A stretch of DNA of 64,000 nt from NCBI RefSeq assembly GCF_003790525.1, contig NZ_CP033635.1. One strand, given 5' to 3'. Both the position numbers and the translations under genes were made by a program. This document shows, piece after piece, positions 1 to 64,000 of the stretch. Position 1 is the stretch's first letter. The number at the start of each line of letters is the position of its first letter. The notes beneath the pieces are model-generated. The model was not told the DNA's origin. It saw nothing but the letters and a program-made list of their open reading frames with translations, and searched no databases. Source of the DNA: Escherichia coli (GTDB taxonomy: Bacteria > Pseudomonadota > Gammaproteobacteria > Enterobacterales > Enterobacteriaceae).

Positions 1-83
1 AATACCGTGGTCGTCTGGATAACGTGTTTGTTACCGTGATTGGTCTGCTGACCATCCTGAACATCGTATACAAACTGTTTTAA
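1..83 (+). CDS. tdcC: 3' end of threonine/serine transporter gene (partial, start outside window)
   Basis: Open frame from position 3 reading ...DNVFVTVIGLLTILNIVYKLF then TAA at 81-83; lies directly upstream of tdcD as in the tdc operon. Confidence 0.55.
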   Translation, partial: YRGRLDNVFVTVIGLLTILNIVYKLF

Positions 84-108
84 TCCGTAACTCAGGATGA
101 GAAAAGAG

Positions 109-1317
109 ATGAATGAATTTCCGGTTGTTTTGGTTATTAACTGTGGTTCGTCTTCGATTAAGTTTTCCGTACTCGATGCCAGCGACTGTGAAGTATTAAT
201 GTCAGGTATTGCCGACGGTATTAACTCGGAAAATGCATTCTTATCCGTAAATGGGGGAGAGCCAGCACCGCTGGCTCACCACAGCTACGAAGGTGCATTG
301 AAGGCAATTGCATTTGAACTGGAAAAACGGAATTTAAATGACAGTGTGGCCTTAATTGGCCACCGCATCGCTCACGGCGGCAGTATTTTTACCGAGTCCG
401 CCATTATTACCGATGAAGTCATTGATAATATCCGTCGCGTTTCTCCACTGGCACCCCTGCATAATTACGCCAATTTAAGCGGTATTGAATCGGCGCAGCA
501 ATTATTTCCGGGCGTAACTCAGGTGGCGGTATTTGATACCAGTTTCCACCAGACGATGGCTCCGGAAGCTTATTTATACGGCCTGCCGTGGAAATATTAT
601 GAAGAGTTAGGTGTACGCCGTTATGGTTTCCACGGCACGTCGCACCGCTATGTTTCCCAGCGCGCACATTCTTTGCTGAATCTGGCGGAAGATGACTCCG
701 GCCTGGTTGTGGCGCATCTTGGCAATGGCGCGTCAATCTGTGCAGTTCGCAACGGTCAGAGTGTTGATACCTCAATGGGAATGACGCCGCTGGAAGGCTT
801 GATGATGGGTACCCGCAGTGGCGATGTCGACTTTGGTGCGATGTCCTGGGTCGCCAGCCAAACCAACCAGAGCCTGGGTGACCTGGAACGCGTAGTGAAT
901 AAAGAGTCGGGATTATTAGGTATTTCCGGTCTTTCTTCGGATTTACGTGTTCTGGAAAAAGCCTGGCATGAAGGTCACGAACGCGCGCAACTGGCAATTA
1001 AAACCTTTGTTCACCGAATTGCCCGTCATATTGCCGGACACGCAGCCTCATTACATCGCCTGGATGGAATTATATTCACCGGCGGAATAGGAGAGAATTC
1101 AAGTTTAATTCGTCGTCTGGTCATGGAACATTTGGCTGTATTAGGCGTAGAGATTGATACAGAAATGAATAATCGCTCTAACTCCTGTGGAGAGCGAATT
1201 GTTTCCAGTGAAAATGCGCGTGTCATTTGCGCCGTTATCCCAACCAACGAAGAAAAAATGATTGCTTTGGATGCCATTCATTTAGGCAAAGTGAACGCGC
1301 CCGCAGAATTTGCATAA
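109..1317 (+). CDS. tdcD: propionate/acetate kinase
   Basis: ORF 97..1317; product [23 protein letters not shown]... matches the acetate-kinase family N-terminus. Start taken at the internal Met (MNEF) by recall of K-12 TdcD. Confidence 0.9.
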
Positions 1318-1350
1318 TTTAGTTGAAGTATTGTAGAGAGATTATTTTTC

Positions 1351-3645
1351 ATGAAGGTAGATATTGATACCAGCGATAAGCTGTACGCCGACGCATGGCT
1401 TGGCTTTAAAGGTACGGACTGGAAAAACGAAATTAATGTCCGCGATTTTATTCAACATAACTATACACCGTATGAAGGTGATGAATCTTTTCTCGCCGAA
1501 GCAACGCCAGCCACCACGGAATTGTGGGAAAAAGTGATGGAAGGCATCCGTATCGAAAACGCAACCCACGCGCCGGTTGATTTCGATACTAATATTGCTA
1601 CCACCATTACCGCTCATGATGCGGGATATATTAACCAGCCGCTGGAAAAAATAGTGGGCCTGCAAACGGATGCGCCATTAAAGCGTGCGCTGCATCCGTT
1701 CGGTGGCATTAATATGATTAAAAGTTCATTCCACGCCTATGGTCGTGAAATGGACAGTGAATTTGAATATCTGTTTACCGATCTGCGTAAAACCCATAAC
1801 CAGGGCGTATTTGATGTTTACTCACCGGATATGCTGCGCTGCCGTAAATCTGGCGTGCTGACCGGTTTACCAGATGGCTATGGTCGTGGGCGCATTATCG
1901 GTGACTATCGCCGCGTGGCGCTATATGGCATCAGTTATCTGGTGCGTGAACGCGAACTGCAATTTGCCGATCTCCAGTCCCGTCTGGAAAAAGGCGAGGA
2001 TCTGGAAGCCACCATCCGTCTGCGTGAGGAGCTGGCGGAACATCGTCGTGCGCTGTTGCAGATTCAGGAAATGGCGGCGAAATACGGTTTTGATATCTCC
2101 CGTCCGGCGCAGAATGCGCAGGAAGCGGTGCAGTGGCTCTACTTCGCTTACCTGGCGGCAGTGAAATCACAGAACGGCGGCGCAATGTCTCTTGGCCGTA
2201 CGGCATCGTTCCTCGATATCTACATTGAGCGCGACTTTAAAGCTGGCGTACTCAATGAACAGCAGGCACAGGAACTGATCGACCACTTCATTATGAAGAT
2301 CCGTATGGTGCGCTTCCTGCGTACGCCGGAATTTGATTCGCTGTTCTCCGGCGACCCAATCTGGGCGACGGAAGTGATCGGCGGGATGGGGCTGGACGGT
2401 CGTACGCTGGTGACCAAAAACTCTTTCCGTTATCTGCACACCCTGCACACTATGGGGCCAGCACCGGAACCAAACCTGACCATTCTGTGGTCGGAAGAAT
2501 TACCGATCGCCTTCAAAAAATATGCCGCACAGGTGTCTATCGTCACCTCTTCCTTGCAGTATGAAAACGACGATCTGATGCGTACTGACTTCAACAGCGA
2601 CGATTACGCGATTGCCTGCTGCGTTAGCCCGATGGTGATTGGTAAGCAAATGCAGTTCTTTGGTGCACGCGCTAACCTGGCGAAAACGCTGCTCTACGCA
2701 ATTAACGGCGGGGTGGATGAGAAGCTGAAGATTCAGGTCGGGCCGAAAACAGCACCATTGATGGACGATGTGCTGGACTACGACAAAGTGATGGACAGCC
2801 TCGATCATTTCATGGATTGGCTGGCAGTGCAGTACATCAGCGCGCTGAATATCATCCACTACATGCACGACAAGTACAGCTATGAAGCCTCGCTGATGGC
2901 GCTGCACGATCGTGATGTTTATCGCACGATGGCATGCGGCATCGCGGGCCTGTCGGTGGCGACGGACTCCCTGTCTGCCATCAAATATGCCCGCGTGAAA
3001 CCAATCCGTGACGAAAACGGCCTGGCGGTGGACTTTGAAATCGACGGCGAATATCCGCAGTACGGTAACAACGACGAGCGCGTAGACAGCATTGCCTGCG
3101 ACCTGGTTGAACGCTTTATGAAGAAAATTAAAGCGCTGCCAACCTATCGCAACGCCGTCCCTACCCAGTCGATTCTGACTATCACTTCTAACGTGGTGTA
3201 CGGCCAGAAAACCGGTAACACGCCGGACGGTCGTCGCGCCGGAACACCGTTCGCACCGGGCGCTAACCCGATGCACGGTCGTGACCGCAAAGGTGCGGTA
3301 GCCTCGCTGACGTCGGTGGCGAAACTGCCGTTCACCTACGCCAAAGACGGTATTTCGTACACCTTCTCAATTGTCCCGGCGGCGCTGGGCAAAGAAGATC
3401 CAGTACGTAAAACCAACCTTGTCGGCCTGCTGGATGGGTATTTCCACCACGAAGCGGATGTCGAAGGCGGTCAACACCTCAACGTCAACGTAATGAATCG
3501 GGAAATGCTGCTGGATGCCATCGAGCACCCGGAAAAATATCCTAACCTGACAATCCGTGTCTCTGGCTACGCCGTGCGCTTCAACGCACTGACCCGTGAA
3601 CAGCAGCAGGATGTTATTTCACGTACCTTTACCCAGGCGCTCTGA
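1351..3645 (+). CDS. tdcE: 2-ketobutyrate/pyruvate formate-lyase (glycyl radical enzyme)
   Basis: 764-aa [27 protein letters not shown]...; PFL-family sequence; position in tdc operon. Confidence 0.92.
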
Positions 3646-3658
3646 CGCCGGAGGATGT

Positions 3659-4048
3659 ATGAAAAAGATTATCGAAACGCAACGTGCCCCAGGCGCAATC
3701 GGCCCTTATGTTCAAGGCGTTGATTTAGGCAGCATGGTCTTCACCTCCGGGCAAATTCCGGTTTGCCCACAGACCGGTGAGATCCCGGCTGATGTGCAAG
3801 ATCAGGCGCGTTTAAGCCTCGAAAACGTCAAAGCGATCGTGGTTGCTGCCGGGCTGAGCGTGGGCGATATCATCAAGATGACCGTGTTCATCACCGATCT
3901 GAATGATTTTGCCACCATCAATGAAGTCTATAAGCAGTTCTTCGATGAGCATCAGGCGACCTACCCGACCCGGAGCTGTGTGCAGGTCGCGCGTTTGCCG
4001 AAAGATGTGAAGCTGGAAATTGAAGCCATCGCAGTACGTAGTGCGTAA
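3659..4048 (+). CDS. tdcF: RidA/YjgF-family enamine/imine deaminase
   Basis: 129-aa product MKKIIETQRAPGAIGPYVQG... from ATG at 3659, inside ORF 3596..4048. Confidence 0.9.
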   Translation: MKKIIETQRAPGAIGPYVQGVDLGSMVFTSGQIPVCPQTGEIPADVQDQARLSLENVKAIVVAAGLSVGDIIKMTVFITDLNDFATINEVYKQFFDEHQATYPTRSCVQVARLPKDVKLEIEAIAVRSA

Positions 4049-4119
4049 AGCCTCGTGAGCGGGACGGTCGCAAGGTCGTTCCGCTCCACTTCACTGAACG
4101 GCAATCCGAGGGTGTGGAT

Positions 4120-5484
4120 ATGATTAGTGCATTCGATATTTTCAAAATTGGGATTGGTCCCTCCAGTTCGCATACCGTGGGGCCAATGAATGCCGGAAAA
4201 AGTTTTATTGATCGGCTGGAAAGTAGCGGCTTATTAACCGCGACGAGCCATATTGTGGTCGATCTGTACGGGTCGTTGTCACTGACGGGCAAAGGCCATG
4301 CCACGGATGTCGCCATCATCATGGGACTGGCAGGAAACAGTCCGCAGGATGTTGTCATTGATGAGATCCCTGCATTTATAGAGTTAGTGACGCGCAGCGG
4401 GCGGCTGCCAGTGGCATCTGGTGCGCATATTGTTGATTTTCCTGTAGCAAAGAACATTATCTTCCATCCCGAAATGTTGCCTCGCCATGAGAACGGAATG
4501 CGGATCACTGCCTGGAAGGGACAGGAAGCGCTATTAAGCAAAACCTATTACTCTGTCGGCGGCGGGTTTATTGTCGAAGAAGAACACTTCGGCCTGTCGC
4601 ACGATGTCGAAACGTCCGTACCTTACGATTTCCACTCAGCAGGAGAACTGCTGAAAATGTGTGATTACAACGGCCTGTCTATTTCTGGCCTGATGATGCA
4701 CAACGAGCTGGCGCTGCGCAGTAAAGCGGAAATTGATGCCGGTTTTGCCCGTATCTGGCAAGTGATGCATGACGGTATTGAACGCGGGATGAACACTGAA
4801 GGCGTGCTGCCTGGTCCGCTCAATGTGCCGCGCCGTGCCGTAGCGCTGCGTCGTCAGTTGGTTTCCAGCGATAACATCTCTAACGATCCGATGAATGTCA
4901 TCGACTGGATCAACATGTACGCGCTGGCGGTTAGTGAAGAAAACGCAGCTGGCGGGCGCGTGGTAACGGCACCGACTAACGGTGCGTGCGGCATTATTCC
5001 GGCAGTGCTGGCTTATTACGATAAGTTCCGTCGTCCGGTAAATGAGCGGTCAATTGCCCGCTATTTTCTTGCAGCCGGGGCTATTGGCGCGCTGTATAAA
5101 ATGAACGCCTCCATCTCTGGCGCGGAAGTCGGCTGTCAGGGGGAGATTGGCGTGGCCTGTTCAATGGCGGCGGCAGGGTTAACTGAACTACTGGGCGGCA
5201 GTCCGGCGCAGGTATGCAATGCGGCGGAAATCGCGATGGAGCATAACCTTGGGCTGACCTGCGATCCGGTTGCCGGACAGGTACAAATCCCGTGCATTGA
5301 ACGTAATGCCATTAATGCCGTGAAAGCAGTAAACGCCGCGCGGATGGCGATGCGCCGCACCTCGGCACCGCGTGTTTCACTCGATAAAGTGATCGAGACG
5401 ATGTATGAAACCGGCAAAGATATGAACGATAAATACCGCGAAACATCACGCGGAGGACTGGCTATTAAAGTGGTCTGCGGCTGA
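4120..5484 (+). CDS. tdcG: L-serine dehydratase (iron-sulfur dependent)
   Basis: ORF 4114..5484; [23 protein letters not shown]... is the typical L-serine dehydratase N-terminus. Start may be 4114 or 4120. Confidence 0.88.
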
Positions 5485-5507
5485 CATTGCTGTCAGCTTT
5501 CATCCTT

Positions 5508-5534
5508 GGGTGCACAAATGTGCACCTTTTTTTT
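5508..5534 (+). terminator. rho-independent terminator after tdcG
   Basis: GC hairpin gggtgcacaaatgtgcacc followed by a run of T (tttttttt) just after the tdcG stop. Confidence 0.5.
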
Positions 5535-5758
5535 GTGATCTGCCGCAAATAGAGAATGAATATTCTCTTGCGATTAATTTAGTAGAAAATTCTTATCCAT
5601 CTCCGTTATTTCAAAGTCTTGATTGTGAAGATTTTCTCTGACCTCGCGCGTATCATTTCTTTATTCTAATAACTCGCCTGCAAAAACGTAGACCGCATAT
5701 CGCCTTGATGCGGCTCGGAAAAAAATAATAAGCCCTACAAAATATTGAGCGAGAAATT

Positions 5759-7090
5759 ATGGAAATTGCATCGAATAAAGGCGTCATTGCAGACGCTTCG
5801 ACCCCGGCGGGTCGTGCTGGAATGAGTGAGAGCGAGTGGCGAGAAGCGATCAAATTCGACAGTACTGACACCGGCTGGGTGATTATGAGTATCGGGATGG
5901 CGATTGGCGCGGGGATTGTTTTTCTCCCGGTGCAGGTCGGTTTGATGGGGTTGTGGGTATTTTTGCTCTCATCGGTGATTGGTTACCCGGCAATGTATCT
6001 GTTTCAGCGGTTGTTTATTAATACGTTGGCAGAATCACCAGAATGTAAAGATTACCCGAGCGTCATTAGCGGTTATTTAGGTAAAAACTGGGGCATCCTG
6101 TTAGGTGCACTCTATTTCGTAATGCTGGTGATTTGGATGTTCGTCTATTCCACCGCCATCACCAACGATAGTGCTTCCTACCTGCATACCTTCGGCGTGA
6201 CGGAAGGGTTGCTGTCAGACAGTCCCTTTTATGGTCTGGTACTGATTTGCATTCTGGTGGCGATCTCTTCACGCGGCGAGAAATTGTTATTCAAAATTTC
6301 GACCGGCATGGTGCTGACCAAGCTGCTGGTGGTCGCGGCGCTGGGCGTATCGATGGTGGGAATGTGGCATCTGTATAACGTCGGTTCGCTACCGCCGCTG
6401 GGGCTGCTGGTGAAAAACGCCATTATTACGCTGCCGTTTACCCTGACGTCGATTCTGTTTATCCAGACGTTAAGCCCGATGGTGATCTCTTATCGCTCGC
6501 GGGAAAAATCGATTGAAGTGGCGCGGCATAAAGCATTGCGGGCAATGAATATCGCGTTTGGCATTTTGTTTGTCACCGTCTTTTTCTACGCAGTGTCGTT
6601 CACGCTGGCGATGGGACATGACGAAGCGGTAAAAGCCTACGAGCAGAATATTTCCGCGCTGGCGATTGCGGCGCAGTTTATTAGCGGTGACGGCGCAGCG
6701 TGGGTGAAAGTGGTCAGCGTCATTCTCAATATCTTTGCAGTAATGACCGCGTTTTTTGGCGTCTATTTAGGCTTTCGCGAAGCAACGCAAGGGATCGTAA
6801 TGAACATCCTGCGTCGCAAGATGCCTGCCGAGAAGATTAACGAAAATCTCGTTCAGCGCGGCATCATGATTTTCGCCATTTTGCTGGCCTGGAGCGCCAT
6901 CGTACTGAACGCACCGGTGTTGAGCTTCACCTCTATCTGTAGCCCGATTTTCGGCATGGTAGGGTGCCTGATCCCGGCGTGGCTGGTTTACAAAGTACCG
7001 GCATTGCACAAATACAAAGGGATGTCTCTGTACCTGATTATCGTCACTGGTTTGTTGCTTTGTGTTTCTCCGTTCCTGGCATTTTCTTGA
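5759..7090 (+). CDS. cyuP: serine/cysteine transporter-like inner membrane protein (HAAAP family)
   Basis: 443-aa hydrophobic multi-TM ORF; synteny with K-12 yhaO (cyuP) between tdcG and yhaM. Confidence 0.85.
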   Translation: MEIASNKGVIADASTPAGRAGMSESEWREAIKFDSTDTGWVIMSIGMAIGAGIVFLPVQVGLMGLWVFLLSSVIGYPAMYLFQRLFINTLAESPECKDYPSVISGYLGKNWGILLGALYFVMLVIWMFVYSTAITNDSASYLHTFGVTEGLLSDSPFYGLVLICILVAISSRGEKLLFKISTGMVLTKLLVVAALGVSMVGMWHLYNVGSLPPLGLLVKNAIITLPFTLTSILFIQTLSPMVISYRSREKSIEVARHKALRAMNIAFGILFVTVFFYAVSFTLAMGHDEAVKAYEQNISALAIAAQFISGDGAAWVKVVSVILNIFAVMTAFFGVYLGFREATQGIVMNILRRKMPAEKINENLVQRGIMIFAILLAWSAIVLNAPVLSFTSICSPIFGMVGCLIPAWLVYKVPALHKYKGMSLYLIIVTGLLLCVSPFLAFS

Positions 7091-7117
7091 TTTCCCTGAA
7101 ATTTTAAGGTTTTTAAT

Positions 7118-8428
7118 ATGTTTGATTCGACTTTAAATCCGTTATGGCAGCGTTACATCCTCGCCGTTCAGGAGGAAGTAAAACCGGCGCTGGGATGTAC
7201 TGAACCGATTTCACTGGCGCTGGCGGCGGCGGTTGCTGCGGCAGAACTGGAAGGTCCGGTTGAACGTGTAGAAGCCTGGGTTTCGCCAAATCTGATGAAG
7301 AACGGTCTGGGCGTCACCGTTCCCGGCACGGGAATGGTGGGGCTGCCGATTGCGGCGGCGCTGGGAGCGTTAGGTGGAAATGCTAACGCCGGGCTGGAAG
7401 TGCTGAAAGATGCAACTGCGCAGGCAATTGCCGATGCCAAAGCACTGCTGGCGGCGGGGAAAGTCTCAGTTAAGATCCAGGAACCTTGCGATGAAATCCT
7501 CTTCTCACGCGCCAAAGTCTGGAACGGTGAGAAGTGGGCGTGTGTCACCATTGTCGGCGGGCATACCAACATTGTGCATATTGAGACGCACAATGGTGTG
7601 GTGTTTACCCAGCAGGCGTGTGTGACAGAGGGCGAGCAAGAGTCGCCGCTGACGGTGCTTTCCAGGACGACGCTGGCTGAGATCCTGAAGTTCGTCAATG
7701 AAGTCCCGTTTGCGGCGATCCGCTTTATTCTCGATTCCGCGAAGTTAAATTGCGCGTTATCGCAGGAAGGCTTGAGCGGTAACTGGGGGCTGCATATTGG
7801 CGCGACGCTGGAAAAACAGTGCGCGCGCGGCTTGCTGGCGAAAGATCTCTCTTCATCCATTGTGATTCGTACCAGCGCGGCATCCGATGCGCGTATGGGC
7901 GGCGCTACGCTTCCGGCAATGAGTAACTCCGGCTCGGGTAACCAGGGGATCACTGCAACAATGCCTGTGGTGGTGGTAGCAGAACACTTCGGGGCCGATG
8001 ATGAACGGCTGGCGCGTGCGCTGATGCTTTCGCATTTGAGCGCGATTTACATCCATAACCAGTTACCGCGTTTGTCTGCGCTTTGTGCCGCAACGACCGC
8101 AGCAATGGGGGCCGCCGCCGGGATGGCATGGCTGGTGGATGGGCGTTATGAAACCATTTCGATGGCGATCAGCAGTATGATCGGCGATGTCAGCGGCATG
8201 ATTTGCGATGGTGCGTCGAACAGCTGCGCGATGAAGGTTTCGACCAGTGCTTCGGCTGCGTGGAAAGCGGTGTTAATGGCGCTGGATGATACCGCAGTGA
8301 CCGGCAATGAAGGGATTGTGGCGCATGATGTTGAGCAGTCGATTGCCAACCTGTGTGCGTTAGCAAGCCATTCGATGCAGCAAACGGATCGGCAGATTAT
8401 CGAGATTATGGCGAGCAAGGCCAGATAA
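7118..8428 (+). CDS. cyuA: L-cysteine desulfidase
   Basis: 436-aa [41 protein letters not shown]...; synteny with K-12 yhaM (cyuA). Confidence 0.85.
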
Positions 8429-8447
8429 TCGCCAGGTTTTGGGGAGC

Positions 8448-8556
8448 GTGCCGGATGCGATGCTGGCGCATCTTGTCCGGCCTACGGGGTGCGCAATTTG
8501 TTGATGTTGTTGTGTTTTGTAGGCCGGATAAGGCGTTTACGCCACATCCGGCACTT
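8448..8556. repeat. REP (repetitive extragenic palindrome) cluster
   Basis: gccggatgcg...cttgtccggcctac and taggccggataaggcgtttacgccacatccggcac: typical E. coli REP consensus units in an intergenic gap. Confidence 0.6.
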
Positions 8557-8560
8557 GTCT

Positions 8561-8725
8561 TTACGCGGTAGCTTCATCCTCGGCTAAACGCGTTTCAGCA
8601 TCCGCGACGATGGCTTCCAGCTCGCTCAACATCTCTTCATAGCCAAAATTTTTGGCGGTGCGAGAAGGTTCTTTCGCCACCACGGGCTTCACTGGCTGAC
8701 GCTTTTTGGCCGATTTTTTACTCAT
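8561..8725 (-). CDS. yhaL: small protein YhaL (54 aa)
   Basis: Hand translation of the minus strand gives MSKKSAKKRQPVKPVVAKEPSRTAKNFGYEEMLSELEAIVADAETRLAEDEATA*. Below the 60-aa cutoff of the ORF track. Sits between cyuA and yhaK as in K-12. Confidence 0.7.
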   Translation of the reverse strand: MSKKSAKKRQPVKPVVAKEPSRTAKNFGYEEMLSELEAIVADAETRLAEDEATA

Positions 8726-8747
8726 CATCATCTCCCTGTAAAAACAA

Positions 8748-9449
8748 CTAGACAGGCAAATCTATCAGCAAAGCGCGCAGTGGGGAATCGGCAACCAGCG
8801 TAATGTTAGCCTCGTCACGAATAAACGCCCCATCACCGCAGGTCAGCGCCGCTTTCTCTTCATGATGCGTAAGCGCATGAAATTTCCCGTGAATCGATTG
8901 CAAATACGCGCGTGGCCCATGCAACTGGAAATTCGCACTTTCGCCTTTGTCGAGCACGATATGGTGCAGCCACACTTGCTGGCGCAATTGCAGGCTTCCC
9001 ATCCCACCTTCTGGCGAGGCGATTAATTGCTGCTTGCTCATATTAAGCGCCAGTTTTTGAATCAGCGGATTCTCTCGTTGTGGGCAGGCATCCAGCCAAA
9101 GTTGCATTCGCGTTAACGATTTGTCTTTGCTGAGATTGTGTTCGCTATAGCTGACACCCGGCTGGGTAGAGAGCAGCAACACCTCACCGGCGCTGGCCTG
9201 AACATGATTGCCTTCGCTGTCGCGATACTCAGCTTCTCCATCCAGAATCACATTTAAAATATCGACTTTGGGATAGGTTCGCGGCTGAAAGGCGGCACCT
9301 GGGGCCAGCACTTCCTGGTTAAGCACGCGCAGGGAGGCATAGCCTAACAATTTCGGGTCGAAGTAGTGTCCAAAGGAAAAAGTATACCGGGCCTGCAACC
9401 ATCCGTAGTCTGCTTGTCCACACTGCCTGGCAGTTCGGGTAGTAATCAT
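8748..9449 (-). CDS. yhaK: pirin-like (cupin) protein
   Basis: 233-aa ORF; synteny and sequence recall of K-12 YhaK. Confidence 0.85.
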   Translation of the reverse strand: MITTRTARQCGQADYGWLQARYTFSFGHYFDPKLLGYASLRVLNQEVLAPGAAFQPRTYPKVDILNVILDGEAEYRDSEGNHVQASAGEVLLLSTQPGVSYSEHNLSKDKSLTRMQLWLDACPQRENPLIQKLALNMSKQQLIASPEGGMGSLQLRQQVWLHHIVLDKGESANFQLHGPRAYLQSIHGKFHALTHHEEKAALTCGDGAFIRDEANITLVADSPLRALLIDLPV

Positions 9450-9553
9450 AATTCTTGACCTCTCTTTACTTCCTTTTATGGTAAGGGGCTGGACGCTACA
9501 TTGTTAGCCAGATATTCTGCCCGGTATGTTCAAATTTCCTGAATGAGAACGAA

Positions 9554-10450
9554 ATGGCCAAAGAAAGGGCATTAACGCTGGAAGCACTACGGGTTATGGA
9601 TGCGATCGATCGCCGGGGCAGTTTTGCGGCGGCGGCGGATGAGCTGGGACGCGTGCCTTCCGCACTTAGCTACACCATGCAAAAATTGGAAGAAGAGCTG
9701 GATGTGGTGCTGTTTGACCGCTCGGGCCATCGCACCAAATTCACCAATGTCGGGAGGATGTTGCTGGAGCGAGGGCGCGTTTTGCTGGAAGCCGCAGATA
9801 AACTGACTACCGATGCGGAAGCTCTCGCGCGCGGTTGGGAAACGCATCTCACCATTGTGACCGAAGCGCTGGTACCGACACCTGCCTTTTTCCCGTTAAT
9901 CGACAAACTGGCGGCAAAAGCCAATACCCAACTGGCAATTATCACCGAAGTGCTGGCGGGGGCGTGGGAACGGCTGGAGCAGGGGCGGGCGGATATTGTT
10001 ATCGCGCCGGATATGCATTTTCGCTCCTCGTCGGAGATCAACTCGCGCAAGCTCTATACGTTAATGAACGTCTACGTTGCCGCGCCTGATCACCCGATTC
10101 ATCAGGAGCCGGAACCGTTATCTGAAGTGACGCGCGTGAAATATCGTGGAATTGCGGTGGCGGATACCGCTCGTGAGCGCCCGGTATTGACCGTACAGCT
10201 ACTGGACAAACAGCCGCGTTTAACGGTGAGCACGATTGAAGATAAACGTCAGGCATTACTGGCGGGGCTTGGCGTGGCGACGATGCCGTATCCGATGGTC
10301 GAAAAAGATATTGCGGAAGGGCGGTTGCGTGTCGTCAGCCCGGAATCGACCAGCGAGATCGATATTATTATGGCCTGGCGTCGTGACAGTATGGGGGAGG
10401 CGAAATCCTGGTGTCTGCGGGAAATTCCCAAACTTTTTAGCGGAAAATAA
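9554..10450 (+). CDS. yhaJ: LysR-family transcriptional regulator
   Basis: 298-aa ORF with N-terminal HTH region (RVMDAIDRRGSFAAAADELGRVPSALSYTMQKLE...) typical of LysR regulators. Confidence 0.85.
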   Translation: MAKERALTLEALRVMDAIDRRGSFAAAADELGRVPSALSYTMQKLEEELDVVLFDRSGHRTKFTNVGRMLLERGRVLLEAADKLTTDAEALARGWETHLTIVTEALVPTPAFFPLIDKLAAKANTQLAIITEVLAGAWERLEQGRADIVIAPDMHFRSSSEINSRKLYTLMNVYVAAPDHPIHQEPEPLSEVTRVKYRGIAVADTARERPVLTVQLLDKQPRLTVSTIEDKRQALLAGLGVATMPYPMVEKDIAEGRLRVVSPESTSEIDIIMAWRRDSMGEAKSWCLREIPKLFSGK

Positions 10451-10500
10451 TATTTGTTATTTTTAATAAAAAGGGGCGAAATATCGCCCCAATTCTAAGA

Positions 10501-10857
10501 TTAATTTGAACCAAACTTCGGATCGTTTCCGTAACGATTGCTGCCAGAATTGCCTTCTAAACAGGCAAATACAAACAGAACTAACCAGCCAATGACCGGT
10601 ACCAGATAGAGAAGCGCCCACGCACCTGAACGGTCAGTATCGTGCAGACGACGAACGCACAGAGCAATGACCGGAATGATTGTTGCTGCCAGGTAAATGA
10701 GAGAAAGGAATGGAAACTCTAAACCTAAAATCAATTGAATGACATTGATAATAGCGCCGACGATGGCGTTAATCAGAGTAAACATCCAGTACTCTTTACG
10801 ACGTGCGCGACCAGAGAAACCAACATAATTTTTTAATACGGCTAAATACCACTGCAT
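10501..10857 (-). CDS. yhaI: DUF805 inner membrane protein
   Basis: 118-aa ORF MQWYLAVLKNYVGFSGRARRKEYWMF...RRLHDTDRSGAWALL; paralogous to the adjacent yhaH. Confidence 0.8.
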   Translation of the reverse strand: MQWYLAVLKNYVGFSGRARRKEYWMFTLINAIVGAIINVIQLILGLEFPFLSLIYLAATIIPVIALCVRRLHDTDRSGAWALLYLVPVIGWLVLFVFACLEGNSGSNRYGNDPKFGSN

Positions 10858-11098
10858 AAAAACATCCCTTTAATTAAAAGTGACGAAAGTCTATTCCGGG
10901 TATTGTGTAAATGCTATTCGTATCTTTCTTTTTCGGATGTTATAAAGGTTTTGATATTTAAGATAAATACATGGTTATTTTTTATAGGTAATTTATATAA
11001 CGATATTGAAATATTTTAAATAAACATTAGTAAATTATTCATTCATCAACATGATGATAAAAGCCGGATGAGTCAGACATCCGGCGAGGAGATTTGTT

Positions 11099-11464
11099 TT
11101 AAGGTTCCAGTTTTGGATCAGGTCCAAAGCGGTTTTCGCCTGGCGTACCCGCCTGGCAGTTAAAGACGATGATAATAAGCCAGCCGATAAACGGGATTAA
11201 GAACAGCAGTGCCCACCACGCCGAGCGGTCGGTGTCGTGCAGGCGGCGGAACTGAACTGCCCACCATGGTAAAAACACCAGAATACCGTAGATTGTCGTC
11301 AGGATGCCTTCGCCACCGGCACGTTGCCAGCCTAACATTTTATCCAGTAGCCCCAGCACGAACGTAAAGATGATGTTGACCAGAATAAACATCCAGTACT
11401 CTTTGCGCCGCGCACGACCCCGGAAACCGACATAATTTTTTAGTACTTTCAGATACCAGTCCAT
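11099..11464 (-). CDS. yhaH: DUF805 inner membrane protein
   Basis: ORF 11099..11485; start chosen at MDWYLKVLKNYVGFRGRARRKEYWMF (internal Met) by analogy with yhaI and K-12. Confidence 0.8.
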   Translation of the reverse strand: MDWYLKVLKNYVGFRGRARRKEYWMFILVNIIFTFVLGLLDKMLGWQRAGGEGILTTIYGILVFLPWWAVQFRRLHDTDRSAWWALLFLIPFIGWLIIIVFNCQAGTPGENRFGPDPKLEP

Positions 11465-11597
11465 TTTTGCCTCAATTTTGCTCAATCACTTGTTTTTAAA
11501 GCAGCAAATTAAGAATAGACGTGAATGAAATGGCAGTAAATATTATCTCTATGAATTAATAAGGCGCTGTGAAGGATAGGGGCAAGCGCAAAATTGC

Positions 11598-11700
11598 CAG
11601 ATGCGCTACGCTTATCTGGCCTGCGCGGTCATTGCAACATATTGAATATAAATGTTTTGTAGGTTTGATAAGGCGTTTACGCCGCATCCGACATGAACAA
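11598..11700. repeat. REP element cluster
   Basis: Contains ...gataaggcgtttacgccgcatccgaca... REP consensus between yhaH and yqjG. Confidence 0.5.
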
Positions 11701-11746
11701 CATGCACTTAGCTAATTATCAGAGGCACATCGTAAGGTGCCTTTTT

Positions 11747-12733
11747 TTAACCGAAGCGAACATCTCGTCCATGCGGTTCATCGAGATCCTGCCACGGACC
11801 AATTGAAATAATCCCCGTAGGGTTGATGGTCTTATGGCTGCGGAAGTAATGATTACGGATGTGATCGAAATTGACTGTTTCGGCAATTCCCGGCATCTGG
11901 TAGATATCGCGCAGGAAGCCATACAGATTCAGGTAATCGCTGATGCGGTGCTTATCACACTTGAAGTGGGTCACATACACTGGATCAAAACGCACCAGCG
12001 TGGTCCACAGGCGAATATCGGCTTCGGTTAGCTGGTTGCCGGTCAGGTAACGGTGCTGACCTAAAATCTGTTCCAGTCGCGCCAGCGATTCAAACACTTT
12101 CGCCACCGCCTCGTCGTAAGCTTGCTGGCTGGTGGCAAAACCGGCTTTATACACGCCGTTGTTAACAGTGTCATAAATCCAGCCGTTAAGTTCGTCAATT
12201 TTCGTTTGCAGGGCTGGTGGGTAGTAATCACCCGCTTTCGCGCCCAGCGCATCAAACGCGGTATTGAACATGCGTATGATTTCTGCTGATTCGTTGCTGA
12301 CGATGGTGTGGTTCTTTTTGTCCCACAGCACGGGAACAGTCACTCGTCCGCTGTAGTGTGGATCGGCGTGGAGATAAAGCTGATACAGAAATTCATGTTG
12401 ATAGAGCGTGTCGCCGGTTGCTCCCGGAAAACTGTCATCAAAGGTCCAGCCGTTTTCCAGCATCAGCGGGTTCACTACGGAAACGGAAATAAACGGTTCC
12501 AGTCCTTTGAGTTTACGCATGATCAGCGTGCGGTGCGCCCACGGGCAGGCGAGTGAAACATAGAGATGATAACGATCTTTCTCTGCGATAAAACCGCCTT
12601 TGCCAGTGGGGCCTGGCGCGCCATCGGCAGTGAGCCAGTTACGAAATGCGGAAGCTGAACGTTGAAATTTACCGCCGGTAGATTTGGTATCGTACCAGGT
12701 GTCATGCCAGACGCCGTCAATCAGTTGACCCAT
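11747..12733 (-). CDS. yqjG: glutathionyl-hydroquinone reductase (GST Xi class)
   Basis: ORF 11747..12916; start placed at MGQLIDGVWHDTWYDTKSTGGKFQRSAS... (328 aa) with cat at 12731-12733. Confidence 0.88.
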   Translation of the reverse strand: MGQLIDGVWHDTWYDTKSTGGKFQRSASAFRNWLTADGAPGPTGKGGFIAEKDRYHLYVSLACPWAHRTLIMRKLKGLEPFISVSVVNPLMLENGWTFDDSFPGATGDTLYQHEFLYQLYLHADPHYSGRVTVPVLWDKKNHTIVSNESAEIIRMFNTAFDALGAKAGDYYPPALQTKIDELNGWIYDTVNNGVYKAGFATSQQAYDEAVAKVFESLARLEQILGQHRYLTGNQLTEADIRLWTTLVRFDPVYVTHFKCDKHRISDYLNLYGFLRDIYQMPGIAETVNFDHIRNHYFRSHKTINPTGIISIGPWQDLDEPHGRDVRFG

Positions 12734-12789
12734 TTTTCTCTCCTCCAATAGCAAAAACGAGGAGCGTTTCTCCTCGTTTGAGACTGATG

Positions 12790-12905
12790 GCAAACGCAAA
12801 ACTGCCTGATGCGCTATGCTTATCAGGCCTACGAGGTTTCTGCAATGTATTGAATTTGCATGTTTTTGTAGGCCGGATAAGGCGTTCACGCCGCATCCGG
12901 CATGA
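12790..12905. repeat. REP element cluster
   Basis: gcctgatgcgctatgcttatcaggcctac ... taggccggataaggcgttcacgccgcatccggca REP units between yqjG and yqjF. Confidence 0.55.
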
Positions 12906-12980
12906 ACAACGCGCACTTTGTCAACAATCTGAAACGAGGAGTGTTCCTCCTCGTTTTTTATTGTTAAGTATAGCGCGTGC

Positions 12981-13373
12981 TTACCACTTTTTATTCAGCA
13001 GGCGGTCGATGCTATACGCGCCTGGACCGGTAATTGCCAGCAGCAGGAATCCGCCAGAAATCGTCAGGTTTTTCATGAACATCAGCGAGTTGACGCCTTC
13101 AGCAAAGTTGCTGTGAAATAAAAATGCCGTCAGCAGCGTAAAGCCCGCAGTAAACAGGGCTGTGGTACGTGTCAGGAAACCGAACAGGATTGCCAGACCA
13201 CCACCAAACTCAAGCAGAATCACCAGCGGCAGCATAAAGCCGGGGACGCCCATTGCTTCCATATATTGTTGGGTACCCGCGTAGCCAGTAATTTTTCCCC
13301 AGCCTGCGGTAATAAACAGAATCGGCATTAAAATACGCGCTACCAGTACACCAACATCTTCTAATTTTTTCAT
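12981..13373 (-). CDS. yqjF: DoxX-family inner membrane protein
   Basis: ORF 12981..13463; start at MKKLEDVGVLVARILMPILFITAGWGK (130 aa) by K-12 recall. Confidence 0.8.
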   Translation of the reverse strand: MKKLEDVGVLVARILMPILFITAGWGKITGYAGTQQYMEAMGVPGFMLPLVILLEFGGGLAILFGFLTRTTALFTAGFTLLTAFLFHSNFAEGVNSLMFMKNLTISGGFLLLAITGPGAYSIDRLLNKKW

Positions 13374-13558
13374 CATACTCTCCACTGCGCCGCTCAGGCT
13401 GCTGATTGTTTTTTTGTGCAAGGGCGCGCTATTAGCGTCGTTGCTGTCGATGGAGAGAATCATAAACGTGGCGAAGCGTGATTGTTAGCAAGGAAAATTG
13501 TCAAAAATCTTCAAAAAATTTGAGGGATAAGGCCGGAATGGCTCCGGCCAGAGGGAAG

Positions 13559-13858
13559 TTAACCGCGAAGCTGTTGCTGCTTGAGGGTCGTTTTAACCAG
13601 ACGCCAGGCGCTCCATACGCCAAAACCGCGTCTGGCCCAGCGGACCAGCATATTAGGATGGCGAATCGTCCAGATCGCCATCACGCTACTGCCAACCAGC
13701 GCCCAGGAGCGCAGACTTAGCAGCATATTCCAGCGACGATCGTAAGCGCCTGTTGCCTCCAGCCATTCACGACGACTGGCAGAAAGATCCAGCCGTTGTT
13801 GCTGGATCTGGCTAAGCAGTTGCGCCTTACGTCGTTCACGTTCGACTTTACTGCTCAC
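13559..13858 (-). CDS. yqjK: small conserved protein YqjK
   Basis: Product (M)SSKVERERRKAQLLSQIQQQRLDLSASRREW... Likely GTG start at 13856-13858, overlapping the 3' end of yqjE. Confidence 0.65.
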   Translation of the reverse strand: MSSKVERERRKAQLLSQIQQQRLDLSASRREWLEATGAYDRRWNMLLSLRSWALVGSSVMAIWTIRHPNMLVRWARRGFGVWSAWRLVKTTLKQQQLRG

Positions 13859-14252
13859 GGGACTCCTCCTCGAGCAGCTGCCGATCGTTTGCCAGCTCAT
13901 GGCGTGTATGGCGCAGCAAGGTGGATTTACGCGATTTACGTAACGTCCAGATACCGCCAATCAGTGCCAGTAGCAGCAACACCACGGTGGTGGCAATCAT
14001 CGCATTCAGGCGATATTGCGGATCAACCGCCCAAATAATTAGCACCATCAGGCTCATAAGACCAAATGCAGCGAAAAGCATCGTCAGGCCCAGCATCAGT
14101 AAAAGTTGAAAGAGATTCGCTTTTTCCTCTTCCAGCTCCACCACCGCCAGCCGCAGACGTGTTTCCACCATTTCAACCATGATGGAAACAATTCGCTGCC
14201 CGATGCCCAGAACGCTTTTACCGGGCCCTTGCGCGTGATGAGTGTCCGCCAT
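13848..14252 (-). CDS. yqjE: DUF1469 inner membrane protein
   Basis: ORF 13848..14321; start at MADTHHAQGPGKSVLGIG... (134 aa) by K-12 recall. Confidence 0.8.
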   Translation of the reverse strand: MADTHHAQGPGKSVLGIGQRIVSIMVEMVETRLRLAVVELEEEKANLFQLLLMLGLTMLFAAFGLMSLMVLIIWAVDPQYRLNAMIATTVVLLLLALIGGIWTLRKSRKSTLLRHTRHELANDRQLLEEESREQ

Positions 14253-14254
14253 AA

Positions 14255-14560
14255 TTAACGACGCGACAGCAGAACGCCGAGCACTACACCGATTGCAGCG
14301 CCAATGCCCACGCCGGTCCACGGATTTTCACGCACATACTCATCGGCACGCGCCGCCGCGACACGGGTTTGTTTGGCGATGGCATCACCGGTTTCACCCA
14401 GGCGATAACGGCTCTGTTTCAGTGCCTGCTCCGCTTTGCTACGAATCTTACTCAACTCTTCTTTCGACTTCTCGCCAGATGAGCTAAGCACCTCTTCCAG
14501 CGTATCGGAAAGGGATTTCAACTCAGCACGCAGATGTTCCGTAGTGTGTTCTTTCGACAT
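14255..14560 (-). CDS. yqjD: ribosome-associated membrane protein (ElaB/YqjD family)
   Basis: 101-aa ORF MSKEHTTEHLRAELKSLSDTLEEVLSSSGEKSKEE... with a C-terminal TM helix. Confidence 0.85.
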   Translation of the reverse strand: MSKEHTTEHLRAELKSLSDTLEEVLSSSGEKSKEELSKIRSKAEQALKQSRYRLGETGDAIAKQTRVAAARADEYVRENPWTGVGIGAAIGVVLGVLLSRR

Positions 14561-14597
14561 AGTTTTCTCCAGGTGAGTAAGTAGTGACTATTGTGAG

Positions 14598-14966
14598 TTA
14601 GTAGTCGCGCGCTTCCAGCTTTTTCAGCTCTTCCTGCGCTTCTGCCAGTTTCCGTTCGCGTTTGGCAATCTTATCTGCATCGCCTTTTTGCTTCGCCTCG
14701 GCTAAATCTTGCTGGCGTTCCGCCACCTCATCTTTCTGCTTTGCGATTTTCTTCTGATGATCGGCACGCAGTTGGCTATCTGAACAGTTGGCCCGGACTT
14801 CACTCAGGGCTTTATTCAGACCGTCAATACGATTCTGGTTTTGGTGTTTTTCGGCATAGCTGATCTCCTTAAGGATATTTTGCTCCTTTTCCTGACACAG
14901 GGTAGTGGCATAACTACCGGCACTAAGAGCAAAGAGAGAAACAGCTAAAGCGATGCGGTATTTCAT
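14598..14966 (-). CDS. yqjC: DUF1090 periplasmic protein
   Basis: ORF 14598..14981; start at MKYRIALAVSLFALSAGSYA (signal peptide) and a Lys/Glu-rich coiled-coil-like body. Confidence 0.8.
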   Translation of the reverse strand: MKYRIALAVSLFALSAGSYATTLCQEKEQNILKEISYAEKHQNQNRIDGLNKALSEVRANCSDSQLRADHQKKIAKQKDEVAERQQDLAEAKQKGDADKIAKRERKLAEAQEELKKLEARDY

Positions 14967-15112
14967 TCTTGAACCTTCCATTGTGATTCGGACCTATTAC
15001 AAAGGAACGATTGTCCAGACAACGAAGCGGTCGTGTTAACCACCGCCCCATTAATCATAGACAGTTACGGTGAAATCACCAAAGTGAGTGATCTGTTTCG
15101 GATAACAGGAAG

Positions 15113-15496
15113 TTATCCGAAGCGATGAGAGTTATCCCGCAACCGGGTCAGCCACTGCATTGCCTGACTATTATTGTCCTGCTGCGCAATGATGTAGCCA
15201 TGGGGCAATGTTCTGTCGAGGACCGCTTTTGCGGCGGCGCTCTGGTCGCTGGAGTCAAAGGTAATTAACAGAGTGTCGTTTTTGGGGGTGATACTTTTGA
15301 AAGGAATGCCGTGAGCGTCAAGGTGATGCCAGATTGAAAAACCGTCTGGCATCGTTGTGCCTTGATGAACGGCACGAATCGCCAGCGTAGACTCTTGCTG
15401 GCGAACCGCGGACCAGGCCAGCAACAGCGTGCCGACCAGAAGTAAAACAGCGCCGGACCAGGCTAGCTGGCGAAGTGACATGCGAGGTATTTGCAT
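15113..15496 (-). CDS. mzrA: modulator of EnvZ/OmpR (MzrA)
   Basis: 127-aa [37 protein letters not shown]...; K-12 recall. Confidence 0.85.
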
Positions 15497-15499
15497 CCC

Positions 15500-16162
15500 T
15501 TACCCCCGATTTCCATATTTCTTTTTCCATAACACAACCAGAGAACCTGCCAGGCCAAACACCAGCAGCACCACCGGGAGCAGCATCAGGCATGACATCA
15601 GCTGGTCCTCGTACTTTAAAAATACCGGCGTTTTGCCGAGCATGTAACCCAGAGTTGTCAGGATCAATACCCACAGCAGACCACTCATCCAGTTGAAGAA
15701 CTGAAAGCGCGCGTTATTCAGCCCTGATAACCCGGCAATCGTCGGCAGCAGTGTTCTGACAAACGCAATAAAGCGACCAATTAACAGCGCCGATAAACCG
15801 TGTTTATGAAAAAGATGGTGTGCGCGTTGATGATAATGCGCGGGTAAATGAGATAGCCAGTTTTGTACGGTGCGGGTATTGCCCAGCCATCGCCCCTGAA
15901 TATAGCTGACCCAGCAGCCGAGGCTGGCGGCAACGGTCAGCAGCAGAATCGTTTGCGGATAGCCCATCGCGCCTTTCGCAATCAATACGCCGACCAGTAC
16001 CAGTAAACTGTCGCCCGGTAAAAAGGCCGCCGGAAGCAAGCCGTTTTCAAGGAACAAAATGACAAACAAGACAAAATACAACATGCCAATCATCGACGGA
16101 TTGGCCAGGGTTTCAAAATCCTGCGCCCACAGGGCTTGCAGCAATTGGGTCAAAAGTTCCAT
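15500..16162 (-). CDS. yqjA: DedA-family inner membrane protein
   Basis: 220-aa multi-[35 protein letters not shown]...; K-12 recall. Confidence 0.88.
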
Positions 16163-16506
16163 TCATTATTCCTGGTGAATCGGTTAACGCCACGCTGGTT
16201 TTAAATGATGCACTACCGCAATGTTATTGCTGTTTTGGTATGTTTTGCGGGTTTGATACATCAACACAGCCTGAACTATTCCCTGTTAAATCGTGAGATA
16301 AGAAAGCATTCAAAAGCATAAATTCAAATTGAATCTAATTGTAACAAAGGTCAACGTTGTTCGTTATCAAAATTACATGTCCGTGGAGTCTGATTTTGCT
16401 GAATGCAGGGGAGGGAGGCGAGAGGATTTACACAGGCTGACACTTTATACTTTTCGCTTACCGACGAGACAAACAGGCGCACTGTAGCGCCTGTCGGACA
16501 GGAATT

Positions 16507-17283
16507 TCATTTACTGCCGCTGGTGGCTGTATCGAGATGCACCACCGGGTTTTCGGCGAACAGATAGCGGTCGGCATTGAACTCGAAATCGTCGCTGGTT
16601 TCGTTAAATAACATGATCTTGGTGTTTTCCAGGTGCTGCCACATTGCCAGCTTAGCAGCATGAGGATCTTTGCGAATCAGCGCCTTGAGGATTTGATCGT
16701 GGTCATCACACCAGTTATCGACGGTACGGGCATCAATGTGTTCGTGCAGTTTTTTCCAGTACGGGTTATGACTACGCTGGGTCCACATTTTTTCAACGAT
16801 AGCCGCCAGGGCGGAGTTCTGCGTCGCCAGGGCTACCTGAATATGGAACTGCAAATCCCACTCGGAATCACGGAAGCATTGTTCGCCGCGCGCCTGCTCC
16901 TGGATGGCCATCAATTTCATGATGTCCTGTTTTGTGACCTGAGTTGCCGCGAACTCGGCAATATTACTTTCGATGAGCTGGCGGGCTTGCAGTAGCTCAA
17001 ACGGACCGTAATTGGCAAACTCCATATTATTGTCAGCCGATTGCTGATGGCGCGGCTGGTTGGAAACCACATGAATACCTGAACCTTTACGCACTTCGAC
17101 ATAGCCTTCAACTTCCAGCATGATGATGGCTTCACGAACCACGGTGCGGCTGACGTTTTTTTCATCGGCAATAAAGCGTTCGGCAGGCAGTTTATCACCT
17201 ACCAGATAGACGCCCTGTTCGATGCGCTCTTTCAGATCAGCGGCAAGTTGTTGATACAAACGGCGTGGTTCAGTGATTTCCAT
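16507..17283 (-). CDS. exuR: GntR-family hexuronate regulon repressor
   Basis: ORF 16507..17346; start at [24 protein letters not shown] (258 aa); N-terminal GntR HTH plus FCD domain. Confidence 0.9.
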
Positions 17284-17572
17284 ATGCGTCTCCAGGAGTG
17301 GAATGCGGACAAAGTTATCATACCACTTTATGCATGCGTATGCCATTGTTAAAATATAAATCGAATGATTGAAATAATATTATTTATTGATGTTATGAAT
17401 ATTAATATATTCCTAAAATTGATTATGTTGAATTGTGAAAAAACATATTTTTCAGTAGGTTGTATTTTTTTGAGAATAAATAATTTTATCTAAAGATGCT
17501 TTTTTGTGTTGACTTGAAAAATAGTATGATTTCTAATGCGCCAACTTTTTATGAAATAATTTAACTGATTAA

Positions 17573-18289
17573 ATGGTGGCGAAAATTAATCGATTATTAC
17601 GGCTCGGGCCTGTCTTACTTCTGTGCACATCATTTTTCGCACAATCTAATATGACTGTATATCCTATGTCTGTATCTATAAACAGTCAGGGAGAAGGAAG
17701 TGTTCGTGTAATATCGAAAACGAATGAAGTCCAATATATAAAGGCAACCGTATTTCGTATCGATAATCCATCAACACCACAAGAAAAAGAAATCGAAGTA
17801 ACTTCAGGCGATGCAAACCAACTTGTGATAATGCCGCCCAAATTTGCTTTGCCTGGCGGTAGTAGCAAAACCGTGCGTTTTGTGGCAATGGAACCTGAGC
17901 AAAAAGAAAAAAACTATCGGGTTAAATTTGAAGCTGTACCCAGCATTGATGATGCAACAGATAATAAAAAAGATCTCTCCATGCAATTAACGGTTAACTT
18001 AATTTGGGGGATTGTTGTCAGCGTGCCACCTCAGCAGCCTGTGGCAAAGTTAGATATTAACGCCGATAAAAAGCTAATCAATAATGGCAATCAACGTCTG
18101 AAGATATTAACCATTGCCTATTGTAAAAATAGTGGTTCTGCGGAGTGCAGAACACAGACCGTAAATAAAAACATTTTCCCTGGTCAGGAAAGAGTTTTAG
18201 AAAGCATATCTGGCTACGATAAAATCGTTGTCAAATATAATAACTGGATCACCAAGGACAATGGCGAGTTTGAGCTGGCGGTCCATTAA
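17573..18289 (+). CDS. class-5 fimbrial periplasmic chaperone (CfaA/CooB-like)
   Basis: 238 aa with signal peptide; ...NMTVYPMSVS... and ...KNYRVKFEAVPS... parallel CfaA motifs (NFMIYPIS, YRVYFEAV); first gene of a chaperone-pilin-usher-adhesin array. Confidence 0.85.
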   Translation: MVAKINRLLRLGPVLLLCTSFFAQSNMTVYPMSVSINSQGEGSVRVISKTNEVQYIKATVFRIDNPSTPQEKEIEVTSGDANQLVIMPPKFALPGGSSKTVRFVAMEPEQKEKNYRVKFEAVPSIDDATDNKKDLSMQLTVNLIWGIVVSVPPQQPVAKLDINADKKLINNGNQRLKILTIAYCKNSGSAECRTQTVNKNIFPGQERVLESISGYDKIVVKYNNWITKDNGEFELAVH

Positions 18290-18318
18290 TTATCATTGTA
18301 ATAAACCAAGGAATAGTA

Positions 18319-18819
18319 ATGAAAAAGGTATTCGCAAAATCTCTTCTGGTAGCGGCAATGTTTTCCGTTGCAGGTTCTGCATTAGCAGTACAAAAAGATA
18401 TCACTGTTACTGCTAACGTTGATGCTGCTCTGGATATGACGCAGACCGATAATACTGCACTGCCGAAGGCAGTAGAAATGCAATATCTGCCAGGTCAGGG
18501 TCTGCAATCTTACCAGTTAATGACTAAAATCTGGTCAAATGACACGACCAAAGACGTGAAAATGCAGTTAGTTTCGCCTGCGCAACTGGTTCAGAGCCTG
18601 GACGCCAGCAAAATTGTTCCGCTGACCGTAACCTGGGGTGGTGAAGAGATTAAAGCTGATGCGGCAACCACTTTTACCGCAACGAAAATCTTTGCTTCCG
18701 ATGCGTTAACTAACGGTTCGCTGGCTAAACCACTGATGTTTTCCCAGGCTACCAAAGGTGTTCTGGAAACGGGTATCTACCGTGGCGTAGTTAGCATTTA
18801 TCTGTCCCAGGCTCTCTAA
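18319..18819 (+). CDS. class-5 fimbrial major pilin (CfaB/CooA-like)
   Basis: 166 aa; signal peptide MKKVFAKSLLVAAMFSVAGSALA then VQKDITVTANVDAALD..., closely resembling the CFA/I major subunit (VEKNITVTASVDPVIDL...). Confidence 0.85.
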   Translation: MKKVFAKSLLVAAMFSVAGSALAVQKDITVTANVDAALDMTQTDNTALPKAVEMQYLPGQGLQSYQLMTKIWSNDTTKDVKMQLVSPAQLVQSLDASKIVPLTVTWGGEEIKADAATTFTATKIFASDALTNGSLAKPLMFSQATKGVLETGIYRGVVSIYLSQAL

Positions 18820-18891
18820 TCTGGATAACAGAATTAACATGCAATAAAGGGAGGCAAGTCCTCCCTTCTTTTAACTATTTTAGTATTTATT

Positions 18892-21594
18892 ATGGATTAC
18901 AGGACAGCCATGGACAAAAAATTACTGGCTCTTTTGATCCTGGCGAGTCTCAGCCCGGCAAAGGCAACATTAACAAAAATTCCCGCTGGTTTTGAGGTTA
19001 TTGCTCAGGGACAGCAGGAGTATATCGAGGTTTATTTTGCAGGGAAAAGTCTCGGTAAATATTATGCGATGGTTAATCTTGATACCGTAACCTTTCTTGA
19101 TTCATCAAGTTTATACAGCAAACTTGAATTGAGCACTGACGATCAAAAAATCGCTCATACAGTGAAAGAAAAACTATCGCAACCCTTAGCTCGCCACGGT
19201 GAACTGGCTTGTGGTTTTGTACGTACTGATTCAGGATGCGGTTTTCTTAATACTGAGACAGTAGAAATAATCTACAATGATGAAGAAAGTTCAGCAACGC
19301 TATTTCTTAATCCGCAATGGAGTTCTGCGTTTAACTCGAAGTCATTGTATTTAAATCCAGACAAAAATACGGTTAACGCTTTTATACATCAGCAAGATAT
19401 TAATGTGCTGGTACAGGATGATTACCAATCGTTGTCAATTCAGGGTAATGGCGCACTGGGAATAACAGAAAATAGCTATATTGGTGCGCACTGGAATTTC
19501 GACGGTTATGATGCAGATGATGTCAGCGACAACAATGTCGATGTCAGCGATCTCTATTACCGCTATGATTTTTTACGCCGTTATTATGTGCAGGCGGGGC
19601 GGATGGACAACCGCACATTATTTAATGCGCAAGGTGGAAACTTTACTTTTAACTTTCTGCCACTCGGTGCCATCGACGGAATGCGTATCGGGTCGACTCT
19701 CAGTTATTTAAACCAGACGCAAAGCCAGCAGGGAACGCCGGTAATGATCCTGCTTTCGCGCAATTCTCGTGTTGATGCTTATCGTAATGAACAACTGTTG
19801 GGATCGTTTTACCTCAATAGTGGTTCGCAATTTATTGATACCAGTTCCTTTCCGCCAGGCAGCTACAGCGTGGCGTTAAAAGTTTATGAAAATAACCAAC
19901 TCACCCGCACCGAGCTTGTACCGTTTACCAAAACCGGCGGTCTGACAGACGGAAATGCCCAGTGGTTCTTGCAGGCAGGTAAAACCACATCACAGGTTTC
20001 TGATGATGAAAGTTCTGCTTATCAGCTAGGCGTACGCCTGCCATTACATCCGCAATATGAGCTCTACGCAGGGCTGGCGAATGCCGATGATGTAAGTGCT
20101 TTCGAGTTAGGCAATAACTGGACGGCAGATTTAGGCGGGGCGGGGAATCTGGCTATCAGTGCCAGCGTGTTCCGTAACGATGACGGCGGCAAAGGCGATA
20201 TGCAACAGGCCAACTGGAGTCATCCGGGATGGCCGACGTTGGGCTTTTATCGGACCAACTCTGACGGTGATGCTTGTACAACCGACAACAGAGAGAGCTA
20301 CAACGCCTTAAGCTGTTATGAAAGTATTTCCGCGACGGTTTCACAGAATTTTGTCGGCTGGAATATGATGCTGGGTTATACCCGCACACAAAATAACACT
20401 GATGATAGTTTGCGCTGGGACAAACAGCAGAGCTTTGAAAATAACTATCTTCGCCAGACTTCGGCTCAAAGCATTTCCGAGACCGTACAACTTAGCGCTT
20501 CTCGCGCTTTTGTGATGCGTGACTGGATTTTGAGTACTTCCCTTGGGGTTTTCCATCGTAATGACAACGGCGGTGGTAGCGATGACAACGGTTTGTATCT
20601 GTCGTTTTCGTTATCTGATACGCCGACGATGGACAGCAATAACAACAGCCATTCAACCAATGTTTCTACTGATTATCGTTATAGCGATCAGGATGGCGAT
20701 CAAACGTCATGGCAGTTATCGCATACCTTTTATAACGACTCATTCAGCCATAAAGAGCTTGGCGTGACCGTCGGCGGTTTGAACACCGATACCATAAACA
20801 GCGCGGTTAACGGGCGTTGGGATGGCCAATATGGAAATGTCTACGCTACTGTCTCAGACAGTTATGATCGCCAGAACCATGATCATCTCTCGGCCTTCAC
20901 CGGGACATACAGCTCCACGCTGGCGGTGAGTCGCTATGGCATCAATTTGGGGGCCAGCGGCTCAGATGATTTGCTGGGAGCGGTGTTGGTGGATGTGAAA
21001 GGTTTCTCTGAACAGGATGAACAGAGTCAGGGTCTGCAACTCGAAGCGCGGGTGGCTGGCAGCAGAACATTGCAGCTTGGTCAAAGCGACAGCGTGTTAT
21101 TCCCCTATCCTGGATTTCAGTCTGGCTTTGTTGAAGTTAACGACAGTAATCAGGGTAACCAGCAAGGAACAACCAACATCATTAACGGTGCGGGAAATCG
21201 TGAGTTAATGCTGTTGCCGGGCAAATTACGTTATCGCGAAGTGTCTGCCAGTTTTAATTACAACTATATTGGTCGTTTGTTATTGCCCGCATCGGTAGAG
21301 AAATTCCCGCTGGTGGGTCTGAATAGCGCCATGTTACTGGTGGCTGAAGATGGCGGATTCACACTTGAGATCAGCAGTGGTGAAAAAGAGTTGTATCTGC
21401 TTTCCGGGCAGCAGTTCCTGAAATGTCCGCTGAATGTTTTGAAGAAACGCGCCAGCATTCGCTATAGCGGGGATGTGAATTGTAGCGTGGTGAGTTATTC
21501 ACAATTGCCGGAATCTATTCAGGTTCAGGCACAGTTGAAACAGCCTAAATTACGTGGAAACGTCCAGACGGCGCAAAGGGAGGTTGCACCATGA
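18892..21594 (+). CDS. class-5 fimbrial outer-membrane usher (CfaC/CooC-like)
   Basis: 900-aa ORF with signal peptide, about the size of CfaC, between pilin and adhesin genes; start may be the second Met at 18910. Confidence 0.85.
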   Translation: MDYRTAMDKKLLALLILASLSPAKATLTKIPAGFEVIAQGQQEYIEVYFAGKSLGKYYAMVNLDTVTFLDSSSLYSKLELSTDDQKIAHTVKEKLSQPLARHGELACGFVRTDSGCGFLNTETVEIIYNDEESSATLFLNPQWSSAFNSKSLYLNPDKNTVNAFIHQQDINVLVQDDYQSLSIQGNGALGITENSYIGAHWNFDGYDADDVSDNNVDVSDLYYRYDFLRRYYVQAGRMDNRTLFNAQGGNFTFNFLPLGAIDGMRIGSTLSYLNQTQSQQGTPVMILLSRNSRVDAYRNEQLLGSFYLNSGSQFIDTSSFPPGSYSVALKVYENNQLTRTELVPFTKTGGLTDGNAQWFLQAGKTTSQVSDDESSAYQLGVRLPLHPQYELYAGLANADDVSAFELGNNWTADLGGAGNLAISASVFRNDDGGKGDMQQANWSHPGWPTLGFYRTNSDGDACTTDNRESYNALSCYESISATVSQNFVGWNMMLGYTRTQNNTDDSLRWDKQQSFENNYLRQTSAQSISETVQLSASRAFVMRDWILSTSLGVFHRNDNGGGSDDNGLYLSFSLSDTPTMDSNNNSHSTNVSTDYRYSDQDGDQTSWQLSHTFYNDSFSHKELGVTVGGLNTDTINSAVNGRWDGQYGNVYATVSDSYDRQNHDHLSAFTGTYSSTLAVSRYGINLGASGSDDLLGAVLVDVKGFSEQDEQSQGLQLEARVAGSRTLQLGQSDSVLFPYPGFQSGFVEVNDSNQGNQQGTTNIINGAGNRELMLLPGKLRYREVSASFNYNYIGRLLLPASVEKFPLVGLNSAMLLVAEDGGFTLEISSGEKELYLLSGQQFLKCPLNVLKKRASIRYSGDVNCSVVSYSQLPESIQVQAQLKQPKLRGNVQTAQREVAP

Positions 21595-22685
21595 GAAATC
21601 GATTAATTGCCGTGATTTTATGTTTATTTGGCATGGTCGCGGGGGGGCACGCTACGCCAAATGTGACGGCTGAAATTACTTATGATTTGGCCGCTGGTAG
21701 GGCGGATTATTACTTCTGGAATAGGGAAGATCCCCCCGCAGTAAGCTACAACACGACATGGTCAAGTTATAAATGCGATTTTCCTGATGTGCAGCAGACC
21801 TGTACCGCATCAGGAAATTTATCAACAGTGAAAATATATTTGACAGAAAAACGCAGTGGAATGCGTTGGCCCGTCAAACTCAAAGGCTATGTTGATGCGG
21901 AGGTCTGGAACCCGGGTGGAGTCTGTAACGGATGGTCGACGCAAATCGCGTTAGCTAACGGTACGGGTTATCAATGTAAAAGTGCTTCAGACGGTTATAT
22001 ACAACATCTTGCGAGCGCAAAGCCGATGACGCTCTATCTTGAACAGTCCGAAATGAAAAATTTACCAATCGGTGGTGTTTGGGAAGGTTCGGTCAAATTG
22101 CAGTTTACTAATCCGTCTACGGATTATCGCGCCGATATTACGCTTAATGTCCTCGATCCCAACCATATCGACGTGTTCTTCCCGGAGTTCGCCCACGCTA
22201 CGCCACGCGTACAACTGGATTTGCATCCAACAGGCAGCGTTAACGGCAACAACTACGCGCAAGATCTGACTATGTTGGATATGTGCCTGTACGATGGCTT
22301 TAACGGTAACGGTCTTAGCTATGAAATTTTGCTAAAAGATGAGGGAAGAACGGCGGCAGGACGCAGTAATGGTGAGTTTTCGATTTATCGTCAGGGCGCG
22401 AGCTCAACGGATGAAGGGGAGCGTATTGATTACCGTGTCAAAATGTACGACCCGGAATCAGGTGGGCAAATCGATGTGCGCAACAATGAGAGCATGGTCT
22501 GGACCAACATCAACCTTAAACGTGTCCGCCCGGTGGTGCTTCCAGGCATTCGTTACGCTGTGATGTGTGTTCCCACACCGCTGACGCTGGTGGTCGACAA
22601 ATTTAACGTGACGGCAAAACAGGCGGGATATTATATGGGTAAATTGTCGGTCATCTTTACCCCGTCATTGCCGACAATCAATTGA
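21591..22685 (+). CDS. class-5 fimbrial minor subunit / tip adhesin (CfaE/CooD-like)
   Basis: 364 aa; start overlaps the usher stop (ATGA); motifs LPIGGVWEGSVKL, DLHPTGS, DMCLYDGF and C-terminal AGYYMGKLSVIFTPSLPT parallel CfaE (LPFGGVWNAVLKL, RPTGGG, DMCFYDGY, AGQYMGNIKITFTPSSQTL). Confidence 0.82.
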   Translation: MRNRLIAVILCLFGMVAGGHATPNVTAEITYDLAAGRADYYFWNREDPPAVSYNTTWSSYKCDFPDVQQTCTASGNLSTVKIYLTEKRSGMRWPVKLKGYVDAEVWNPGGVCNGWSTQIALANGTGYQCKSASDGYIQHLASAKPMTLYLEQSEMKNLPIGGVWEGSVKLQFTNPSTDYRADITLNVLDPNHIDVFFPEFAHATPRVQLDLHPTGSVNGNNYAQDLTMLDMCLYDGFNGNGLSYEILLKDEGRTAAGRSNGEFSIYRQGASSTDEGERIDYRVKMYDPESGGQIDVRNNESMVWTNINLKRVRPVVLPGIRYAVMCVPTPLTLVVDKFNVTAKQAGYYMGKLSVIFTPSLPTIN

Positions 22686-22700
22686 CCTCGCAGACCAGAA

Positions 22701-22739
22701 AAAACTAAACAACGAAGCCGCCTGAAGAGGCGGCTTCGT
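22701..22739 (-). terminator. rho-independent terminator downstream of exuT
   Basis: Hairpin cgaagccgcc-tgaagag-ggcggcttcg followed on the minus strand by a T-rich tract, directly after the exuT stop. Confidence 0.5.
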
Positions 22740-22760
22740 CATTACAACTTACGTTAATTC

Positions 22761-24059
22761 TTAATGTTGCGGTGCGGGATCGTTATGTGATTCCTGCGCC
22801 ACCTCAATCGCCGGTTTGTTCTGCAATACCGTCCAGATAACCAGTGCCCCCAGTAGGTCGAATACCGCAAGTACTGCGAACAGCGGGCTAAAGCCGATGG
22901 TGTCAGCCAGTGCACCAACCACCAGAGCAAAGAGCGTACTTGCCAGCCATGCGGACATCCCGGTTAAACCGTTCGCCGTCGCCACTTCGTTACGACCGAA
23001 CACGTCAGAAGAGAGCGTAATCAGTGCGCCAGACAGTGCCTGGTGAGCAAAACCACCGATACACAGCAGCATAATCGCGACATACGGGTTGGTGAACAGA
23101 CCGATCATACCCGGGCCAATCATCAGCACAGCACCCAGCGTTACGACCATCTTACGGGAAACGATCAGGTTCACACCAAACCAACGCTGGAACAGCGGCG
23201 GCAGGTAACCACCGAGGATACAACCGAGGTCAGCAAACAGCATCGGCATCCAGGCAAACATCGCGATCTCTTTCAGGTTAAAGCCGTAAACTTTAAACAT
23301 GAACAGCGGGATCCACGCGTTAAAAGTACCCCATGCCGGTTCTGCCAGGAAGCGCGGCAGCGCGATACCCCAGAACTGACGGTTGCGCAGGATCTGACCA
23401 ACGGACATTTTCTTCGCTGTGTCAACCTGGTGCTGGGCTTCCTGACCATTAATAATGTAGTCGCGTTCTTCATCGGTCAGATGTTTCTGGTCGCGCGGAT
23501 GCTTGTAGAAAATCAGCCATGCCATCGCCCAGATAAAGCTCAACGCACCGGAGATGATAAATGCCATCTGCCAGCTGTGCATCACGATTGCCCATACCAC
23601 CAGCGGCGGCGCAATCATCGCACCAATCGAAGAACCTACGTTAAAGTAACCTACCGCGATGGAACGCTCTTTCGCCGGGAACCATTCGGAGCTGGCTTTC
23701 AGACCCGCCGGAATCATCGCGGCTTCCGCGGCACCGACCGCACCACGAGCAACCGCCAGGCCACCCCAACTACCTGCCAGCGCGGTTGCACCACAGAACA
23801 CGGCCCACAGTACAGCAAACATTGCATAACCGATTTTCGTACCCAGCACATCCAGTACATAACCCGCTACCGGTTGCATGACCGTATAAGCAGCAGAATA
23901 CGCTGCGATGATATAGGAATACTGTTGGGTGGAGATGTTTAACTCTTCCATCAGAGTTGGCGCAGCTGCCGCCACAGTGTTACGCGTCAGGTAACCAAGC
24001 ACGGTGCCGAGCGTCACCAGTGCGATCATATACCAACGTAACCCTTTAATTTTACGCAT
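22761..24059 (-). CDS. exuT: hexuronate transporter (MFS)
   Basis: ORF 22761..24179; start taken at MRKIKGLRWYMIALVTLG (432 aa) by K-12 recall; the 40-codon N-terminal extension is rejected. Confidence 0.88.
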   Translation of the reverse strand: MRKIKGLRWYMIALVTLGTVLGYLTRNTVAAAAPTLMEELNISTQQYSYIIAAYSAAYTVMQPVAGYVLDVLGTKIGYAMFAVLWAVFCGATALAGSWGGLAVARGAVGAAEAAMIPAGLKASSEWFPAKERSIAVGYFNVGSSIGAMIAPPLVVWAIVMHSWQMAFIISGALSFIWAMAWLIFYKHPRDQKHLTDEERDYIINGQEAQHQVDTAKKMSVGQILRNRQFWGIALPRFLAEPAWGTFNAWIPLFMFKVYGFNLKEIAMFAWMPMLFADLGCILGGYLPPLFQRWFGVNLIVSRKMVVTLGAVLMIGPGMIGLFTNPYVAIMLLCIGGFAHQALSGALITLSSDVFGRNEVATANGLTGMSAWLASTLFALVVGALADTIGFSPLFAVLAVFDLLGALVIWTVLQNKPAIEVAQESHNDPAPQH

Positions 24060-25954
<1,895 letters not shown>

Positions 25955-25968
25955 GGTCTGGGGTTGAT

Positions 25969-27456
25969 ATGCAATACATCAAGATCCATGCGCTGGATAA
26001 CGTCGCGGTTGCTTTAGCGGATTTGGCTGAAGGCACAGAAGTCAGTGTCGATAACCAGACTGTTACGCTGCGCCAGGATGTTGCTCGTGGACATAAATTT
26101 GCGTTAACGGATATCGCAAAAGGGGCCAACGTCATTAAATATGGCCTGCCGATTGGTTATGCATTGGCGGATATTGCTGCGGGGGAACACGTTCACGCCC
26201 ACAATACGCGCACGAATCTGAGCGATCTGGATCAGTATCGCTATCAACCTGATTTTCAGGATCTGCCTGCGCAAGCGGCAGATCGTGAAGTGCAGATCTA
26301 TCGTCGCGCGAACGGCGATGTCGGGGTGCGTAATGAGCTGTGGATCCTGCCAACCGTGGGTTGTGTTAACGGCATCGCGCGGCAGATCCAGAACCGTTTC
26401 CTGAAAGAGACCAACAACGCTGAAGGTACCGACGGCGTGTTCCTCTTCAGCCACACCTACGGCTGCTCACAACTGGGCGACGATCACATCAATACTCGCA
26501 CCATGCTGCAAAACATGGTGCGCCACCCGAACGCGGGCGCAGTGCTGGTGATTGGTCTGGGCTGTGAAAACAACCAGGTTGCCGCATTCCGTGAAACGTT
26601 GGGCGATATCGATCCTGAACGCGTTCATTTCATGATCTGCCAACAGCAGGATGATGAAATCGAGGCCGGGATCGCGCATTTGCATCAGCTGTATAACGTG
26701 ATGCGCAACGATAAACGCGAGCCAGGCAAACTCAGCGAACTGAAGTTTGGTCTGGAGTGCGGTGGTTCTGACGGTCTTTCTGGTATTACTGCTAACCCGA
26801 TGCTGGGGCGTTTCTCTGACTACGTGATTGCTAACGGTGGTACTACCGTACTGACCGAAGTGCCGGAGATGTTTGGCGCAGAGCAGTTGCTGATGGACCA
26901 TTGCCGCGACGAAGCAACGTTTGAAAAACTGGTCACCATGGTCAACGACTTCAAACAGTACTTTATTGCCCATGACCAGCCGATCTACGAAAACCCATCA
27001 CCGGGGAACAAAGCGGGCGGTATCACCACGCTGGAAGACAAATCACTTGGCTGTACCCAGAAAGCGGGTTCCAGTGTCGTGGTTGACGTGCTGCGTTACG
27101 GCGAGCGTCTGAAAACGCCGGGGCTGAACTTGTTAAGTGCGCCGGGTAACGATGCCGTAGCGACCAGCGCCCTGGCGGGTGCGGGCTGCCATATGGTGCT
27201 GTTCAGTACTGGTCGTGGTACGCCGTATGGTGGATTTGTGCCGACGGTGAAAATCGCCACCAACAGTGAACTGGCGGCGAAGAAAAAACACTGGATCGAC
27301 TTTGACGCGGGTCAGCTGATCCACGGTAAAGCGATGCCGCAGTTGCTGGAAGAATTTATCGATACCATCGTTGAGTTTGCCAACGGTAAGCAAACCTGCA
27401 ACGAGCGTAACGACTTCCGTGAACTGGCGATCTTTAAAAGCGGCGTAACGCTATAA
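25969..27456 (+). CDS. uxaA: altronate dehydratase
   Basis: 495-aa ORF MQYIKIHALDNVAVALADLAEGTEVSV...; immediately downstream of uxaC. Confidence 0.92.
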   Translation: MQYIKIHALDNVAVALADLAEGTEVSVDNQTVTLRQDVARGHKFALTDIAKGANVIKYGLPIGYALADIAAGEHVHAHNTRTNLSDLDQYRYQPDFQDLPAQAADREVQIYRRANGDVGVRNELWILPTVGCVNGIARQIQNRFLKETNNAEGTDGVFLFSHTYGCSQLGDDHINTRTMLQNMVRHPNAGAVLVIGLGCENNQVAAFRETLGDIDPERVHFMICQQQDDEIEAGIAHLHQLYNVMRNDKREPGKLSELKFGLECGGSDGLSGITANPMLGRFSDYVIANGGTTVLTEVPEMFGAEQLLMDHCRDEATFEKLVTMVNDFKQYFIAHDQPIYENPSPGNKAGGITTLEDKSLGCTQKAGSSVVVDVLRYGERLKTPGLNLLSAPGNDAVATSALAGAGCHMVLFSTGRGTPYGGFVPTVKIATNSELAAKKKHWIDFDAGQLIHGKAMPQLLEEFIDTIVEFANGKQTCNERNDFRELAIFKSGVTL

Positions 27457-27538
27457 AGTCGAAATGAGTTGTTAATAAAAAACGGCGTTTCATAATGTGA
27501 AGCGCCGTTTGCTTTTCCATACCTGCTAAGGATTTATC

Positions 27539-28090
27539 ATGACCGCGTATTGGCTGGCCCAGGGCGTGGGTGTCATCGCCTTTCTGATTGGTATCACAAC
27601 ATTTTTCAATCGTGACGAACGTCGCTTCAAAAAGCAGCTTTCGGTCTATAGCGCCGTTATTGGCGTACATTTTTTTCTTCTGGGCACCTATCCTGCCGGT
27701 GCCAGTGCCATCCTTAATGCCATTCGTACATTGATTACCTTACGCACGCGCAGCTTATGGGTAATGGCGATTTTTATTGTGCTGACTGGCGGAATTGGCC
27801 TCGCGAAGTTCCATCATCCTGTCGAACTACTGCCGGTAATCGGCACGATTGTCAGTACCTGGGCGCTGTTCCGCTGTAAAGGGCTGACCATGCGCTGCGT
27901 AATGTGGTTTTCAACGTGTTGCTGGGTGATTCACAACTTCTGGGCGGGGTCGATAGGCGGCACGATGATTGAGGGGAGTTTTCTGCTCATGAATGGCCTG
28001 AATATCATTCGTTTCTGGCGGATGCAGAAAAGGGGAATTGATCCGTTTAAAGTGGAGAAAACCCCTTCCGCCGTAGACGAAAGGGGCTAA
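27539..28090 (+). CDS. ygjV: inner membrane protein YgjV
   Basis: 183-aa multi-TM ORF; synteny. Confidence 0.8.
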   Translation: MTAYWLAQGVGVIAFLIGITTFFNRDERRFKKQLSVYSAVIGVHFFLLGTYPAGASAILNAIRTLITLRTRSLWVMAIFIVLTGGIGLAKFHHPVELLPVIGTIVSTWALFRCKGLTMRCVMWFSTCCWVIHNFWAGSIGGTMIEGSFLLMNGLNIIRFWRMQKRGIDPFKVEKTPSAVDERG

Positions 28091-28093
28091 GTA

Positions 28094-29338
28094 TTAGTTA
28101 CGCAGGGCGCTATTTGCCAGACGATCGTCTTCCGCCTGGCAAGCTGCCGCAGTGAACAGCACGTCAGTTGAAGAGTTCAGCGCGGTTTCGCAAGAGTCCT
28201 GCAATACGCCGATGATAAAGCCGACGGCAACCACCTGCATGGCGATATCGTTCGAAATACCGAACATATTACAGGCCAGTGGGATCAGCAGCAGAGACCC
28301 CCCCGCCACGCCGGATGCGCCACAGGCACACAGAGAAGCCACTACGCTTAACAGCAGCGCTGTGGGCAGATCCACCGGAATACCCAGCGTATTAACCGCA
28401 GCCAGCGTCAACACGGTAATGGTGATTGCTGCGCCCGCCATATTGATGGTGGCTCCCAGCGGAATAGAAACGGAATAGGTATCGCGATCCAGATTCAGCT
28501 TTTCACACAGCGCCATATTCACCGGAATGTTCGCTGCAGAGCTGCGGGTGAAGAAGGCATACACGCCGCTTTCGCGCAGGCACAGCAGCACCAGCGGGAA
28601 CGGGTTACGACGAATCTTCCACCACACCAGCAAGGGGTTAACCACCAGCGCCACCAGCAGCATACAGCCAACCAGCACGACCAGCAGTTGCGCGTAGCCC
28701 CACAGTGTGGAGAAACCGGTGGTTGCCAGGGTAGAAGAAACCAGACCAAAAATACCGATCGGTGCGAAGCGAATGACCAGTTTCACCATAAAGGTGACGG
28801 CATTCGACATATCGTTGACCAGGTTTTTGGTGGTCTCGTTACCGTGACGCAGTGCGAAACCGAGGCCAATTGCCCACACCAGGATCCCGATATAGTTACC
28901 TTTCAGCAGCGCGTCAATGGGGTTGGAAACCATGCTCATTACCAGCCCGCGCATTACTTCTACAATGCCTGACGGCGGCGAAATATCACCCGCGCTACTG
29001 GACAAGTGCAGGGTAGAAGGGAAGGCAAAACTGAAGATTACTGCGGCCAGAGCAGCAGAGAAGGTGCCCAGCAGATAGAGGAACAAAATAGGGCGGATAT
29101 TGGTTTTCTGCCCGTGCTGGTGGTTAGCAATAGATGCCATTACCAGCATCAACACCAGGATGGGGGCAACGGCTTTCAGTGCGCCGACGAACAAAGTACC
29201 TAACAGACCAACAGCTTCCGCCGCGGGTTTTGAGATCCATGCCAGAAGAATCCCCAGAACAAGGCCGACCAGGATTTGTTTTACCAGGCTGCCATGAGCC
29301 AGACGCCGGAATAGCCCCGGTGAACGTTGCGTAGTCAT
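28094..29338 (-). CDS. sstT: Na+-coupled serine/threonine transporter
   Basis: 414-aa [37 protein letters not shown]...; DAACS family. Confidence 0.9.
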
Positions 29339-29661
29339 TTTTCGATCCTTTCATTGTGTTGTCGCACATCCCTGGTGCGTTCTGTCGACGCATCTTTCAG
29401 GATGTAACAAAGTGTTTGCAAGGTCGAGTATAAGGAAAGTTACAGCTTCGGGAAGCGAAAAATGCTGGATTTTAAAGAGAGGTCATATTTTGCAACTTAA
29501 TGGTTACATTTGTTTGACATAAAAATAAAGCCCAACGTGCAGCTTCCAGACTGATGACAACGTCAAAAAAGTACTCGGTCAGTCCCCTCGCCCCTTTTGG
29601 GGAGAGGGAGAAAACGGTGCTCATGTTGATGACAGGGTACACGGCGTGGGCAGATTAAAAA

Positions 29662-30627
29662 TCATCCAACCCGCTGCTTATCATGCCGATAATTCACCCA
29701 GGCGTTGATAATAAACGTCATCACCAGAATGCCAAACACCACGCCCAGCGAGACGGCGATCGGAATATGGTAGAAGTCGACAATCAGCATCTTGATACCG
29801 ATAAACACCAGAATCACCGCCAGACCATATTTGAGCATCGAGAAACGCTCTGCCACACCTGCCAGCAGGAAATACATCGCACGCAGGCCGAGGATCGCAA
29901 ACAGGTTTGAGGTCAGCACAATAAACGGATCGGTGGTCACGGCGAAGATAGCCGGAATACTATCCACGGCGAAAATCACGTCGCTCAACTCCACCAGAAT
30001 CAGCACCAGCATCAGCGGCGTGGCATACAACAAACCATTCTTACGCACAAAGAAATGCTCGTTGTCGATGGTGTCGGTCATGCGTAAATGACCGCGTAGC
30101 CAGCGCACCAGCGGCTTGTCGCCAATGCCTGATTCATCTTCATGGGCGAGCGCCATCTTCACGCCGGTAAACAGCAGGAAGGCACCGAAGATATACAAGA
30201 TCCAGTCGAACTGTGAAATCAGCCAGCTACCAGTGAAGATCATGATGGTACGCAGAACAATCGCCCCGAGCACGCCATACACCAGCACGCGACGTTGTAA
30301 TGCCGCCGGAACAGAGAAATAGCTGAACAACATCAGCCAGACAAAGACGTTATCGACCGCCAGCGATTTCTCAATCAGATAACCGGTGAGGAAGGCCAGT
30401 GCCTGTGGATCGGCAACGGCGCGACCTTCGGTTTGCACCAGATACCACCAGAAAGCGGCGTTAAACAGTAACGACAGCGTCACCCAGACCAGCGACCAGG
30501 CCGCAGCCTGTTTCATGGTCATGGCATGTGCCCCACGACGCCCCTGCAACAACAGGTCGATAGCCAGCATAATGGTGACAACAACAGCGAATCCGCCCCA
30601 TAGCAACGGCGTGCCGACAGTATTCAT
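29662..30627 (-). CDS. alx: TerC-family membrane protein (putative Mn exporter)
   Basis: 321-aa multi-TM ORF; synteny with K-12 alx (ygjT). Confidence 0.88.
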
Positions 30628-30639
30628 AGAAGTTCCTTA

Positions 30640-30890
30640 CACATAAAAAAACGGCCAACGTCGGAAGACGTCAGCCGCTGCTTTTTATGCATAGACCTCG
30701 CCTTCCGGCAAGGTCTCACTTACAACAAAAAAGGAATACGTCTGCGTATTCCTTTCGGGTTGCCCGGTGACCGGATGTGGTTTTTCACACATCGTAATGA
30801 CGATCGACCGGCAATGAAGTTACTCCCCTTTGCAGGTAACAAAGTATGACAGACCATTCAGTCAGTCAATGGTCTGTTACATACCTTTTA
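30640..30890 (-). ncRNA. sraF: alx 5' leader (SraF / yybP-ykoY Mn-riboswitch-type element), approximate bounds
   Basis: About 280-bp untranslated gap upstream of alx. By established knowledge the alx leader is a structured pH/Mn-responsive RNA; I did not verify the fold by eye. Confidence 0.4.
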
Positions 30891-30910
30891 CACTGTTTTA
30901 CTTTGGCAAT

Positions 30911-31897
30911 TTATAGTTTTACGCTATCTGCCGGAAAAATCACCCTAGTCTGGCGGCGGATCTCGGTCAGCAGTTTGGCGGTGATGCGACTGACCGCCAG
31001 CCCTGGATGATCCACCAGATGCTCATCCACCAGGGTAGCGAACAGCTCTGCTTCGTAGAGCATGGTATTAATATGCTGCGGTTGGGTGAGATCCTGCATC
31101 TGGCTGCCACGCGGAACAAAGCAAACTTTCTGGCATTCAGACAGTTTTTCAATCACCAGCGATCCCGCTTCGCCCTGAATCTCGCTTGCCAGGACAGAAT
31201 CGCTCACTTTTGAGTGCTGCAACGTAACGCTGAAATCACCGTAATCCATCACCACCACGCCGTGGGCATCCACACCGCTTGCCAGCAAACTGGCGGTTGC
31301 CTGCACGCTTTTCGGTTCACCGAATAATGCCACCGCCGACGCCAGGCAGTAAAAGCCGATATCCATAATTGAACCGTTAGAGAATGCCGGATTAAAGGTG
31401 TTGGGATTCTCACCATCCAGGTAACGTTGATACCGCGAGGAATACTGGCAATAGTTGAAAAAGACTTTACGCAGTTTGCCGACTTTCGGCAGCGCCTGGC
31501 GCAACAGATGAAAGTTCGGCAGGCTGGCGGTTTTAAATGCCTCAAACAGCACCACCTGATTTTCCCGCGCACAGGCAATGGCGGCATCCACTTCCGCCAG
31601 ATTCGACGCCAGTGGCTTCTCGCAAATCACATGAATTTTGTGACTAAGGAAAAGTTGTGTCTGGGAAAAGTGCAGGGAATTCGGGCTGGCAATATACACC
31701 GCGTCAATGGCATCGCTTTCTGCCATCGCTTCCAGCGACGTAAACAGATGCTCGACAGAAAAATCATTGGCGAAGTGCTGGGCCTGTTCAAGACTGCGGG
31801 AATAAACGGCGGTTAACTTGTATTTACCGCTCTCATGGGCGGCCTCGACGAACTGGCGAGTGATCCAGTTCGTACCAATCACAGCGAAACGTATCAT
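30911..31897 (-). CDS. ygjR: Gfo/Idh/MocA-family oxidoreductase
   Basis: ORF 30911..31915; start at MIRFAVIGTNWITRQFVEAAHESGK (Rossmann N-terminus). Confidence 0.8.
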   Translation of the reverse strand: MIRFAVIGTNWITRQFVEAAHESGKYKLTAVYSRSLEQAQHFANDFSVEHLFTSLEAMAESDAIDAVYIASPNSLHFSQTQLFLSHKIHVICEKPLASNLAEVDAAIACARENQVVLFEAFKTASLPNFHLLRQALPKVGKLRKVFFNYCQYSSRYQRYLDGENPNTFNPAFSNGSIMDIGFYCLASAVALFGEPKSVQATASLLASGVDAHGVVVMDYGDFSVTLQHSKVSDSVLASEIQGEAGSLVIEKLSECQKVCFVPRGSQMQDLTQPQHINTMLYEAELFATLVDEHLVDHPGLAVSRITAKLLTEIRRQTRVIFPADSVKL

Positions 31898-31975
31898 AAC
31901 GCGTGGATACTCCATAAAGGGATTCTCTCGTCACTGTAGCACGCCTTTTTTATCTTCGACGTGCGCAGATACGCA

Positions 31976-32659
31976 TTATTCTTTTGCCGGACAGCCATGC
32001 TCACTAAACGGCCCAATCATAACCAACGGCCCGAGATATTTCGGCTGGCGATGGAGGATTTTCGCATCAATCACCGCGCTGACTCTGGCAAGTTTTTCCC
32101 GCAGTTGAGTATATAAACCGTGTTTCATATTCAGGTCTGGCGCGTTAAAACCGATAGCATCGATACCATACTGTTTTGCCAGCCAGATGGCGCGTTGGTT
32201 ATGAAATTCTTGCGAGATAATGGTGATATGGTTTTCACTAAACACCTTGTTGGCACGCACCACCGAATCAAGCGTTGAGAATCCGGCATAGTCGCAGAAG
32301 ATCACTTTTGCCGGTACGCCTTTAGCGATCAAGGCTTGCTGCATTCCTGACGCTTCATCGTAATTTTTACGTCCATTATCGCCGCTCACCAATAGCCATT
32401 TCACTTTTCCGGCGTGGTACAACTCTGCGGCGCTATCAATACGTCGGGTAAAGTAGCGATTACCCGGCCTGGCTCCCAGCAATAAACCCACGTTCCGCGC
32501 CGGAACGGCGTTGACATCGCTCCAGGTCAGTTGTTGGCTGGCGTTTACCATAACGCGATCGGCAATAAAAATGGTCGCTCCTGCTATAAGCAACAATAAA
32601 CAGCCAATCTTAAGAGTCCGGCGAGAAAAACAAATACGGAGAAGAAGGCGGGGCTGCAT
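31976..32659 (-). CDS. ygjQ: DUF218 (YdcF-like) protein
   Basis: 227-aa ORF with N-terminal TM anchor; synteny. Confidence 0.78.
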
Positions 32660-32735
32660 GGTCGTTATCCTTAACGAAAGGGGGGAGGTCGATTTTAGGC
32701 GCTATAGGAAGAAAAAATAACGCCTGACATCATTT

Positions 32736-33239
32736 TCAGATTTTGTCCTGCCCAAGCGACAACTGCGTTAGCCACAGCCGGGTGTCGAACTCAAGCTGGT
32801 GGTACTGCGGCTCCATATGGCAGCACAATTGATAGAACGCTTTGTTATGCTCTTTCTCCTTCAGGTGCGCCAACTCGTGCACCACGATCATGCGCAAAAA
32901 CGGTTCCGGCGCGTTGCGAAACACGGTAGCGACGCGGATCTCCGCCTTTGCTTTCAGCTTGCCGCCCTGCACACGCGAAACAGCGGTATGTAACCCGAGC
33001 GCATTTTTCAGCACATGGATCTTGTTGTCATACATCACTTTATTGATCGGCGGGGCATTGCGCAGAAACTGATTTTTAAGATCCTGAGTATATTGCCAGA
33101 GGGCTTTATCGGTGGCGTAGTCGTGTGTTCCCGGATAGCGTTTTGCCAGCACATCGCCCAGACGCTGTTCGTTAATCAGCGTTCGCACCTGGGAAAGTAG
33201 CTGCTCGGGATAACCCTGAAGATAAGTAAGATTGCTCAT
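32736..33239 (-). CDS. ygjP: metal-dependent hydrolase (WLM/HExxH-like)
   Basis: ORF 32736..33275; start at [15 protein letters not shown]; contains [11 protein letters not shown] (HExxH). Confidence 0.8.
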
Positions 33240-33323
33240 AACCGCCCACGAAAAAGAGAAAAAGGGTATACTCACGCACCCTTTTCAGGGGCAACGTCGA
33301 AATTTTATCATTCAGGAGGGCCG

Positions 33324-34460
33324 ATGAGCCACTTAGACAACGGTTTCCGTTCACTGACACTACAACGTTTTCCGGCGACGGATGACGTTAACCCGCTACA
33401 GGCGTGGGAAGCGGCGGATGAATATTTGCTGCAACAGTTGGACGACACAGAAATCCGCGGCCCGGTGTTGATCCTGAATGATGCCTTTGGTGCGTTAAGT
33501 TGTGCGCTGGCGGAACATAAGCCGTACAGCATTGGCGACTCATACATCAGTGAACTGGCCACGCGCGAGAATTTACGCCTCAACGGGATTGATGAATCGA
33601 GCGTGAAGTTTCTCGACAGCACCGCCGACTACCCGCAACAGCCGGGCGTGGTACTGATCAAAGTACCGAAAACACTGGCGTTGCTGGAACAACAACTGCG
33701 TGCGCTGCGCAAAGTGGTCACGCCGGATACACGTATTATTGCCGGTGCTAAAGCCCGTGACATTCACACCTCCACGCTGGAACTGTTCGAAAAAGTGCTC
33801 GGTCCGACCACCACCACACTGGCATGGAAGAAAGCGCGCCTGATTAACTGCACTTTCAACGAGCCGCCGCTGGTTGATGCACCGCAGACCGTTAGCTGGA
33901 AGCTGGAAGGTACTGACTGGACTATCCACAACCATGCGAATGTCTTCTCCCGCACCGGGCTGGATATTGGCGCGCGCTTCTTTATGCAGCATCTGCCAGA
34001 GAATCTCGAAGGTGAGATTGTCGATCTCGGTTGTGGTAATGGCGTTATTGGTCTGACGCTGCTTGATAAAAACCCGCAGGCGAAAGTGGTGTTTGTCGAT
34101 GAATCGCCGATGGCGGTTGCTTCCAGCCGTTTGAACGTTGAAACCAACATGCCAGAGGCGTTGGATCGCTGCGAGTTTATGATTAACAACGCGCTCTCCG
34201 GCGTGGAGCCTTTCCGCTTTAATGCTGTGCTCTGCAACCCGCCGTTTCATCAGCAACATGCGCTGACCGATAACGTCGCCTGGGAGATGTTCCACCACGC
34301 CCGCCGCTGTCTGAAAATCAACGGCGAGCTGTATATCGTTGCCAACCGTCACCTGGATTACTTCCACAAACTGAAGAAAATTTTCGGCAACTGCACCACC
34401 ATCGCCACGAATAATAAATTTGTGGTGCTGAAAGCAGTGAAGCTGGGGCGTCGTCGGTAA
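33324..34460 (+). CDS. rlmG: 23S rRNA (guanine1835-N2)-methyltransferase
   Basis: 378-aa ORF with SAM-binding motif [10 protein letters not shown] and NPPFH catalytic motif. Confidence 0.9.
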
Positions 34461-34475
34461 GATTGGCAGCTACCT

Positions 34476-34566
34476 GCCAGATAAGGCGTAAACGCCTTAT
34501 CTGGCATACGTTCAGCACATTACCCCCAGGTCGGATAAGACGCGGCAAGCGTCGCATCCGGCACTT
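34476..34566. repeat. REP element cluster
   Basis: ctgccagataaggcgtaaacgccttatctggca and cggataagacgcggcaagcgtcgcatccggca palindromic units between rlmG and fadH. Confidence 0.55.
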
Positions 34567-34577
34567 CAATGCACAAT

Positions 34578-36623
<2,046 letters not shown>

Positions 36624-36766
36624 TTATGTGGTCGGATGAGTTCTAATTTAGCCGTCGCCGGAGAAAAGGGAAAAGGGGAGTGCGGGGTTTGTGATGGGAT
36701 TCAAAAAGAATACGCCCGTTCGTCATGCCGGACGGCGGTAATACAGTCGTCCGGCATCGGGAAAAA

Positions 36767-46713
<9,947 letters not shown>

Positions 46714-46714
46714 T

Positions 46715-47090
<376 letters not shown>

Positions 47091-47094
47091 AAAG

Positions 47095-48646
<1,552 letters not shown>

Positions 48647-48852
48647 TTAACATCTGTTGTTGTTTTGCACGGTTTTTGTCGGGTATGGATTTGGCGATTG
48701 CTGCGCAAATGCACACTTTCAGGGCAACAACTGCCTGATTTTTGGGCAAGATAATTAACGTTTTCGTATAGTAACAGAGTGAAAGTATTTTAAATCAAGG
48801 GATTAGATTTATGCTTTAATCGCAAATTGCGATCTAAATCAAATTAATCAGT

Positions 48853-48880
48853 TAAAGATAACCGCAGTGGGGCCGACATA
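48853..48880 (+). promoter_or_regulatory. candidate sigma-28 (FliA) promoter of aer
   Basis: taaagata-N11-gccgacat about 50 bp upstream of the aer ATG; matches the sigma-28 consensus TAAAGTTT-N11-GCCGATAA at most positions. Confidence 0.45.
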
Positions 48881-48928
48881 AACTCTGACAAGAAGTTAAC
48901 AACCATATAACCTGCACAGGACGCGAAC

Positions 48929-50449
48929 ATGTCTTCTCATCCGTATGTCACCCAGCAAAATACCCCGCTGGCGGACGATACCACTCTGATGTCCACTACC
49001 GATCTGCAAAGCTATATCACTCATGCTAATGACACTTTTGTGCAGGTGAGCGGCTTTACCTTGCAAGAGTTACAAGGGCAGCCGCACAACATGGTGCGTC
49101 ACCCGGATATGCCAAAAGCGGCGTTTGCAGATATGTGGTTCACCCTGAAAAAAGGGGAGCCCTGGAGCGGCATCGTGAAAAATCGCCGCAAAAATGGCGA
49201 CCATTATTGGGTGCGGGCCAATGCGGTACCGATGGTGCGCGAGGGAAAAATCAGTGGCTATATGTCGATTCGTACCCGGGCGACGGATGAAGAGATCGCG
49301 GCGGTGGAGCCGCTGTACAAAGCGTTGAACGCCGGACGTACCAGTAAGCGTATTCATAAAGGCCTGGTGGTGCGTAAAGGCTGGCTGGGAAAACTGCCTT
49401 CATTACCGCTTCGCTGGCGGGCGCGTGGCGTGATGACCCTGATGTTTATCTTGCTGGCGGTCATGCTTTGGTTTGTTGCTGCCCCGGTGGTGACGTATAT
49501 CCTCTGTGCGTTAGTGGTATTGTTGGCAAGCGCCTGTTTTGAATGGCAGATTGTCCGCCCGATAGAAAATGTCGCCCGTCAGGCACTGAAGGTGGCGACC
49601 GGAGAGCGTAATAGTGTTGAGCATCTGAATCGCAGCGATGAGCTGGGGCTGACATTACGCGCGGTAGGGCAGCTTGGCCTGATGTGCCGTTGGCTAATTA
49701 ACGATGTCTCAAGCCAGGTGTCCAGTGTCAGAAATGGCAGTGAGACGCTGGCGAAAGGCACCGATGAACTGAACGAACATACCCAGCAGACAGTTGATAA
49801 CGTTCAGCAAACGGTGGCGACCATGAACCAGATGGCGGCGTCGGTGAAACAGAACTCTGCCACGGCGTCGGCTGCTGATAAACTTTCTATCACCGCCAGT
49901 AATGCGGCAGTGCAGGGCGGGGAGGCGATGACTACGGTGATCAAGACAATGGACGATATTGCCGACAGTACCCAGCGCATTGGCACCATTACTTCGCTGA
50001 TTAACGATATTGCGTTTCAGACCAATATTCTGGCCCTGAATGCGGCGGTGGAAGCGGCGCGTGCCGGCGAACAGGGCAAAGGTTTTGCAGTGGTGGCGGG
50101 GGAAGTGCGTCATTTAGCCAGCCGCAGCGCCAATGCTGCCAACGATATTCGCAAGCTGATTGATGCCAGTGCTGATAAGGTGCAATCTGGTTCGCAGCAG
50201 GTACACGCCGCCGGACGGACGATGGAAGATATTGTGGCGCAGGTAAAAAACGTCACCCAGTTGATAGCTCAGATTAGCCATTCAACGCTGGAACAGGCCG
50301 ATGGGCTTTCCAGCCTGACCCGTGCAGTGGATGAGCTTAACCTGATCACCCAGAAAAACGCCGAGTTAGTGGAAGAGAGTGCGCAGGTGTCGGCGATGGT
50401 GAAACACCGCGCCAGCCGACTGGAAGACGCGGTGACGGTGCTGCATTAA
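48929..50449 (+). CDS. aer: aerotaxis receptor (PAS-FAD plus MCP signalling domain)
   Basis: 506-aa [45 protein letters not shown]... Confidence 0.92.
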
Positions 50450-50477
50450 TCGGTATGCCGGATCCGGCAATCGGTGA

Positions 50478-51101
50478 TTAATCCAGTTGCGTAATATCAA
50501 AAGCGGCGCGGTCGATCACCGCAATGATCTTTTTTATTTGTGCATCAGTGATATCGCTCTGGTTGACGCGTAAATCCAGCACCGCTTTAAAATTATCCAG
50601 CGCCCGCTTCATTTGCGGGTTCTGGCGCAGCGCAGCGCCAACGCAACGCGATTTGATGCGTTCTTCAATCATCTCTACCTGTTCGCGGTTTTCTTCCAGC
50701 CACTGCGCGCCTTGTTCGGTCAGCGCAATCTGCTTCTTACCACCTTCCTCTTCGCGAATGGTAATCAGCGACTGCTCCTGCAGAAAATCCAGCGTTGGGT
50801 AGATGACGCCCGGGCTTGGGGTGTAATTCCCCTGGGTTAGATTCTCAATCGCTTTAATCAATTCGTAACCGTGGCTGTCATCGCGCGAGAGAATATCCAG
50901 AATCACCAGACGTAATTCACCGTGACCAAAGAAACGTTGCCGACGACCGCCGCCGCGACCGTGGCGACCACCGCAGCATTGACCGTGTTCATGCTGGTGA
51001 CCGTGTCCGCAGTGCTCGTGTTCTGACTTCTCACCTTTGCAGCAGCCCTCATGGCGTGGCTGGCCTTCATGTTTACAACACCCTTCGTGATGATGGCTCA
51101 T
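50478..51101 (-). CDS. yqjI: PadR-family Ni/Fe-responsive repressor
   Basis: 207-aa ORF with a His/Cys-rich N-terminus MSHHHEGCCKHEGQPRHEGCCKGEKSEHEHCGHGHQHEHG and a PadR winged-HTH. Confidence 0.88.
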   Translation of the reverse strand: MSHHHEGCCKHEGQPRHEGCCKGEKSEHEHCGHGHQHEHGQCCGGRHGRGGGRRQRFFGHGELRLVILDILSRDDSHGYELIKAIENLTQGNYTPSPGVIYPTLDFLQEQSLITIREEEGGKKQIALTEQGAQWLEENREQVEMIEERIKSRCVGAALRQNPQMKRALDNFKAVLDLRVNQSDITDAQIKKIIAVIDRAAFDITQLD

Positions 51102-51122
51102 ATCAGCCTCCTTTTGCTTAAT

Positions 51123-51136
51123 TAGATATATCTAAT
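51123..51136. promoter_or_regulatory. palindromic TTAGATATATCTAA motif (candidate YqjI operator) at the yqjI promoter
   Basis: Perfect palindrome ttagatatatctaa just upstream of the yqjI start; a related copy ttagatatatctga lies at about 51351-51364 upstream of yqjH. Confidence 0.35.
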
Positions 51137-51200
51137 TTATATCTGATATGAGCACTCTTGCAAGAATAAAAATGATTTTTAAATGTGGCTCATCTCACAC

Positions 51201-51280
51201 GTAGGCCGGATAAGGCGTTCACGCCGCATCCGACATTGAGCAATGATGCTTGATAAGAGGTTGCGCGTCTTATCAGACTA
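51201..51280. repeat. REP element
   Basis: gtaggccggataaggcgttcacgccgcatccgaca in the yqjI-yqjH intergenic region. Confidence 0.5.
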
Positions 51281-51313
51281 CAGATATATCAGTTCTACAA
51301 ATCGCTTGCATTT

Positions 51314-51338
51314 ATCATGATTAACAATCATTATCATT
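51314..51338. promoter_or_regulatory. candidate Fur box upstream of yqjH
   Basis: atcatgattaacaatcattatcatt resembles the Fur consensus (GATAATGATAATCATTATC). yqjH encodes a ferric-siderophore reductase. Confidence 0.35.
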
Positions 51339-51387
51339 TACGAAAATTATTTAGATATATCTGATTACTATCACGAAGGCGATAACA

Positions 51388-52152
51388 ATGAATAACTCCC
51401 CCCGCTACCCGCAGCGCGTTCGCAATGATCTGCGCTTCCGTGAACTGACTGTGTTACGCGTTGAGCGCATCAGCGCCGGTTTTCAGCGCATTGTCCTCGG
51501 CGGCGAGGCGCTGGACGGTTTTACGTCGCGCGGCTTTGACGATCACAGCAAACTCTTCTTTCCTCAACCTGACGCTCACTTTGTGCCGCCAACGGTAACG
51601 GAAGAGGGCATCGTCTGGCCGGAAGGACCACGCCCACCGTCGCGTGACTATACGCCGCTGTATGACGAACTACGCCATGAACTGGCGATCGATTTCTTTA
51701 TTCACGACGGTGGGGTCGCCAGCGGCTGGGCGATGCAGGCGAAACCGGGCGATAAACTTACGGTGGCAGGTCCGCGCGGTTCGCTGGTGGTGCCGGAAGA
51801 TTACGCGTATCAGCTGTATGTCTGCGATGAATCCGGAATGCCCGCACTGCGCCGCCGCCTGGAAACGTTGAGCAAACTTGCCGTTAAACCGCAAGTTAGT
51901 GCGCTGGTTAGCGTGCGGGATAACGCCTGTCAGGATTATCTCGCGCACCTTGATGGTTTTAATATCGAATGGCTGGCACATGATGAGCAGGCGGTAGATG
52001 CGCGTCTGGCGCAGATGCAAATCCCTGCCGATGATTACTTCATCTGGATAACCGGCGAAGGCAAAGTCGTTAAGAATTTAAGCCGCCGCTTTGAAGCGGA
52101 ACAGTATGACCCACAGCGGGTACGTGCAGCGGCTTACTGGCACGCAAAGTAA
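51388..52152 (+). CDS. yqjH: NADPH-dependent ferric-siderophore reductase
   Basis: 254-aa ORF MNNSPRYPQRVRNDLRFRELTVLRVERISAGFQRIVLGGEALDGF... Confidence 0.88.
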   Translation: MNNSPRYPQRVRNDLRFRELTVLRVERISAGFQRIVLGGEALDGFTSRGFDDHSKLFFPQPDAHFVPPTVTEEGIVWPEGPRPPSRDYTPLYDELRHELAIDFFIHDGGVASGWAMQAKPGDKLTVAGPRGSLVVPEDYAYQLYVCDESGMPALRRRLETLSKLAVKPQVSALVSVRDNACQDYLAHLDGFNIEWLAHDEQAVDARLAQMQIPADDYFIWITGEGKVVKNLSRRFEAEQYDPQRVRAAAYWHAK

Positions 52153-52168
52153 CTGATATATATAAAGA

Positions 52169-52196
52169 AAAAGGCTGACGATTTCTCGTCAGCCTT
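52169..52196. terminator. bidirectional rho-independent terminator (yqjH / ileX)
   Basis: Hairpin aaaggctgacg-atttct-cgtcagccttt flanked by A-run on one side and T-run on the other. Confidence 0.5.
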
Positions 52197-52205
52197 TGCT
52201 ATGTC

Positions 52206-52253
52206 TGGTGGCCCCTGCTGGACTTGAACCAGCGACCAAGCGATTATGAGTCA
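52206..52253 (-). other. ileX: 3' partial copy (about 47 nt) of tRNA-Ile2 (ileX, CAU anticodon): island att junction
   Basis: Minus-strand read gives ...GACTCATAATCGCTTGGTCGCTGGTTCAAGTCCAGCAGGGGCCACCA, i.e. anticodon loop, T-arm, acceptor 3' strand and CCA. The 5' half (acceptor/D-arm) is absent; the upstream sequence diverges. Confidence 0.75.
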
Positions 52254-52378
52254 TGAGGCAAGTTCGTTCTATATTGTTTTTGTTTGTTCGTGATTGCTTT
52301 ATTAGTTGTTTGTAATCAATAAATTATGTGATTTTCCCTGTCTCCGCTTGGTTCCGTTTTTTCTTCATTGTACGATCG

Positions 52379-52402
52379 TTACCTGACCCATTACCTGACC
52401 CA
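52379..52402 (+). repeat. tandem 12-bp direct repeat (ttacctgaccca x2) upstream of int
   Basis: Two exact adjacent copies about 47 bp upstream of the integrase ATG, within the island-side arm of the att junction. Confidence 0.6.
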
Positions 52403-52448
52403 AAATCACGAGTTATTCTGATTGTTACTGGTTTAGAAAAGAGGTTCT

Positions 52449-53765
52449 ATGGCCGTCAATCTTACTGAAACAGCCATCCGAGCATTGAAAGCAAAAAAGA
52501 CATCGTTCTATGTCTGGAGCAACAGCTCTCAACGTGGCACTGGACGACTTGGTGTCAAAGTTCAGCCTTCTGGCAGCAAGATTTTCTATTTCCGCTATTA
52601 CGTGGAAAAAGGGAAAAAAGAAAGATTCATTCAATTGGGTATATGGCCTGAGATGAAACTGGCCACAGCGAATGAACTGACAAAAAAGTATGGTGCCTGG
52701 CTCATTGAAGGAAAGGATCCCCAGGCAGAACTGGAACGACAACAGTTTGCAGAACAGCAGCGGATACAACTCCATCAATCACAGGGCTCATTTGAAGCAT
52801 TGATTCATGGTTATGTTAACAAAATGAAAATTGATAATAAGAGGACATGGCAGGATGTTCTGAAACGCCTTGAAAATGAATGCTATACAGTGATCCCCCG
52901 TGAAACTAAAGCTAAAGATGTGACTTCCGGACAGATTAAACATATCCTGGCCGGGATCATTCAGCGCGGTGCTGTGGTTCACTCTAACCGGATCCGTTCT
53001 TACCTGATGGCTGCATTTAACTATGGACTGAAAGCAGATAACGATCCGATGAACACAAGTGTAGGGATTACTTTTGGGCTGGAGGCAAATCCGGTGTCAG
53101 TGATACCGAAACAGTCATCTGCTGAAAAAGTCGGTGATACCTGGCTGACACTTGAAGAGTTGCGTTTTCTAATGGAACATTTTGCTGAAGCAACCAACGT
53201 TGGATTATTGATGCAACATTTGATCCGATTCTGTATCTATACCGGAGGGCAACGTCCTTTCGAAATGATCGCCAGTCAGTGGTGTGATGTTGATTTTCAA
53301 CAAAAAACGCTGCTGGTGACTGCTGATGTCTCTAAAAATAAACGAGAGCATTTGATACCGTTGACTGAATCAGCATTACAGGAATTATCCTGTGTGCAGG
53401 AGTTAACAAAAGAAAAATCCAGCCCTTACATTTTTCCACTTTCGACTAATGGTAAGCGTCCGGTTCGTACGGACAGTCTGGCTCGCGCTATCATGTATTT
53501 CCGGGCTTTTAATCCTGACTTTAAAATTTTTACAGCACGTGACTTACGTCGGACCTGTAAAACGTTAATGGGAGAAGCTGGGATCAGTAAGGAAATCCGC
53601 GATCGTATTCAAAATCATGCGTTGAACGATGTCAGTTCAAAACATTATGATCGATACGATTATTTGCCAGAAAAACGCAGAGCACTTGAGATCTGGGAGG
53701 ACCGGGTTAATAACTATCAACAGCAAACAGGCAATAATGTTGTCAATCTGTTTGGCAGAAGGTGA
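52449..53765 (+). CDS. P4-type tyrosine recombinase / phage integrase
   Basis: 438-aa ORF MAVNLTETAIRALKAKKTSFYVWSNSSQRGTGRLGVKVQPSGSKIFYFRYYV... (typical N-terminal arm-binding region of P4-like integrases); the C-terminal region contains R, H and Y residues compatible with a tyrosine-recombinase catalytic core; adjacent to the tRNA fragment. Confidence 0.9.
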   Translation: MAVNLTETAIRALKAKKTSFYVWSNSSQRGTGRLGVKVQPSGSKIFYFRYYVEKGKKERFIQLGIWPEMKLATANELTKKYGAWLIEGKDPQAELERQQFAEQQRIQLHQSQGSFEALIHGYVNKMKIDNKRTWQDVLKRLENECYTVIPRETKAKDVTSGQIKHILAGIIQRGAVVHSNRIRSYLMAAFNYGLKADNDPMNTSVGITFGLEANPVSVIPKQSSAEKVGDTWLTLEELRFLMEHFAEATNVGLLMQHLIRFCIYTGGQRPFEMIASQWCDVDFQQKTLLVTADVSKNKREHLIPLTESALQELSCVQELTKEKSSPYIFPLSTNGKRPVRTDSLARAIMYFRAFNPDFKIFTARDLRRTCKTLMGEAGISKEIRDRIQNHALNDVSSKHYDRYDYLPEKRRALEIWEDRVNNYQQQTGNNVVNLFGRR

Positions 53766-53894
53766 GGGAGTTCCTGGTTGCTGTACGAATTGTGTACAAT
53801 TGATGGGTATTGTTGATGCACTTGGTTCTTGTATTGTTTACTATAATTATTGAGGTAAATTTTCGTGCCGGTATTACTCAGAGGGGATTCAAAA

Positions 53895-54491
53895 ATGGCT
53901 GTAATTCCAATGTCTTACTCCCCTGCTACTGTAGCTCGTCGTTTTTCGATACTGGATGGAGTAACTATTCAGGGCGTGCTTTACCAGATCATCTGGGATC
54001 CAAAGACTCCGTTTGCTGCGGTAATCGAAGCTGCACCTTCTGTTATTGATGGTGATGTTCGCCATAAGGTTGTTGCCACTCTGGAGCTTCAGCGTCGTCC
54101 CCGGCTTGAAGGCGTGTTTGTCCAGAAATTCTGGGAAGAACAGGATGTTGCTCAGATTGAAGGGATTGTTGTCGATGGCGCTGTACGTGATGTTGGTCTT
54201 GCAACGTTTGTTTATGAAACGATAGTCACAAAAGCGGGCGTTGTACTATTAAGTGATAACGAGCAATATGAAGGAGGTAAAGCTCTCTGGCAGCATATTG
54301 CGCGTCGTTCAACGAATCTGAAGGTGTTTATTTTAGATACTGATTCCGCACGGTATTACCCGTTTGATGGCGAACGGATCAGTTATGACGGGAAAAGCAT
54401 CCCGGAATCAGAAATCTGGAGTGAACATCCTGAGCGAAACAGACACGCTGTCGTTCTTGTGGCTGAATCTGTTAATGGTAAAGCCGCATAA
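53895..54491 (+). CDS. hypothetical protein (198 aa), integrase-proximal cargo
   Basis: ORF 53865..54491; ATG at 53895 has a good SD (agagggga). No family recognised; an R-x-x-G-x-A stretch (VRDVGLA) is only faintly reminiscent of GNAT motif A. Confidence 0.55.
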   Translation: MAVIPMSYSPATVARRFSILDGVTIQGVLYQIIWDPKTPFAAVIEAAPSVIDGDVRHKVVATLELQRRPRLEGVFVQKFWEEQDVAQIEGIVVDGAVRDVGLATFVYETIVTKAGVVLLSDNEQYEGGKALWQHIARRSTNLKVFILDTDSARYYPFDGERISYDGKSIPESEIWSEHPERNRHAVVLVAESVNGKAA

Positions 54492-54573
54492 TTTGCTGAG
54501 TGTCTCATTTTTTGAGATCTTGCTGGAAAGTCTCCTTTGGGGATAGCGAACTGCTATCCCCTTTCTCAGTGAG

Positions 54574-56178
54574 TTACTGTTCGACCAGACATTTTCCCCA
54601 TAAAGGTCGTATCGAGTATCTATCTTCGCTATATGGATTTATTTTATTTTTTTCCCTCTGTGCTATCAGCAACGTGTCGATCTCATCCTTAATAATGTGT
54701 TGAACTGCTTGACGGTAACGGTTAAGCGAAGTGTCACTGATATCTTGTGGAAGTTGTAGACTGCCATCTGCCTTGACAAGTTCATTTACACCATCTTTAA
54801 TTCTGCGTCCCTGACCATCAGGTATACCTTCATTCAGATCATAGCCTTTTAGTCCTGCAAGACGAATATTCACGTCAATCTTTTCTGTACGTATCTTTTT
54901 GTTACTTACCAACAGAATTTTATTGGCGTTATACCATTTTTCAAATATTTCCAGTTGTTTCATGATGTTTGTGAAGTTATTCAGTTCGCTCCTGAATTCA
55001 ATAGATTTTCTAATTTTACGCTCTTTTGCATCAATGTTTATTCCTGGATAATTTATTTCCATTTTTAACGGTTCTGTGTATGCCTGTTGCAGGCAATCAG
55101 CAAGATTCATTGCTGCATCCTGCAGGGTATTGGTATAAATCAGTTTCAGAAGTTCATCACGCTGTATAGTGATTTGACAATAGTCTTTTTCCCATGCGGT
55201 GGTGTTTTCAATCGTGTCACTTTCATCGGAAATAATTGTTGTGAACTTCCAGGTGTAACGAATAAAATCATTTCCTTTAAAATATTGCACTAATTTATTT
55301 AACCATTCATATATTTCCAGAGCATAAAGTTTAACGTATCCATCATATATTATCTTTGTTGCATTTTTGTTGGCTAGCGAAAACATTTTGTCCACGAATT
55401 CTGTACGCCCGATTGTTAGCAATTGTTTTCTAAGTTTACTCACATCGTTAGTATCTGGTTTCTCACAATTCCAGGGACTTTTGTATTCATTTTCAAAAGG
55501 AGAAAGCCATTCAGGAATCTCTGTTTCTGAGTGATAGCAGTTGTTAATAGCCAAACCAAGGGTTCTGGCAAGTATCGCTGATTCATCAATTTGATGGTAT
55601 CGGTTCAGTTGTTCCAGTAATTCTTTAGTACATGAGTGCGCAACAGAAAGATCCTGATGGCAATATCCTTGTCGAACCAGAGCGGGAAGTGGTGAGCAAT
55701 GAGCTTTACAATCTGTCAGAATATTGAACAAATCGTTTCTGACGAATTCTTCCATCTCAGGTGTTTTCCAGCCACCACTATTTTGGCCGACAAATTTTGC
55801 TGTTGGTTCCCTGTTCATATCTCCCCAGGTTTTCAGGCTGACGAGTCTGTTATCAAAACCATTGTATAAATGGCACATAACCTGAAAAGCAGCATACAGA
55901 TCTTTAGATAGTGGATTATCGGTCTCACTTATGGAGTAGTTCTCTCTGTTTTTCTCTAAAATACTTTGGAGTTTTGTGTTAGCGCGTAATGCCGAGAGAA
56001 TCCGATGTTGTTCATCAAACCAAGGACGATATTCTGGATCCAGATACAATCTGCGTGCTTTGAAAATGAGTAGAAGCAACTGTTCGGAAACAGCTTCATG
56101 TATGTGGGGAAACGGCATGGAGGTGCCGGATAAAACACGATAGTACGGGTGGTTTGTTTTTACCTTTTTAGTTACCAT
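54574..56178 (-). CDS. hypothetical protein (about 514-534 aa), AT-rich, convergent with the 198-aa gene
   Basis: Long uninterrupted ORF with Lys/Asn/Glu/Tyr-rich, low-GC composition. No Walker A, HEPN, PD-(D/E)xK or TM signature recognised by eye. Alternative start at Met21 (56118). Confidence 0.6.
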   Translation of the reverse strand: MVTKKVKTNHPYYRVLSGTSMPFPHIHEAVSEQLLLLIFKARRLYLDPEYRPWFDEQHRILSALRANTKLQSILEKNRENYSISETDNPLSKDLYAAFQVMCHLYNGFDNRLVSLKTWGDMNREPTAKFVGQNSGGWKTPEMEEFVRNDLFNILTDCKAHCSPLPALVRQGYCHQDLSVAHSCTKELLEQLNRYHQIDESAILARTLGLAINNCYHSETEIPEWLSPFENEYKSPWNCEKPDTNDVSKLRKQLLTIGRTEFVDKMFSLANKNATKIIYDGYVKLYALEIYEWLNKLVQYFKGNDFIRYTWKFTTIISDESDTIENTTAWEKDYCQITIQRDELLKLIYTNTLQDAAMNLADCLQQAYTEPLKMEINYPGINIDAKERKIRKSIEFRSELNNFTNIMKQLEIFEKWYNANKILLVSNKKIRTEKIDVNIRLAGLKGYDLNEGIPDGQGRRIKDGVNELVKADGSLQLPQDISDTSLNRYRQAVQHIIKDEIDTLLIAQREKNKINPYSEDRYSIRPLWGKCLVEQ

Positions 56179-56957
56179 AATGTTAAATTCTTCCGTCTAT
56201 TGCATAGCTGTTTCCAGTAGAGAAACTTGATACAGTCCTTTGTCAGGACATTGATACAGAGTTAACAGCCTCTACGAAATGGGAATCAGTTATGCAGTGG
56301 CATTATACGATGCTGAATCTAATACGATATCCTTAGCGTTTATTCCTGATTTTTTTACGAGCATTCCCTTTTGTTGCATATTGCTCAGGACGCAAATGAT
56401 TTTACGGTTATAGCCCTCTACAGTCACGTCACTTTCATCTGAAAATATGTATCGTTTTCATTCAATTATTATCTTTTGTCTGCACTTTAGCTTTAGAAAG
56501 TTGGCAAAAATCAACTCCCTCTTACAAGTTCTATTATCGCCAGAAGATAATTTTGTGAACTTCGTCACGTTTTCAAACTAATGTTGTGGGGGCTTTTCTG
56601 GGGAGAATTTTTGGTCACTACCCCTCCTCTTGATATCATAGATTATAACAAGATTTTTTTTGTTTTTGTCTGCATAAAATAACCTACGAATATTGTGATT
56701 TTGATTTTTATTTTGTATACCAAAAAGCATTGTTTAAGTTATTTTTATATTGTGACTTTCTTTGTTGTTATTGTGTTATTAGAAGTCAGTTAATTAAATC
56801 ATTTCTCACAATTTGATTTCTTGGTTGTGCAAATGTATTGTTTTGCTCGTGAGTTGCTGGTGCTGTTCAACAGCATACCACTACAGATAGATGTAGTGAT
56901 TTGAGCAGCTCACATGCATATACAATCTGAAAATCATGAATATATAAGGAGAGCAAT

Positions 56958-57185
56958 ATGTGGAAGCCGTTAAGAGATGAGAACCGTTTATCAATTTTGA
57001 AGATCTATGGATACACCTGTGACAGACTGGTACGAGAAAAGGAACGCCAGAAAATTACGTCTATTTCTCGTTCACAAGCCTGGAAACTGGAACGTGAAGG
57101 AAAATTCCCGCCACGTAAAACTATTGGAAAGAAATCCTGTGGGTGGTTATTAAGTGATCTATTGTGGTGGATTAGTCAGTATTAA
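56958..57185 (+). CDS. AlpA-family phage/island transcriptional regulator
   Basis: 75-aa ORF MWKPLRDENRLSILKIYGYTCDRLVREKERQKITSISRSQAWKLEREGKFPPRKTIGKKSCGWLLSDLLWWI: typical AlpA/Prophage_CP4-57 regulator pattern; strong SD (aaggag). Confidence 0.75.
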   Translation: MWKPLRDENRLSILKIYGYTCDRLVREKERQKITSISRSQAWKLEREGKFPPRKTIGKKSCGWLLSDLLWWISQY

Positions 57186-57247
57186 CCTTATAGTATCAGA
57201 ATAATATATATTTCTATATTTTAATTTTATAATTAAAAAGGAGTTTC

Positions 57248-57994
57248 ATGATGAAACGTGTCTCTTTCTCTCTTGCAGAAACATATGAAGCTGATGTAAT
57301 TAAAAAGTATCAGCATTTAAAAAAATGCTCATTTTCAGCAGCGATTAAAGAGTGTTTAAAGCTAGGGGCTCCTGTTTTAAACAGGATAAATGAAAATATT
57401 GCTGCTATAACTGATATAGAGGATAAGCTACGTCAGTTTTTTAATGAGGAACCATTTGTGCAACGGACAAAGCCTGAAATAACAAAAGGAGAGTTTTTTC
57501 ATAGCATTTATAAATCGCATATCAAATATGAATATGATGTTCTCGATAGAAAGATATTTCCTCATGAAAGCACCAGAAATGCTATGGGAGTTGCAGAGAA
57601 AAAGGGAATTAAAGAGAATGCGACCTTAATGCTGGAATATTATAAAGTTGAGAAGGCAATTTGTATTTACACGAACAGAAAAGTTTCCCATACCCTGAAT
57701 CGTGCAGGAGGGTTTTATAAAACCATTCTGATTAAAACCAGTGTTTTTGGGGATTATTTTTTTGACTTTTGCAATTCAGTTTGCCTGCCGATAGATGAGT
57801 TGATTGAGTATGGTACGAAAGAAACAGTGAGGCGACATCAGATTCGTAGTACAGGATTTTGTACTTTTCATATTCCGATTTTTTATATCAATAATAAGGC
57901 TGTAATAGTGCCTGTTCTGAGAACAGAGGAAGTTTCACAAAGTTCCAGAACAGGTGGAGATGTTATTATTATTAACCCATTTGAAGATGAATGA
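57248..57994 (+). CDS. hypothetical protein (248 aa) with possible N-terminal RHH-like segment
   Basis: N-terminus MMKRVSFSLAETYEADVIKKYQHL resembles the beta-strand-helix start of ribbon-helix-helix proteins; remainder unassigned; SD aaggag. Confidence 0.55.
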   Translation: MMKRVSFSLAETYEADVIKKYQHLKKCSFSAAIKECLKLGAPVLNRINENIAAITDIEDKLRQFFNEEPFVQRTKPEITKGEFFHSIYKSHIKYEYDVLDRKIFPHESTRNAMGVAEKKGIKENATLMLEYYKVEKAICIYTNRKVSHTLNRAGGFYKTILIKTSVFGDYFFDFCNSVCLPIDELIEYGTKETVRRHQIRSTGFCTFHIPIFYINNKAVIVPVLRTEEVSQSSRTGGDVIIINPFEDE

Positions 57995-58215
57995 TTATGG
58001 CCCGCGTAGATTTATTCATAACCCAGAAATCGTGGTGTAAATGATGAACAGAAACCGCTTTCTGAGGTTAAAGAGAGCAATCATTACCCGGGAGTGGCCA
58101 ACTCTTTTATCGAGTACTTTTCCGATGTATCTGGAGAGCCTCCCTTAGAAAAGAGTAATGCGACTCAGGAAAAAACAGGTTCAATAATTAATTCATGACA
58201 CCAGTTTGAGGCATT

Positions 58216-58776
58216 ATGGCGAGTTTTGCATACATAGACTCTGAAAAATGGTCAAAACTTAATCGCTTAAAATCCATGATTCAGAGATATTTTAAAGAAC
58301 CACTATTGCAGTTAACAGGCGAATTGGGTCGCCCGGATTATACTCTGGCAGACAGAAAACGGTTAGTTCGACTCCTGACGCAGGATATGCAAAGGGGTGA
58401 TATTCTGATTACTAAATCGTTAACTTGTTTTGGTAATACGCCGGAAAAAATACAGGAGGTTTTATCTTTAAGTATCAGACAAGGTATTAATATTTGCTTT
58501 TTTACGTCATCAGAGTTGCCGGATGGTGATGATATTCCTGTGGTACTCACCGGGATGATTTTACCTACAGATATTAGAGGAAAAATTCCCGACATCAGTA
58601 TCCGGAAAATTAAAAGAAAACCAGGAAGGAAAGAAGGGAGTATTCATAGTAAAAATATCAGACAGTTGAAATTGCAGGGGTTCAGTCAGTCACAAACAGC
58701 CAGAAAATTAAGCATCAGTTTATCCACTGTAAAAAGACACTGGGATAAAGGTATTGTTGATCTAACTGCAGAGTAA
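58216..58776 (+). CDS. serine-recombinase (resolvase/invertase)-like protein with degenerate catalytic motifs and C-terminal HTH
   Basis: 186 aa; MASFAYIDSEK.. parallels resolvase MxxIGYxRVST.. and GDILITKSLTCFGN parallels GDxLVVxKLDRLGRS, but the conserved Arg/Asp residues are replaced; C-terminal GFSQSQTARKLSISLSTVKRHW is resolvase-type HTH. Confidence 0.55.
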   Translation: MASFAYIDSEKWSKLNRLKSMIQRYFKEPLLQLTGELGRPDYTLADRKRLVRLLTQDMQRGDILITKSLTCFGNTPEKIQEVLSLSIRQGINICFFTSSELPDGDDIPVVLTGMILPTDIRGKIPDISIRKIKRKPGRKEGSIHSKNIRQLKLQGFSQSQTARKLSISLSTVKRHWDKGIVDLTAE

Positions 58777-59041
58777 CATTTTATAGTCCTTGTAGCTATT
58801 GGCAATGGAGTTATAAATACATGTGCGTTGGATAGGTAATATATATTATATCTGTGATGTATAGTATATGTGTAATGATGGATATGATGTACTAATAGAG
58901 CTAATGGTATTCTGATACCAAATAATTAGTTGTGTGTAGATCATAACTCTGTTTAATGTTTTAGAACGTTCTAATGTAACTGTGTAACATCATCCTGTTC
59001 TCTAATGTAACAATAGGCAGTAGCGTTTTTCTTAATTGACG

Positions 59042-59067
59042 CCCAGAGGGTTATATATCCCTCTGGG
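59042..59067. promoter_or_regulatory. perfect palindrome cccagaggg-ttatatat-ccctctggg
   Basis: 9-bp inverted arms separated by an 8-bp AT spacer, about 90 bp upstream of the 204-aa gene; flanked by direct repeats of tctaatgtaac. Confidence 0.4.
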
Positions 59068-59157
59068 AACTACTGATACGAATATTAATATCTGCTTCTG
59101 TTGTGTATTGGGTAGGTTAACTATTAGCTTATCTCTGAAAGCAAAAGGAATATTAAC

Positions 59158-59772
59158 ATGATTACGATTGAAACTCTTTACGGTGAATGTCATGAGGCTC
59201 ACGGGTTAAAAATAAGAAACCAGGTGAATAACCTCTTCCAGAAACATCCCAGAATAACGGCAATACGGGTGGATCTCCATTATCCTCCCGTGATTGACAA
59301 CGGGGATACCATTACCTGTTTTCCTAACCTGAGTCCCGGAGAGATATCTCGTTTCCGTAACTCGCTGAATGCGAAAATTAATGCAGATCAACACCGTAAA
59401 AAACAACAAGGCAAACGCACCTACGCAACGTCGGTTTGTATTATCTGGGCGAAAGAATATACGCAGTCCTTTAAATGTCATTATCACGTCTGCCTTTTTT
59501 TTAACAAAGACGCCTATTACCACCTGGGAGACTATGAGCGCTCTGACACCCTGAGAGGGTTAATTACCGGAGCCTGGTACAGTGCCTTAGGGTTAGAACT
59601 GGAAGATCACCAGGGACTAGTTCATTTCCCTGCTAATGGACGTTACATCCTGGATATTAACGATCCTGATTTCCCTGAGCAATATCAGCGCTTATTGGCA
59701 CGTCTGGATTATCTGACGAAGCTCGACACTAAAGCATCAGGCCAGCGTAACTTTGGCTACAGCGGTTTTTGA
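59158..59772 (+). CDS. HUH-endonuclease (rolling-circle Rep / inovirus Gp2-like, YagK/YfjJ-type) protein
   Basis: 204 aa; contains KCHYHVCLFF (H-u-H motif) and a downstream DYLTK (YxxK-type candidate catalytic Tyr); genomic context matches CP4-type prophage modules. Confidence 0.55.
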   Translation: MITIETLYGECHEAHGLKIRNQVNNLFQKHPRITAIRVDLHYPPVIDNGDTITCFPNLSPGEISRFRNSLNAKINADQHRKKQQGKRTYATSVCIIWAKEYTQSFKCHYHVCLFFNKDAYYHLGDYERSDTLRGLITGAWYSALGLELEDHQGLVHFPANGRYILDINDPDFPEQYQRLLARLDYLTKLDTKASGQRNFGYSGF

Positions 59773-59799
59773 CCTATTGTAACTGTAAGGTGATTTATT

Positions 59800-60366
59800 A
59801 TGTATACAGAATCAAACGTTAAGCTTTCCTGTAACGCCCTCTGGCAAAAGTATGTCCTTGCAACTCTGTATCGGGCTGCAGCTACACATCCTAAAATTAA
59901 ATTATTACAATTTAAATTAATACCTTGCCCAGGTATGAACAAGGCAATTCCCTCTCTGATGGCTGATTTTACTGGTGAACTGCATAGACTAATTTCTGAA
60001 TATTTGCAGTGCAAGCGACGTAAAGATAAATCTGTTGAGCCCGCCCCTTTATATTATCTCTGGAGTAGGGAAGCTGTGGCTAACGATACCACTCCTTATC
60101 TTATGGTACTGCTACTTAATAACGATGTCTGGTGTAAGAGTCGTGAGGTGGTGGCTCTCAGAAATCTGATTGAGCAGGCGTGGGGAAAAGTATTGGACGA
60201 AGATAACTCCATTACACATCAGGTTGTGTATCCTGAAGTGCTGTCGTTGGTATTTGATGCAGCTAACACATACAACGCTGAGCCTGGTGTACTGGAACAG
60301 ACGGCCCAGGCTTACATTGAATCGCATGGTGCCATTGAACGTCATCTTGGGTGTAGTGACTTTTAA
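59800..60366 (+). CDS. paralog of the preceding HUH/Gp2-like gene with degenerate HUH motif
   Basis: 188 aa; aligns by eye to the upstream gene (HPRITAIRVDLHYP vs HPKIKLLQFKLIP; HYHVCLFFNKDAY vs PYLMVLLLNNDVW; LRGLITGAWYSALG vs LRNLIEQAWGKVLD), but the two His of the HUH motif are lost. Confidence 0.5.
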   Translation: MYTESNVKLSCNALWQKYVLATLYRAAATHPKIKLLQFKLIPCPGMNKAIPSLMADFTGELHRLISEYLQCKRRKDKSVEPAPLYYLWSREAVANDTTPYLMVLLLNNDVWCKSREVVALRNLIEQAWGKVLDEDNSITHQVVYPEVLSLVFDAANTYNAEPGVLEQTAQAYIESHGAIERHLGCSDF

Positions 60367-60561
60367 CGACGTCAGGTGATGCATAAGGGCCTTTCGCTGA
60401 GAGGCCCTGTTTACACAATTAAATAAGTCGAACCCGACCAGCAATTTTGACGTTGACGGCAGGATTATTGAGGGGCAATCAATGTGTTCTTCGGCAGCGA
60501 TTACGGTAGTGAACGGACCTGCTGTCTGAATGGTATCGATCCGCAAGCGTATCTGCGCCAT

Positions 60562-61650
60562 TGGATTTGCCCCTATATTTCCAGACACCTGTTATCACTT
60601 AACCCATTACTGGCCCGCTGCCGTAGATATTCCCGTGGCGAGCGATAACCCAGTGCACTATGCGGATGCCATTCGTTATAATGCTCGAACGCCTCTGCAA
60701 GGTTCTTTGCTGCCGTTAACCCGTCTGGTTTGGGCATGATACTGATGTAATCACGCTTTATCGTTTTCACGAAGCTCTCTGCTATGCCGTTACTCTCCGG
60801 ACTCCGCACCGCCGTGTTCTTCGGTTCAAGTCCCAGCATCCGGGCGAACTGGCGTGTTTCATTAGCCCGGTAGCATGAACCATTATCCGTCAGCCACTCC
60901 ACTGGAGATGTCGGAAGCTCGCTGCCGAAGCGGCGTTCCACCGCTCCCAGCATGACGTCCTGTACTGTTTCACTGTCGAAGCCGCCCGTAGTGACCGCCC
61001 AGTGCAGTGCCTCACGGTCACAGCAGTCCAGCGCGAACGTGACCCCCAGTTTTTCTCCGTTATCACAGCGGAACTCGAACCCGTCAGAGCACCATCGTTG
61101 ATTGCTTTCTTTCACGGCCACTTTGCCAGTATGTGCCCGTTTCGATGGCGGTACAGCGGTTTTTCGCTCAAGCAACAGCGCATTCTGGCGCATGATCCGG
61201 TAAACACGTTTGGCATTGATAGCAGGCATACCATCAAGTTCGGCCTGTCTGCGAAGCAGCGCCCATACCCGACGATAACCATACGTGGGCAGCTCTCCGA
61301 TAACATGGTGTATACGGAGAAGCACATCCGTATCATCTGAGTGACGGCTGCGGCGACCATCTTTCCAGTCATCGGTTCGTCTGAGAATGACGTGCAACTG
61401 CGCACGCGACACCCGGAGACAACGGCTGACTAAGCTTACTCCCCATCCCCGGGCAACAAGGGAGACCGTCATTCCCGGTTCAAAGCTCTGCTGAACAATA
61501 GCGATCTTTTCCTGTGTAGTACGCCGTCTGCGTTTCTCCGGCCCTAAGACATCAATCATCTGTTCTCCAATGACTAGTCTAGAAACTAGTATTAAGACTA
61601 TCACTTATTTAAGTGATATTGATTGTCTGGAGATTCAGGGGGCCAGTCTA
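60562..61650 (-). mobile_element. IS2 (IS3 family) with internal deletion of about 240 bp
   Basis: IS2 terminal sequences recognised at both ends (minus-strand 5' TAGACTGGCCCCCTGAATCTCCAGACAA... and ...GGGGCAAATCCA 3'). Length about 1089 bp versus 1331 bp for intact IS2. Confidence 0.85.
60573..61559 (-). CDS. insCD: IS2 transposase derivative: in-frame fusion of InsC N-terminus (about 37 aa) to InsD
   Basis: Product [37 protein letters not shown]|[24 protein letters not shown]... with DDE integrase core. The junction lies between similar VAR/IAR codons; the native -1 frameshift region is missing. Confidence 0.8.
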
Positions 61651-61984
61651 TATATCAATTAATCATTAGTTTAAAAGCTTGTTCAACTGCATACATCATT
61701 AGCGTTTAAGCCAGTGAACAGGAAGTTTACTGGCTTAATTACAGTAATATAGTGTATCGCTATGCTCACTGAGTCTTAGATCTCCACCGTCGGTCTAATA
61801 TTCGCACTCCTGCTAACAACCGGTAATCAAATCGTCCTCCGGTATTGAAAGTTAATACACAAATCAGGATGATGGAGGCTCATACTGGTACAGCGCGACC
61901 ACTTATGCAGGCGTCTCTGTCAGGTTTGTTGCCCGGATCACCCGCATCAGGGACAGGGCTGTTCAGTTATCCGCAGGAGAAAAT

Positions 61985-62995
61985 ATGTCACTCAAGGCTA
62001 TCGCCGCCGAACTCGGGATCTCTGTCACCACAGTCAGCCGGGCGCTTGGCGGATTTTCGGACGTTTCCGCTTCGACCCGTGCACGTGTAGAAGCGGAAGC
62101 TCGGCGTCGTGGTTATCGCCCGAATACCCTGGCAAGACGTCTCAAAACCGGTAAAACCGATGCGGTCGGCCTGGTCTTCCCTGAACATGCTGTACTGTTC
62201 AGCAGTAGTGTGTTTGTGGATATGGTCAGTTGTATCAGCCGGGAACTGGTCCGCCATGATATTGACTTACTGCTGATAGCCGATGATGAACGGGCTGACA
62301 GCCACAGCTATATGCGTCTGGTCGAAAGCCGCCGGGTTGATGCCCTTATCGTGGCGCACACGATGGATAATGACCCGCGTCTTACACACCTGCAGGAGGC
62401 CGGTATTCCGTTTCTGGCACTCGGTCAGGTGCCGTCCGGTCTTCCCTGTGCCTGGTTTGACTTTGATAACCATGCAGGAACCTGGCAGGCCACACAGCAC
62501 CTGATTGCCCTGGGCCATCAGCGAATTGCCCTGCTGAGTGAGGACAACTCCCGTGCCTATGTCACTGCACGACGTCAGGGATGGCGCGATGCCCTGAGTG
62601 AACATGGTCTGCCTGAGACCTGGCTACGCCGGGTCTCTCCCACCCGACGCTCAGGTTTCCAGGCAGTGACTGAGTTAATGTCACTTCCGCTTCCCCCGAC
62701 GGCCATTATTACCGACAGTGACCTGATCGGTGATGGCGCGGCCATGTCGCTGCAGTTATCCGGTCATCTGTCCGGAGAGGATGCCGTCTCTCTTGTGGTT
62801 TATGATGGTCTGCCGCAGGACAGTATTATTGAACAGGATGTGGCTGCAGTTCTTCAGTCAACACGACATCGCGTCGGTCGTCAGATTGCCGACATGATAC
62901 GCCAGCTGGTCACGAATGTTTCACCTGAAATGCTACAAGTACTCTGGCAGCCGGAATTTCATCCTGGCAAGACAACGCTTGCTCCCTCCGCCTGA
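61985..62995 (+). CDS. LacI-family transcriptional repressor (RafR-like)
   Basis: 336-aa ORF MSLKAIAAELGISVTTVSRALGGFSDVSASTRARVEAEARRRGYRPNTLARRL... with N-terminal LacI HTH and periplasmic-binding-protein-like body; directly upstream of an alpha-galactosidase gene. Confidence 0.7.
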   Translation: MSLKAIAAELGISVTTVSRALGGFSDVSASTRARVEAEARRRGYRPNTLARRLKTGKTDAVGLVFPEHAVLFSSSVFVDMVSCISRELVRHDIDLLLIADDERADSHSYMRLVESRRVDALIVAHTMDNDPRLTHLQEAGIPFLALGQVPSGLPCAWFDFDNHAGTWQATQHLIALGHQRIALLSEDNSRAYVTARRQGWRDALSEHGLPETWLRRVSPTRRSGFQAVTELMSLPLPPTAIITDSDLIGDGAAMSLQLSGHLSGEDAVSLVVYDGLPQDSIIEQDVAAVLQSTRHRVGRQIADMIRQLVTNVSPEMLQVLWQPEFHPGKTTLAPSA

Positions 62996-63088
62996 TTTTT
63001 AATCCCGCTCACAAATTCGAATCGTTTCGGTTGCTATCCGAAACGATTCGGATCAACAGTAAGGCATACCCGAAAACGGAGATGTCTT

Positions 63089-64000
63089 ATGGAACCGATG
63101 TACCGCAGGCTGACCAGTCCCCACTCAGACCTGATTATTAAAACCCACCCGTATGCAGAGATTGTCTGGTGGGGATCCACCCTGAAACACTTTTCACCGG
63201 ATGACTGTATCAGCCTGGAAAGGCCGGTTGCGAATGGTCGTCTGGATACCGACACCCCACTGACGCTGATGGCCGAAAACGGCGCGGGACTTTTTGGCTC
63301 GCCGGGGCTGGAGGGACACCGCAACGGGCTGGATGCGTCCCCTGTGTTCCGTACCATCAGCGTGGTACAGGCCGGAGAATCACTCACCCTGACCAGTGAG
63401 GATGCAGTGGCGGGTCTGCGCATGGTCAGTGAACTGGTGCTGACATCGTCCGGTGTGCTGAAGATGCGTCATGCCCTGACGAACCTCCGTGAAGGGGACT
63501 GGCAGGTGAACCGCTTCGCCATCACGCTCCCTGTGGCTGAAAGGGCAGAGGAAGTCATGGCCTTCCACGGACGCTGGACTCGTGAGTTTCAGCCGCACAG
63601 GGTCCGTCTCACACATGACGGTTTTGTGCTGGAGAACCGCCGGGGCCGCACGTCCCATGAGCATTTTCCGGCACTGATTGCCGGTGCCCCCGGTTTCTCA
63701 GAACAGCAGGGCGAGGTGTGGGCCGTACATCTGGGCTGGAGTGGCAACCATCGCATGAAATGTGAGGTCAAAACTGACGGACGGCGTTACCTCCAGGCGG
63801 AAGCACTGTGGATGCCCGGAGAAAAAGCCCTGAAGAAGGATGAGACCGTGTACACGCCGTGGCTGTACGCCAGCTATTCCCCGGAGGGGCTCAATGGTAT
63901 GAGTCAGCAGTACCACCGTTTTCTGCGCGATGAAATCATCCGTTTTCCTGAGCAGAAACCCCGTCCGGTGCACCTCAATACCTGGGAAGGTATTTATTTT
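63089..64000 (+). CDS. alpha-galactosidase, GH36 (RafA-like), 3' end outside window
   Basis: Open frame from ATG 63089 to the window end: MEPMYRRLTSPHSDLIIKTHPYAEIVWWG...RPVHLNTWEGIYF (GH36 N-terminal domain pattern). Not in the ORF track because there is no stop within the window. Confidence 0.7.
   Translation, partial: MEPMYRRLTSPHSDLIIKTHPYAEIVWWGSTLKHFSPDDCISLERPVANGRLDTDTPLTLMAENGAGLFGSPGLEGHRNGLDASPVFRTISVVQAGESLTLTSEDAVAGLRMVSELVLTSSGVLKMRHALTNLREGDWQVNRFAITLPVAERAEEVMAFHGRWTREFQPHRVRLTHDGFVLENRRGRTSHEHFPALIAGAPGFSEQQGEVWAVHLGWSGNHRMKCEVKTDGRRYLQAEALWMPGEKALKKDETVYTPWLYASYSPEGLNGMSQQYHRFLRDEIIRFPEQKPRPVHLNTWEGIYF

Follow-up and report, generated by a model that had tools for sequence, protein, structure and literature searches.

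Two DUF805 membrane protein genes of Escherichia coli, a conserved yhaH and an accessory, mosaic yhaI

The adjacent genes yhaH and yhaI of Escherichia coli are best explained, with moderate confidence, as two one-gene units that encode paralogous inner-membrane proteins of the DUF805 family, where yhaH is a conserved gene and yhaI is an accessory and differently regulated one. The anatomy of the locus, the paralogy of its products, the distribution of the two genes, the mosaicism of yhaI and the natural fusions found in the family come from the present analysis of a 64 kb stretch of E. coli DNA (hereafter the window) and of related sequences, and what is said about regulation and about a phage phenotype is taken from the literature. 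The pair is a real, ordinary and long-annotated part of the E. coli "y-ome," as was already known, and represents no new kind of element.

Organization of the Locus

Positions 10300-11700 of the window, the stretch used for strain matching, are 100% identical to DNA of strain SMS-3-5 and several other strains, and the RefSeq gene order in the identical SMS-3-5 sequence is yhaK(-), yhaJ(+), a DUF805 gene(-), yhaH(-) and yqjG(-). E. coli K-12 has the same synteny, yqjG-yhaH-yhaI-yhaJ-yhaK, with the same orientation, and both yhaH (b3103) and yhaI (b3104) are annotated there as DUF805 inner-membrane proteins. The open reading frames are exactly where a reading of the sequence without database searches (the sequence-only reading) had placed two adjacent minus-strand genes, and the very AT-rich spacer between them, estimated in that reading at about 240 bp, is 241 bp long and has 27.8% GC (Table 1). 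A longer TTG-start reading frame for yhaH (from 11485, 128 aa) was rejected since the family alignment begins at the methionine encoded by the ATG at 11464 (MDWYL), which has a GAGG Shine-Dalgarno (SD) sequence upstream.

Table 1. Features of the yhaI-yhaH locus and their positions in the 64 kb window.
Feature	Position	Strand	Description and basis
yhaI	10501-10857	-	118 aa DUF805 inner-membrane protein; ORF, Pfam DUF805 E 2.5e-31, RefSeq CDS WP_001198783.1
yhaH	11099-11464	-	121 aa DUF805 inner-membrane protein, conserved paralog; ORF, Pfam DUF805 E 4.5e-35
Spacer yhaH-yhaI	10858-11098	.	241 bp, AT-rich; yhaH terminator and putative yhaI regulatory/promoter region
Mosaic segment of yhaI	10549-10722	-	Codons 46-103: loop 1, TM2, RRLHD loop, hydrophobic segment 3
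yhaI intrinsic terminator hairpin	10473-10490	-	Terminator scan; -16.3 kcal/mol, z -4.55; between convergent yhaI and yhaJ
yhaH intrinsic terminator hairpin	11063-11085	-	Terminator scan; -15 kcal/mol, z -4.69
yhaI Shine-Dalgarno AAGGGA	10865-10870	-	Read from sequence; AAGGA, AGGGA or AGGGT across four genera
Candidate yhaI -10 hexamer TAGACT	10888-10893	-	Proposed from phylogenetic footprint
Conserved upstream block ATTTATCTTAAATATCAAAACCTTTATAAC	10939-10968	-	30 bp; common to Superficieibacter yhaI-type upstream region; candidate regulator-binding or UP region
CpxR-like box ATAAACATTAGTAAA	11020-11034	+	Pattern search; one mismatch vs GTAAA-N5-GTAAA

Both genes come with an SD and a strong terminator hairpin of their own, and the locus therefore consists of two monocistronic units. 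The YhaH protein (WP_000384145.1) is common to SMS-3-5, K-12, O157:H7, IAI39, ECC-1470, M9, W444 and DA33137, and is thus identical in the window and in K-12. Between the spacers of the two there are 3 differences in 241 positions. The GC content of yhaI is 43.7% (42% at third codon positions, GC3) and that of yhaH is 51.4% (GC3 61%), compared with 49.8% for the whole window and with a GC3 of 57-61% in the flanking genes. The AT content is well above the window average both in yhaI and in the spacer, where the GC content decreases to 22.9% downstream of the yhaH terminator, and 205-bp windows with 25% GC or less make up 0.33% of the 64 kb.

YhaH and YhaI Are Deeply Diverged Paralogs

The two proteins align by BLASTP over their full length with 63 of 118 residues identical (53%, E 2e-44), and the alignment includes the motifs KNYVGF.GRARRKEYWMF and RRLHDTDRS..WALL. 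The pairwise comparison that the sequence-only reading had proposed thus bears out its view of clear paralogs with common motifs. Its further claim of an ancient tandem duplication holds for the paralogy and for the deep divergence, and the tandem origin is without demonstration: in a neighbor-joining tree with 300 bootstraps, an exclusive YhaH+YhaI clade received 16%, the YhaI-type clade 52%, the clade of YhaH orthologs 98% and that of the E. coli YhaI alleles 98%. The identity of YhaI is 54-57% with YhaH and no lower, at 54-62%, with DUF805 proteins of Firmicutes and Actinobacteria (Paenibacillus, Exiguobacterium, Streptomyces and others). Tandem DUF805 arrays, in each of which the copies are 50-70% identical to one another, are found in Polaribacter, Aquimarina and Hafnia, which makes local duplication plausible in this family; as the origin of the yhaH/yhaI pair it is unproven, given the great age of the split between the two lineages.

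The two types of protein also differ in rate. YhaH is 73-88% identical across genera of the Enterobacteriaceae and YhaI-type proteins are 56-65% identical, such that the YhaI type evolves about twice as fast as the YhaH type in every genus pair. An argument from rate for a horizontal origin of the E. coli yhaI was dropped, since the low identity of YhaI-type proteins holds between all genera.

yhaI Is Absent From a Fifth of E. coli Genomes

In a sample of 5,426 complete E. coli genomes, a match to yhaH was found in 5,418 and a full-length yhaI in 4,353 (80%). The gene and the spacer are both absent from about 1,070 genomes (~20%), including those of CFT073 and E2348/69, and in about 1,050 the sole match to the yhaI query is a cross-match to yhaH. 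The assignment of the pair to the core genome in the sequence-only reading is therefore right for yhaH and wrong for yhaI. The familiar reference strains among the yhaI-less genomes belong to phylogroup B2. In CFT073, the DNA from the last two yhaH codons through the yhaJ stop codon is replaced by about 45 bp with a different hairpin, the match of E2348/69 to the region is shortened in the same way, and the gap between yhaH and yhaJ in these yhaI-less strains is about 34 bp.

Profiling of single and duplicated copies in related bacteria, which had also been proposed from the sequence, gave a mixed picture, in that yhaH occurs alone in Salmonella, Klebsiella pneumoniae, E. marmotae and Escherichia sp. 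E2562, both genes occur in Citrobacter rodentium, three DUF805 genes in Superficieibacter and only the yhaI type in Intestinirhabdus. The order yhaH-yhaI-yhaJ is also that of C. rodentium and Superficieibacter. These close relatives were reached via protein look-ups, as a scan of genome contigs returned nothing in the Enterobacteriaceae nearer than Pantoea, Proteus or Hafnia. A plasmid search gave no sign of a mobile yhaI, the matches being mostly mislabelled chromosomes and megaplasmids, and neighbour-gene clustering of 80 distant DUF805 loci revealed no conserved partner beyond genus-level synteny.

Such a distribution could reflect either gain or loss of yhaI. The junction TAATAATTAAGCACCTTGnAAAAGGTGCTT, with its hairpin, is common to CFT073, E. 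marmotae and E2562 and carries species-specific substitutions; the single-gene state is therefore best read as vertically inherited within Escherichia and looks ancestral, which would make the low-GC yhaI cassette a later acquisition, in non-B2 E. coli. This direction is read from two non-coli Escherichia genomes, those of E. marmotae and E2562, and two outgroup genera. The low GC3 of yhaI fits the acquisition reading, as does a cassette that varies little within E. coli (pi 0.009-0.012 vs 0.051 in neighbouring non-coding DNA).

The converse is that a tandem duplication in an enterobacterial ancestor was inherited vertically as part of the core, and that the single-gene genomes are independent or introgressed losses. 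Similar hairpins of the GGGGC...GCCCC kind lie behind yhaI in E. coli and behind the yhaI-type genes in C. rodentium and I. alba, and the two-gene arrangement itself is therefore old. Ancestral duplication would further account for two clearly homologous neighbours on the same strand, for their order with respect to yhaJ in C. rodentium and Superficieibacter and for a yhaI upstream footprint that is common across genera (see below), and both the recurrence of tandem arrays elsewhere and the fast evolution of YhaI-type proteins everywhere, with 60-64% identity to Citrobacter, are compatible with it. It would also require yhaI to have been lost from 20% of E. coli and from all of the non-coli Escherichia, Salmonella and Klebsiella loci examined, against which stand a single-gene junction that diverges species by species within Escherichia, a yhaI GC3 that is 19 points below that of yhaH and the 16% bootstrap value for YhaH+YhaI monophyly. 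Duplication followed by losses is accordingly considered unlikely, if still deserving of serious thought.

Natural Fusions and the Architecture of DUF805 Proteins

Both proteins cover the full Pfam DUF805 profile, with scores of 108.9 (YhaI) and 120.9 bits (YhaH) against a gathering threshold of 25.7, and in NCBIfam they have only sub-threshold matches. An alignment of 54 DUF805 sequences from several phyla contains 17 invariant residues in three motifs, G-R-x-x-R-x-E-x-W at the N-terminus, R-R-x-H-D after helix 2 and N-x-x-G-x-x-P at the C-terminus, all of which are present in YhaH and YhaI. How large the family is can be seen from a profile search through 1.84 billion representative proteins, which yielded 47,466 clusters of homologs at 50% identity (E up to 1e-3). 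Some homologs have N-terminal zinc-ribbon fusions. The label "putative cytochrome" that is attached to DUF805 found no support in the analysis of YhaH and YhaI. Neither a solved structure nor a fold relative of DUF805 was found. In the confident AF2 model of YhaH (pLDDT 91.9), an amphipathic helix at the N-terminus is followed by two long helices, and the third hydrophobic segment has a break at Pro91.

Among the 148 best-scoring representative homologs scanned, 38 contain two or three full DUF805 domains, which are connected by hydrophilic linkers (median 13 aa), and both units retain the positively charged motifs. Fusions of this kind would place both ends of a unit on one side of the membrane, and the working form probably has at least two units. 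DUF805 proteins are in this respect reminiscent of the EmrE-like dual-topology pairs, as they are likewise found singly, in pairs of neighboring paralogs and fused in tandem within one protein. In contrast to such pairs, YhaH and YhaI have the same distribution of lysine and arginine, which cluster in the N-terminal part and in the loop that follows helix 2 in both proteins, and no opposite bias between them was found; the two would therefore not form an antiparallel pair, and the common charged motifs in the fused units likewise indicate a parallel arrangement. The fusions thus suggest a unit that works as a dimer or higher oligomer, with both termini predicted to be cytoplasmic and with GRxxRxEYW, RRLHD and NxxGxxP facing the cytoplasmic surface. 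The break at Pro91 agrees with such a topology, and so does the ASKA version of YhaH with a C-terminal GFP, which shows membrane fluorescence that is YidC-dependent (PMC3225971). A GFP tag can, however, force a C-terminus to stay inside, and a classical prediction would make a third transmembrane helix of segment 82-103, against a topology with the C-terminus inside.

The same fusions, which are common, and the tandem arrays of unrelated taxa could be taken to mean that YhaH and YhaI are obligate partners in one hetero-oligomeric membrane complex and that the pair is kept for this reason. Obligate partnership is quite improbable given that most relatives and B2 E. coli have yhaH without yhaI and Intestinirhabdus has the yhaI type without yhaH, that each gene ends in its own terminator and the two differ strongly in reported regulation, and that the phage phenotype results from mutation of yhaH alone.

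A Mosaic Segment Within yhaI

The YhaI of the window is only 85% identical to that of K-12, and the reason lies in codons 46-103, which represent a second haplotype. This segment departs from that of K-12, O157 and IAI39 at 54 of 174 positions (69% identical), with a dS of 1.68, a dN of 0.21 and an omega of 0.125. Elsewhere the dS is far lower, at 0.026 over the remainder of yhaI and 0.06-0.11 for yhaH, yhaJ and yqjG. Only two haplotypes were found among the eight E. coli strains compared. One of them, hapA, is carried by SMS-3-5, ECC-1470, M9 and DA33137 as well as by the window, and the other, hapB, by K-12, O157:H7, IAI39 and W444, all four of which are identical to one another within the segment. 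Their differences are mostly conservative changes in hydrophobic segments. Intragenic recombinants are present in the protein database, and in RefSeq the gene name yhaI is given to the hapB (K-12-type) alleles and not to hapA.

Gene conversion from yhaH was rejected as the source of the segment since the two haplotypes are no more than 51-56% identical to the corresponding part of yhaH. The block may be a patch imported from a lineage outside the sample or, equally in keeping with the pattern, an old polymorphism subject to purifying selection.

DUF805 Proteins and Phages

NfrB is an inner-membrane host factor for N4-like phages. YhaH is comparable to host factors of this type in that, in strain TK001, a frameshift or stop mutation in yhaH confers resistance to two Stephanstirmvirinae phages, PhiWec188 and PhiWec190, which is reversed by complementation (bioRxiv 10.1101/2024.11.29.626071, PMC12695924), and it differs from them in being without known transport function. 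As mutation of yhaH alone blocks the phages, YhaI is no substitute for YhaH. There are also DUF805 proteins on the phage side, as the family matches PHROG 12855, whose category is moron, auxiliary metabolic gene and host takeover, and the Stx phages 75/02 and POCJ13 have an unannotated DUF805 open reading frame in the nin/moron region.

From the dependence of these phages on YhaH, the phage-borne DUF805 genes and the deep two-haplotype polymorphism, it could be argued that yhaI and the prophage DUF805 genes encode anti-phage decoys that poison YhaH-dependent entry, and that phage pressure maintains both the polymorphism and the haplotypes. The probability of decoys is nonetheless very low. The PADLOC defence-system models gave no family match at E up to 0.01, the low omega and the conservative nature of the haplotype differences in hydrophobic segments speak against them, YhaH itself is invariant in the eight strains checked, and a prophage copy is present in just 8 of the 5,426 complete E. 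coli genomes.

The Spacer and the Control of yhaI

In the direction of transcription, the spacer consists of the yhaH terminator and then about 200 bp of DNA upstream of yhaI, and it varies at 1-4 of 205 positions among the eight E. coli strains. A scan of 10400-11760 with the sigma-70 consensus gave no passing site. When the upstream regions of the yhaI-type genes of E. coli, C. rodentium, Intestinirhabdus and Superficieibacter are aligned, an SD and a -10-like hexamer are conserved, with TATATT (C. rodentium), TATGTT (I. alba) and TATACT (Superficieibacter) aligned to the TAGACT of E. coli, and it is from this cross-genus footprint that the position of the yhaI promoter is proposed.

That the spacer instead holds an independent element, be it a small RNA, a small protein gene or the remnant of a mobile element, is the least probable of the readings considered, for although it is unusually conserved for non-coding DNA (pi 0.012 vs 0.051 in the yhaH-yqjG intergenic region) and contains short reading frames of 30-38 codons, these frames begin with TTG and lack an SD, no Rfam family matched the spacer at E up to 1 (the one match, partial and REP-like, to naRNA4, lying outside it), no repeats or transposase remnants were seen on reading the sequence by eye, and the conservation is explained by a promoter or regulatory function, part of the spacer being common to yhaI-type upstream regions elsewhere.

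What is known about the regulation of yhaI comes from two regulators. In EHEC, Ler activates yhaI 36-fold, making it the strongest Ler-activated gene outside the LEE, (PMC3891560). It is missing from the lists for EPEC, as would be expected from the lack of the gene in the EPEC strain E2348/69. Overproduction of CpxR in MG1655 increases yhaI expression 3.2-fold on arrays; by qRT-PCR the increase is 40.3-fold and equals that of spy (PMC2731931). Since the spacers of O157 and K-12 differ from that of the window at 1-2 of 205 positions, the published regulation should transfer. The box at 11020-11034 is a weak candidate for a CpxR site, the CpxR-like pattern having 10 matches in the window against 3.65 expected. 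Since the box deviates from the pattern at one position, is found about 146 bp upstream from the proposed start and is not conserved in C. rodentium, Cpx control of yhaI may be indirect. By comparison, yhaH is a validated target of SdsR in Salmonella, by which it is repressed, and its protein increases toward stationary phase (PMC5137417). The papers on the YhaJ regulon make no mention of yhaH or yhaI. The sequence-only reading had described the function of the pair as unknown, which is right as to biochemical function and leaves aside the regulatory and phage-infection phenotypes in the literature.

The AT-richness of the control region together with activation by Ler suggests that yhaI is silenced by H-NS-type nucleoid proteins. 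A scan for the H-NS nucleation motif TCGATAAATT was uninformative about H-NS, with 83 matches against 71 expected. The gene is like the AT-rich genes known to be silenced by H-NS and de-repressed by Ler in its low GC content, an upstream region with 23% GC, a patchy distribution and very low basal expression, and the yhaI cassette differs from them in comprising about 650 bp with one gene and no mobility genes and in having a homologous position in several genera.

Discussion

The explanation favored here assigns very different roles to the two genes. The yhaH gene is a conserved resident of the yqjF-yqjG-yhaH-yhaJ-yhaK neighbourhood in the Enterobacteriaceae that is expressed in ordinary growth, with expression rising toward stationary phase, and whose product serves as an inner-membrane infection factor for some phages. 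The yhaI gene is an accessory, low-GC second copy in a cassette of about 650 bp that combines yhaI and its terminator with the AT-rich control region and the yhaH terminator, and this cassette would replace the ancestral Escherichia yhaH-yhaJ junction. The spacer is probably no separate element, and what follows the yhaH terminator within it would be a weak, activator-dependent yhaI promoter region that H-NS-type proteins keep silent and that Ler (in EHEC) or activation of the Cpx envelope-stress response may open. Within E. coli, yhaI is a presence/absence polymorphism with a 174-bp haplotype block that is either imported or anciently maintained. If YhaH acts as a homo-oligomer, as seems likely, induced YhaI could add to or replace its subunits. 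The silencing by H-NS, the direction of gain, the topology and the oligomeric state are the parts of this explanation that we infer.

A bolder version, which must be regarded as a long shot, is that yhaI is a horizontally cycling and normally silenced subunit whose co-assembly with YhaH, when induced by Cpx or Ler, would alter the activity of that invariant protein and with it the inner-membrane entry route that phages take through YhaH. Balancing selection would keep the two old TM2-TM3 haplotypes and the presence/absence state, and DUF805 morons of prophages would use the same trick for superinfection exclusion.

The notion of a "core tandem duplication" should be replaced by that of a conserved gene with an accessory, differently regulated and mosaic paralog. 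This corrects the view of the locus in two ways, in that yhaI is accessory rather than core and that it carries a sharply bounded block of ancient polymorphism. For the family, one member of which, YhaH, was recently tied to phage infection, the most useful leads are the dependence of phages on YhaH and the dimer model based on fusions. The DUF805 fusions provide a testable model for a family of about 47,000 clusters, namely that the termini are on the same side of the membrane and that the working unit may be a dimer.

Naming of the window genes

The gene name yhaI is given by the NCBI pipeline (RefSeq annotations) to the K-12-type allele only, termed hapB here, and the alternative haplotype carried by the window, hapA, is unnamed in the NCBI annotation and is matched by none of the NCBIfam models. 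The start codon of yqjF is ambiguous because its longest ORF is 160 aa, the length at which the gene is annotated in Escherichia sp. E2562, versus the 130-aa DoxX protein called by RefSeq.

Intergenic DNA and CpxR-like boxes

Among E. coli strains, the variability of the locus peaks in the yhaH-yqjG intergenic region (pi 0.051), where strains also differ by indels of 10-11 bp. REP-type palindromes are present there, one of which gave a partial, sub-threshold match to naRNA4 in an Rfam search. The AT-richest stretch of the window, in which GC content falls to a minimum of 19.5% over 205 bp, is flanked by exuR and a fimbrial chaperone gene (SMS-3-5 annotation), and more low-GC DNA was seen further along the window. 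Matches to the CpxR consensus (GTAAA-N5-GTAAA) elsewhere in the window include a perfect one; the ATG of a 321-aa ORF follows ~260 bp downstream of it.

Coordinates of features in the window and in comparison loci
Feature	Position	Strand	Remarks
Two CpxR-like boxes	9455-9479		overlapping, one mismatch each; yhaK-yhaJ divergent intergenic region
yhaI, hapA allele	10501-10857	-	
yhaH-yqjG intergenic region	11465-11746		
naRNA4 match, partial, sub-threshold	11662-11698		
yqjF, longest ORF	12981-13463		
AT-richest stretch	17274-17620		
321-aa ORF	29662-30627	-	
Perfect CpxR consensus	30887-30901	-	GTAAAACAGTGTAAA
Low-GC DNA	about 56592-57360		
DUF805 ORF, Shigella phage 75/02 Stx	L094 2971-3360		NC_029120.1, 16314-16703 region
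Third DUF805 gene, Superficieibacter electus	L089 2619-3056		

DUF805 genes in phages and other genera

The Stx phages 75/02 and POCJ13 carry, in their ant/nin moron region, a DUF805 ORF that is missing from the annotation (about 120-129 aa; 40% identity to YhaI), and this ORF was also found in 8 of the 5,426 complete E. coli genomes. PHROG 12855, the category of which is 'moron, auxiliary metabolic gene and host takeover', is matched by DUF805 as well. In Superficieibacter electus the family forms a three-gene array, in which a very divergent gene (145 aa, 33-35% identical to its two companions) precedes those of the yhaH and yhaI types, and an Ldh_2 gene is inserted beside yqjG in the same locus. 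In Proteus spp. (comparison loci L049, L055, L056, L067, L069, and L071), the DUF805 gene adjoins genes that, as judged by eye from the sequence, resemble those of cytochrome bd oxidase subunits I and II. This neighborhood may be the source of the old 'putative cytochrome' label on YhaH and YhaI.

Follow-up and report, generated by a model that had tools for sequence, protein, structure and literature searches.

Where translation of the small gene yqjK begins, and whether its initiation is tied to translation of the preceding gene yqjE, are the questions raised by the junction of these two genes in a 64,000-nucleotide stretch of Escherichia coli DNA, referred to here as the window. The original prediction, made from the letters of the window, placed the yqjK start at a GTG inside the end of yqjE and proposed that the two genes are translationally coupled. 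The features on which the answer depends are as follows.

13559–13858, minus strand: yqjK coding sequence, with a GTG start and a TAA stop (13561–13559), 99 aa, PF13997 YqjK-like.
13856–13858, minus strand: GTG start codon of yqjK (CAC on the plus strand).
13848–14252, minus strand: yqjE coding sequence, ATG to TAA, 134 aa, PF07332 family.
13848–13858, minus strand: 11-nt yqjE/yqjK overlap GTGAGCAGTAA, in which the yqjK start lies over the last codons of yqjE and its TAA (13850–13848).
13863–13871, minus strand: Shine–Dalgarno (SD) sequence GAGGAGGAG for yqjK, encoded by Glu-Glu-Glu codons of yqjE.
13850–13878, minus strand: RNA hairpin with arms GCUGCUCG and UGAGCAGU, a folding prediction.
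13898–13900, minus strand: in-frame ATG upstream of yqjK, at codon −14, rejected as start.
13892–13894, minus strand: codon −12 of the yqjK frame, TGG in the window and TAG in K-12 MG1655.
13958–13960, minus strand: TTG that opens a mechanical open reading frame of 133 aa, rejected as start.
14255–14560, minus strand: yqjD, the upstream operon partner, encoding a DUF883 ribosome- and membrane-associated protein.

Read mechanically, the yqjK frame meets no upstream stop before a TGA at 13963–13961, and the canonical start codons between that stop and the Pfam YqjK domain are TTG 13960, ATG 13900 and GTG 13858. Reading from the GTG, as had been proposed, gives a product of 99 aa, in agreement with RefSeq and with the K-12 annotation. 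It had also been claimed that no in-frame ATG stands at the position of the conserved YqjK N-terminus, and this is the case: the only upstream ATG is at 13900, and the next one lies 44 codons 3′ of the GTG (13726, codon 45). The longer open reading frame does not open with an ATG at 13960, as was stated; that codon is a TTG, which leaves ATG 13900 as the sole upstream in-frame ATG.

The GTG sits 8 nt before the yqjE TAA, which accounts for the overlap of 11 nt. It is preceded, at a spacing of 6 nt, by the GGAGG core of GAGGAGGAG, for which the best anti-SD duplex with the 3′ end of 16S rRNA has an energy of −11.8 kcal/mol (mean −9.0 kcal/mol over 80 species). The protein matches Pfam PF13997 with E = 4.5e-25 and 88.3 bits (cutoff 28.1), with residues 14–86 aligned to positions 1–73 of the 73-position profile, and its neighbours YqjE and YqjD match PF07332 and DUF883, respectively. 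The synteny associated with PF13997 is present in E. coli, where yqjK directly follows a YqjE-like (PF07332) gene and a DUF883 (YqjD-like) gene. On the other side of yqjK, the start of yqjF (12981–13463, minus strand) is ambiguous, the mechanical open reading frame giving 160 aa from ATG 13463 and RefSeq 130 aa from 13373 (MKKLEDVG...).

The window is 100% identical to strain SC516 and does not come from K-12, the strain to which the original prediction had referred; it differs from MG1655 at 13 positions across yqjE–yqjK, one of which changes an amino acid (A35 in the window, T35 in K-12). RefSeq places yqjK at exactly the window coordinates in SC516, the annotation is identical in the divergent strain RMDEC465, and the protein encoded in the window is identical to WP_000096086.1. 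K-12 carries the same gene as b3100 (NP_417571.1; 3250077–3250376, with yqjE at 3249683–3250087); there, too, the start is GTG and the overlap 11 nt, but K-12 has a TAG at codon −12 that is missing from the window. Because of this TAG, the longer mechanical open reading frame of the window is impossible in K-12. A yqjK that starts at a GTG overlapping yqjE is already the standard annotation, and is an ordinary layout for tightly packed bacterial operons. Further along, upstream of yqjA, a small coding sequence of 84 nt at about 16184–16267 (minus strand) carries the name yqiM (b4787) in K-12, and in SC516 its product is listed as a hypothetical protein.

For the comparative analysis, a scan with a 16-sequence alignment, keeping one genome per species, gave 80 Enterobacteriaceae loci. 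In all 80 species the codon aligned with the yqjK start is a possible start codon (GTG in 51, ATG in 26 and TTG in 3), located 16–18 codons before an invariant IQQQRLDL motif; the start codon toggles between GTG, ATG and TTG across the Enterobacteriaceae at a fixed position. In 65 of the 80 species the frame allows no start further upstream, usually because of a stop 1–3 codons before this codon, and in 49 there is no other candidate. Among the 78 unique sequences the first base of this codon is G, A or T, never C, and the next three bases, TGA, are invariant. Where the two genes overlap by 4 nt, the first base of the start codon mostly doubles as the third position of a four-fold degenerate Ser or Pro codon in yqjE; a C there would leave the YqjE protein unchanged but abolish the yqjK start.

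The phase of codon variability also changes at the junction. In the 4-nt-overlap group (42 sequences), the mean column entropy by yqjK phase is 1.30/0.69/0.44 upstream, with the peak at yqjE third positions, and 0.47/0.29/1.08 beyond +12, with the peak at yqjK third positions; the same switch is seen in the 11-nt and 1-nt overlap groups. The Glu codon that completes GGAGG is the SD-forming GAG in 71 sequences and GAA in 7, and as judged from this comparison the yqjK SD is under selection at the silent third position of the codon.

In the wider YqjK family, called N-termini line up with that of E. coli even in members only about 26% identical to it. Eight loci representing seven distant family members (sharing 26–56% identity with E. 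coli YqjK) all have an ATG start, and no in-frame ATG or GTG was found upstream of it in any of the eight, with L091 having a TTG two codons upstream. The gene order DUF883, YqjE-like, YqjK-like is found in six of the eight, and the short contigs L089 and L091 are consistent with it; yqjE-like and yqjK-like genes have been described as conserved neighbours of DUF883 genes (bioRxiv 10.1101/2024.08.16.608256). The conservation of start position, SD and tight junction in 80 species argues that this start is more than a chance feature. Several independent comparative lines, together with the RefSeq and K-12 annotation, support the GTG start well.

Across species, one part of the junction has been kept and another has not. 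The position of the NTG start is the same in 80 of 80 species, whereas the length of the overlap, whose conservation had been put forward as a check, varies: 4 nt in 49 species, 1 nt in 11, 11 nt in 9 and 8 nt in 7, with a 2-nt gap in the remaining 4. The 11-nt form is that of Escherichia, the Citrobacter amalonaticus/sedlakii group and Intestinirhabdus, and the 4-nt form is that of Salmonella and most other genera; at locus L014 the junction is, by inspection, an ordinary 4-nt overlap. The distant loci have overlaps of 1, 4, 8, 20 or 23 nt, or a 2-nt gap. In sequences whose overlap is 11 nt or 8 nt, the SD and the yqjK start are closer to each other by one base. The TGA of GTGA thereby leaves the yqjE frame, so that yqjE reads on to the next stop; in E. 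coli this is the TAA, 7 nt beyond the out-of-frame TGA. On an argument of parsimony rather than from a tree, the 11-nt overlap of Escherichia therefore looks like a state derived, within a lineage, from the common 4-nt GTGA form through a one-base indel.

We consider it very likely that yqjK is a GTG-started gene, the last cistron of a yqjCDEK mRNA, whose initiation would be promoted by translation of yqjE. The genes yqjCDEK have been treated as an operon, and an interaction between YqjE and YqjK has been predicted (PMC10746276). Published work has demonstrated translational coupling in overlapping co-directional pairs, whose products are often subunits of one complex (PMC6728339, PMC10666635, PMC12548453), and yqjE and yqjK have the layout of such pairs, being co-directional with junctions that range across the family from a 2-nt gap to a 23-nt overlap. 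From the overlap, the family-wide tight junction and the published pairs, we reasonably infer that yqjE and yqjK are translationally coupled.

A ribosome finishing yqjE would cross the yqjK GTG, melt the local structure and terminate within reach of the GTG. Translation of yqjE could then promote initiation at yqjK either through reinitiation by the same ribosome or through unfolding that admits a new 30S subunit recruited by the SD. These routes recall the two non-exclusive models that have been put forward for coupling, RNA unfolding and ribosome reinitiation or scanning, and coupling is most efficient at short distances (PMC12548453). YqjE and YqjK, two small inner-membrane proteins, would in this way be made together, and the purpose would be a matched output of the two; linked synthesis of complex subunits is the usual rationale for such packing (PMC10666635). 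A deletion of yqjE, or a stop introduced into it, is likely to affect YqjK, which is relevant to the design of deletions and tagged constructs.

The junction before yqjE is also close, with the TAA of yqjD and the ATG of yqjE 2 nt apart (14250–14257, minus strand). The 'first ATG' heuristic for the yqjE start worked in 49 of 81 sequences (80 loci plus the window), and in these 49 (48 loci and the window) the yqjD–yqjE spacing is 2, 1 or −1 nt. No SD was found before yqjE in the same 49 sequences, where the mean duplex energy is about 0 kcal/mol, compared with −9.0 kcal/mol for yqjK. A yqjE without an SD and with the yqjD stop only 2 nt away suggests that yqjE depends on yqjD translation, and this dependence may operate via reinitiation after yqjD. 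The tight packing of yqjD, yqjE and yqjK suggests linked synthesis of the three products, which is of relevance to the YqjD ribosome-hibernation module.

The alternative that survives best accepts the GTG start and holds that yqjK is initiated independently by its own strong SD, the overlap reflecting genome compaction with no coupling. We regard this as unlikely, though it has a definite basis in the SD duplex of −11.8 kcal/mol at a good spacing and in an overlap whose exact length differs between species (1, 4, 8 or 11 nt, with a 2-nt gap in some). What speaks against it is that no gap wider than 2 nt separates the genes in any of the 80 species or eight distant loci, and that other overlapping pairs are tightly coupled and lose their coupling with distance (PMC6728339, PMC10666635, PMC12548453). 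A transcription start upstream of yqjK, predicted from RNA-seq and cited in a study of CsrA (PMC10746276), would favour independent initiation, since on a yqjK-only transcript from such a start coupling to yqjE is impossible. A simple sigma-70 scan of 13859–14252 found no internal promoter in yqjE, which is a weak negative for an operon that is RpoS-dependent.

The predicted structure at the junction bears on the same choice. The 110-nt junction context folds at −42.4 kcal/mol (z = −2.75), and the same hairpin is obtained in a 54-nt fold. In this predicted hairpin, bases 2–3 of the yqjK start codon and codons 2–3 are paired, the loop contains the SD, and the last paired base is the first base of the yqjE stop codon; pairing of these start-codon bases and the two codons after them would argue against initiation by the SD independently of yqjE. 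The hairpin is without covariation support, which favours independent initiation: for the 8-bp helix, 74% of cells in 78 sequences pair, compared with 75% in column shuffles, and no excess of compensatory changes in the start-codon helix was found across these 78 sequences. As evidence for selection on RNA structure the hairpin was therefore set aside, the helix pairing no better than shuffles, and it is kept only as a prediction for E. coli. An apparent compensatory pair is seen at the L029/L036 junctions (locus coordinates 1965–2018), where L029 has CUACU:AGUAG and E. coli CUGCU:AGCAG, and it is isolated.

A scan called no terminator after yqjK, again a weak negative. A GC-rich hairpin, GGCCGGAGCCATTCCGGCC (13531–13549, minus strand), lies immediately beyond the yqjK stop, and a T-run follows only after about 12 nt; the hairpin could act at the operon's end as a weak terminator or as a stem that stabilises the mRNA.

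Readings that change the start, or add a second one, fare less well than independent initiation from the GTG. That a minor, strain-polymorphic YqjK proteoform of 113 aa is made from ATG 13900 beside the 99-aa product is very improbable, and a sole start upstream, at ATG 13900 (113 aa, 53-nt overlap) or TTG 13960 (133 aa, 113-nt overlap), is a shade more improbable again. The upstream start draws on a frame that is open in the window back to 13960 and on a minority of public gene calls that use the 113-aa form (P0001, P0014), but there is no SD in the 20 nt before ATG 13900 and the Pfam domain does not reach into the extension. In the yqjK frame just upstream of the GTG, K-12 reads ATG AGT TAG, where the TAG at codon −12 is made by 13895 C>T and 13893 G>A, changes that are silent in yqjE, where the Leu codon CTG becomes TTA. 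The 61-mer with this TAG, the K-12 allele, is found identically in at least 1,180 of 5,426 complete E. coli genomes, the count being a lower bound since it was taken from identity bands of 61-mer matches. In those genomes the upstream ATG and TTG are therefore unusable for yqjK. The upstream start is already refuted for K-12, which holds a natural stop codon closing the longer yqjK open reading frame; roughly three-quarters of E. coli strains may, like the window, be missing that TAG.

Comparison between species points the same way. The frame is closed above the conserved start in 65 of 80 species, and ATG 13900 is absent in most of them. As a protein, the upstream extension is poorly conserved (MSWQTIGSCSRRSP against MNWRMTGNYSRRRV, with a stop in one sequence and no Met in another), whereas the C-terminus of YqjE, encoded in the other frame over the same stretch, is conserved as LANDRQLLEEESRE[QR], and the variability follows the yqjE codon phase. 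An upstream start had been named beforehand as what would overturn the GTG; the K-12 stop, the missing SD and the unconserved extension exclude it as far as sequence can.

Gene calls for yqjK disagree among public records. Most give 99 aa, and a form of 113 aa from ATG 13900 appears in some E. coli and E. fergusonii records (for example P0001, with 8 member sequences, and the E. fergusonii entry P0014). Calls of 123–155 aa, where inspected (P0002, P0006, P0027), are C-terminal read-throughs or have a longer N-terminal extension, and variants of 109–112 aa with an internal duplication occur in Shigella and Salmonella records (P0003, P0022, P0036). The 99-aa, GTG-initiated YqjK of the reference annotation is the right model, and the 113-aa and longer public calls are over-extensions. 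Beyond annotation quality, the significance of the start itself is small.

ATG is the commoner start codon in general, which is one point for a start inside yqjK, either at Met 13726 (codon 45) or at a near-cognate codon, for example the CTG of codon 14, giving a shorter protein and no overlap. Such a start is barely credible. Residues 1–44 are conserved in the yqjK frame in 80 species, with third-position variation from +12 on, the Pfam YqjK domain begins at residue 14, and family members 26–45% identical begin at the equivalent N-terminal position. No SD precedes ATG 13726. A downstream Met, the other outcome named in advance as fatal to the GTG, would at codon 45 delete half of the conserved domain, and is thereby excluded to the extent that a nucleotide record allows.

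Experimental records were consulted for direct evidence of the start. No yqjK/b3100 rows are present in the supplements of TetRP (PMC4909307), INRI-seq (PMC9825163) or the acid-stress Ribo-seq study (PMC10746267). TRAINSPOTTER Table S1 (PMC13245402) contains N-terminal peptides for YqjD and YqjE, and among its rows listed, where b3099 is followed by b3107, there is none for YqjK. The lack of any peptide over YqjK residues 1–44 among those rows is a point in favour of a downstream start; one likely reason for the absence of YqjK from N-terminomics is that trypsin trims its N-terminus to MSSK. For yqjE, the rows listed in the same table give the start with peptide support and without Ribo-RET support.

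A YqjE–YqjK fusion made by programmed +1 frameshifting at the yqjE stop (CAG UAA A), with SD-like help as in prfB, would make use of the fact that a +1 shift at CAG-UAA-A enters the yqjK frame downstream of the SD-like GAGGAGGAG, but it is next to impossible, given that CAG cannot re-pair in the +1 frame (AGU) and so offers no slippery site, that 12 nt separate the SD from the shift site as against about 3 nt in prfB, that the relative phase of yqjE and yqjK differs among species (4-nt and 1-nt overlaps versus 11-nt and 8-nt overlaps), and that a valid yqjK start codon is conserved in every species.

The preferred reading, a GTG-started yqjK whose initiation would be promoted by yqjE translation, can be set beside known coupled pairs. 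MS2 coat–lysis and rpmI–rplT are coupled by RNA unfolding, according to a review (PMC12548453); yqjE–yqjK differs from this type in that its predicted hairpin is short, has arms that are ordinary Leu-Leu and Ser-Ser codons, and shows no covariation (78 sequences). There is a likeness to the coupled pairs with NTGA (−4) or with TAATG and TGATG (−1) junctions (Huber et al. 2019, 2023; PMC6728339, PMC10666635; PMC12548453), which, like yqjE and yqjK, are co-directional genes of one operon, with the stop within a few bases of the next start and with products predicted to interact. In the review of Brown and Wade (PMC12548453), a spacing of −4 is the commonest, and −1 and −8 are also enriched. The spacing of −11 in E. 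coli yqjE–yqjK lies outside these enriched classes, whereas the −4 GTGA/ATGA/TTGA form is the one found in 49 of 80 Enterobacteriaceae yqjE–yqjK orthologues.

Follow-up and report, generated by a model that had tools for sequence, protein, structure and literature searches.

The CS1-like (Eaf) fimbrial operon between exuR and exuT of Escherichia coli: locus, leader and tip adhesin

What kind of fimbria is encoded between the hexuronate genes exuR and exuT of this Escherichia coli chromosome, and how long have its genes been there? A preliminary description of the 64,000-nucleotide stretch of DNA analysed here (the window) had seen in them a complete class 5 fimbrial operon, similar to the CFA/I proteins CfaA, CfaB and CfaE and inserted on the strand opposite to its neighbours. 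Our analysis makes it very probable that they form an intact chromosomal copy of the CS1-like, or Eaf (eafABCD), operon of Escherichia, a member of the alternate chaperone-usher (α, class-5-like) clade. The operon itself is already known as a catalogued fimbrial type of E. coli: a "CS1-like" operon, ECSE_3375-3378, was reported as absent from MG1655 (Oshima 2008, PMC2608844), eafABCD was named the "E. coli α-type fimbria" and sited "between exuT and exuR" (Archer 2011, PMC3032704), and the "CS1-like" type reappears in the Wurpel 2013 catalogue (PMC3559732). As a discovery the locus adds little, since catalogues of E. coli fimbriae have listed it from 2008-2013 on and RefSeq annotates it; our interest is in its age, its leader and its adhesin.

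The four genes between exuR and exuT

The open reading frame list and the annotation agree on four intact genes on the plus strand of the window (17573-22685), flanked by two genes on the minus strand: exuR, the hexuronate regulon repressor (16507-17283, 97.9% identical to K-12), and exuT, the hexuronate transporter (22761-24059, 97.3% identical to K-12 from 22761 onward). The RefSeq annotation was borrowed from strain SC516, whose operon is 100% identical, and holds to about 52.3 kb; further on, the window has an island that is absent from SC516. In K-12 the exuR-exuT spacer measures 129 bp and is free of fimbrial genes, and the alignment to K-12 that had been proposed places the end of homology at window position 17296 and its restart at 22761. 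The operon is thus complete, opposed in strand to both flanks and absent from K-12, as the preliminary description had it. Besides the four genes, the islet has no open reading frame of at least 60 amino acids, and no regulator gene is annotated there in the identical SC516 stretch, which agrees with the earlier remark that a regulator is missing. The GC content of the operon is 45.6%, against 49.8% for the whole window and 51-54% for the flanks. The genes follow the order chaperone, major pilin, usher, tip adhesin, and all four products are Sec-exported. Frameshifts or truncations relative to homologues, named beforehand as a possible objection, occur in none of the genes, neither in the window nor in the four further E. 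coli alleles compared. Purifying selection acts on all four: dN/dS ranges from 0.02 to 0.27 across the operon genes, at dS values of 0.45-2.6.

The first gene (17573-18289) encodes a periplasmic chaperone of 238 amino acids, EafA, with 36% BLASTP identity to CfaA. Searches of PDB sequences return CfaA at E 2e-31 to 8e-34, EcpB at E 3e-8 and FimC at E 1e-3, and Pfam recognises PapD_N (E 1e-7); judged by sequence, CfaA is a nearer relative of the protein than the classical PapD/FimC chaperones are. The CfaB-like major pilin, EafB (18319-18819, 166 amino acids), is 39% identical to CfaB by BLASTP, matches Pfam Fimbrial_CS1 (PF04449, E 1.4e-23) and finds CfaB (E 4e-22), CS17 (E 2e-15) and CooA (E 2e-10) among PDB sequences. 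The outer-membrane usher, EafC (18910-21594, 894 amino acids, with an alternative ATG at 18892), carries the Pfam set PF17271/PF16967/PF15976 that marks the TcfC/CooC-type ushers of α fimbriae (Usher_TcfC E 2e-59, TcfC E-set E 2e-20, CooC_C E 2e-5). Its tblastn identity is 30% to CsdC, about 29% (28.7-29%) to CfaC and 28% to CsuC, the homology to CFA/I being drawn solely from tblastn against cfaC. Published CS1-like type-specific PCR primers with a 755-bp amplicon (PMC8249706) match the usher gene without mismatch at 20272-20290 and 21007-21026 and predict a product of exactly 755 bp. Both the exuT-exuR location and, by primer match, the usher lineage thus place the operon in the CS1-like/Eaf type.

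The adhesin gene (21591-22685) has a start codon that overlaps the stop codon of the usher gene (ATGA) and encodes a two-domain protein of 364 amino acids, EafD, which matches Pfam CblD (PF07434) over its full length (E 2e-97). It finds CfaE among PDB sequences at E 1.6e-27, with 30% BLASTP identity, so that the similarity claimed beforehand for the chaperone, pilin and adhesin holds for all three proteins. An AF2 model of the adhesin (pLDDT 85.7, pTM 0.75) has CfaE (2hb0) as its top Foldseek match (TM 0.73-0.74, E 2e-23), and the predicted structure has the two-domain CfaE fold. The cluster in E. coli W was said to have no tip adhesin (Archer 2011, PMC3032704); contrary to that remark, Pfam, PDB and AF2 comparisons clearly identify the fourth gene of the window copy as a predicted CfaE-type tip adhesin, which provides a handle for functional work.

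By analogy with CFA/I and CS1, the CfaA-like chaperone would hold the subunits by donor-strand complementation, the CfaE/CblD-like adhesin would start assembly at the TcfC/CfaC-like usher and end at the tip, and the major pilin would then polymerise via its N-terminal donor strand VQKDITVTANVD, whose counterpart in the CfaB alignment is VEKNITVTASVD. Our search of the literature found no experiment on whether Eaf fimbriae are made or what they bind.

Leader, predicted promoter and transcript

The divergent intergenic leader common to exuR and the fimbrial operon (17284-17572, GC 21-24%) is as AT-rich as the preliminary description stated: its part from 17297 to 17572 has a GC content of 23.6%, and no 250-bp stretch of the 64-kb window is richer in AT than the one starting at 17350, with 20.4% GC. 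Matches to the H-NS motif TCGATAAATT with at most two mismatches reach 8.4 per kb in the leader, from only three sites, as compared with 1.3 per kb window-wide. Next to exuR lies a near-invariant block (17311-17345, minus strand), corresponding to columns 48-82 of an alignment of eight Escherichia alleles including that of E. albertii, in which nearly all columns are identical. Promoter-like hexamers occur on the minus strand at 17352-17325 and 17346-17317, and the motif ATACCACTTT of the block is also present in the empty site of K-12. The block is probably the exuR promoter and operator, marking the left junction of the islet.

On the plus strand, a predicted σ70 promoter of the operon (17509-17537) consists of TTGACT and TCTAAT separated by 17 nt. 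TTGAC and T.TAAT, with fixed spacing, are invariant in all eight Escherichia alleles, in a leader that is otherwise about 60-80% identical. We infer that transcription of the operon would start here, within the 21%-GC leader, which is probably bound by H-NS and silenced under laboratory conditions. A predicted promoter conserved across species within the most AT-rich stretch offers a handle for studies of regulation. A phase-variable invertible switch was considered and rejected: the 20-nt AT-rich inverted repeat at 17369-17388 and 17475-17494 leaves the promoter outside, and no recombinase is found nearby. A FimB-like gene was seen in only one relative, that of Serratia.

Downstream of the pilin gene, a stem-loop of the form AAGGGAGG-loop-CCTCCCTT, followed by the T-rich CTTTTAAC, gives a terminator-like match on the plus strand (18847-18867). 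The stem is kept in the eight Escherichia alleles while the loop varies, and the region folds only modestly better than shuffled sequence (z = -1.5). The element is probably an attenuator or an mRNA stabiliser, and may shift expression towards the pilin relative to usher and adhesin. A GC-rich hairpin with a 16-bp stem and a T-run on the minus strand (22708-22743) separates the adhesin gene from exuT, which converge there; a related hairpin is present in the K-12 empty site. This is the exuT terminator, and probably also the end of the operon transcript.

The variable domain of the tip adhesin

Comparison of alleles divides the adhesin into an N-terminal, receptor-binding domain (residues 23-190; 21657-22160) and a C-terminal pilin domain (residues 191-364; 22161-22682). 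The DNA of the N-terminal domain is 35-87% identical to that of every other allele examined (35-68% over most of the domain), and this range includes EC-10, although the rest of its operon is 95-100% identical to the window. Clustering at 90% yields at least 19 Escherichia types of the N-terminal domain, with a mean pairwise amino acid identity of 62% (range 51-95), against 91% (range 84-100) for the C-terminal pilin domain; dN is 0.12-0.41 in the former and 0.005-0.09 in the latter. The window variant, cluster P0001, resembles the variants of E. albertii and Escherichia sp. E4742 more closely than it does the other E. coli variants compared, with a single exception among the latter. Each class of one domain pairs with each class of the other, so the domains have been reassorted. 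On these allele comparisons, the receptor-binding domain is a hypervariable, recombining cassette.

The pattern of variation suggests diversifying selection on this domain, and the variants of different strains probably differ in the ligand bound, the antigen presented, or both. Positive selection was not demonstrated: pairwise dN/dS, one near-identical pair excepted, lies at 0.08-0.26 and so below 1, because dS is saturated. We tentatively propose, as a reading somewhat short of even odds, that the domain is a long-lived polymorphism of recombining cassettes across Escherichia species, which may provide a panel of receptor specificities or antigenic forms under balancing or diversifying selection. 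No description of such a polymorphism was found in the literature searched. The concentration of variation in the receptor-binding domain is a further handle for functional work. A typing scheme that looks only at the usher gene misses adhesins that differ in function.

In CfaE, a pocket of three arginines (Arg67, Arg181 and Arg182) has been reported for sialic acid binding (PMC7854682, PMC6056861). In sequence alignment, Arg181 and Arg182 fall opposite a four-residue gap in the window adhesin, and the column of Arg67 holds R, E, K or N among Escherichia alleles; by this alignment the three-arginine pocket is not conserved. With 30% identity to CfaE and two of the arginines absent, the adhesin is as divergent as the preliminary description had judged it, and its receptor cannot be predicted.

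Distribution, age and relation to known fimbriae

Among the accessory adhesin loci of E. coli the operon ranks with the commoner ones: 1916 of 5426 complete genomes, about a third (35%), carry it, always at the chromosomal exuR-exuT site, and the remaining 65%, including K-12 and O157, are without it. The window allele is in the minority, with copies at least 95% identical in 172 of the 5426 genomes and copies about 85% identical in 1683. Some genomes have operon copies that are interrupted by IS elements or partly deleted. A genome scan with the usher protein returned only four close Escherichia loci, a low yield explained by the exactness of peptide patterns taken from a single sequence. Statistical associations of the operon with lower UTI and with expression in HUS-associated STEC have been reported.

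The preliminary description treated the operon as an insertion, and a mobile 5.4-kb cassette recently dropped by horizontal transfer into the exuR-exuT spacer of this lineage would fit its absence from K-12, its patchy distribution among strains and its GC content below that of the flanks. We consider such a recent arrival very improbable. The same site is occupied, according to annotation, by intact four-gene operons in two other Escherichia species, E. albertii and Escherichia sp. E4742; the islet has no annotated integrase, IS element or other mobility gene; and the search for repeats, direct (as had been proposed) and inverted, across 17150-22850 gave only short chance matches at the boundaries. 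Between alleles, dS in the operon (0.45-2.6) is far above that in the flanks (0.06-0.25), and the locus is therefore much older than the diversification of E. coli. The shared site, the lack of mobility genes and repeats and the high dS together speak for a long-resident locus that some strains have and others lack, so that "inserted" gives the wrong polarity; an origin from a mobile element was rejected on the same absence of boundary repeats, integrase and IS. Plasmid carriage was also considered and set aside: a tblastn search of PLSDB returned two records, 90-95% identical. NZ_MG591698.1, the record that was inspected, retains the complete chromosomal surroundings, yqjE to uxaA, and is therefore a chromosomal fragment labelled as a plasmid.

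An old locus might instead be a cryptic relic, permanently silent and being lost. Its absence from 65% of genomes, the IS insertions and deletions, the extremely AT-rich leader and the truncated 210-amino-acid adhesin fragments on record (one cluster, P0026, is named for Shigella boydii) are in line with decay, yet we hold this to be very improbable: all five E. coli alleles compared have the four genes intact, as do the annotated operons of the two other Escherichia species, dN/dS remains at 0.02-0.27 between very deeply diverged alleles, the promoter hexamers are kept from species to species, and transcripts of the alpha-fimbrial usher and major subunit have been detected in STEC, at higher levels in the HUS group (PMC6033998). 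A functional operon could also depend on an activator of the Rns/CfaD/AggR family acting in trans, since ETEC class 5 fimbriae have AT-rich promoters on which H-NS acts as repressor and Rns or CfaD as activator (PMC5554520, PMC5192496), and the leader is of the same character. This dependence appears improbable in view of the distribution of regulators and hosts. The annotation shows no AraC-type gene within the islet or the checked parts of the window, and none adjoins the operon in the chromosomal relatives examined from five other genera; absence of an adjacent AraC gene is thus the rule in these relatives and not a distinguishing oddity of this copy. Moreover, the hosts of the operon include commensals and many pathotypes, which are not known for Rns-family regulators. 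An intact, old CS1-like/Eaf operon remains the reading that we prefer.

Among known systems, all features expected of the α (alternate chaperone-usher, class-5-like) fimbriae are found here: the gene order, a CS1-type pilin, a TcfC/CooC-type usher, a CblD/CfaE-type tip protein, a chaperone nearer to CfaA, and the modelled CfaE fold. The operon is of the kind of CFA/I, CS1, Tcf and Cbl, and the earlier likening to CFA/I and CS1 stands, while membership in ETEC class 5 does not. With CFA/I (cfaABCE), CS1, CS2, CS4, CS14, CS17, CS19 and PCFO71 the operon has in common the gene order, the CfaA-type chaperone, the donor-strand motif of the pilin and the CfaE fold, but it is only a distant relative: identity is 36%, 39%, 29% and 30% to CfaA, CfaB, CfaC and CfaE, and the usher, at 28-30% to CsdC, CfaC and CsuC, lacks the close relationship to these eight members that defines the strict class (5a, 5b, 5c). 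It further differs in its fixed chromosomal site without an Rns or CfaD gene nearby, in its presence in commensals and many pathotypes, and in the missing Arg181/Arg182 and variable Arg67 position of its family. The four-gene layout is shared with Tcf of Salmonella Typhi (tcfABCD), which supplies the best NCBIfam match for the chaperone, usher and adhesin; the scores, however, are far under the equivalog cut-offs (TcfA 134 bits against 500, TcfC 542 against 1428, TcfD 103 against 589), indicating homologues and not orthologues. The best NCBIfam match of the pilin is CblA of the Burkholderia cenocepacia cable pilus (E 8e-34), and the adhesin matches Pfam CblD, but here too the pilin scores under the cut-off (117 against 225, and 94 against 384 for TcfB) and the host lineage is another one; no operon protein reaches a Tcf or Cbl equivalog cut-off. 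In B. cenocepacia, cbl is furthermore provided with two-component regulators of its own.

Outside Escherichia, the operon is most closely related to four-gene α-fimbrial operons that occupy the lysR/ygeA site in Klebsiella, Kluyvera, Enterobacter and Citrobacter, and whose context was taken from exact-protein look-ups. They have the same order and Pfam set and no AraC gene, and differ in their chromosomal site and in an adhesin identity of 42-47%. Those of Klebsiella, Kluyvera and Enterobacter lie near pectin genes (a kdgF-like cupin, an oligogalacturonide ABC transporter and a lyase). A functional link to hexuronate and pectin metabolism was considered and not claimed: with all pectin-gene neighbours belonging to the one lysR/ygeA site, the independent sites number just two, too few for an association. 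Identity is at least 69% within Escherichia and at most 47% outside, and it is within Escherichia that the operon has its match: the CS1-like/Eaf type has the same locus, the same four genes in the same order and the same amplicon size, and the window copy differs from it by its minority allele and its own variant of the adhesin domain.

Gene content and earlier records of the operon

The spacer between exuR (16507-17283, minus strand) and exuT (22761-24059, minus strand) occupies exactly positions 17284-22760 and contains four open reading frames on the plus strand, which do not overlap or barely do so. They encode a chaperone of 238 aa (17573-18289), a pilin of 166 aa (18319-18819), an usher of 894 aa (18910-21594, with a further in-frame ATG at 18892) and an adhesin of 364 aa (21591-22685), whose ATG overlaps the usher stop codon as ATGA. 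Direct reading of the sequence gives plausible Sec signal peptides at the N-termini of all four proteins. In RefSeq they are named fimbria/pilus periplasmic chaperone, CS1 type fimbrial major subunit, TcfC E-set like domain-containing protein and CfaE/CblD family pilus tip adhesin. The distance between exuR and exuT in K-12 is 129 bp. Homology with K-12 extends up to position 17296 and is found again from 22761; a weaker similarity reaches ~17330 (ATACCACTTT) and restarts at ~22688 with CTCGCAG and the exuT terminator hairpin. The extra DNA therefore amounts to ~5.36 kb and ends 1-2 bp past the adhesin stop codon. The GC content is 45.6% in the operon versus 49.8% in the window, and the leader (17297-17572), with 23.6% GC, contains the most AT-rich 250 bp of all 64 kb. 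The preliminary description had recognized a chaperone/pilin/usher/adhesin islet, absent from K-12, behind an extremely AT-rich leader; the feature is real, and its interpretation is correct.

The operon is an ordinary accessory fimbrial operon that is already known and catalogued. Oshima et al. 2008 reported it as the "CS1-like" operon ECSE_3375-3378, missing in MG1655, O157 Sakai, CFT073 and UTI89 and present in E24377A, HS, ATCC 8739, 536 and SMS-3-5 with 71-100% amino-acid identity, and later papers include CS1-like in the fimbrial typing of Wurpel et al. 2013. Archer et al. 2011 gave the operon the name eafABCD and placed it between exuT and exuR (PMC3032704). The published CS1-like PCR primers (PMC8249706) match the usher gene of the window without mismatches at 20272-20290 and 21007-21026, and the predicted amplicon of 755 bp has the published size. 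With these primers, 21 of 59 isolates from lower UTI tested positive, versus 3 of 31 from upper UTI (PMC8249706), and higher expression of the fimbrial genes was reported in HUS-associated STEC (PMC6033998). A literature search recovered mentions from genomic, PCR-survey and RNA-seq work only and no functional study of the operon. Archer et al. stated that the E. coli W cluster is without a tip adhesin (PMC3032704); contrary to this remark, the fourth gene of the operon in the window is a tip adhesin.

Distribution and age of the locus

We detected the operon in 1916 of 5426 complete E. coli genomes (35%), chromosomal in all of them and with a median of one copy. The allele of the window is a minority form: identity to it is at least 99% in 84 genomes, 95-99% in 88 and 90-95% in 60, and 80-90% (about 85%) in 1683. 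The segment 17200-22800 is 100% identical to that of strain SC516 (chicken liver, China); the window taken whole belongs to another strain. A plasmid-borne copy was considered and rejected: the sole "plasmid" match at 95% identity, the 353-kb E. coli "plasmid unnamed" NZ_MG591698.1, carries the operon within the full chromosomal neighbourhood from yqjE to uxaA, and looks like a chromosomal segment filed under plasmid. A 5.7-kb contig filed in a "Lachnospiraceae bacterium" metagenome-assembled genome (SFGN01000125.1) contains exuR and the E. coli operon with 98% usher identity, and is almost certainly a binning contaminant.

The locus had been called an insertion, which is right as a description relative to K-12 but misleading in the evolutionary sense. 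The operon has a fixed chromosomal site across Escherichia species, being found between exuR and exuT also in E. albertii and Escherichia sp. E4742, and neither an integrase nor an IS element nor a boundary repeat was found in the islet and at its boundaries. Among five E. coli alleles, synonymous divergence in the operon is far above that of the flanks: dS is 0.8-1.3 for the chaperone and 0.5-2.6 for the adhesin, and 0.06-0.25 for exuR and exuT. Between the window and the common alleles, dS is about 0.45 for the pilin and usher genes. All genes are intact in each of the five alleles, and dN/dS is 0.02-0.27 throughout, indicating purifying selection. The shared site, the excess of dS over the flanks, the low dN/dS and the intact genes together argue that the locus is old and that selection maintains it in the genomes that carry it. 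An ancient presence/absence polymorphism, or an ancestral locus lost repeatedly, describes it better.

Decay of the operon is visible in several genomes. Some copies carry IS1, IS2 and ISEc60 insertions. In E. coli AR_0069 a deletion with one end midway in the pilin gene and the other midway in exuT has removed the usher and adhesin genes and truncated the hexuronate transporter gene. Truncated adhesin fragments of 210 aa also exist, and one cluster of them is named for Shigella boydii.

The nearest homologous four-gene operons of Klebsiella, Kluyvera, Enterobacter and Citrobacter lie between lysR and a ygeA-like racemase gene. Genes for a KdgF-like cupin, a TogMNAB-like ABC transporter, an oligogalacturonate lyase and KduI/KduD are found near these operons. 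Both known sites of this fimbrial lineage thus adjoin hexuronate or pectin catabolism genes, which may be a coincidence, since there are just two independent sites.

Elsewhere in the window, the fadH-rlmG spacer (34461-34577) measures 117 bp compared with ~1.05 kb in K-12, and the higBA (higB-higA) toxin-antitoxin pair of the K-12 spacer is absent. A genomic island extends from about 52.3 kb to the window end (52300-64000, 11.7 kb), directly past nfeF (51388-52152). Its first gene encodes a tyrosine recombinase of 438 aa (52449-53765); behind it come hypothetical genes and genes for an IS3 transposase and a LacI-type regulator. Of 5426 genomes, 143 match the stretch over 80% or more of its length. 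In fully matching genomes such as J-8 the island goes on with alpha-galactosidase, MFS transporter, GH32 hydrolase and porin genes, an arrangement suggestive of a raffinose and sucrose-type sugar cluster. SC516 is without the island, and at this position it and K-12 have tRNA-Ile, just past nfeF, then mug and rpoD. ARAGORN detected no tRNA gene in the whole 64 kb and Rfam found nothing in 51900-52700; the tRNA-Ile presumably lies beyond the window, where the island ends.

Leader sequence and candidate regulatory elements

As had been noted from the sequence, there is no regulator gene in the islet between exuR and exuT, and no AraC-family gene is annotated in the mapped parts of the window. 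The flanks of the homologous operons in Klebsiella, Kluyvera, Enterobacter, Citrobacter and Serratia likewise contain no AraC-family gene. For chromosomal members of the clade it is therefore normal to have no cis-encoded activator. Directly upstream of the operon in Serratia sp. AXJ-M lies a 192-aa phage-integrase-family gene of FimB/FimE size (3035-3613 of that locus), whose presence hints at phase variation by inversion in the Serratia lineage.

An alignment of the leaders from eight Escherichia alleles, with about 60-80% overall identity, contains four near-invariant islands. The island adjoining exuR (17311-17345) has promoter-like hexamers on the minus strand and probably represents promoter and operator of exuR. 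Two further islands are the ATTCCTAA block and the TTTCAGTA block. The fourth (17509-17537, plus strand) consists of TTGAC(T/A), 17 nt and T(C/T)TAAT, conserved hexamers that make a good match to a σ70 promoter predicted ~35 nt upstream of the chaperone ATG; a simple scanner misses it only because the second base of its -10 hexamer pattern has to be A. Transcription would start near 17544 and would end at the shared hairpin at 22708-22743. The high-affinity H-NS motif TCGATAAATT, allowing up to 2 mismatches, is 6.5 times denser in 17284-17640 than in the whole window, a figure that reflects only three sites. Silencing of the leader, and with it the operon, by H-NS may reasonably be inferred from the parallel with the cfa and coo promoters (PMC5554520).

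Directly past the pilin gene lies a stem-loop (18847-18867) whose stem is preserved across the eight alleles and whose loop varies in sequence; compared with shuffled sequence, the region's fold is modestly better at most (z = -1.5). We read the stem-loop as a putative attenuator or mRNA stabiliser setting the pilin:usher ratio. The leader also contains an AT-rich inverted repeat with arms of 20 nt (17369-17388 and 17475-17494), 85% complementary and 86 nt apart. The conserved promoter lies outside this repeat and there is no recombinase in the vicinity, so it may have arisen by chance in AT-rich DNA.

The tip adhesin and the place of the operon among known fimbriae

A comparison along the operon shows a collapse of identity to other alleles within the first half of the adhesin gene. 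DNA identity across ~21600-22150 is 35-87% to all alleles examined, and 35-68% over most of this region. The same collapse is seen with the EC-10 allele, though its proteins are 100% (chaperone and pilin) and 99.9% (usher) identical to those of the window; from about 22186 to 22580, in the pilin domain, identity to EC-10 recovers to 96-99%. A second mosaic tract (22580-22960), comprising the adhesin 3' end, the terminator and about the first 200 bp of the exuT 3' end, is 82-93% identical to EC-10 and BH100N, compared with 99-100% in the remainder of exuT. It is a recombination tract separate from that of the adhesin N-domain.

A database search recovered 19 full-length Escherichia adhesin clusters (at 90% identity), which are 69-100% identical to the query; beyond Escherichia, identity does not exceed 47%. 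Among the 19 clusters, mean pairwise identity is 62% (range 51-95%) in the N-terminal receptor-binding domain (residues 23-190) and 91% (84-100%) in the C-terminal pilin domain (residues 191-364), with variability peaking at residues 51-80, 101-140 and 171-180. Three clusters (P0004, P0007 and P0010) have pilin domains 99% identical to that of the window and N-domains just 56-70% identical. Two length classes of the N-domain and two classes of the pilin domain occur in all four combinations, so recombination has reassorted the two domains. The dN of the N-domain is 0.12-0.41 versus 0.005-0.09 in the pilin domain, with dS saturated. With a single exception (dN 0.21), the other E. coli alleles have N-domains more distant from that of the window (dN 0.26-0.39) than are the N-domains of Escherichia sp. 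E4742 (0.12) and E. albertii (0.16). The receptor-binding cassette thus appears to be hypervariable, recombining and shared across species. A literature search found no description of such a cassette, and it is the remaining point of interest of the operon. The pattern hints at positive selection on the N-domain, though pairwise dN/dS stays below 1; strains probably differ in ligand, antigenicity, or both.

The other components resemble those of CFA/I. The chaperone carries Pfam PapD_N and matches CfaA structures (E 2e-31 to 8e-34) far better than FimC (1e-3). The pilin carries Fimbrial_CS1 and matches CfaB (E 4e-22), as well as CS17 and CooA, and its mature N-terminus VQKDITVTANVD aligns with the CfaB donor strand VEKNITVTASVD. 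For the usher, a sequence search against solved structures found no relative, and its Pfam domains are Usher_TcfC, TcfC E-set and CooC_C. By analogy with CFA/I and CS1, the chaperone would stabilise subunits by donor-strand complementation, the adhesin would start assembly at the usher, as the initiators CfaE and CooD do, and end at the tip, and the major pilin would polymerise via donor-strand exchange.

The adhesin itself matches CfaE (E 1.6e-27) and Pfam CblD across its full length (E 2e-97). Its AlphaFold2 model, built from 89 homologues (pLDDT 85.7, pTM 0.75), has the two domains of CfaE, and its best structural matches are CfaE structures (TM 0.73-0.74, E 2e-23). CfaE Arg181 and Arg182, two of the three arginines of its receptor pocket (PMC7854682, PMC6056861), sit in a four-residue stretch, VKRR, that is absent from the query in the HMMER alignment, and the column aligned to Arg67 is occupied by R, E, K or N across Escherichia alleles. 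The pocket neighbours Asn127 and Arg145 align with the hypervariable residues 101-140, by hand count on the sequence alignment. With pocket residues missing or variable in a hypervariable domain, the receptor cannot be inferred from CFA/I, in agreement with the earlier view of a divergent adhesin of unpredictable specificity.

Similarity to CFA/I had also been claimed for the operon, and it is present in each protein, with modest identities of 36% to CfaA, 39% to CfaB, 29% to CfaC and 30% to CfaE. The top NCBIfam models are Tcf and Cbl, with every score far under the equivalog cut-off. The operon is a member of the alternate (α, class-5-like) chaperone-usher clade; given these low identities and scores, it is homologous to the ETEC class 5 fimbriae but falls outside that set, and it is neither Tcf nor Cbl, although these are the best NCBIfam relatives of its proteins.

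Follow-up and report, generated by a model that had tools for sequence, protein, structure and literature searches.

The divergent control region between exuR and a CS1-like fimbrial operon of Escherichia coli

Gene content of the exuR-exuT locus

The DNA analysed, hereafter the window, is a stretch of 64 kb from an Escherichia coli chromosome, of which positions 1-52252 match strain SC516 at 99.99-100% identity. Its gene order comprises exuR on the minus strand, an intergenic spacer of 289 bp (17284-17572), four genes on the plus strand (17573-22685), exuT on the minus strand, and uxaCA (Table 1). The spacer is therefore flanked by two divergent genes, exuR and a fimbrial chaperone gene, as an initial sequence-only reading of the region had stated. 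All four plus-strand genes have Pfam matches. On these matches, they constitute an alpha-clade, or class 5 (CFA/I-type), chaperone-usher operon encoding a chaperone, a major pilin, an usher and a CblD/CfaE-type minor subunit, and the RefSeq names agree; the assignment of the chaperone gene to this family in the sequence-only reading was thus correct. The usher also matches TcfC (1.2e-20) and CooC_C (25.9 bits, slightly below the 29-bit Pfam cut-off).

Table 1 Features of the exuR-exuT locus. Positions are those of the window; P-up and P-down are candidate promoters of the fimbrial operon.
Feature	Position	Strand	Evidence
exuR, GntR/FCD-family hexuronate repressor	16507..17283	-	RefSeq annotation of SC516; Pfam GntR and FCD
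exuR leader, predicted operator and promoter module	17284..17346	-	92-98% column identity over 7 alleles; 46% G+C
ExuR-box-like palindrome AAGTTATCATACCACTTT	17312..17329		13/18 match to UxuR/ExuR operator AAATTGGTATACCAATTT; invariant in 7/7 alleles
Extended -10 TGgTATGAT, predicted exuR promoter	17317..17325	-	Invariant in 7/7 alleles
-35-like ATGGCA (TTGGCA in L010), 18 bp upstream of the exuR -10	17341..17346	-	Promoter scan and conservation
A/T-rich upstream region of the fimbrial operon, presumed H-NS target	17347..17572	+	19.5% G+C
Invariant 8-mer ATTCCTAA	17409..17416		About -55 relative to P-up; statistically marginal
P-up, TTGTGA-17 bp-TAGGTT	17433..17461	+	Sole plus-strand sigma-70-like pair kept in position in 7/7 alleles
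Rns/AggR-like box ATAATTTTATC (W7TATC)	17480..17490	+	Perfect match; 0.53 expected per shuffle
P-down, TTGACT-17 bp-TCTAAT	17509..17537	+	9.97 bits; both hexamers invariant in 6/7 alleles, absent in L010
TATGAT of the sequence-only reading	17525..17530	+	10 bp after TTGACT (17509-17514); only in window-type alleles
Fimbrial periplasmic chaperone (eafA/CS1-like)	17573..18289	+	Pfam PapD_N, 3.5e-08
CS1-type major pilin	18319..18819	+	Pfam Fimbrial_CS1, E = 1.2e-23
TcfC/CooC-type usher	18910..21594	+	Pfam Usher_TcfC, E = 1.4e-59; start as annotated
CblD/CfaE-type tip adhesin or initiator	21591..22685	+	Pfam CblD, E = 1.8e-97
exuT terminator hairpin, retained on the exuT side of the operon	22715..22736		Alignment with K-12-type empty site
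exuT	22761-24059	-	Gene-order map

The operon has already been catalogued, and the spacer that it shares with exuR is a divergent control region of an ordinary kind. It was described as the "CS1-like" operon ECSE_3375-3378 in the SE11 genome, with further copies in E24377A, HS, ATCC 8739, 536 and SMS-3-5 (PMC2608844), and as eafABCD, located between exuT and exuR, in the genome of E. coli W (PMC3032704). The four-gene order and the exuT-exuR position are the same here, with no difference at the level of the operon. The E. coli W paper states that the eaf cluster has no tip adhesin (PMC3032704); contrary to this, the product of the fourth gene is clearly homologous to CblD/CfaE, and RefSeq also names it a CfaE/CblD tip adhesin. 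In an RNA-seq study of Shiga toxin-producing E. coli (STEC), expression of the usher and of the major subunit was higher in strains associated with haemolytic uraemic syndrome (HUS) (PMC6033998). The published descriptions that we found cover the genes, their distribution and this one RNA-seq signal, and none of them deals with the promoter or the regulation of eaf.

Two further observations concern the borders of the locus and of the window. Between the fimbrial operon and exuT (22686-22760), the two transcription units converge on a single hairpin. As the T-run of this hairpin is confined to the exuT side, transcripts of the pilus operon could run on into exuT in the antisense direction. At the far end of the window, collinearity with SC516 stops at 52252, beside a tRNA-Ile gene. 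The remainder (52253-64000) matches further strains, among them CP8-3_Sichuan and J-8, at 100%. Its genes comprise those for an integrase, an IS3 transposase and an alpha-galactosidase as well as hypothetical ones, and patches of low G+C are found at about 54.8-59 kb. This segment looks like a tRNA-associated island.

Distribution and age of the operon

A full-length match to the operon, at 88-100% DNA identity, is present in 1,905 of 5,426 complete E. coli genomes (about 35%), whereas K-12-type genomes exhibit a 129-bp exuT-exuR spacer and no operon. The 289-bp spacer itself matches 1,921 genomes, with at least 80% of its length covered in 1,912 of them, and these matches fall into discrete classes: about 240 genomes have a spacer of the window type, with 90% identity or more, and 1,682 lie in a band of 60-80% identity, in which the sampled rows were 78.7% or 74.3-74.6% identical. 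In all the genomes matched, the operon is accompanied by a distinct allele of the exuR leader. In one partial match that we examined (L007; NZ_CP116411.1, strain HH45, 630-1200), several hundred bases consisting only of G and T occupy the expected start of the operon, immediately upstream of exuR, and represent an artefact of assembly or polishing.

When one genome per species was scanned, the chaperone was found only in Escherichia, and the lineages L010, L011 and L012 all have exuR beside the operon. The two matches outside the genus were set aside. Both are on short contigs, one a Lachnospiraceae MAG contig with exuR and the chaperone (L013) and the other a 426-bp chaperone piece in Bradyrhizobium sp. 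RP6 (L014), and their chaperones are 85-87% identical; contamination of those assemblies is most likely. In both exuR and exuT, substitutions are concentrated near the operon indel, which fits an old haplotype comprising the operon and the exuR leader rather than a recent insertion.

Composition and modular structure of the spacer

The spacer is A/T-rich, with 25.3% G+C over its 289 bp and 23.4% in 17300-17572, as compared with 49.8% in the whole window. The 273-bp stretch with the lowest G+C content of the 64 kb is 17327-17599 (22.0%), and 0.06% of such stretches are as low. The sequence-only reading had described an almost entirely A/T leader. All the strings it quoted are found in the sequence and the richness in A/T is real, but the description is too strong (about 77% A+T) and does not apply to one uniform leader. 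The spacer comprises two modules: the 63 bp on the exuR side (17284-17346), with 46% G+C, and the 226 bp on the fimbrial side (17347-17572), with 19.5%. The low G+C content (<40%) spans about 1 kb and runs into the chaperone gene. In all alleles compared, the last 226 bp before the chaperone gene contain 19.5-25.7% G+C.

To describe conservation, we aligned seven distinct alleles of the spacer. The column identity of the exuR module (Table 1) is higher than that of the rest of the spacer, in which it ranges from 47 to 86%. Runs invariant in all seven alleles are found in the exuR module at 17299-17310, 17312-17329 and 17340-17345 (ATGCCA). In the A/T-rich part, the invariant blocks are ATTCCTAA, TTTCAGTA (17450-17457) and AACTTT (17543-17548). 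Both ATTCCTAA and TTTCAGTA are retained even in the very diverged L010, in which TTTCAGTA occurs twice, although their invariance is statistically marginal. The sequence ATTCCTA matches the right half of the RcsAB box, the left half of which is missing.

The predicted exuR promoter and operator

The sequence-only reading had expected an exuR promoter on the minus strand of this segment, and one is indeed predicted. The pair (A/T)TGGCA-18-TGnTATGAT (17346..17317) keeps its position in all seven alleles, with a minimum score of 9.5 bits, and overlaps the palindrome AAGTTATCATACCACTTT. The left 63 bp would thus contain an extended -10 element and a weak -35 element, ATGGCA, overlapped by an ExuR-box-like palindrome, and we consider pair and palindrome together to be the predicted promoter and operator of exuR. 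The reported UxuR/ExuR operator sequence is AAATTGGTATACCAATTT (PMC8092373). The K-12-type exuR box matches this sequence at 14 of 18 positions, one more than the palindrome of the window. The palindrome is also identical at 15 of 18 positions to a box in the exuT-uxaC spacer of the same window (24291-24308). ExuR would therefore be expected to bind at 17312-17329. As the palindrome lies over the promoter, exuR should still be autoregulated, as in K-12.

The resemblance to the autoregulated exuR promoter of K-12 is one of arrangement rather than of sequence. The gene is the same, the left half of the operator, AAAGTGGTAT, is shared, the TGn of the extended -10 is at the same place, and the Shine-Dalgarno sequence CCTGGAG is the same; AAAGTGGTAT and the Shine-Dalgarno sequence are all that the two leaders have in common. 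In contrast, the -10 hexamer (TATAAC in K-12, TATGAT here), the right half of the operator, the 5' untranslated leader, the -35 element and all of the upstream sequence differ. In addition, exuT and its terminator are here 5.4 kb from exuR, beyond an operon that is convergent with exuT. The earlier suggestion that the insertion altered exuR regulation is consequently supported in one respect, since the leader is a distinct allele. On the other hand, this allele has an operator, a -10 and a -35 that are highly conserved, and the arrangement is old, being found across Escherichia lineages. The regulation of exuR may differ in strength from that of the K-12 type, within an architecture that appears intact and is strongly conserved.

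Candidate promoters of the fimbrial operon

As exuR is transcribed away from the spacer, no upstream read-through into the operon is expected, and the promoter of the operon should lie in the spacer, probably within 17347-17572. That such a promoter exists is indicated by the eaf transcripts detected in STEC. Promoter-like matches are, however, not above chance for DNA of this composition. With a position weight matrix (PWM), the best plus-strand score was 10.78 bits, as compared with 10.88 +/- 1.67 bits in dinucleotide shuffles, and 14 candidates reached at least 6 bits, as compared with 10.2. A consensus promoter scan gave 6 sites where 3.2 +/- 1.9 were expected. Consensus matches alone are thus no evidence here, and the candidates rest on conservation: every allele was scored with the PWM, and sigma-70-like pairs kept in position in the seven alleles were then selected, in an alignment that may be anchored on the same matches.

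The only plus-strand pair kept in position in every allele is P-up, comprising TTGTGA (17433-17438) and TAGGTT (17456-17461). Across the alleles it reads TTG[T/C]G[A/G]-17-TA[A/G][G/C]TT, with a minimum of 6.5 and a mean of 7.6 bits, and it overlaps the invariant TTTCAGTA. In the window allele it is weak (7.8 bits, with a -10 matching at 3 of 6 positions), although it has the critical TTG, TA and final T. Transcription from P-up would start near 17468 and produce an A/U-rich leader of about 105 nt. The second candidate, P-down, has a higher score and would start near 17544. Its -10 hexamer, TCTAAT, exhibits a C in place of the A at -11, which is the most critical base of a -10 element, and the consensus scan rejects the pair for this reason; the -10 is probably defective.

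The promoter named in the sequence-only reading, TTGACT followed by TATGAT, does not hold. Both hexamers exist, but they are 10 bp apart, whereas a sigma-70 promoter tolerates a spacer of 15-19 bp, and the consensus scan (spacers of 16-18 bp) did not report the pair. Furthermore, TATGAT is allele-specific, being replaced by ACACAT or CTACAT in the majority alleles. In other alleles (L011, and the equivalents of 17480-17520 in L005 and L012), a good -10 hexamer, TACAAT, is found directly after TTGACT, where the window allele reads TGAAAA. This suggests promoter turnover between alleles.

Regarding translation, no Shine-Dalgarno sequence was found before the ATG of the chaperone gene (17573). 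A CGCCA (17539-17543), about 30 nt 5' of this ATG, could base-pair with UGGUG or UGGCG in the start-codon region. This pairing is weak (5 bp, -4.3 kcal/mol) and shows no convincing covariation among alleles, and we did not retain a conserved leader RNA structure. Rfam families were also absent from the region at E <= 1. Two small open reading frames (42 aa, 17365-17493; 22 aa, 17496-17564) were rejected, as stop codons interrupt them in other alleles.

Comparison with Rns-dependent and phase-variable systems

The eaf operon belongs to the same fimbrial class as CFA/I (cfaABCE) and CS1 (cooBACD) of enterotoxigenic E. coli (ETEC) and shares with them an A/T-rich upstream region and a TATC-type box. 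In contrast to these plasmid-borne operons, eaf is chromosomal; its chaperone is 37% identical to CfaA and 32% to CooB, and the last 226 bp upstream contain 19.5% G+C, as compared with 33.6% for cfaA. For Rns, the published core is TATTTTTTTATC; the proximal site adjoins the -35, and the distal one is placed 70 bp further upstream, on the opposite strand (PMC2579436). The AggR box, W7TATC, lies 21-23 bp upstream of the -10 (PMC6392122). In the upstream region of cfaA, our positive control, this layout is found as GTTTTTTTATC-21-TATTAT. In the window allele it is not: 18 bp separate TTGACT from the box upstream of it (17480-17490), which is centred near -59.5 and not beside the -35, and no -10-like hexamer is found 21-23 bp downstream of the box, where the sequence reads ACTTGA/CTTGAA/TTGAAA. 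A minus-strand TATC-type site that could serve as the distal partner some 70 bp upstream is absent from 17284-17572, and the only other plus-strand TATC-type site (17309-17319) is inside the ExuR box. The TATC of the box is present in only three of the seven distinct alleles, the majority allele (about 1,680 genomes) exhibiting TAAC. In contrast, the allele L011 does show the layout, with W7TATC-23-TACAAT (L011 2415-2455).

No AraC/Rns-like gene is present among the annotated genes of 1-52252, nor by product name in 52253-64000. The Rns-type antisilencing proposed in the sequence-only reading is not supported in the window allele. Two other comparisons were uninformative or set aside. The CfaD regulon determined by RNA-seq in ETEC H10407 (PMC5554520) does not inform on Rns dependence of eaf, as H10407 has an empty exuT-exuR site. 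The plasmid pCoo (L019, NC_007635.1) was not used as a CS1 promoter control: a qacE-like integron segment (280-720) lies just upstream of cooB, with no native CS1 promoter region.

Known switches of other fimbrial operons were also considered. A Pap-type Dam/Lrp switch was rejected, as no GATC site is present in 17284-17572. With regard to a fim-type invertible element, the inverted repeats I1-I3 are short, A/T-rich chance matches or are not conserved, one arm being the TATGAT region, and no recombinase gene was found near the locus. Slipped-strand variation was likewise discarded, since the T7, T6 and A6 tracts are identical in length in four window-type alleles.

H-NS and DNA curvature

H-NS represses CFA/I, and CfaD antagonises this repression (reviewed in PMC9820224). 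The composition of the eaf upstream region is that of H-NS-silenced xenogeneic DNA, with 19.5% G+C over 226 bp and less than 40% for about 1 kb in a window of 49.8%. The H-NS motif TCGATAAATT has a 9/10 match at 17584-17593, and the spacer itself holds two 8/10 matches, about as many as shuffles do (1.42); TATC boxes likewise do not exceed shuffles. The sequence-only reading had called the leader curved. With a wedge model, the estimated curvature of 17400-17550 is 11-13 degrees per turn, above the window mean of 7 but equal to that of shuffles of the same sequence, so that no special curvature is apparent. On composition, silencing of the operon by H-NS is plausible.

Discussion

Based on these observations, we propose that the spacer is a two-part control region, comprising an intact exuR promoter and operator on one side and, on the other, a weak but conserved fimbrial promoter in A/T-rich DNA that is probably silenced by H-NS. 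We assign this reading a probability of about 65%. The core promoters would be intrinsically weak and embedded in DNA of the composition preferred by H-NS, which would occupy it under ordinary conditions and keep the operon silent; expression would then need some anti-silencer or activator, with a promoter layout that, in the window allele, does not appear to be that of Rns-, CfaD- or AggR-dependent promoters. The closest parallel is provided by the cryptic chaperone-usher operons that K-12 carries (yad, yeh, ybg, yra, sfm and others), which are also chromosomal and low in G+C, have weak promoters and lack a linked regulator. Korea and colleagues are said to have found in 2010 that H-NS silences these operons. 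They belong to the gamma or pi usher clade, whereas eaf belongs to the alpha clade and is absent from K-12. Nevertheless, by analogy, the mode of the K-12 cryptic operons is most likely how the eaf operon works.

Which plus-strand promoter fires is something we infer from conservation, and the proposed reading leaves room for an alternative in which P-down is the working promoter, with a leader of about 29 nt, and is activator-dependent, the C at -11 holding it inactive unless it is assisted by a factor or a mutation. We regard this as possible, though rather doubtful. P-down is the highest-scoring conserved pair, with a near-consensus -35 and an optimal spacer; its hexamers have been kept in six of seven alleles although the sequence between them diverges, and its closeness to the gene resembles cfaA. 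It nevertheless lacks the critical A, is rejected by the consensus scan, and is missing altogether from L010, which retains the operon. The original proposal, in which TTGACT (17509) and TATGAT (17525) form an H-NS-silenced promoter activated by an Rns/CfaD-type AraC protein as in CFA/I and CS1, appears highly improbable. Each of its hexamers scores well by itself (7.1 and 6.5 bits), the W7TATC box is perfect, the ETEC members of the same alpha/class 5 family are Rns-dependent, and the L011 lineage has a suitable box and -10. Against it, the 10-bp spacing refutes the pair and TATGAT is not conserved; the box, which is expected by chance and reads TAAC in the majority allele, is misplaced relative to TTGACT and has neither a -10 at 21-23 bp nor a distal partner; no annotated gene of the window is Rns-like; and the carriers are mostly commensals.

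The spacer could also be devoid of a dedicated regulated promoter, the operon being a decaying, essentially unexpressed relic with spurious transcription from A/T-rich DNA. The chance density of promoter-like sites, the absence of a Shine-Dalgarno sequence before the chaperone gene, the fast divergence of the spacer (to 74.6% identity within E. coli) and the IS insertions in the locus of some genomes (H11) are in line with this possibility. It is nonetheless unlikely: the four genes are intact here, 1,905 genomes and three further Escherichia lineages carry full-length matches, conserved blocks remain in the diverged spacer, and transcripts varying between strain groups have been reported (PMC6033998). 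A more far-reaching idea, and a very unlikely one, is that the pilus operon and the exuR leader form one old, co-inherited Escherichia haplotype that wires hexuronate sensing to pilus expression. If this were true, ExuR bound at 17312-17329, about 105 bp upstream of P-up and at the edge of the A/T tract, could set the boundary or the nucleation point of an H-NS filament, adhesion would be modulated by hexuronates (galacturonate or glucuronate) derived from mucus or pectin, and ATTCCTAA and TTTCAGTA would be sites for some further regulator.

Returning to the two-part control region, a fimbrial cluster acquired by horizontal transfer is expected to have upstream DNA that is A/T-rich and probably silenced by H-NS, and nothing here suggests an unusual mechanism. 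The analysis corrects the promoter pair initially named and replaces it with two conservation-backed candidates that can be tested by point mutations. It also indicates that the exuR module is intact but a different allele from that of K-12, and that the Rns-type layout, absent from the window allele, is present in one related lineage (L011). As this uncharacterised adhesin operon is present in about one third of the complete E. coli genomes, the mechanism by which it is switched on is relevant to colonisation by commensal strains and by avian pathogenic E. coli (APEC) and STEC.

Follow-up and report, generated by a model that had tools for sequence, protein, structure and literature searches.

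The alx leader RNA of Escherichia coli, an atypical three-way-junction Mn2+ riboswitch outside the reach of Rfam RF00080, and comparative evidence on its two conformers

What does the untranslated DNA between ygjR and alx encode in Escherichia coli, and does the failure of an RNA family model to recognize it argue against a riboswitch? Both points arose from a 64-kb stretch of E. coli DNA (64,000 nt, referred to as the window), in which the two genes lie on the minus strand. The ygjR stop codon TAA occupies 30913-30911, as confirmed by the list of open reading frames and a coordinate check, and alx is the open reading frame 30627..29662 with its ATG start at 30627, which leaves an untranslated gap of 283 nt at 30628-30910. 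We conclude, with a probability of roughly 95%, that this gap carries the alx leader RNA of E. coli (PRE; SraF when terminated at hairpin P6), a Mn2+ riboswitch with an atypical three-way-junction (3WJ) aptamer.

This leader is already known and thoroughly characterized (Nechooshtan 2009; Dambach 2015; Stephen et al. NAR 2025, PMC12153347; Palmer et al. 2026 preprint, PMC12934788; PDB 9JGM), and to find it here is ordinary annotation. What is added concerns the covariation between the loops of hairpins P5 and P6 (loop C/loop D), the restriction of a terminator-like P4 to a minority of leaders, the weak conservation of the pairing between the 5' strand and the ribosome binding site (RBS), and the tolerance of P4 to insertions. 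A practical by-product is the blind spot of RF00080 for the enterobacterial alx-type subclass. The present analysis yielded the anatomy and its conservation, the covariation that supports both conformers, the terminators and the gene family; Mn2+ binding, the effect of pH, polymerase pausing and the reporter responses are taken from the literature.

Identity of the locus

Several E. coli chromosomes matched the 701 nt around the gap at 100% identity, and 5419 of 5426 complete genomes did so at 95% or more. The protein encoded downstream belongs to the TerC family (PF03741, 181.8 bits), and the K-12 record labels the alx product 'Mn(2+) exporter Alx'. No RNA feature was annotated in the gap, either in the K-12 record or in the one PGAP genome inspected. 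A preliminary description of this DNA, made from the letters alone, had placed the gap between alx and ygjR, and both its coordinates and its gene calls were borne out by the open reading frames, the Pfam match and the sequence identity. It had also taken the whole gap, about 280 nt, as leader. Here the outcome was divided: an RNA of 207 nt occupies 30834-30628, and the remaining 76 nt (30835-30910) hold a promoter and an upstream hairpin.

Detection by covariance models

The same description had assigned the leader to the yybP-ykoY class and proposed an Rfam scan with RF00080 as the check. In 30628..30910 this model gave no match. A cmscan of the 3 kb at 29500-32500 against Rfam 15 returned nothing at E ≤ 1, RF00080 was absent from 30600-30950 (351 nt) even at E ≤ 10, and in 20 diverse orthologous alx leaders it was found in none at E ≤ 1. 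As a positive control, the E. coli K-12 mntP leader matched RF00080 with 41.6 bits and E = 7.6e-10 (962-1058 of the examined K-12 locus), which is itself below the gathering threshold of 45 bits. Since the validated mntP riboswitch also falls under the threshold and 20 of 20 alx orthologs are missed, the missing match is no valid refutation, and we judge it a false negative.

As displayed in the match to mntP, the consensus structure of RF00080 leaves the 5' strand of L1 unpaired and has no 3' strand of P1; its pairing comes from P2, from P4 and from a P3 that carries the consensus L3. Alx-type leaders have neither the P2 helix nor the consensus L3 that the model expects. The absent Rfam match reflects the covariance model and not the alx sequence, and the same limits of RF00080 probably explain why riboswitch annotation is missing at both alx and mntP in RefSeq records. 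A rule of 'Rfam match or refuted' would have thrown out a genuine, crystallographically characterized riboswitch.

The enterobacterial alx lineage being invisible to RF00080, phylogenetic surveys seeded from Rfam can be skewed. The preprint of Palmer et al. (PMC12934788, section 9), working from a filtered RF00080 set, describes the alx L3 (UCAUUAC) as 'restricted to the Bacillales', and Stephen et al. (PMC12153347) describe alx-like switches as exclusive to Enterobacterales. In our alignment, UCAUUAC combined with a 3WJ was present in 59 of 73 Enterobacterales leaders, in contrast to the statement in the preprint; the Rfam blind spot is the probable cause of this disagreement.

Two further Rfam matches are recorded as side observations. 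The sole match above its gathering threshold in the whole window was the ES036 (CssrF) sRNA at 12825-12865 on the minus strand, a borderline case with 38.4 bits against 37.6 (E = 3.9e-4). Just downstream of the alx ortholog of Yersinia artesiana (L082, 2416-2539, plus strand) a sub-threshold match to Vibrio RNA AS5 (RF02818) was obtained, with 35.4 bits against 96 and E = 7.7e-4.

Anatomy of the leader

Published residue numbers were converted by n = 30835 minus the window coordinate, so that +1 is 30834 and the A of the AUG, +208, is 30627. With this start, the published residues A11, A37, A132, C135 and A137 each land on the correct base, and the U-tracts at +103-108 and +184-190 coincide with the products of in-vitro termination published at about 108 and at about 190 nt. 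The leader itself, the 5' untranslated region from +1 to +207 (30628..30834), is supported by this residue fit and by the stability of its fold; it lies, with all features given below, on the minus strand.

The Mn2+ aptamer domain, a 3WJ variant of the yybP-ykoY type, extends from +1 to +128 (30707..30834), as judged from the covariation, the published structure and a covariance model of our own built from alx-type aptamers only (CM R1). It is closed by P1.1, whose 5' strand GCAAAGG (+2 to +8, 30827..30833), with A4 bulged, is invariant and 100% paired with +122-127 (30713-30708) in 72 leaders. In the minimum free energy (MFE) fold this 5' strand also pairs with the RBS spacer, as in the OFF state. 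The metal-binding loop L1 follows, formed by GGAGUA at +9 to +14 (30821..30826), which includes A11 and is invariant in 73 of 73 sequences, and by GAGA at +118-121 (30717-30714). P1.2 consists of the invariant ACUU at +15 to +18 (30817..30820) and its partner AAGU at +114-117 (30721-30718). The three 3' strands are contiguous from +114 to +127 (30708..30721), AAGU of P1.2, GAGA of L1 and the switch strand CCUUGC of P1.1, and do not vary in any of the 73 sequences. Helix P2 is replaced by a capping loop L2, CAUUG, at +19 to +23 (30812..30816), for which a C19-G23 pair with a 3-nt loop has been published; the 5-nt spacing is kept in the orthologs.

The P3 hairpin (30764..30811) is made up of P3.1 (+24-34/+62-71), L3, P3.2 (+42-47/+56-61) and the terminal loop UGAAAAAC, and is supported by covariation. 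L3, the metal-binding loop UCAUUAC at +35 to +41 (30794..30800), equals the published alx-like consensus. Extension of P3.1 by three base pairs (U21-U22-G23 with C73-A74-A75) was considered and rejected, as it clashes with the covarying base helix of P4 and with the published L2 capping loop. P4, or hairpin B, covers +72-113 (30722..30763); the terminator scan, the covariation of its base helix and the published site B agree on it, and its U-tract at 30732-30727 is the intrinsic termination site B at about 108 nt.

The expression platform starts within the aptamer. P5 (hairpin C), the OFF-state hairpin with loop GGAA, runs from +119 to +142 (30693..30716) in the MFE fold, as in the published P5. 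P6 (hairpin D) extends from +157 to +184 (30651..30678) with loop UUCC, is supported by the terminator scan, covariation and the published site D, and is followed by a U7 tract at 30651-30645, the intrinsic terminator D at about 190 nt that sets the 3' end of SraF. In the alternative ON-state helix (stem C/D, or 'P5/P6'; 30662..30707), positions +128-136 pair with +165-173 and +138-141 with +159-162, leaving A137 bulged, as indicated by covariation. The Shine-Dalgarno (SD) sequence AAGGA lies at +197-201 (30638-30634) and is followed by the spacer ACUUCU and the AUG at 30627-30625, the whole region being 30625..30638. Around the SD and AUG, the MFE fold pairs nt 202-207 with nt 8-13 and nt 197-199 with nt 16-18.

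The 76 nt upstream of the leader

We infer an alx promoter at 30841..30869 from conservation in orthologs and from the spacing to +1 = 30834. Its -35 box TTGACT (30869-30864) and -10 box TACTTT (30846-30841) are separated by a 17-nt spacer; TTGAC is conserved in at least 90% of the orthologs, in which the -10 box reads TAyTTT. In a consensus promoter scan the alx promoter fell below threshold and nothing was reported. The same DNA holds a strong hairpin directly 3' of the ygjR stop codon (30841..30887; -20.8 kcal/mol, z = -5.4) with the core stem ACAGACCATT/AATGGTCTGT at 30877-30868/30858-30849 and a U-rich tail. Its loop contains the -35 box and its tail the -10 box. In 53 of 74 orthologs TTGAC is enclosed by a stem of 6 bp or more, and compensatory changes in it can be seen by eye. 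The hairpin is probably the terminator of ygjR, overlapping the alx promoter.

Fold stability, conservation and covariation

The 251-nt leader sequence folded with an MFE of -102.7 kcal/mol, compared to -67.6 ± 4.8 kcal/mol for 200 dinucleotide shuffles, none of which was as good (z = -7.32). The terminator scan found two intrinsic-terminator-like sites in the leader against 0.5 expected. A scan of species-representative genomes for Alx yielded 80 loci, which range from Escherichia to Serratia, Yersinia, Pantoea and Erwinia, and about 74 of them carry the motifs GGGGAGTA, GTCAnnnAC and GAGACC in one common order. The resulting alignment comprises 73 Enterobacterales leaders, 72 of them distinct.

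Both L1 strands (GGGGAGUA and GAGACC), the core of L3 and the P1 strands were invariant throughout the alignment. Within L3, U35, C36, A37, A40 and C41 never changed, and the loop read UCAUUAC in 59 sequences, UCAUGAC in 7, UCACUAC in 4 and UCAAUAC in 3. P1.1, P1.2 and the 5' strand of P5 are invariant and therefore provide no evidence from covariation. The evidence from compensatory changes comes instead from the remaining helices: 98.9% of cells were paired in P3.1, with compensatory changes at 6 of 10 pairs; P3.2 was paired in 91.7% of cells (5 of 6 pairs compensatory); the base helix of P4 (72-76/109-113) showed such changes at 3 of 5 pairs, and P6, paired in 95.6% of cells, at 3 of 12. 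P5 reached 91.7% pairing, with its top six pairs at 94% or more, and had no compensatory pairs, since the strand on its 5' side belongs to the aptamer and is invariant. The claim of the preliminary description that the leader is structured thus holds, on the z-score of the fold and on compensatory changes in 72 distinct orthologous leaders.

P4 is variable. Its length ranges from 14 to 65 nt across the orthologs, and it is terminator-like in 21 of 73 leaders. After P6, U185 is invariant and U184 and U186-188 are conserved in at least 90% of the alignment; a regular-expression count of these U-tracts (35 of 73) was set aside, as the pattern under-counts compared to the alignment.

A strong intrinsic terminator that ends the leader about 190 nt from +1, together with the first detection of SraF as a discrete small RNA (published), could also be taken to mean that SraF is a trans-acting small RNA in its own right, located upstream of alx by chance. 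We consider this extremely unlikely. The element sits in cis in every case, immediately 5' of an alx ortholog; what is conserved in it are the elements of the aptamer and of the platform that overlap the alx RBS; and the small RNA is accounted for as the P6-terminated product of the OFF state. A cis-acting leader of alx is the reading retained here.

The ON-state helix (+128-141 with +159-173) was paired in 97.0% of cells, and 3 of its 13 pairs changed on both sides, among them G130-C171, replaced by A-U in 11 sequences, and A132-U169, replaced by U-A in 2. In the aptamer, 94.5% of cells were paired overall, compared to 33-44% for slid-partner controls; across all helix counts these controls gave 30-44%, and none of 500 shuffles reached the observed values. 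At the level of sequence comparison, this covariation between the loops of P5 and P6 is direct support for the alternative ON conformer. The switch strand of P1.1 also has two partners: +122-128 can pair with +2-8 (P1.1) or with +133-139 (P5), and either pairing is possible in at least 92% of cells.

Relation to mntP and to the yybP-ykoY family

CM R1 scored the aptamer of the window at 118.5 bits and that of K-12 at 118.7 bits. In a 67-kb search it gave no match to mntP at E ≤ 10. Applied to the mntP leader alone (181 nt), it returned 6.0 bits (E = 0.078), and the ends of this best match are those of the mntP aptamer. What the model aligned was the P1.1-L1-P1.2 clamp only, on both strands (GGGGAGUA...GAGACC, with GGCGAGACC on the 3' side in mntP). 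Alx and mntP are thus mutually undetectable by covariance models, RF00080 missing alx and the alx model scoring mntP at these 6.0 bits. The aptamer interiors of the two leaders have diverged too far for profile detection, and the L1 clamp and the topology of L3 are kept. Homology of alx to the canonical members rests on motif, topology and published structures, and not on a significant profile match.

The two leaders have in common the L1 sequences GGGGAGUA and GAGACC, the flanking P1.1 and P1.2, a 7-nt one-sided L3, a P1.1 switch strand and the control of a Mn exporter. The GGAGUA hexamer is identical in both, and the following base is A15 in alx and G in mntP. Unlike alx, mntP (apo structure PDB 4Y1M) has a P2 helix, a four-way junction (4WJ), the L3 sequence ACAUACU and a short P4, and it has no internal terminators and no pH response.

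Measured against the hallmarks of the family, the E. coli alx leader carries GGGGAGUA at +7-14 and GAGA(CC) at +118-123 between P1.1 and P1.2, and, between the covarying P3.1 and P3.2, a one-sided loop of 7 nt whose sequence UCAUUAC varies on the ACAUACU of the family consensus. The 3' half of its P1.1 switch helix is shared with the expression platform, and a Mn2+-homeostasis gene (TerC) lies downstream. Two hallmarks are missing. The RF00080 score stays below the gathering threshold, a weak test that mntP fails as well, and in place of a four-way junction there are 5 nt (CAUUG) between P1.2 and P3.1, and P2 is absent from all 73 leaders. All members crystallized before alx have the 4WJ; we treat it as typical for the yybP-ykoY family and not as defining it.

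In the literature alx is counted as a member of the family, and its published descriptions show the same departures, that is an absent P2 (3WJ), a termination site in P4 and a different L3 (PMC12153347). In the Mn-bound crystal structure (PDB 9JGM) the metal core is conserved, A37 contacts the Mn2+ and the L2 capping loop replaces P2. The locus and sequence are the same as those of the published E. coli alx riboswitch/PRE/SraF, and helices P1.1 to P6, L2, L3, sites B and D and the OFF and ON models map onto it one to one. Its identity as PRE/SraF follows from the 100% sequence identity, the named residues and the termination sites. The reading as a yybP-ykoY-type, pH-responsive leader (SraF) is in this way upheld by the mapped residues, the L1 and L3 hallmarks, the TerC gene and the literature, although RF00080, the check proposed for it, gave no match.

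The OFF and ON states

The published inactive model has the RBS paired to P1.1/L1, and a P5/P6 model has been put forward for switching. In this model, placed on the present anatomy, the OFF state prevails at low Mn2+ and neutral pH, where the 3' strand of L1/P1.1 (+119-128) is captured by the downstream sequence to form hairpin P5. P6 and its U-tract then act as an intrinsic terminator about 17 nt upstream of the AUG, and in E. coli the 5' strand of P1.1/L1/P1.2, set free by the capture, pairs with the SD-AUG region. The switch turns ON when Mn2+ binds between L1 and L3 and contacts A37, which docks the two helical legs and locks P1.1. The 3' strand and loop of P5 then pair with the 5' strand and loop of P6 (+128-141 with +159-173), a pairing that removes the terminator and leaves the RBS single-stranded. 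Alkaline pH raises cytoplasmic Mn2+ and sensitizes the aptamer by way of L2, the capping loop, and the alx-type L3. Metal and pH signals are in this way integrated in the control of the TerC-family Mn2+ exporter Alx. Through the loop C/loop D covariation, the comparative data lend modest support to this published two-state model.

The secondary structure of the ON state was predicted to be less stable than that of the OFF state by 6-26 kcal/mol in all 73 leaders. This fits a decision between the states that would be taken co-transcriptionally, trapped by the ligand and assisted by pausing of RNA polymerase. In the original PRE model, pausing has the larger part: the active fold is chosen through pauses at two sites that depend on pH (published), and the RNA would be purely pH-responsive and independent of a ligand. 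We hold this to be very unlikely. Pausing alone leaves the invariant metal-binding core of L1 and L3 in 73 sequences unexplained, and in the literature alx must bind Mn to respond to pH, a response for which L2 and the alx-type L3 are needed as well, the A37U mutation abolishes the response, and a crystal structure with bound Mn is available. A ligand-free RNA is already largely refuted by the published data on A37U and on swaps of L3, and a Mn2+-binding riboswitch in which pausing assists remains our preferred reading.

The two outputs of the switch, antitermination at P6 and release of the RBS, are not equally well conserved. All 72 leaders have kept the P6 stem, the U-tract and the antiterminator helix between loop C and loop D, with covariation. 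The pairing of the 5' strand with the RBS was retained in 70-75% of cells without compensatory change, as counted column by column with an SD-AUG spacer that aligns poorly. Calculated species by species, the duplex energy of nt 1-20 with the RBS had a median z of -0.19 and beat the shuffles in only about 12% of species. This points to a possible scheme in which, across Enterobacterales, the alx-type switch acts first of all by antitermination at P6, as its conserved output, and RBS occlusion is a later, lineage-specific layer that is strong in Escherichia and Serratia. The response of transcriptional reporters in E. coli, 5-fold to pH and 2.7-fold to Mn, would be in line with it. The translational reporters, however, rose 68-fold with pH and 21-fold with Mn, far above the transcriptional response. 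A constrained partition-function calculation of RBS accessibility in the ON compared to the OFF state was without power, as it gave a difference of 0.03 in the E. coli positive control. The RBS of other species may moreover be occluded by other partners or controlled kinetically, and for the orthologs the scheme is drawn from aligned sequences. We regard antitermination as the primary output as a doubtful, if reasonable, alternative, and raise the ancestral output, termination or translation, as a testable question.

Insertions and losses in orthologous leaders

Several orthologous leaders carry natural insertions. In Escherichia albertii (L005, about 870-1100) the P4 sequence GAAAGGAATACGCAGAyGTrTTCCTTT is duplicated, and the two copies flank about 170 nt of inserted DNA that contains REP/BIME-like palindromes and interrupts the aptamer within P4; CM R1 still scored 66 bits on the 5' part. 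ERIC/IRU-like repeats were found inside P4 in Siccibacter colletis (L014) and 'Enterobacter pulveris' (L034), the latter apparently with two copies. Within this set of orthologs, REP and ERIC insertions are tolerated in P4. In Phytobacter diazotrophicus (L024) and Erwinia persicina (L046), ERIC/IRU-like repeats are located after or within P6, between the P6 region and the RBS, and the aptamers are intact with 94.8 and 100 bits (CM R1), respectively.

Two leaders look like natural losses of the riboswitch. In Atlantibacter sp. RC6 (L025, 1091-1115) an internal deletion joins the 5' strand of L1 to the 3' half of P5; P3 and P4 are gone and a remnant of 20.6 bits is left, whereas the leader of a relative (L028) is intact. 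Rouxiella aceris (L077) lacks the aptamer, has another gene upstream, and has kept only a P6-like terminator and the RBS. Finally, Phytobacter massiliensis (L016) and Enterobacteriaceae UBA3516 (L054) have an insertion of about 40-65 nt in the terminal loop of P3.2, at about columns 50-110 of the alignment, and no long P4. The tips of P3.2 and of P4 therefore both tolerate expansion.

Follow-up and report, generated by a model that had tools for sequence, protein, structure and literature searches.

A probable native divergent promoter/operator region between nfeR and nfeF in Escherichia coli, with paired NfeR-type operators and a Fur-box cluster

Genes, promoters and flanks of the nfeR-nfeF locus

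The region analysed here is the 286-bp gap between the divergent genes yqjI (nfeR) and yqjH (nfeF) in a 64-kb stretch of Escherichia coli DNA, which we refer to as the window. The gene yqjI, on the minus strand (50478..51101), encodes a PadR-family repressor of 207 aa with a His/Cys-rich N-terminal extension, while yqjH, on the plus strand (51388..52152), encodes a siderophore-interacting ferric reductase of 254 aa. Sequence comparison showed both proteins to be full length, with NfeR 99% identical to K-12 b3071 and NfeF 99.2% identical to K-12 b3070; the PadR domain (Pfam PF03551) is present in the homologues of the former, and PF08021 and PF04954 are present in those of the latter. The region is therefore flanked by divergent orthologues of the PadR-family gene nfeR and of nfeF, which codes for a SIP-type ferric reductase, and the neighbourhood follows the K-12 order (patA, aer-nfeR / nfeF-ileX-mug). 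By direct reading of the sequence, the Shine-Dalgarno motif of yqjI is AGGAGG (51107..51112, minus strand), 5 nt before the ATG, and that of yqjH is GAAGG (51375..51379, plus strand), within a CGAAGGC block that is kept across genera.

We infer the promoter hexamers of both genes as follows. For yqjI the sequence points to a −10 element TATAAA at 51136..51141 and a −35 element TTGCAA at 51158..51163, both on the minus strand and separated by a 16-nt spacer, with the palindrome on one side of the −10 and the auxiliary half-site, both described below, on the other. The block CTAATTTATATCTAA around this predicted −10 is kept across genera, as is GCAAG or GCAAT at the −35 offset in the cross-genus alignment, and the TTGCAA-16-TATAAA geometry puts the predicted transcription start at about 51129, close to the middle of the palindrome. 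For yqjH, conservation points to a −35 element TTGCAT at 51306..51311 and, after a 17-nt spacer, to a −10 element CATTAT at 51329..51334, both on the plus strand; this predicted −10 lies inside the Fur box, in a block that is invariant in all genera. A promoter scanner proposed TTAACA-18-AATTAT for nfeF instead. This candidate was rejected, since its −10 falls in a non-conserved linker whereas TTGCAT-17-CATTAT is kept in all genera.

On the far side of nfeF the native sequence gives way to a genomic island. The first-pass annotation had described the native sequence as intact up to a junction 60 bp beyond the yqjH stop; the control region is indeed intact, but the junction lies at +100, within the tRNA gene ileX. 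Beyond the yqjH stop, identity to K-12 and to strain SC516, which carries an identical intergenic allele and lacks the island, persists for 100 bp, to 52252, and divergence begins at 52253. Between yqjH and ileX stands a terminator-like hairpin (52170..52197, minus strand) that is identical in K-12, and the 3′ 47 nt of ileX, encoding tRNA-Ile(CAU) (52206..52252, minus strand), form the last native bases before the junction at 52252/52253; no intact tRNA was found in the 64-kb window. The island starts with an open reading frame for a tyrosine integrase (52449..53765, plus strand) carrying an NCBIfam integrase domain. The same junction, with an integrase annotated there, is present in 449 of 5,426 E. 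coli genomes, and in its island portion the window shares 99.95% identity with the island of E. coli strain 20, which is ~61 kb long and has an intact ileX at its far end beside mug. An integrase and a duplicated ileX 3′ segment are thus found in the window and an intact ileX at the far end, which lies outside the window and is known from strain 20, as expected of a tRNA-inserted island. The possibility that the island alters the control region was rejected, because the junction lies past the terminator hairpin, at a distance of 865 bp from the start codon of nfeF, and is too far away to affect it.

NfeR-type operators and the Fur-box cluster

Two copies of one palindromic motif adjoin the two promoters. 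The yqjI-side operator, or site II, is an 18-bp perfect palindrome, AATTAGATATATCTAATT, at 51120..51137, with arms that are 100% complementary and with the core GATATATC at 51125-51132. The yqjH-side operator, or site I, is TATTTAGATATATCTGATTA at 51348..51367, with its core at 51354-51361; its centre lies ~30 bp before the yqjH ATG, 3′ of the predicted −10, and ~16 bp 3′ of the predicted nfeF start, which falls at about 51341-51343. Both copies had been noticed in the first-pass annotation, which was right about the perfect palindrome on the yqjI side and one base off in placing it (TTAGATATATCTAA lies at 51122-51135, not at 51123-51136), and which located the yqjH-side copy, TTAGATATATCTGA at 51351-51364, exactly; the latter has one deviation from the palindrome. 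The two copies are 229 bp apart and extend into a 26-nt direct repeat of 85% identity.

Exact copies of the motif are unique to this gap within the window. The exact 12-mer TTAGATATATCT has three strand-matches in the 64-kb window, all of them in the gap, against 0.00 expected (100 shuffles), and all three GATATATC octamers of the window sit within the same 286 bp, with 0.72 expected window-wide. A loose search allowing up to 2 mismatches was uninformative (5 matches versus 2.95 expected) and was replaced by the exact test and by matrix scoring, which, together with alignment to K-12, had been proposed as a check when the motifs were first noticed. The NfeR matrix was built from 41 distinct 20-mers taken from non-Escherichia loci only, and is for this reason independent of the window. 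It ranked the two operators as the top two positions of the window, with 31.5 bits on the yqjI side and 27.4 bits on the yqjH side, while the third-best position, also in the gap, reached 7.5 bits and the maximum outside the gap was 5.3. The resulting operator consensus is AATTTAGATATATCTAAATT (20 bp), in which the GATATATC core is invariant. A search of literature text with the operator motif string matched only unrelated insect and frog papers.

Inverted-repeat analysis also revealed an auxiliary half-site, TATATCTGATAT, at 51138..51149, a putative extension of the yqjI-side operator. Its offset from the main core is exactly 11 bp, or one helical turn, and it overlaps the predicted nfeR −10; an equivalent half-site, TAATTTATATCTAA, is found 11 bp from the palindrome in most non-Escherichia loci. 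Judged from its sequence and position, this half-site may be bound by NfeR, which would explain the extended footprint that Wang et al. (2014) reportedly found at the yqjI promoter. The third-best matrix position is a weak motif copy at 51277..51296 (core GATATATC at 51283-51290; 7.5 bits), 16 nt upstream of the yqjH −35. It is polymorphic in E. coli, K-12 reading GACATATC, and its counterpart in other genera is a cTATATCAAAAAA block 62-66 bp upstream of site I; judged from its sequence, it is possibly an auxiliary NfeR half-site.

A Fur-box cluster spans 51312..51341 and consists of overlapping matches at 51317-51335 (plus strand), 51323-51341 (minus strand), 51312-51326 and 51322-51336. The Fur-box-like site had originally been put at 51314-51338, a range that proved approximately correct, the best 19-mers being 51323-51341 on the minus strand, which agrees with the Fur consensus at 14/19 positions, and 51317-51335 on the plus strand, at 13/19; 26 other 19-mers in the window reach 13/19. 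With the 7-1-7 Fur model, 51322-51336 scores 12/14 and is the single best match of the window, and the neighbouring 51312-51326 scores 11/14. Using the upstream regions of classical K-12 promoters repressed by Fur, 12 in all (fepA-fes, fepD-entS, fepB-entC, fhuA, cirA, tonB, fecI, exbB, fiu, fhuE, ryhB and fhuF), we also refined a 19-bp Fur matrix. Scored in this way, 51323-51341 obtained 15.3 bits, rank 2 of 127,964 window positions, and the overlapping site 51317-51335, 6 bp off the best site, obtained 13.0 bits. Leave-one-out scores of the 12 training promoters range from 3.1 to 24.5, and the nfeF site falls inside this range, so that the GATAATGATAATCATTATC 19-bp Fur model is matched here at a score comparable with proven sites.

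Genuine Fur sites are known to contain overlapping matches at 3- or 6-bp offsets (PMC2189734), and the matches starting at 51317 and 51323, 6 bp apart, show this arrangement over the predicted spacer and −10. With the nfeF hexamers TTGCAT and CATTAT 17 nt apart, the cluster covers both the spacer and the −10. The block AATCATTATCAT within it is invariant across genera; since the Fur box coincides with the AT-rich −10, this conservation could partly reflect the promoter itself. A weak second Fur-like AT-rich block, AAGAATAAAAATGATTTTTAAATGT, lies at 51162..51186, 5′ of the yqjI −35; it gave 12.0 and 9.5 bits with the Fur matrix, and AAAAATGATTTTTAA within it is invariant within Escherichia.

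Conservation within E. coli and across genera

The centre of the gap is occupied by an inverted REP pair, a BIME-like unit of ~80 bp at 51202..51281, which was recognised from its dispersed copies and is variable in sequence. A 30-mer of it recurs at 8523 and 12872 in the window, and this segment accounts for the many matches, with a median of 36 per E. coli genome, that a query with the region produces. The segment folds at z = −3.0. An Rfam scan gave naRNA4 (RF02564, a REP325-derived nucleoid-associated RNA) at 51204-51279 with 50.7 bits, below the gathering threshold of 59.5; this identity was rejected, the sub-threshold score being a generic likeness to the REP pair. The rest of the scan of the region returned noise, with no riboswitch or sRNA that could account for the region.

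Within E. coli the region is nearly universal, being found in 5,421 of 5,426 complete genomes, and it is unusually polymorphic: at least 99% identity to the allele of the window was seen in 31 of 5,460 records, and most records show 86-95%. Identity of the intergenic sequence to K-12 is ~92%, with a length of 286 bp here and 287 bp in K-12, where the region occupies coordinates 3,216,492-3,216,778. In an alignment of five alleles, both palindromes, the −35 and the Fur block were base-for-base those of MG1655. The first ~64 bp, with the Shine-Dalgarno sequence, operator II and the auxiliary half-site, were invariant in all five. The alleles differed in length by 10-11 bp (276 versus 286/287 bp), and this difference, like the substitutions, was located in the REP centre and short linkers. 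The polymorphism of the region is thus explained by variation confined to the REP centre and linkers. Given the ~92% identity to K-12 and the rarity of the allele, quantitative behaviour could nevertheless differ from that of K-12. REP elements in the yqjI-yqjH region had reportedly been noticed before by Wang et al. (2014), who are reported to have shown that YqjI regulation does not need them.

For comparison beyond E. coli, an NfeR scan of representative genomes gave 32 loci and protein homologues added 12 contigs; together with the window and five reference loci of E. coli, these gave 48 usable nfeR-nfeF loci. They cover Escherichia, Salmonella, Citrobacter, Enterobacter, Lelliottia, Leclercia, Raoultella, Phytobacter, Huaxiibacter, Pseudenterobacter and Superficieibacter, and two further lineages. 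Both palindromes are kept in all 48 nfeR-nfeF loci examined, and the only homologous locus without them, in E. fergusonii, is also without nfeF. The promoter geometry is kept as well: in nearly all loci CTTGCA (−35) precedes the site I core by 47-50 bp, and in all loci the AATCATTATCAT Fur/−10 block precedes that core by 26-29 bp. The remaining spacer is unalignable between genera, with 61% pairwise identity versus 58% in shuffled controls. The two operators and the Fur block are accordingly present, statistically significant, conserved between genera and identical to those of K-12.

Core-to-core distances between the two operators in the 48 loci fall into the classes 182-185 bp (at least eight genera), 172-175, 96-97, 217-219 and 229-230 bp, with one outlier of 166 bp, from Superficieibacter, which is out of phase. 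The classes differ by ~10, 87, 35 and 45 bp, values near whole turns of 10.8-11 bp. A Rayleigh periodicity scan of the spacings peaked at 11.0-11.1 bp with R = 0.75, p being ~0.09 after related values were collapsed, and an event-based phase test gave p ~0.04; helical phasing of the operators is thus only suggestive. An exact IHF consensus occurs at a fixed position, +60 from the yqjI-side core, in six loci of four genera (Salmonella, three Citrobacter, Pseudenterobacter and Raoultella), the chance of an exact consensus being ~2.5% per region. The spacer of the window itself contains no exact IHF consensus site, which limits the idea of IHF participation to other genera. Spacing classes and IHF sites would both fit a loop between the operators, and both are hypothetical in that role. 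It is conceivable, though we consider it rather doubtful, that the two NfeR operators form a phased pair closing a repression loop, and that evolution keeps their helical register and not the sequence of the spacer. Paired like operators, separated by tens to hundreds of bp, are likewise found in the looping systems lac O1-O3, araO2-I1, gal OE-OI and deo; compared with these repressors, the NfeR loop is hypothetical only, with p ~0.04-0.09 for phasing and with Superficieibacter (166 bp) out of phase.

Candidate binding proteins and a regulatory model

We regard it as very probable that the region is the native divergent promoter/operator of nfeR and nfeF, controlled by NfeR and Fur. Which proteins probably bind, and how they would respond to metals, is taken from the literature, and agreement with the footprinted K-12 sites is by sequence identity. 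Wang et al. (2011 and 2014) reportedly found that YqjI binds inverted repeats in both promoters, with an extended footprint at the yqjI promoter, and that communication is required between the two sites, which are almost 200 bp from each other; the 2014 work reportedly adds that both operators are needed for full repression. Transcription of yqjH is said to be controlled by Fur, according to the title of the 2011 paper. In the closest known counterpart, the K-12 yqjH-yqjI region (Wang, Wu & Outten 2011; Wang et al. 2014), the same operators, −35 and Fur block lie between the same flanking genes in the same orientation, and there is likewise a REP centre with operators ~230 bp apart; the window differs from it in the REP centre and linkers, in the third motif copy (GATATATC here, GACATATC in K-12) and in the genomic island that follows nfeF at ileX, which K-12 lacks. 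According to published work, NfeR represses nfeF and nickel lifts the repression (PMC7981267, summarising Wang 2011/2014), deletion of nfeR in Klebsiella raises nfeF expression 85-fold (PMC7981267), nickel induces nfeR, and nfeF is a member of the Fur regulon (PMC9508795, PMC9501238). Salmonella yqjH, too, is listed in secondary literature as Fur-regulated.

We considered whether 51312-51341 might be the nfeF core promoter, that is its spacer and −10, with no functional Fur site, iron control then being indirect. The predicted −10, CATTAT, does fall within the invariant AATCATTATCAT, the Fur 19-mer differs between genera in its left half, and agreement with the consensus is just 13-14/19. However, the 15.3-bit and 13.0-bit sites at a 6-bp offset reproduce the clustered pattern of real Fur sites (PMC2189734), and nfeF/yqjH is listed as a member of the Fur regulon in E. 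coli and as Fur-regulated in Salmonella, so we hold this explanation to be improbable. The title of the 2011 paper by Wang et al., which names Fur control of yqjH transcription, also speaks against it. Comparison with classical Fur-repressed promoters (fhuF, ryhB, fecI, cirA, fepB-entC and others) agrees with a probable Fur site, as they, like nfeF, have overlapping boxes over the −10 and spacer, and the nfeF score is within their range; unlike them, the nfeF box is weaker in its left half and has a second, independent repressor operator downstream.

Slightly less probable still is that some other protein, such as PepA, is the main binder of the palindromes and that NfeR acts elsewhere in the region. 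The sole peak of PepA in genomic SELEX lies in the nfeF/nfeR spacer (PMC8249747), so that other factors besides NfeR and Fur may act here. Yet the motif always adjoins nfeR and is doubled at both promoters that NfeR reportedly represses, and a dimeric winged-helix protein of the PadR family suits a site with 2-fold symmetry; moreover, YqjI is said to bind inverted repeats, and the palindromes are the only strong conserved inverted repeats there. Assignment of the palindromes to NfeR also agrees with autoregulated divergent operators of other PadR-family proteins, where a winged-helix regulator (PF03551) is likewise divergent from its target, with a palindrome at both promoters. The nfeR operator stands apart from these as a 20-bp AT-rich palindrome with the GATATATC core, duplicated ~97-230 bp apart, and in that, according to the literature, the effector of NfeR is not a phenolic ligand but a metal on its His/Cys-rich N-terminal tail.

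That the palindromes and the Fur-like 19-mer arose by chance in an AT-rich spacer and have no specific protein partners has next to no probability and is effectively refuted by conservation. Although the region is AT-rich, the search with up to 2 mismatches was not above chance (5 versus 2.95) and 26 other 19-mers of the window reach 13/19, the exact 12-mer has an expectation of 0.00, all three GATATATC octamers fall in the 286-bp gap, the NfeR and Fur matrix scores stand far above the rest of the window, and the operators and Fur block are invariant across genera while the spacer is unalignable (61% versus 58% shuffled).

Under control by NfeR and Fur, the parts may work together as follows. 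The PadR-family protein NfeR would bind the two near-identical palindromic operators (AATTTAGATATATCTAAATT), one of which (51120-51149, with the extra half-site) would lie over the predicted −10 and start of the nfeR promoter and the other (51348-51367) just 3′ of the predicted nfeF −10; as the operators are positioned at both promoters, NfeR binding would silence both genes. Nickel, or iron, on the His/Cys-rich N-terminal tail of NfeR would weaken its affinity for DNA and lead to derepression. Independently, Fe(II)-Fur would bind the overlapping boxes at 51312-51341, and because these cover the spacer and −10 of nfeF, this gene would also be repressed when iron is plentiful. The ~80-bp REP centre would have no required regulatory role. 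The two operators may further cooperate through a DNA loop, which in Escherichia the acquired REP pair would have lengthened by ~3-4 turns.

The mechanism of nickel control through NfeR and iron control through Fur, in which NfeR represses its own gene as well as nfeF, is already published, and the feature is a known one; the sequence of the window fits that mechanism in full. Dual control by nickel (YqjI/NfeR) and iron (Fur), as suggested in the first-pass annotation, is supported here by the identity of the genes, by sites identical to those of K-12, by independent matrices, by conservation across genera and by the published mechanism. The additions made in this study, namely the half-site, the third copy, the second Fur-like block and the spacing classes, leave the accepted picture unchanged. 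For this strain of E. coli it means that, despite the large island inserted ~100 bp further on in ileX, the sequence that confers nickel- and iron-responsive control on the ferric-siderophore reductase NfeF is intact, and no regulatory disruption need be assumed. What is new comes from the cross-genus comparison, which provides a usable 20-bp operator model for NfeR (AATTTAGATATATCTAAATT), a conserved promoter geometry and a hint of constrained operator spacing; if that hint is true, phasing of a loop would be the physical basis for the proposed communication between the two sites.

Polymorphism of the intergenic region in E. coli and its Fur-like sequences

Comparison of the window with E. 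coli genomes revealed that the intergenic region at 51102-51387, which separates nfeR (yqjI, 50478-51101, minus strand) from nfeF (yqjH, 51388-52152, plus strand), is much more variable than the genes flanking it. Identity to the intergenic region of the window was 86-95% in most genomes and reached at least 99% in only 31 records, and lengths of 274, 276, 286 and 287 bp were observed. Judged from their sequences, the intergenic alleles look mosaic, and in the allele carried by the window the flanks match DSM103246 and the centre matches ST131.

Using the Fur matrix, a 19-bp model built from 12 K-12 Fur promoters, we noticed a second, weaker Fur-like block at 51162-51186 (12.0 and 9.5 bits), located directly upstream of the predicted nfeR -35 element (51158-51163, minus strand) and unchanged within Escherichia. 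Another match to this matrix, ACAAATGATAACCACATTT (48608-48626, minus strand, 14.9 bits), was found at the 5' end of the patA/ygjG ORF and may be due to chance.

Disruption of ileX by the genomic island

Downstream of nfeF, a genomic island interrupts the tRNA gene ileX. The island occupies 52253-64000 in the window, and its first gene encodes a tyrosine integrase (52449-53765). The remnant of ileX adjoining nfeF comprises only the 3' 47 nt (52206-52252), and no intact tRNA was found within the 64-kb window. The portion of the island present in the window is 99.95% identical to the ~61-kb island of E. coli strain 20, which carries raffinose/sucrose genes, a type I R-M system, Ag43 and a CbtA/YeeU toxin-antitoxin pair, and has an intact ileX at its far end. 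The island junction was found in 449 of the 5,426 complete genomes.

The operator spacer across genera

Among the nfeR loci compared (L006-L050), the spacing of the two NfeR operators, located in the window at 51120-51137 (yqjI side) and 51348-51367 (yqjH side), fell into discrete classes of 96-97, 166, 172-175, 182-185, 217-219 and 229-230 bp, although the spacer between them could not be aligned across genera. A scan of these distances for periodicity gave a peak at ~11 bp (p ~0.04-0.09).

It may be noted that a contig of E. fergusonii (locus L040) carries a truncated nfeR of 142 aa with a selB-like gene upstream of it and lacks both nfeF and the operator region; to judge from the sequence, the nfeR locus seems to have undergone a deletion or rearrangement specific to this lineage.

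The exact IHF consensus WATCAANNNNTTR, expected by chance in ~2.5% of such regions, was observed at one shared offset, ~+60 from the core of the yqjI-side operator, in Salmonella, three Citrobacter, Pseudenterobacter and Raoultella (loci L039, L009, L010, L015, L042, L034 and L036). It was absent in Escherichia, where a REP pair is present instead. In K-12, genomic SELEX identified the nfeF/nfeR spacer as the sole site in the whole genome bound by PepA, an aminopeptidase and DNA-binding protein (PMC8249747).

Follow-up and report, generated by a model that had tools for sequence, protein, structure and literature searches.

The displaced ileX fragment and the adjoining integrase gene

The DNA analysed in this study (the window) is a stretch of 64,000 nucleotides from Escherichia coli, in which the boundary between host and island DNA is marked by part of a tRNA gene. 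Positions 52206..52252 (minus strand) read tggtggcccctgctggacttgaaccagcgaccaagcgattatgagtc, and the reverse complement of this segment is the last 47 nt of K-12 ileX, running from G30 in the anticodon stem to A76 of the terminal CCA. On this identity the segment represents the displaced 3' part of the host ileX at an attR-type junction, since an exact 47-nt match to a tRNA at the native locus of that tRNA cannot be a product of chance. The preliminary description of this DNA recognised the exact 3' fragment and placed its end at 52253, which is one base too far; base 52253 is 'a' in the window and 'g' in K-12, and therefore already belongs to the island.

The native flank downstream of ileX is preserved. 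It consists of nfeF (yqjH; 51388..52152, plus strand), an open reading frame annotated as nfeF in matching genomes and collinear with K-12, and of the native ileX intrinsic terminator (52170..52197, minus strand; a 12-bp stem and T run in the terminator scan), which is still joined to the displaced fragment. Both are collinear with K-12 except for two SNPs, in line with the contiguity of fragment, terminator and yqjH described earlier. No tRNA was detected by ARAGORN over the whole window or by Rfam over 48000..64000, so the 5' half of ileX is truly absent from the window. Island DNA takes its place, as had been proposed, and already includes base 52253; ARAGORN found no complete tRNA at 52206..52290. 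Rfam matches to naRNA4, a snoRNA and plastid ycf2 were under the gathering scores and were set aside as irrelevant. Across the junction into the island, the GC content changes from 51-56% to 35-44%.

A tyrosine integrase gene (52449..53765, plus strand; 438 aa) starts next to the fragment. Its ATG lies 196 nt from the fragment (earlier estimated at about 195 bp) and its transcription proceeds away from it, into low-GC island DNA. Pfam searches identified an N-terminal Arm-DNA-bind_3 domain (residues 5-97, E = 8e-14), Phage_int_M and a C-terminal Phage_integrase domain (residues 232-391, E = 8e-10), and the PHROGs search gave phrog_1 (E = 7e-46). The combination of an arm-binding domain with a tyrosine recombinase domain is that of P4-like integrases. 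With the IntA-type NCBIfam model PRK09692, whose curated cut-off is 434 bits, it scored 75.6 bits; judged by these profiles, the integrase is a member of the broad P4-like architecture class and lies outside the PRK09692 family. The alignment shows conservation of all four catalytic residues, R, R, H and Y. The box-II His is replaced by Arg throughout the clade of this integrase, and because this Arg is itself conserved there, the enzyme is probably active.

The region between fragment and integrase (52253..52448, plus strand) comprises the element-side att arm and the int upstream sequence, as shown by alignment of the window with 19 loci from other genera, which resemble one another on the side of the fragment that faces int and vary from host to host on the opposite side. 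It carries a tandem pair of TTACCTGACCCA repeats (52379..52402, plus strand), located 47-70 nt upstream of the int ATG and invariant across genera in the same alignment. Four matches to this motif were counted in 49.5 kb of locus L001, two at each island end, where 0.12 would be expected, and the motif was also found at the far end of a 10-kb island of [Erwinia] mediterraneensis. The E. coli/E. albertii lineage lacks a third, inverted copy of the arm that is found in other genera. Given their number, placement and conservation, the repeats are probably arm-type sites and would be bound by Int. No sigma-70-like promoter was predicted in 52100..52500, which includes the interval between fragment and int.

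Downstream of int, the window contains the first part of a mosaic island. A 198-aa cargo protein (53895..54491, plus strand) belongs to phrog_7522, a family of unknown function (E = 6e-124), and had no match in NCBIfam, PADLOC or Pfam; a 534-aa cargo protein (54574..56178, minus strand) had no match in NCBIfam, PADLOC, PHROGs or Pfam. Neither was assigned to a defence system by PADLOC. AlpA, named in the preliminary description, has a counterpart in a gene for a 75-aa AlpA-like protein (56958..57185, plus strand). The product falls in phrog_2790 ('excisionase and transcriptional regulator') with E = 3e-22, and matching genomes list the gene as an HTH regulator. It is followed on the plus strand by genes for a YagM family protein (57248..57994), a 186-aa protein (58216..58776), an inovirus Gp2 family protein (59158..59772) and a YagK/YfjJ domain protein (59800..60366). 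These four were identified from the RefSeq annotation of matching genomes and PHROGs and, for YagM and YagK/YfjJ, by comparison with K-12 CP4-6. The backbone is then interrupted by the transposase gene of an IS2 element of the IS3 family (60573..61604, minus strand; NCBIfam PRK09409, IS2 TnpB, 688 bits). A LacI-family regulator (61985..62995, plus strand; NCBIfam and the annotation of strains N-01 and 20) begins the sugar-utilisation cargo, and an alpha-galactosidase gene (~63088..64000, plus strand; annotation of the same strains, with its start mapped by alignment offset from position 12774 of locus L001) is cut by the window end.

Taken over its whole length, the island carries a CP4-type backbone of AlpA-like, YagM, YagK/YfjJ, GTPase, DUF932, antirestriction, RadC-JAB, DUF987, YeeU-CbtA toxin-antitoxin and DUF4942 genes, of which the members from YagM to the YeeU/CbtA-type module are common to CP4-6. 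Gene names inside the window come from PHROGs and RefSeq; those of the far part follow the N-01 and strain 20 annotations.

The far junction, the hybrid tRNA and the crossover interval

The far end of the island lies outside the window and was deduced from other strains that are 99.7-100% identical to it over the shared part. Strain N-01 (99.7% over 13.7 kb) carries an intact tRNA-Ile2 (CAU) gene at a distance of 45.3 kb from the fragment, with mug and rpoD after it. Strain 20 (99.9-100%) has the intact gene ~61 kb from the fragment, likewise adjoining mug and rpoD, and its far end is identical to that of N-01. The expectation that an intact ileX lies beyond the window and that the island exceeds 11.8 kb is thus borne out, at 45 kb in N-01 and 61 kb in strain 20. 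Taken alone, the window displays only a stub, as it would if a deletion or an illegitimate insertion had destroyed ileX, with an orphan 3' end remaining, no intact copy and a cell reliant on ileY. The intact tRNA at the far end in these closely matching genomes argues against such a loss, as do the nearly equal frequencies of the two junctions among 5426 complete E. coli genomes (427 for the int junction and 442 for the far junction), and we regard destruction of ileX as highly improbable.

The intact gene at the far end is a hybrid, with a T arm and terminator derived from the element. Its T arm reads GTTGG-TTCAAAC-CCAAC in place of the native GCTGG-TTCAAGT-CCAGC, a compensatory change; ARAGORN still calls the hybrid ileX a tRNA, and the element-borne terminator follows it. 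At loci of Kluyvera, Enterobacter sp., Escherichia sp. ESNIH1 and Brenneria, this T arm belongs to the native tRNA, which hints at the donor.

Exact identity between the two ends is limited to 20 bases (52233..52252); over the next 27 bases they differ at five positions. A second repeat beyond the window had been predicted, and one is present, as 20 nt of exact and 27 nt of imperfect match rather than as 47 identical nucleotides. The identical segment, GACTCATAATCGCTTGGTCG in the tRNA sense (minus strand; alignment of K-12 attB, the window and N-01), spans the anticodon loop, the 3' anticodon stem and the variable loop. As only these 20 nt are identical at both ends, the crossover must have occurred within 52233..52252. 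The fragment and the intact tRNA of N-01 are in the same orientation (both minus strand), with the fragment on the 3' side. A displaced fragment in the same orientation, an intact tDNA regenerated by the element (in N-01 and strain 20, outside the window) and a tyrosine integrase inside the interval together correspond to the Islander definition of a tRNA island. Both att ends are intact, as are int and the alpA-like gene.

In N-01 and strain 20 the island contains a single integrase, at the displaced-fragment end, where the preliminary description had placed it, and an intact ileX beside this integrase is absent from all finished assemblies examined. An alternative origin for this position is a composite or tandem array, in which a second element brought its integrase into the distal repeat of an older, integrase-less island. 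The island is indeed mosaic, with sugar-utilisation (raf/csc-like), type I restriction-modification and Ag43/CbtA modules and a 16-kb difference in size between N-01 and strain 20, and tandem arrays do occur in the family, as in Phytobacter locus L012, where two fragments lie 5 kb apart. In the E. coli islands, however, the core occurs just twice and internal fragments are absent, which rules out a tandem array; each island also carries the same arm repeat at both ends along with its one integrase, and a second element of the canonical type would have put int beside the intact or reconstituted tRNA copy. A composite origin is for these reasons very unlikely, if slightly less so than loss of ileX.

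Antisense layout in relatives of the integrase and in known systems

The int gene (plus strand) and the ileX fragment (minus strand) face each other with their 5' ends, 196 nt apart and with the arm repeats between them, which is the 'OD' integrase-tRNA shape described for ptwF-intF of K-12 CP4-6 (Panis et al. 2010, PMC2951348). The preliminary description called this the mirror of the usual order of tRNA then int; the mirror arrangement is real, but it had already been described and is not specific to this locus. At 77 loci encoding relatives of the integrase (36-98% identity), a tRNA T arm was found antisense within 400 nt upstream of int at 68 and in the sense orientation at none, and at 76 no intact tRNA lay upstream of int. 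The nine loci that failed this strict T-arm test comprise six with decayed or variant T stems, in which a mirror-sense piece or motif is still present, two N-terminally truncated int matches and one (locus L020) without a recognisable tRNA piece. The layout is not an accident; it characterises the integrase clade as a whole.

This distribution bears on the possibility that a canonical island (tRNA, int and a distal direct repeat) was inverted as a whole after integration, so that int moved to the far end. The many IS copies in the island could have mediated such a rearrangement, yet flipping the interior cannot swap the junction that bears the hybrid tRNA and the element terminator, and cross-genus conservation of the sequence between fragment and int extends as far as the fragment itself. 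The same layout recurs across orders in the 68 loci, in the 10-kb [Erwinia] mediterraneensis island (L008), which has the end structure of the ileX island and no IS-mediated history, and in the free attP of Providencia phage PSTCR3. We therefore give inversion only a minimal probability.

The PSTCR3 attP consists of two arm repeats, a terminator, an antisense 3' part of tRNA-Arg, two further arm repeats and int, the same succession as in the ileX island. Its Int shares the signatures RD(L/V)RRT and KHYDRYDY with the ileX-island Int, and the arm repeats are ACTTGACCCG in PSTCR3 and ACCTGACCCA in the ileX island. Unlike the island, PSTCR3 is a true phage, targets tRNA-Arg(UCU) and has an Int that is 39% identical.

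In K-12, CP4-6 has the order thrW ... intF-ptwF and resembles the ileX island in having the intact tRNA at the toxin-antitoxin end and int at the far end, diverging from the displaced 3' fragment and reading into the island. It differs in its target (thrW instead of ileX), in the distance from fragment to int ATG (~100 nt versus 196 nt) and in its cargo, the raf/csc-like sugar genes, type I restriction-modification genes and Ag43 being found in the ileX island. IntF was ruled out as a close homologue, as it is only 25% identical to the ileX-island Int and over the catalytic domain only (E = 1e-05); the shared layout therefore does not stem from a shared recent integrase. The canonical P4-like 'STI' islands CP4-57 (ssrA, intA) and PR-Y/KpLE2 (leuX, intB) share with the ileX island the Arm-DNA-bind_3 plus catalytic domain architecture (24% full-length identity to IntA), an att site abutting the int promoter, an AlpA-type regulator and, relative to int, a backbone order from int to the toxin-antitoxin module. 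In contrast, their tRNA piece is in the sense of int, with int directly after the intact gene, whereas the core of the ileX island is antisense.

In E. coli, the same chromosomal site is occupied by PAI modules (LAA; PMC5539235) and by an integrative element (IE) in O145:H28 (PMC7067040), reports that name the site only. A literature search for ileX islands found ileX named solely as an insertion site, and neither the Islander paper nor a Klebsiella tDNA preprint mentioned an integrase at the fragment end.

Proposed mode of integration and its significance

Together, these results support the interpretation of the region as a tRNA island. With a probability of about 90%, we consider 52206..64000 to be the integrase-proximal 11.8 kb of a single island of 45-61 kb with CP4-6-like content, integrated site-specifically in ileX (tRNA-Ile2, CAU). 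The attP of the element would have lain directly upstream of int and contained, in antisense orientation, a tRNA copy extending from the anticodon loop to CCA, with its own terminator and with two TTACCTGACCCA arm-type repeats on each side of the core. Strand exchange by Int inside the 20-nt identity around the anticodon loop would have joined the chromosomal 5' half of ileX to the 3' part and terminator of the element, created a functional hybrid tRNA at the far island end and displaced the host 3' 47 nt and terminator, which would now adjoin the int promoter. With the core antisense to int, integration leaves int at the displaced-fragment junction, pointing away from the fragment. IntF, IntS and P4 Int serve as models for regulation: when bound to the repeats 47-70 nt upstream of its ATG, Int is probably a repressor of its own promoter, and excision is probably directed by the AlpA-like protein. 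For IntF, a 23-fold repression of its own promoter has been reported (PMC2951348). Since IS elements and pseudogenes are abundant in the island, as seen in N-01 and strain 20, its mobility may have been lost.

The layout is already known from K-12 CP4-6, and the current view of site-specific integration is unchallenged. The analysis sets the boundaries and the crossover interval for an island present in ~8% of complete E. coli genomes, and indicates that ileX in the strains bearing it is a hybrid with a T arm from another genus. The arrangement would shield int from read-through from the tRNA gene and place the att arm over the int promoter, as is known to give autorepression in CP4-6. An integrase without an adjoining tRNA gene can still belong to a tRNA island, and pipelines searching for int directly after an intact tRNA will mis-orient or miss islands with an antisense core.

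We see an even prospect that these integrases form a delimited P4-like clade in which the attP core is fixed antisense to int, so that int always lies beside an unannotated tRNA stub and looks like an 'orphan'. Its signatures would be RDLRRTCKT and KHYDRYDY; it occurs in Enterobacterales, Vibrionaceae, methanotrophs, Pseudomonas and at least one phage, with targets in the anticodon loop of tRNA-Ile2, Arg(UCU/CCU), Asn, Gly(CCC) and others. If this is true, integrase surveys that rely on pairing with annotated tRNA genes, and that rate the OD shape as rare, would systematically undercount this class, and the polarity constraint would inform how arm asymmetry and the order of strand exchange are coupled during tRNA target switching.

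The ileX junction and the integrase gene

The plus strand of the window at 52206..52252 reads tggtggcccctgctggacttgaaccagcgaccaagcgattatgagtc, the reverse complement of which corresponds to the final 47 nt of K-12 ileX (tRNA-Ile2, anticodon CAU), a stretch that begins at base G30 of the anticodon stem and ends with the CCA terminus. To the left of this fragment lie the ileX terminator stem-loop (52170..52197) and nfeF/yqjH (51388..52152), both matching K-12, and this flank differs from K-12 by 2 SNPs only. From 52253 rightward the sequence bears no relation to K-12, and the GC content changes across the junction from 51-56% to 35-44%. No tRNA was called by ARAGORN in the window or by Rfam near the fragment. 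The K-12 identity and the absence of a called tRNA bear out the preliminary description, in which a 3' piece of ileX was joined to native flank; its location was correct, and its end at 52253 overshot by one base. Within the nfeR-nfeF intergenic region (51204..51279), both strands matched the Rfam model of naRNA4, a REP-derived nucleoid-associated RNA, but the score of 50.7 bits fell short of the gathering score (59.5).

The int gene (52449..53765, +; 438 aa) has its start codon 196 nt from the fragment and is read away from it, and this position and direction agree with the earlier placing of an integrase at the fragment end, transcribed into the island. Its product carries Arm-DNA-bind_3, Phage_int_M and Phage_integrase domains and matched phrog_1 with E = 7e-46. 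A promoter scan of 52100..52500 returned no sigma-70-like site ahead of int. Alignment with its relatives showed conservation in the clade of the catalytic residues (Arg, Arg, His and Tyr) and of the motifs RD(L/V)RRT and KHYDRYDY; the clade-specific RDLRRTCKT (Int residues ~365-371) and KHYDRYDY (residues ~397-404) are kept from E. coli to Pseudomonas and the Providencia phage PSTCR3. In the RDLRRTCKT motif the first His of box II is replaced by Arg, the His being present in IntA and IntF.

Two cargo genes with a GC content of 36-43% sit between int and an AlpA-like gene, a slot that often holds variable cargo in related islands. The sole match of the first product (53895..54491, +; 198 aa) was phrog_7522, a family of unknown function, and the second (54574..56178, -; 534 aa) had no match in NCBIfam, PADLOC, PHROGs or Pfam. 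An IS2-type transposase ORF (60573..61604, -) lies at the boundary between the low-GC backbone and a 56%-GC sugar-utilisation block (61985..64000, +), which opens with a LacI-type regulator followed by an alpha-galactosidase and which, in finished genomes, continues beyond the window with an MFS transporter, a GH32 hydrolase, a fructokinase and a porin.

The far end and the attachment sites

A 4.3-kb query spanning the junction, used at a coverage threshold of 80% or more, found the int junction in 427 of 5426 complete E. coli genomes, and the far junction was present in 442. Strain N-01 matches the window at 99.7% identity over 13.7 kb. Its island spans 45.3 kb and ends at an intact tRNA (CAU) that has the orientation of the fragment, beyond which lie mug and rpoD. 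Strain 20 is 100% identical over the query and 99.9% over 12.8 kb; its far end is as in N-01, and an additional asparaginase/dcu block brings its island to ~61 kb. The intact ileX and second junction predicted past the window end are thus found in finished matching genomes, with island lengths well over the minimum of 11.8 kb first proposed. Plain loss of ileX, as an explanation of the partial copy, is excluded by the intact tRNA in these genomes. We infer that the far end in the window's own strain resembles that of N-01 and strain 20. IS elements and pseudogenes are numerous in the island.

The far-end tRNA, outside the window (47244..47319 in L001, a 49.5-kb locus with both island ends, and 10299..10374 in locus L005), is the functional ileX of the strains with the island and is a hybrid of the chromosomal 5' half and a GTTGG-TTCAAAC-CCAAC T arm, and the terminator 3' of it is element-borne. 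The native ileX T arm is GCTGG-TTCAAGT-CCAGC, so that the stem change is compensatory. Since the hybrid has the element-type T arm, only 20 exact bases, GACTCATAATCGCTTGGTCG (52233..52252), are common to both ends, the 27 further bases containing 5 differences, at T-arm positions. A repeat exists at both ends as previously predicted, exact over 20 nt only and not over 47. Judged from the sequence of the two ends, the crossover must be confined to 52233..52252, with the 7-nt anticodon loop CTCATAA, flanked by the two stem halves, as the likely overlap region. The hybrid T arm is of a non-E. coli type, and is the native fragment type in loci of Kluyvera ascorbata, Enterobacter sp. Bisph1, Escherichia sp. 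ESNIH1 and Brenneria alni; this match hints at an earlier host of the element.

A tandem TTACCTGACCCA x2 is located at 52379..52402, 47-70 nt ahead of the int start codon, and a second pair lies 57-80 nt past the 3' terminus of the hybrid tRNA. The 49.5 kb contain no match but these four, where 0.12 would be expected; all four are probably arm-type Int sites. Joining the two ends would give an attP with the order arm x2, terminator, antisense tRNA 3' part, ~125 nt, arm x2, ~46 nt and int. The islands of N-01 and strain 20 each contain exactly two core copies and one integrase, and therefore represent one element with no tandem array; a tandem or composite origin is unlikely on these counts and on the identity of the arm repeats at both ends. 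When 52403..52448 was compared with the corresponding loci of integrase relatives (L006-L034), a third, inverted arm copy, GGGTCAGGTAA, was seen directly before the int ribosome-binding site in most genera, where E. coli and E. albertii have unrelated sequence.

The mirror layout in integrase relatives and known elements

Scanning the integrase against one genome per species yielded 77 loci (36-98% identity). A well-formed tRNA T arm lay antisense within 400 nt upstream of int in 68 of them and in sense orientation in none; most of the other nine have a decayed piece or a truncated int match. The mirror layout is thus, on sequence comparison, a trait of the integrase clade and not of the ileX locus alone. 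An intact tRNA beside int was found at a single locus (L082, Pseudomonas mandelii), where ARAGORN called a complete antisense tRNA Gly-CCC 134-207 nt upstream of int; it may be either a full-length copy carried by the element or the regenerated end of another configuration. Phytobacter ursingii (L012) has two tRNA-Ile2 3' fragments upstream of int, at 4832 and 9788, 5 kb apart, apparently a tandem array formed with another, unrelated element at this tRNA.

The tRNA identity of the piece follows the integrase subclade: Ile2 (CAU) in nearly all Enterobacterales and Vibrionaceae loci with Int identity of 46% or more; Arg (UCU) in Vibrio, Proteus, Xenorhabdus, Photorhabdus, Providencia, Gilliamella and a few other Enterobacterales (37-44%); Asn (GUU) in the methanotrophs Methylomonas and Methylobacter (36-40%); and Gly (CCC) in Pseudomonas (36-37%). 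When the window was aligned with 19 loci of other genera, the int side of the fragment, arm repeats included, was conserved, whereas the T arm and everything past the fragment were host-specific; a displaced 3' end of the host gene, lying next to int, would produce this picture. The 10-kb island of [Erwinia] mediterraneensis (L008) has an intact tRNA, terminator and arm repeats at its far end, and a decayed int-proximal fragment with anticodon CAC.

The circular genome of PSTCR3, whose Int is 39% identical to that of the window, provides a free attP (L085 2210..2495) consisting of arm x2, terminator, the antisense 3' part of tRNA-Arg (UCU), ~115 nt, arm x2 and int, the arms being tandem ACTTGACCCG on both sides of the tRNA part. 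This is the order predicted from the joined ileX island ends. Inversion of the whole island, which would have moved int to the far end, is excluded by this phage order, by the matching ends of the short Erwinia island and by the clade-wide conservation of the layout.

Unlike in the ileX island, int in the canonical K-12 islands ssrA-intA and leuX-intB immediately follows ssrA or leuX and is read in the direction of that gene. Among 1273 integrase-tRNA pairs, Panis et al. 2010 counted 736 of this shape, termed STI, and 438 convergent shapes, the SIT and divergent OD shapes jointly making up <8%; they classed ptwF-intF of K-12 CP4-6 among the OD shapes and reported 23-fold autorepression of the intF promoter (PMC2951348). 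We confirmed that in CP4-6 the YkfI/YafW toxin-antitoxin module comes after thrW, and that intF occupies the opposite end, where it diverges from a 3' piece of thrW ~100 nt off. CP4-6 and the ileX island have this layout in common, together with a backbone of YagM, YagK/YfjJ, a GTPase, DUF932, antirestriction, RadC-JAB, DUF987, a YeeU/CbtA-type TA and DUF4942; the window's Int is only 25% identical to IntF and 24% to IntA. The ileX gene was previously listed as an E. coli island insertion site (PMC5539235, PMC7067040).

The distal junction of an island at ileX was thus both observed and interpreted correctly at the outset, small corrections aside. The junction is well supported but ordinary, and its mirror layout is a family trait that has been described previously.
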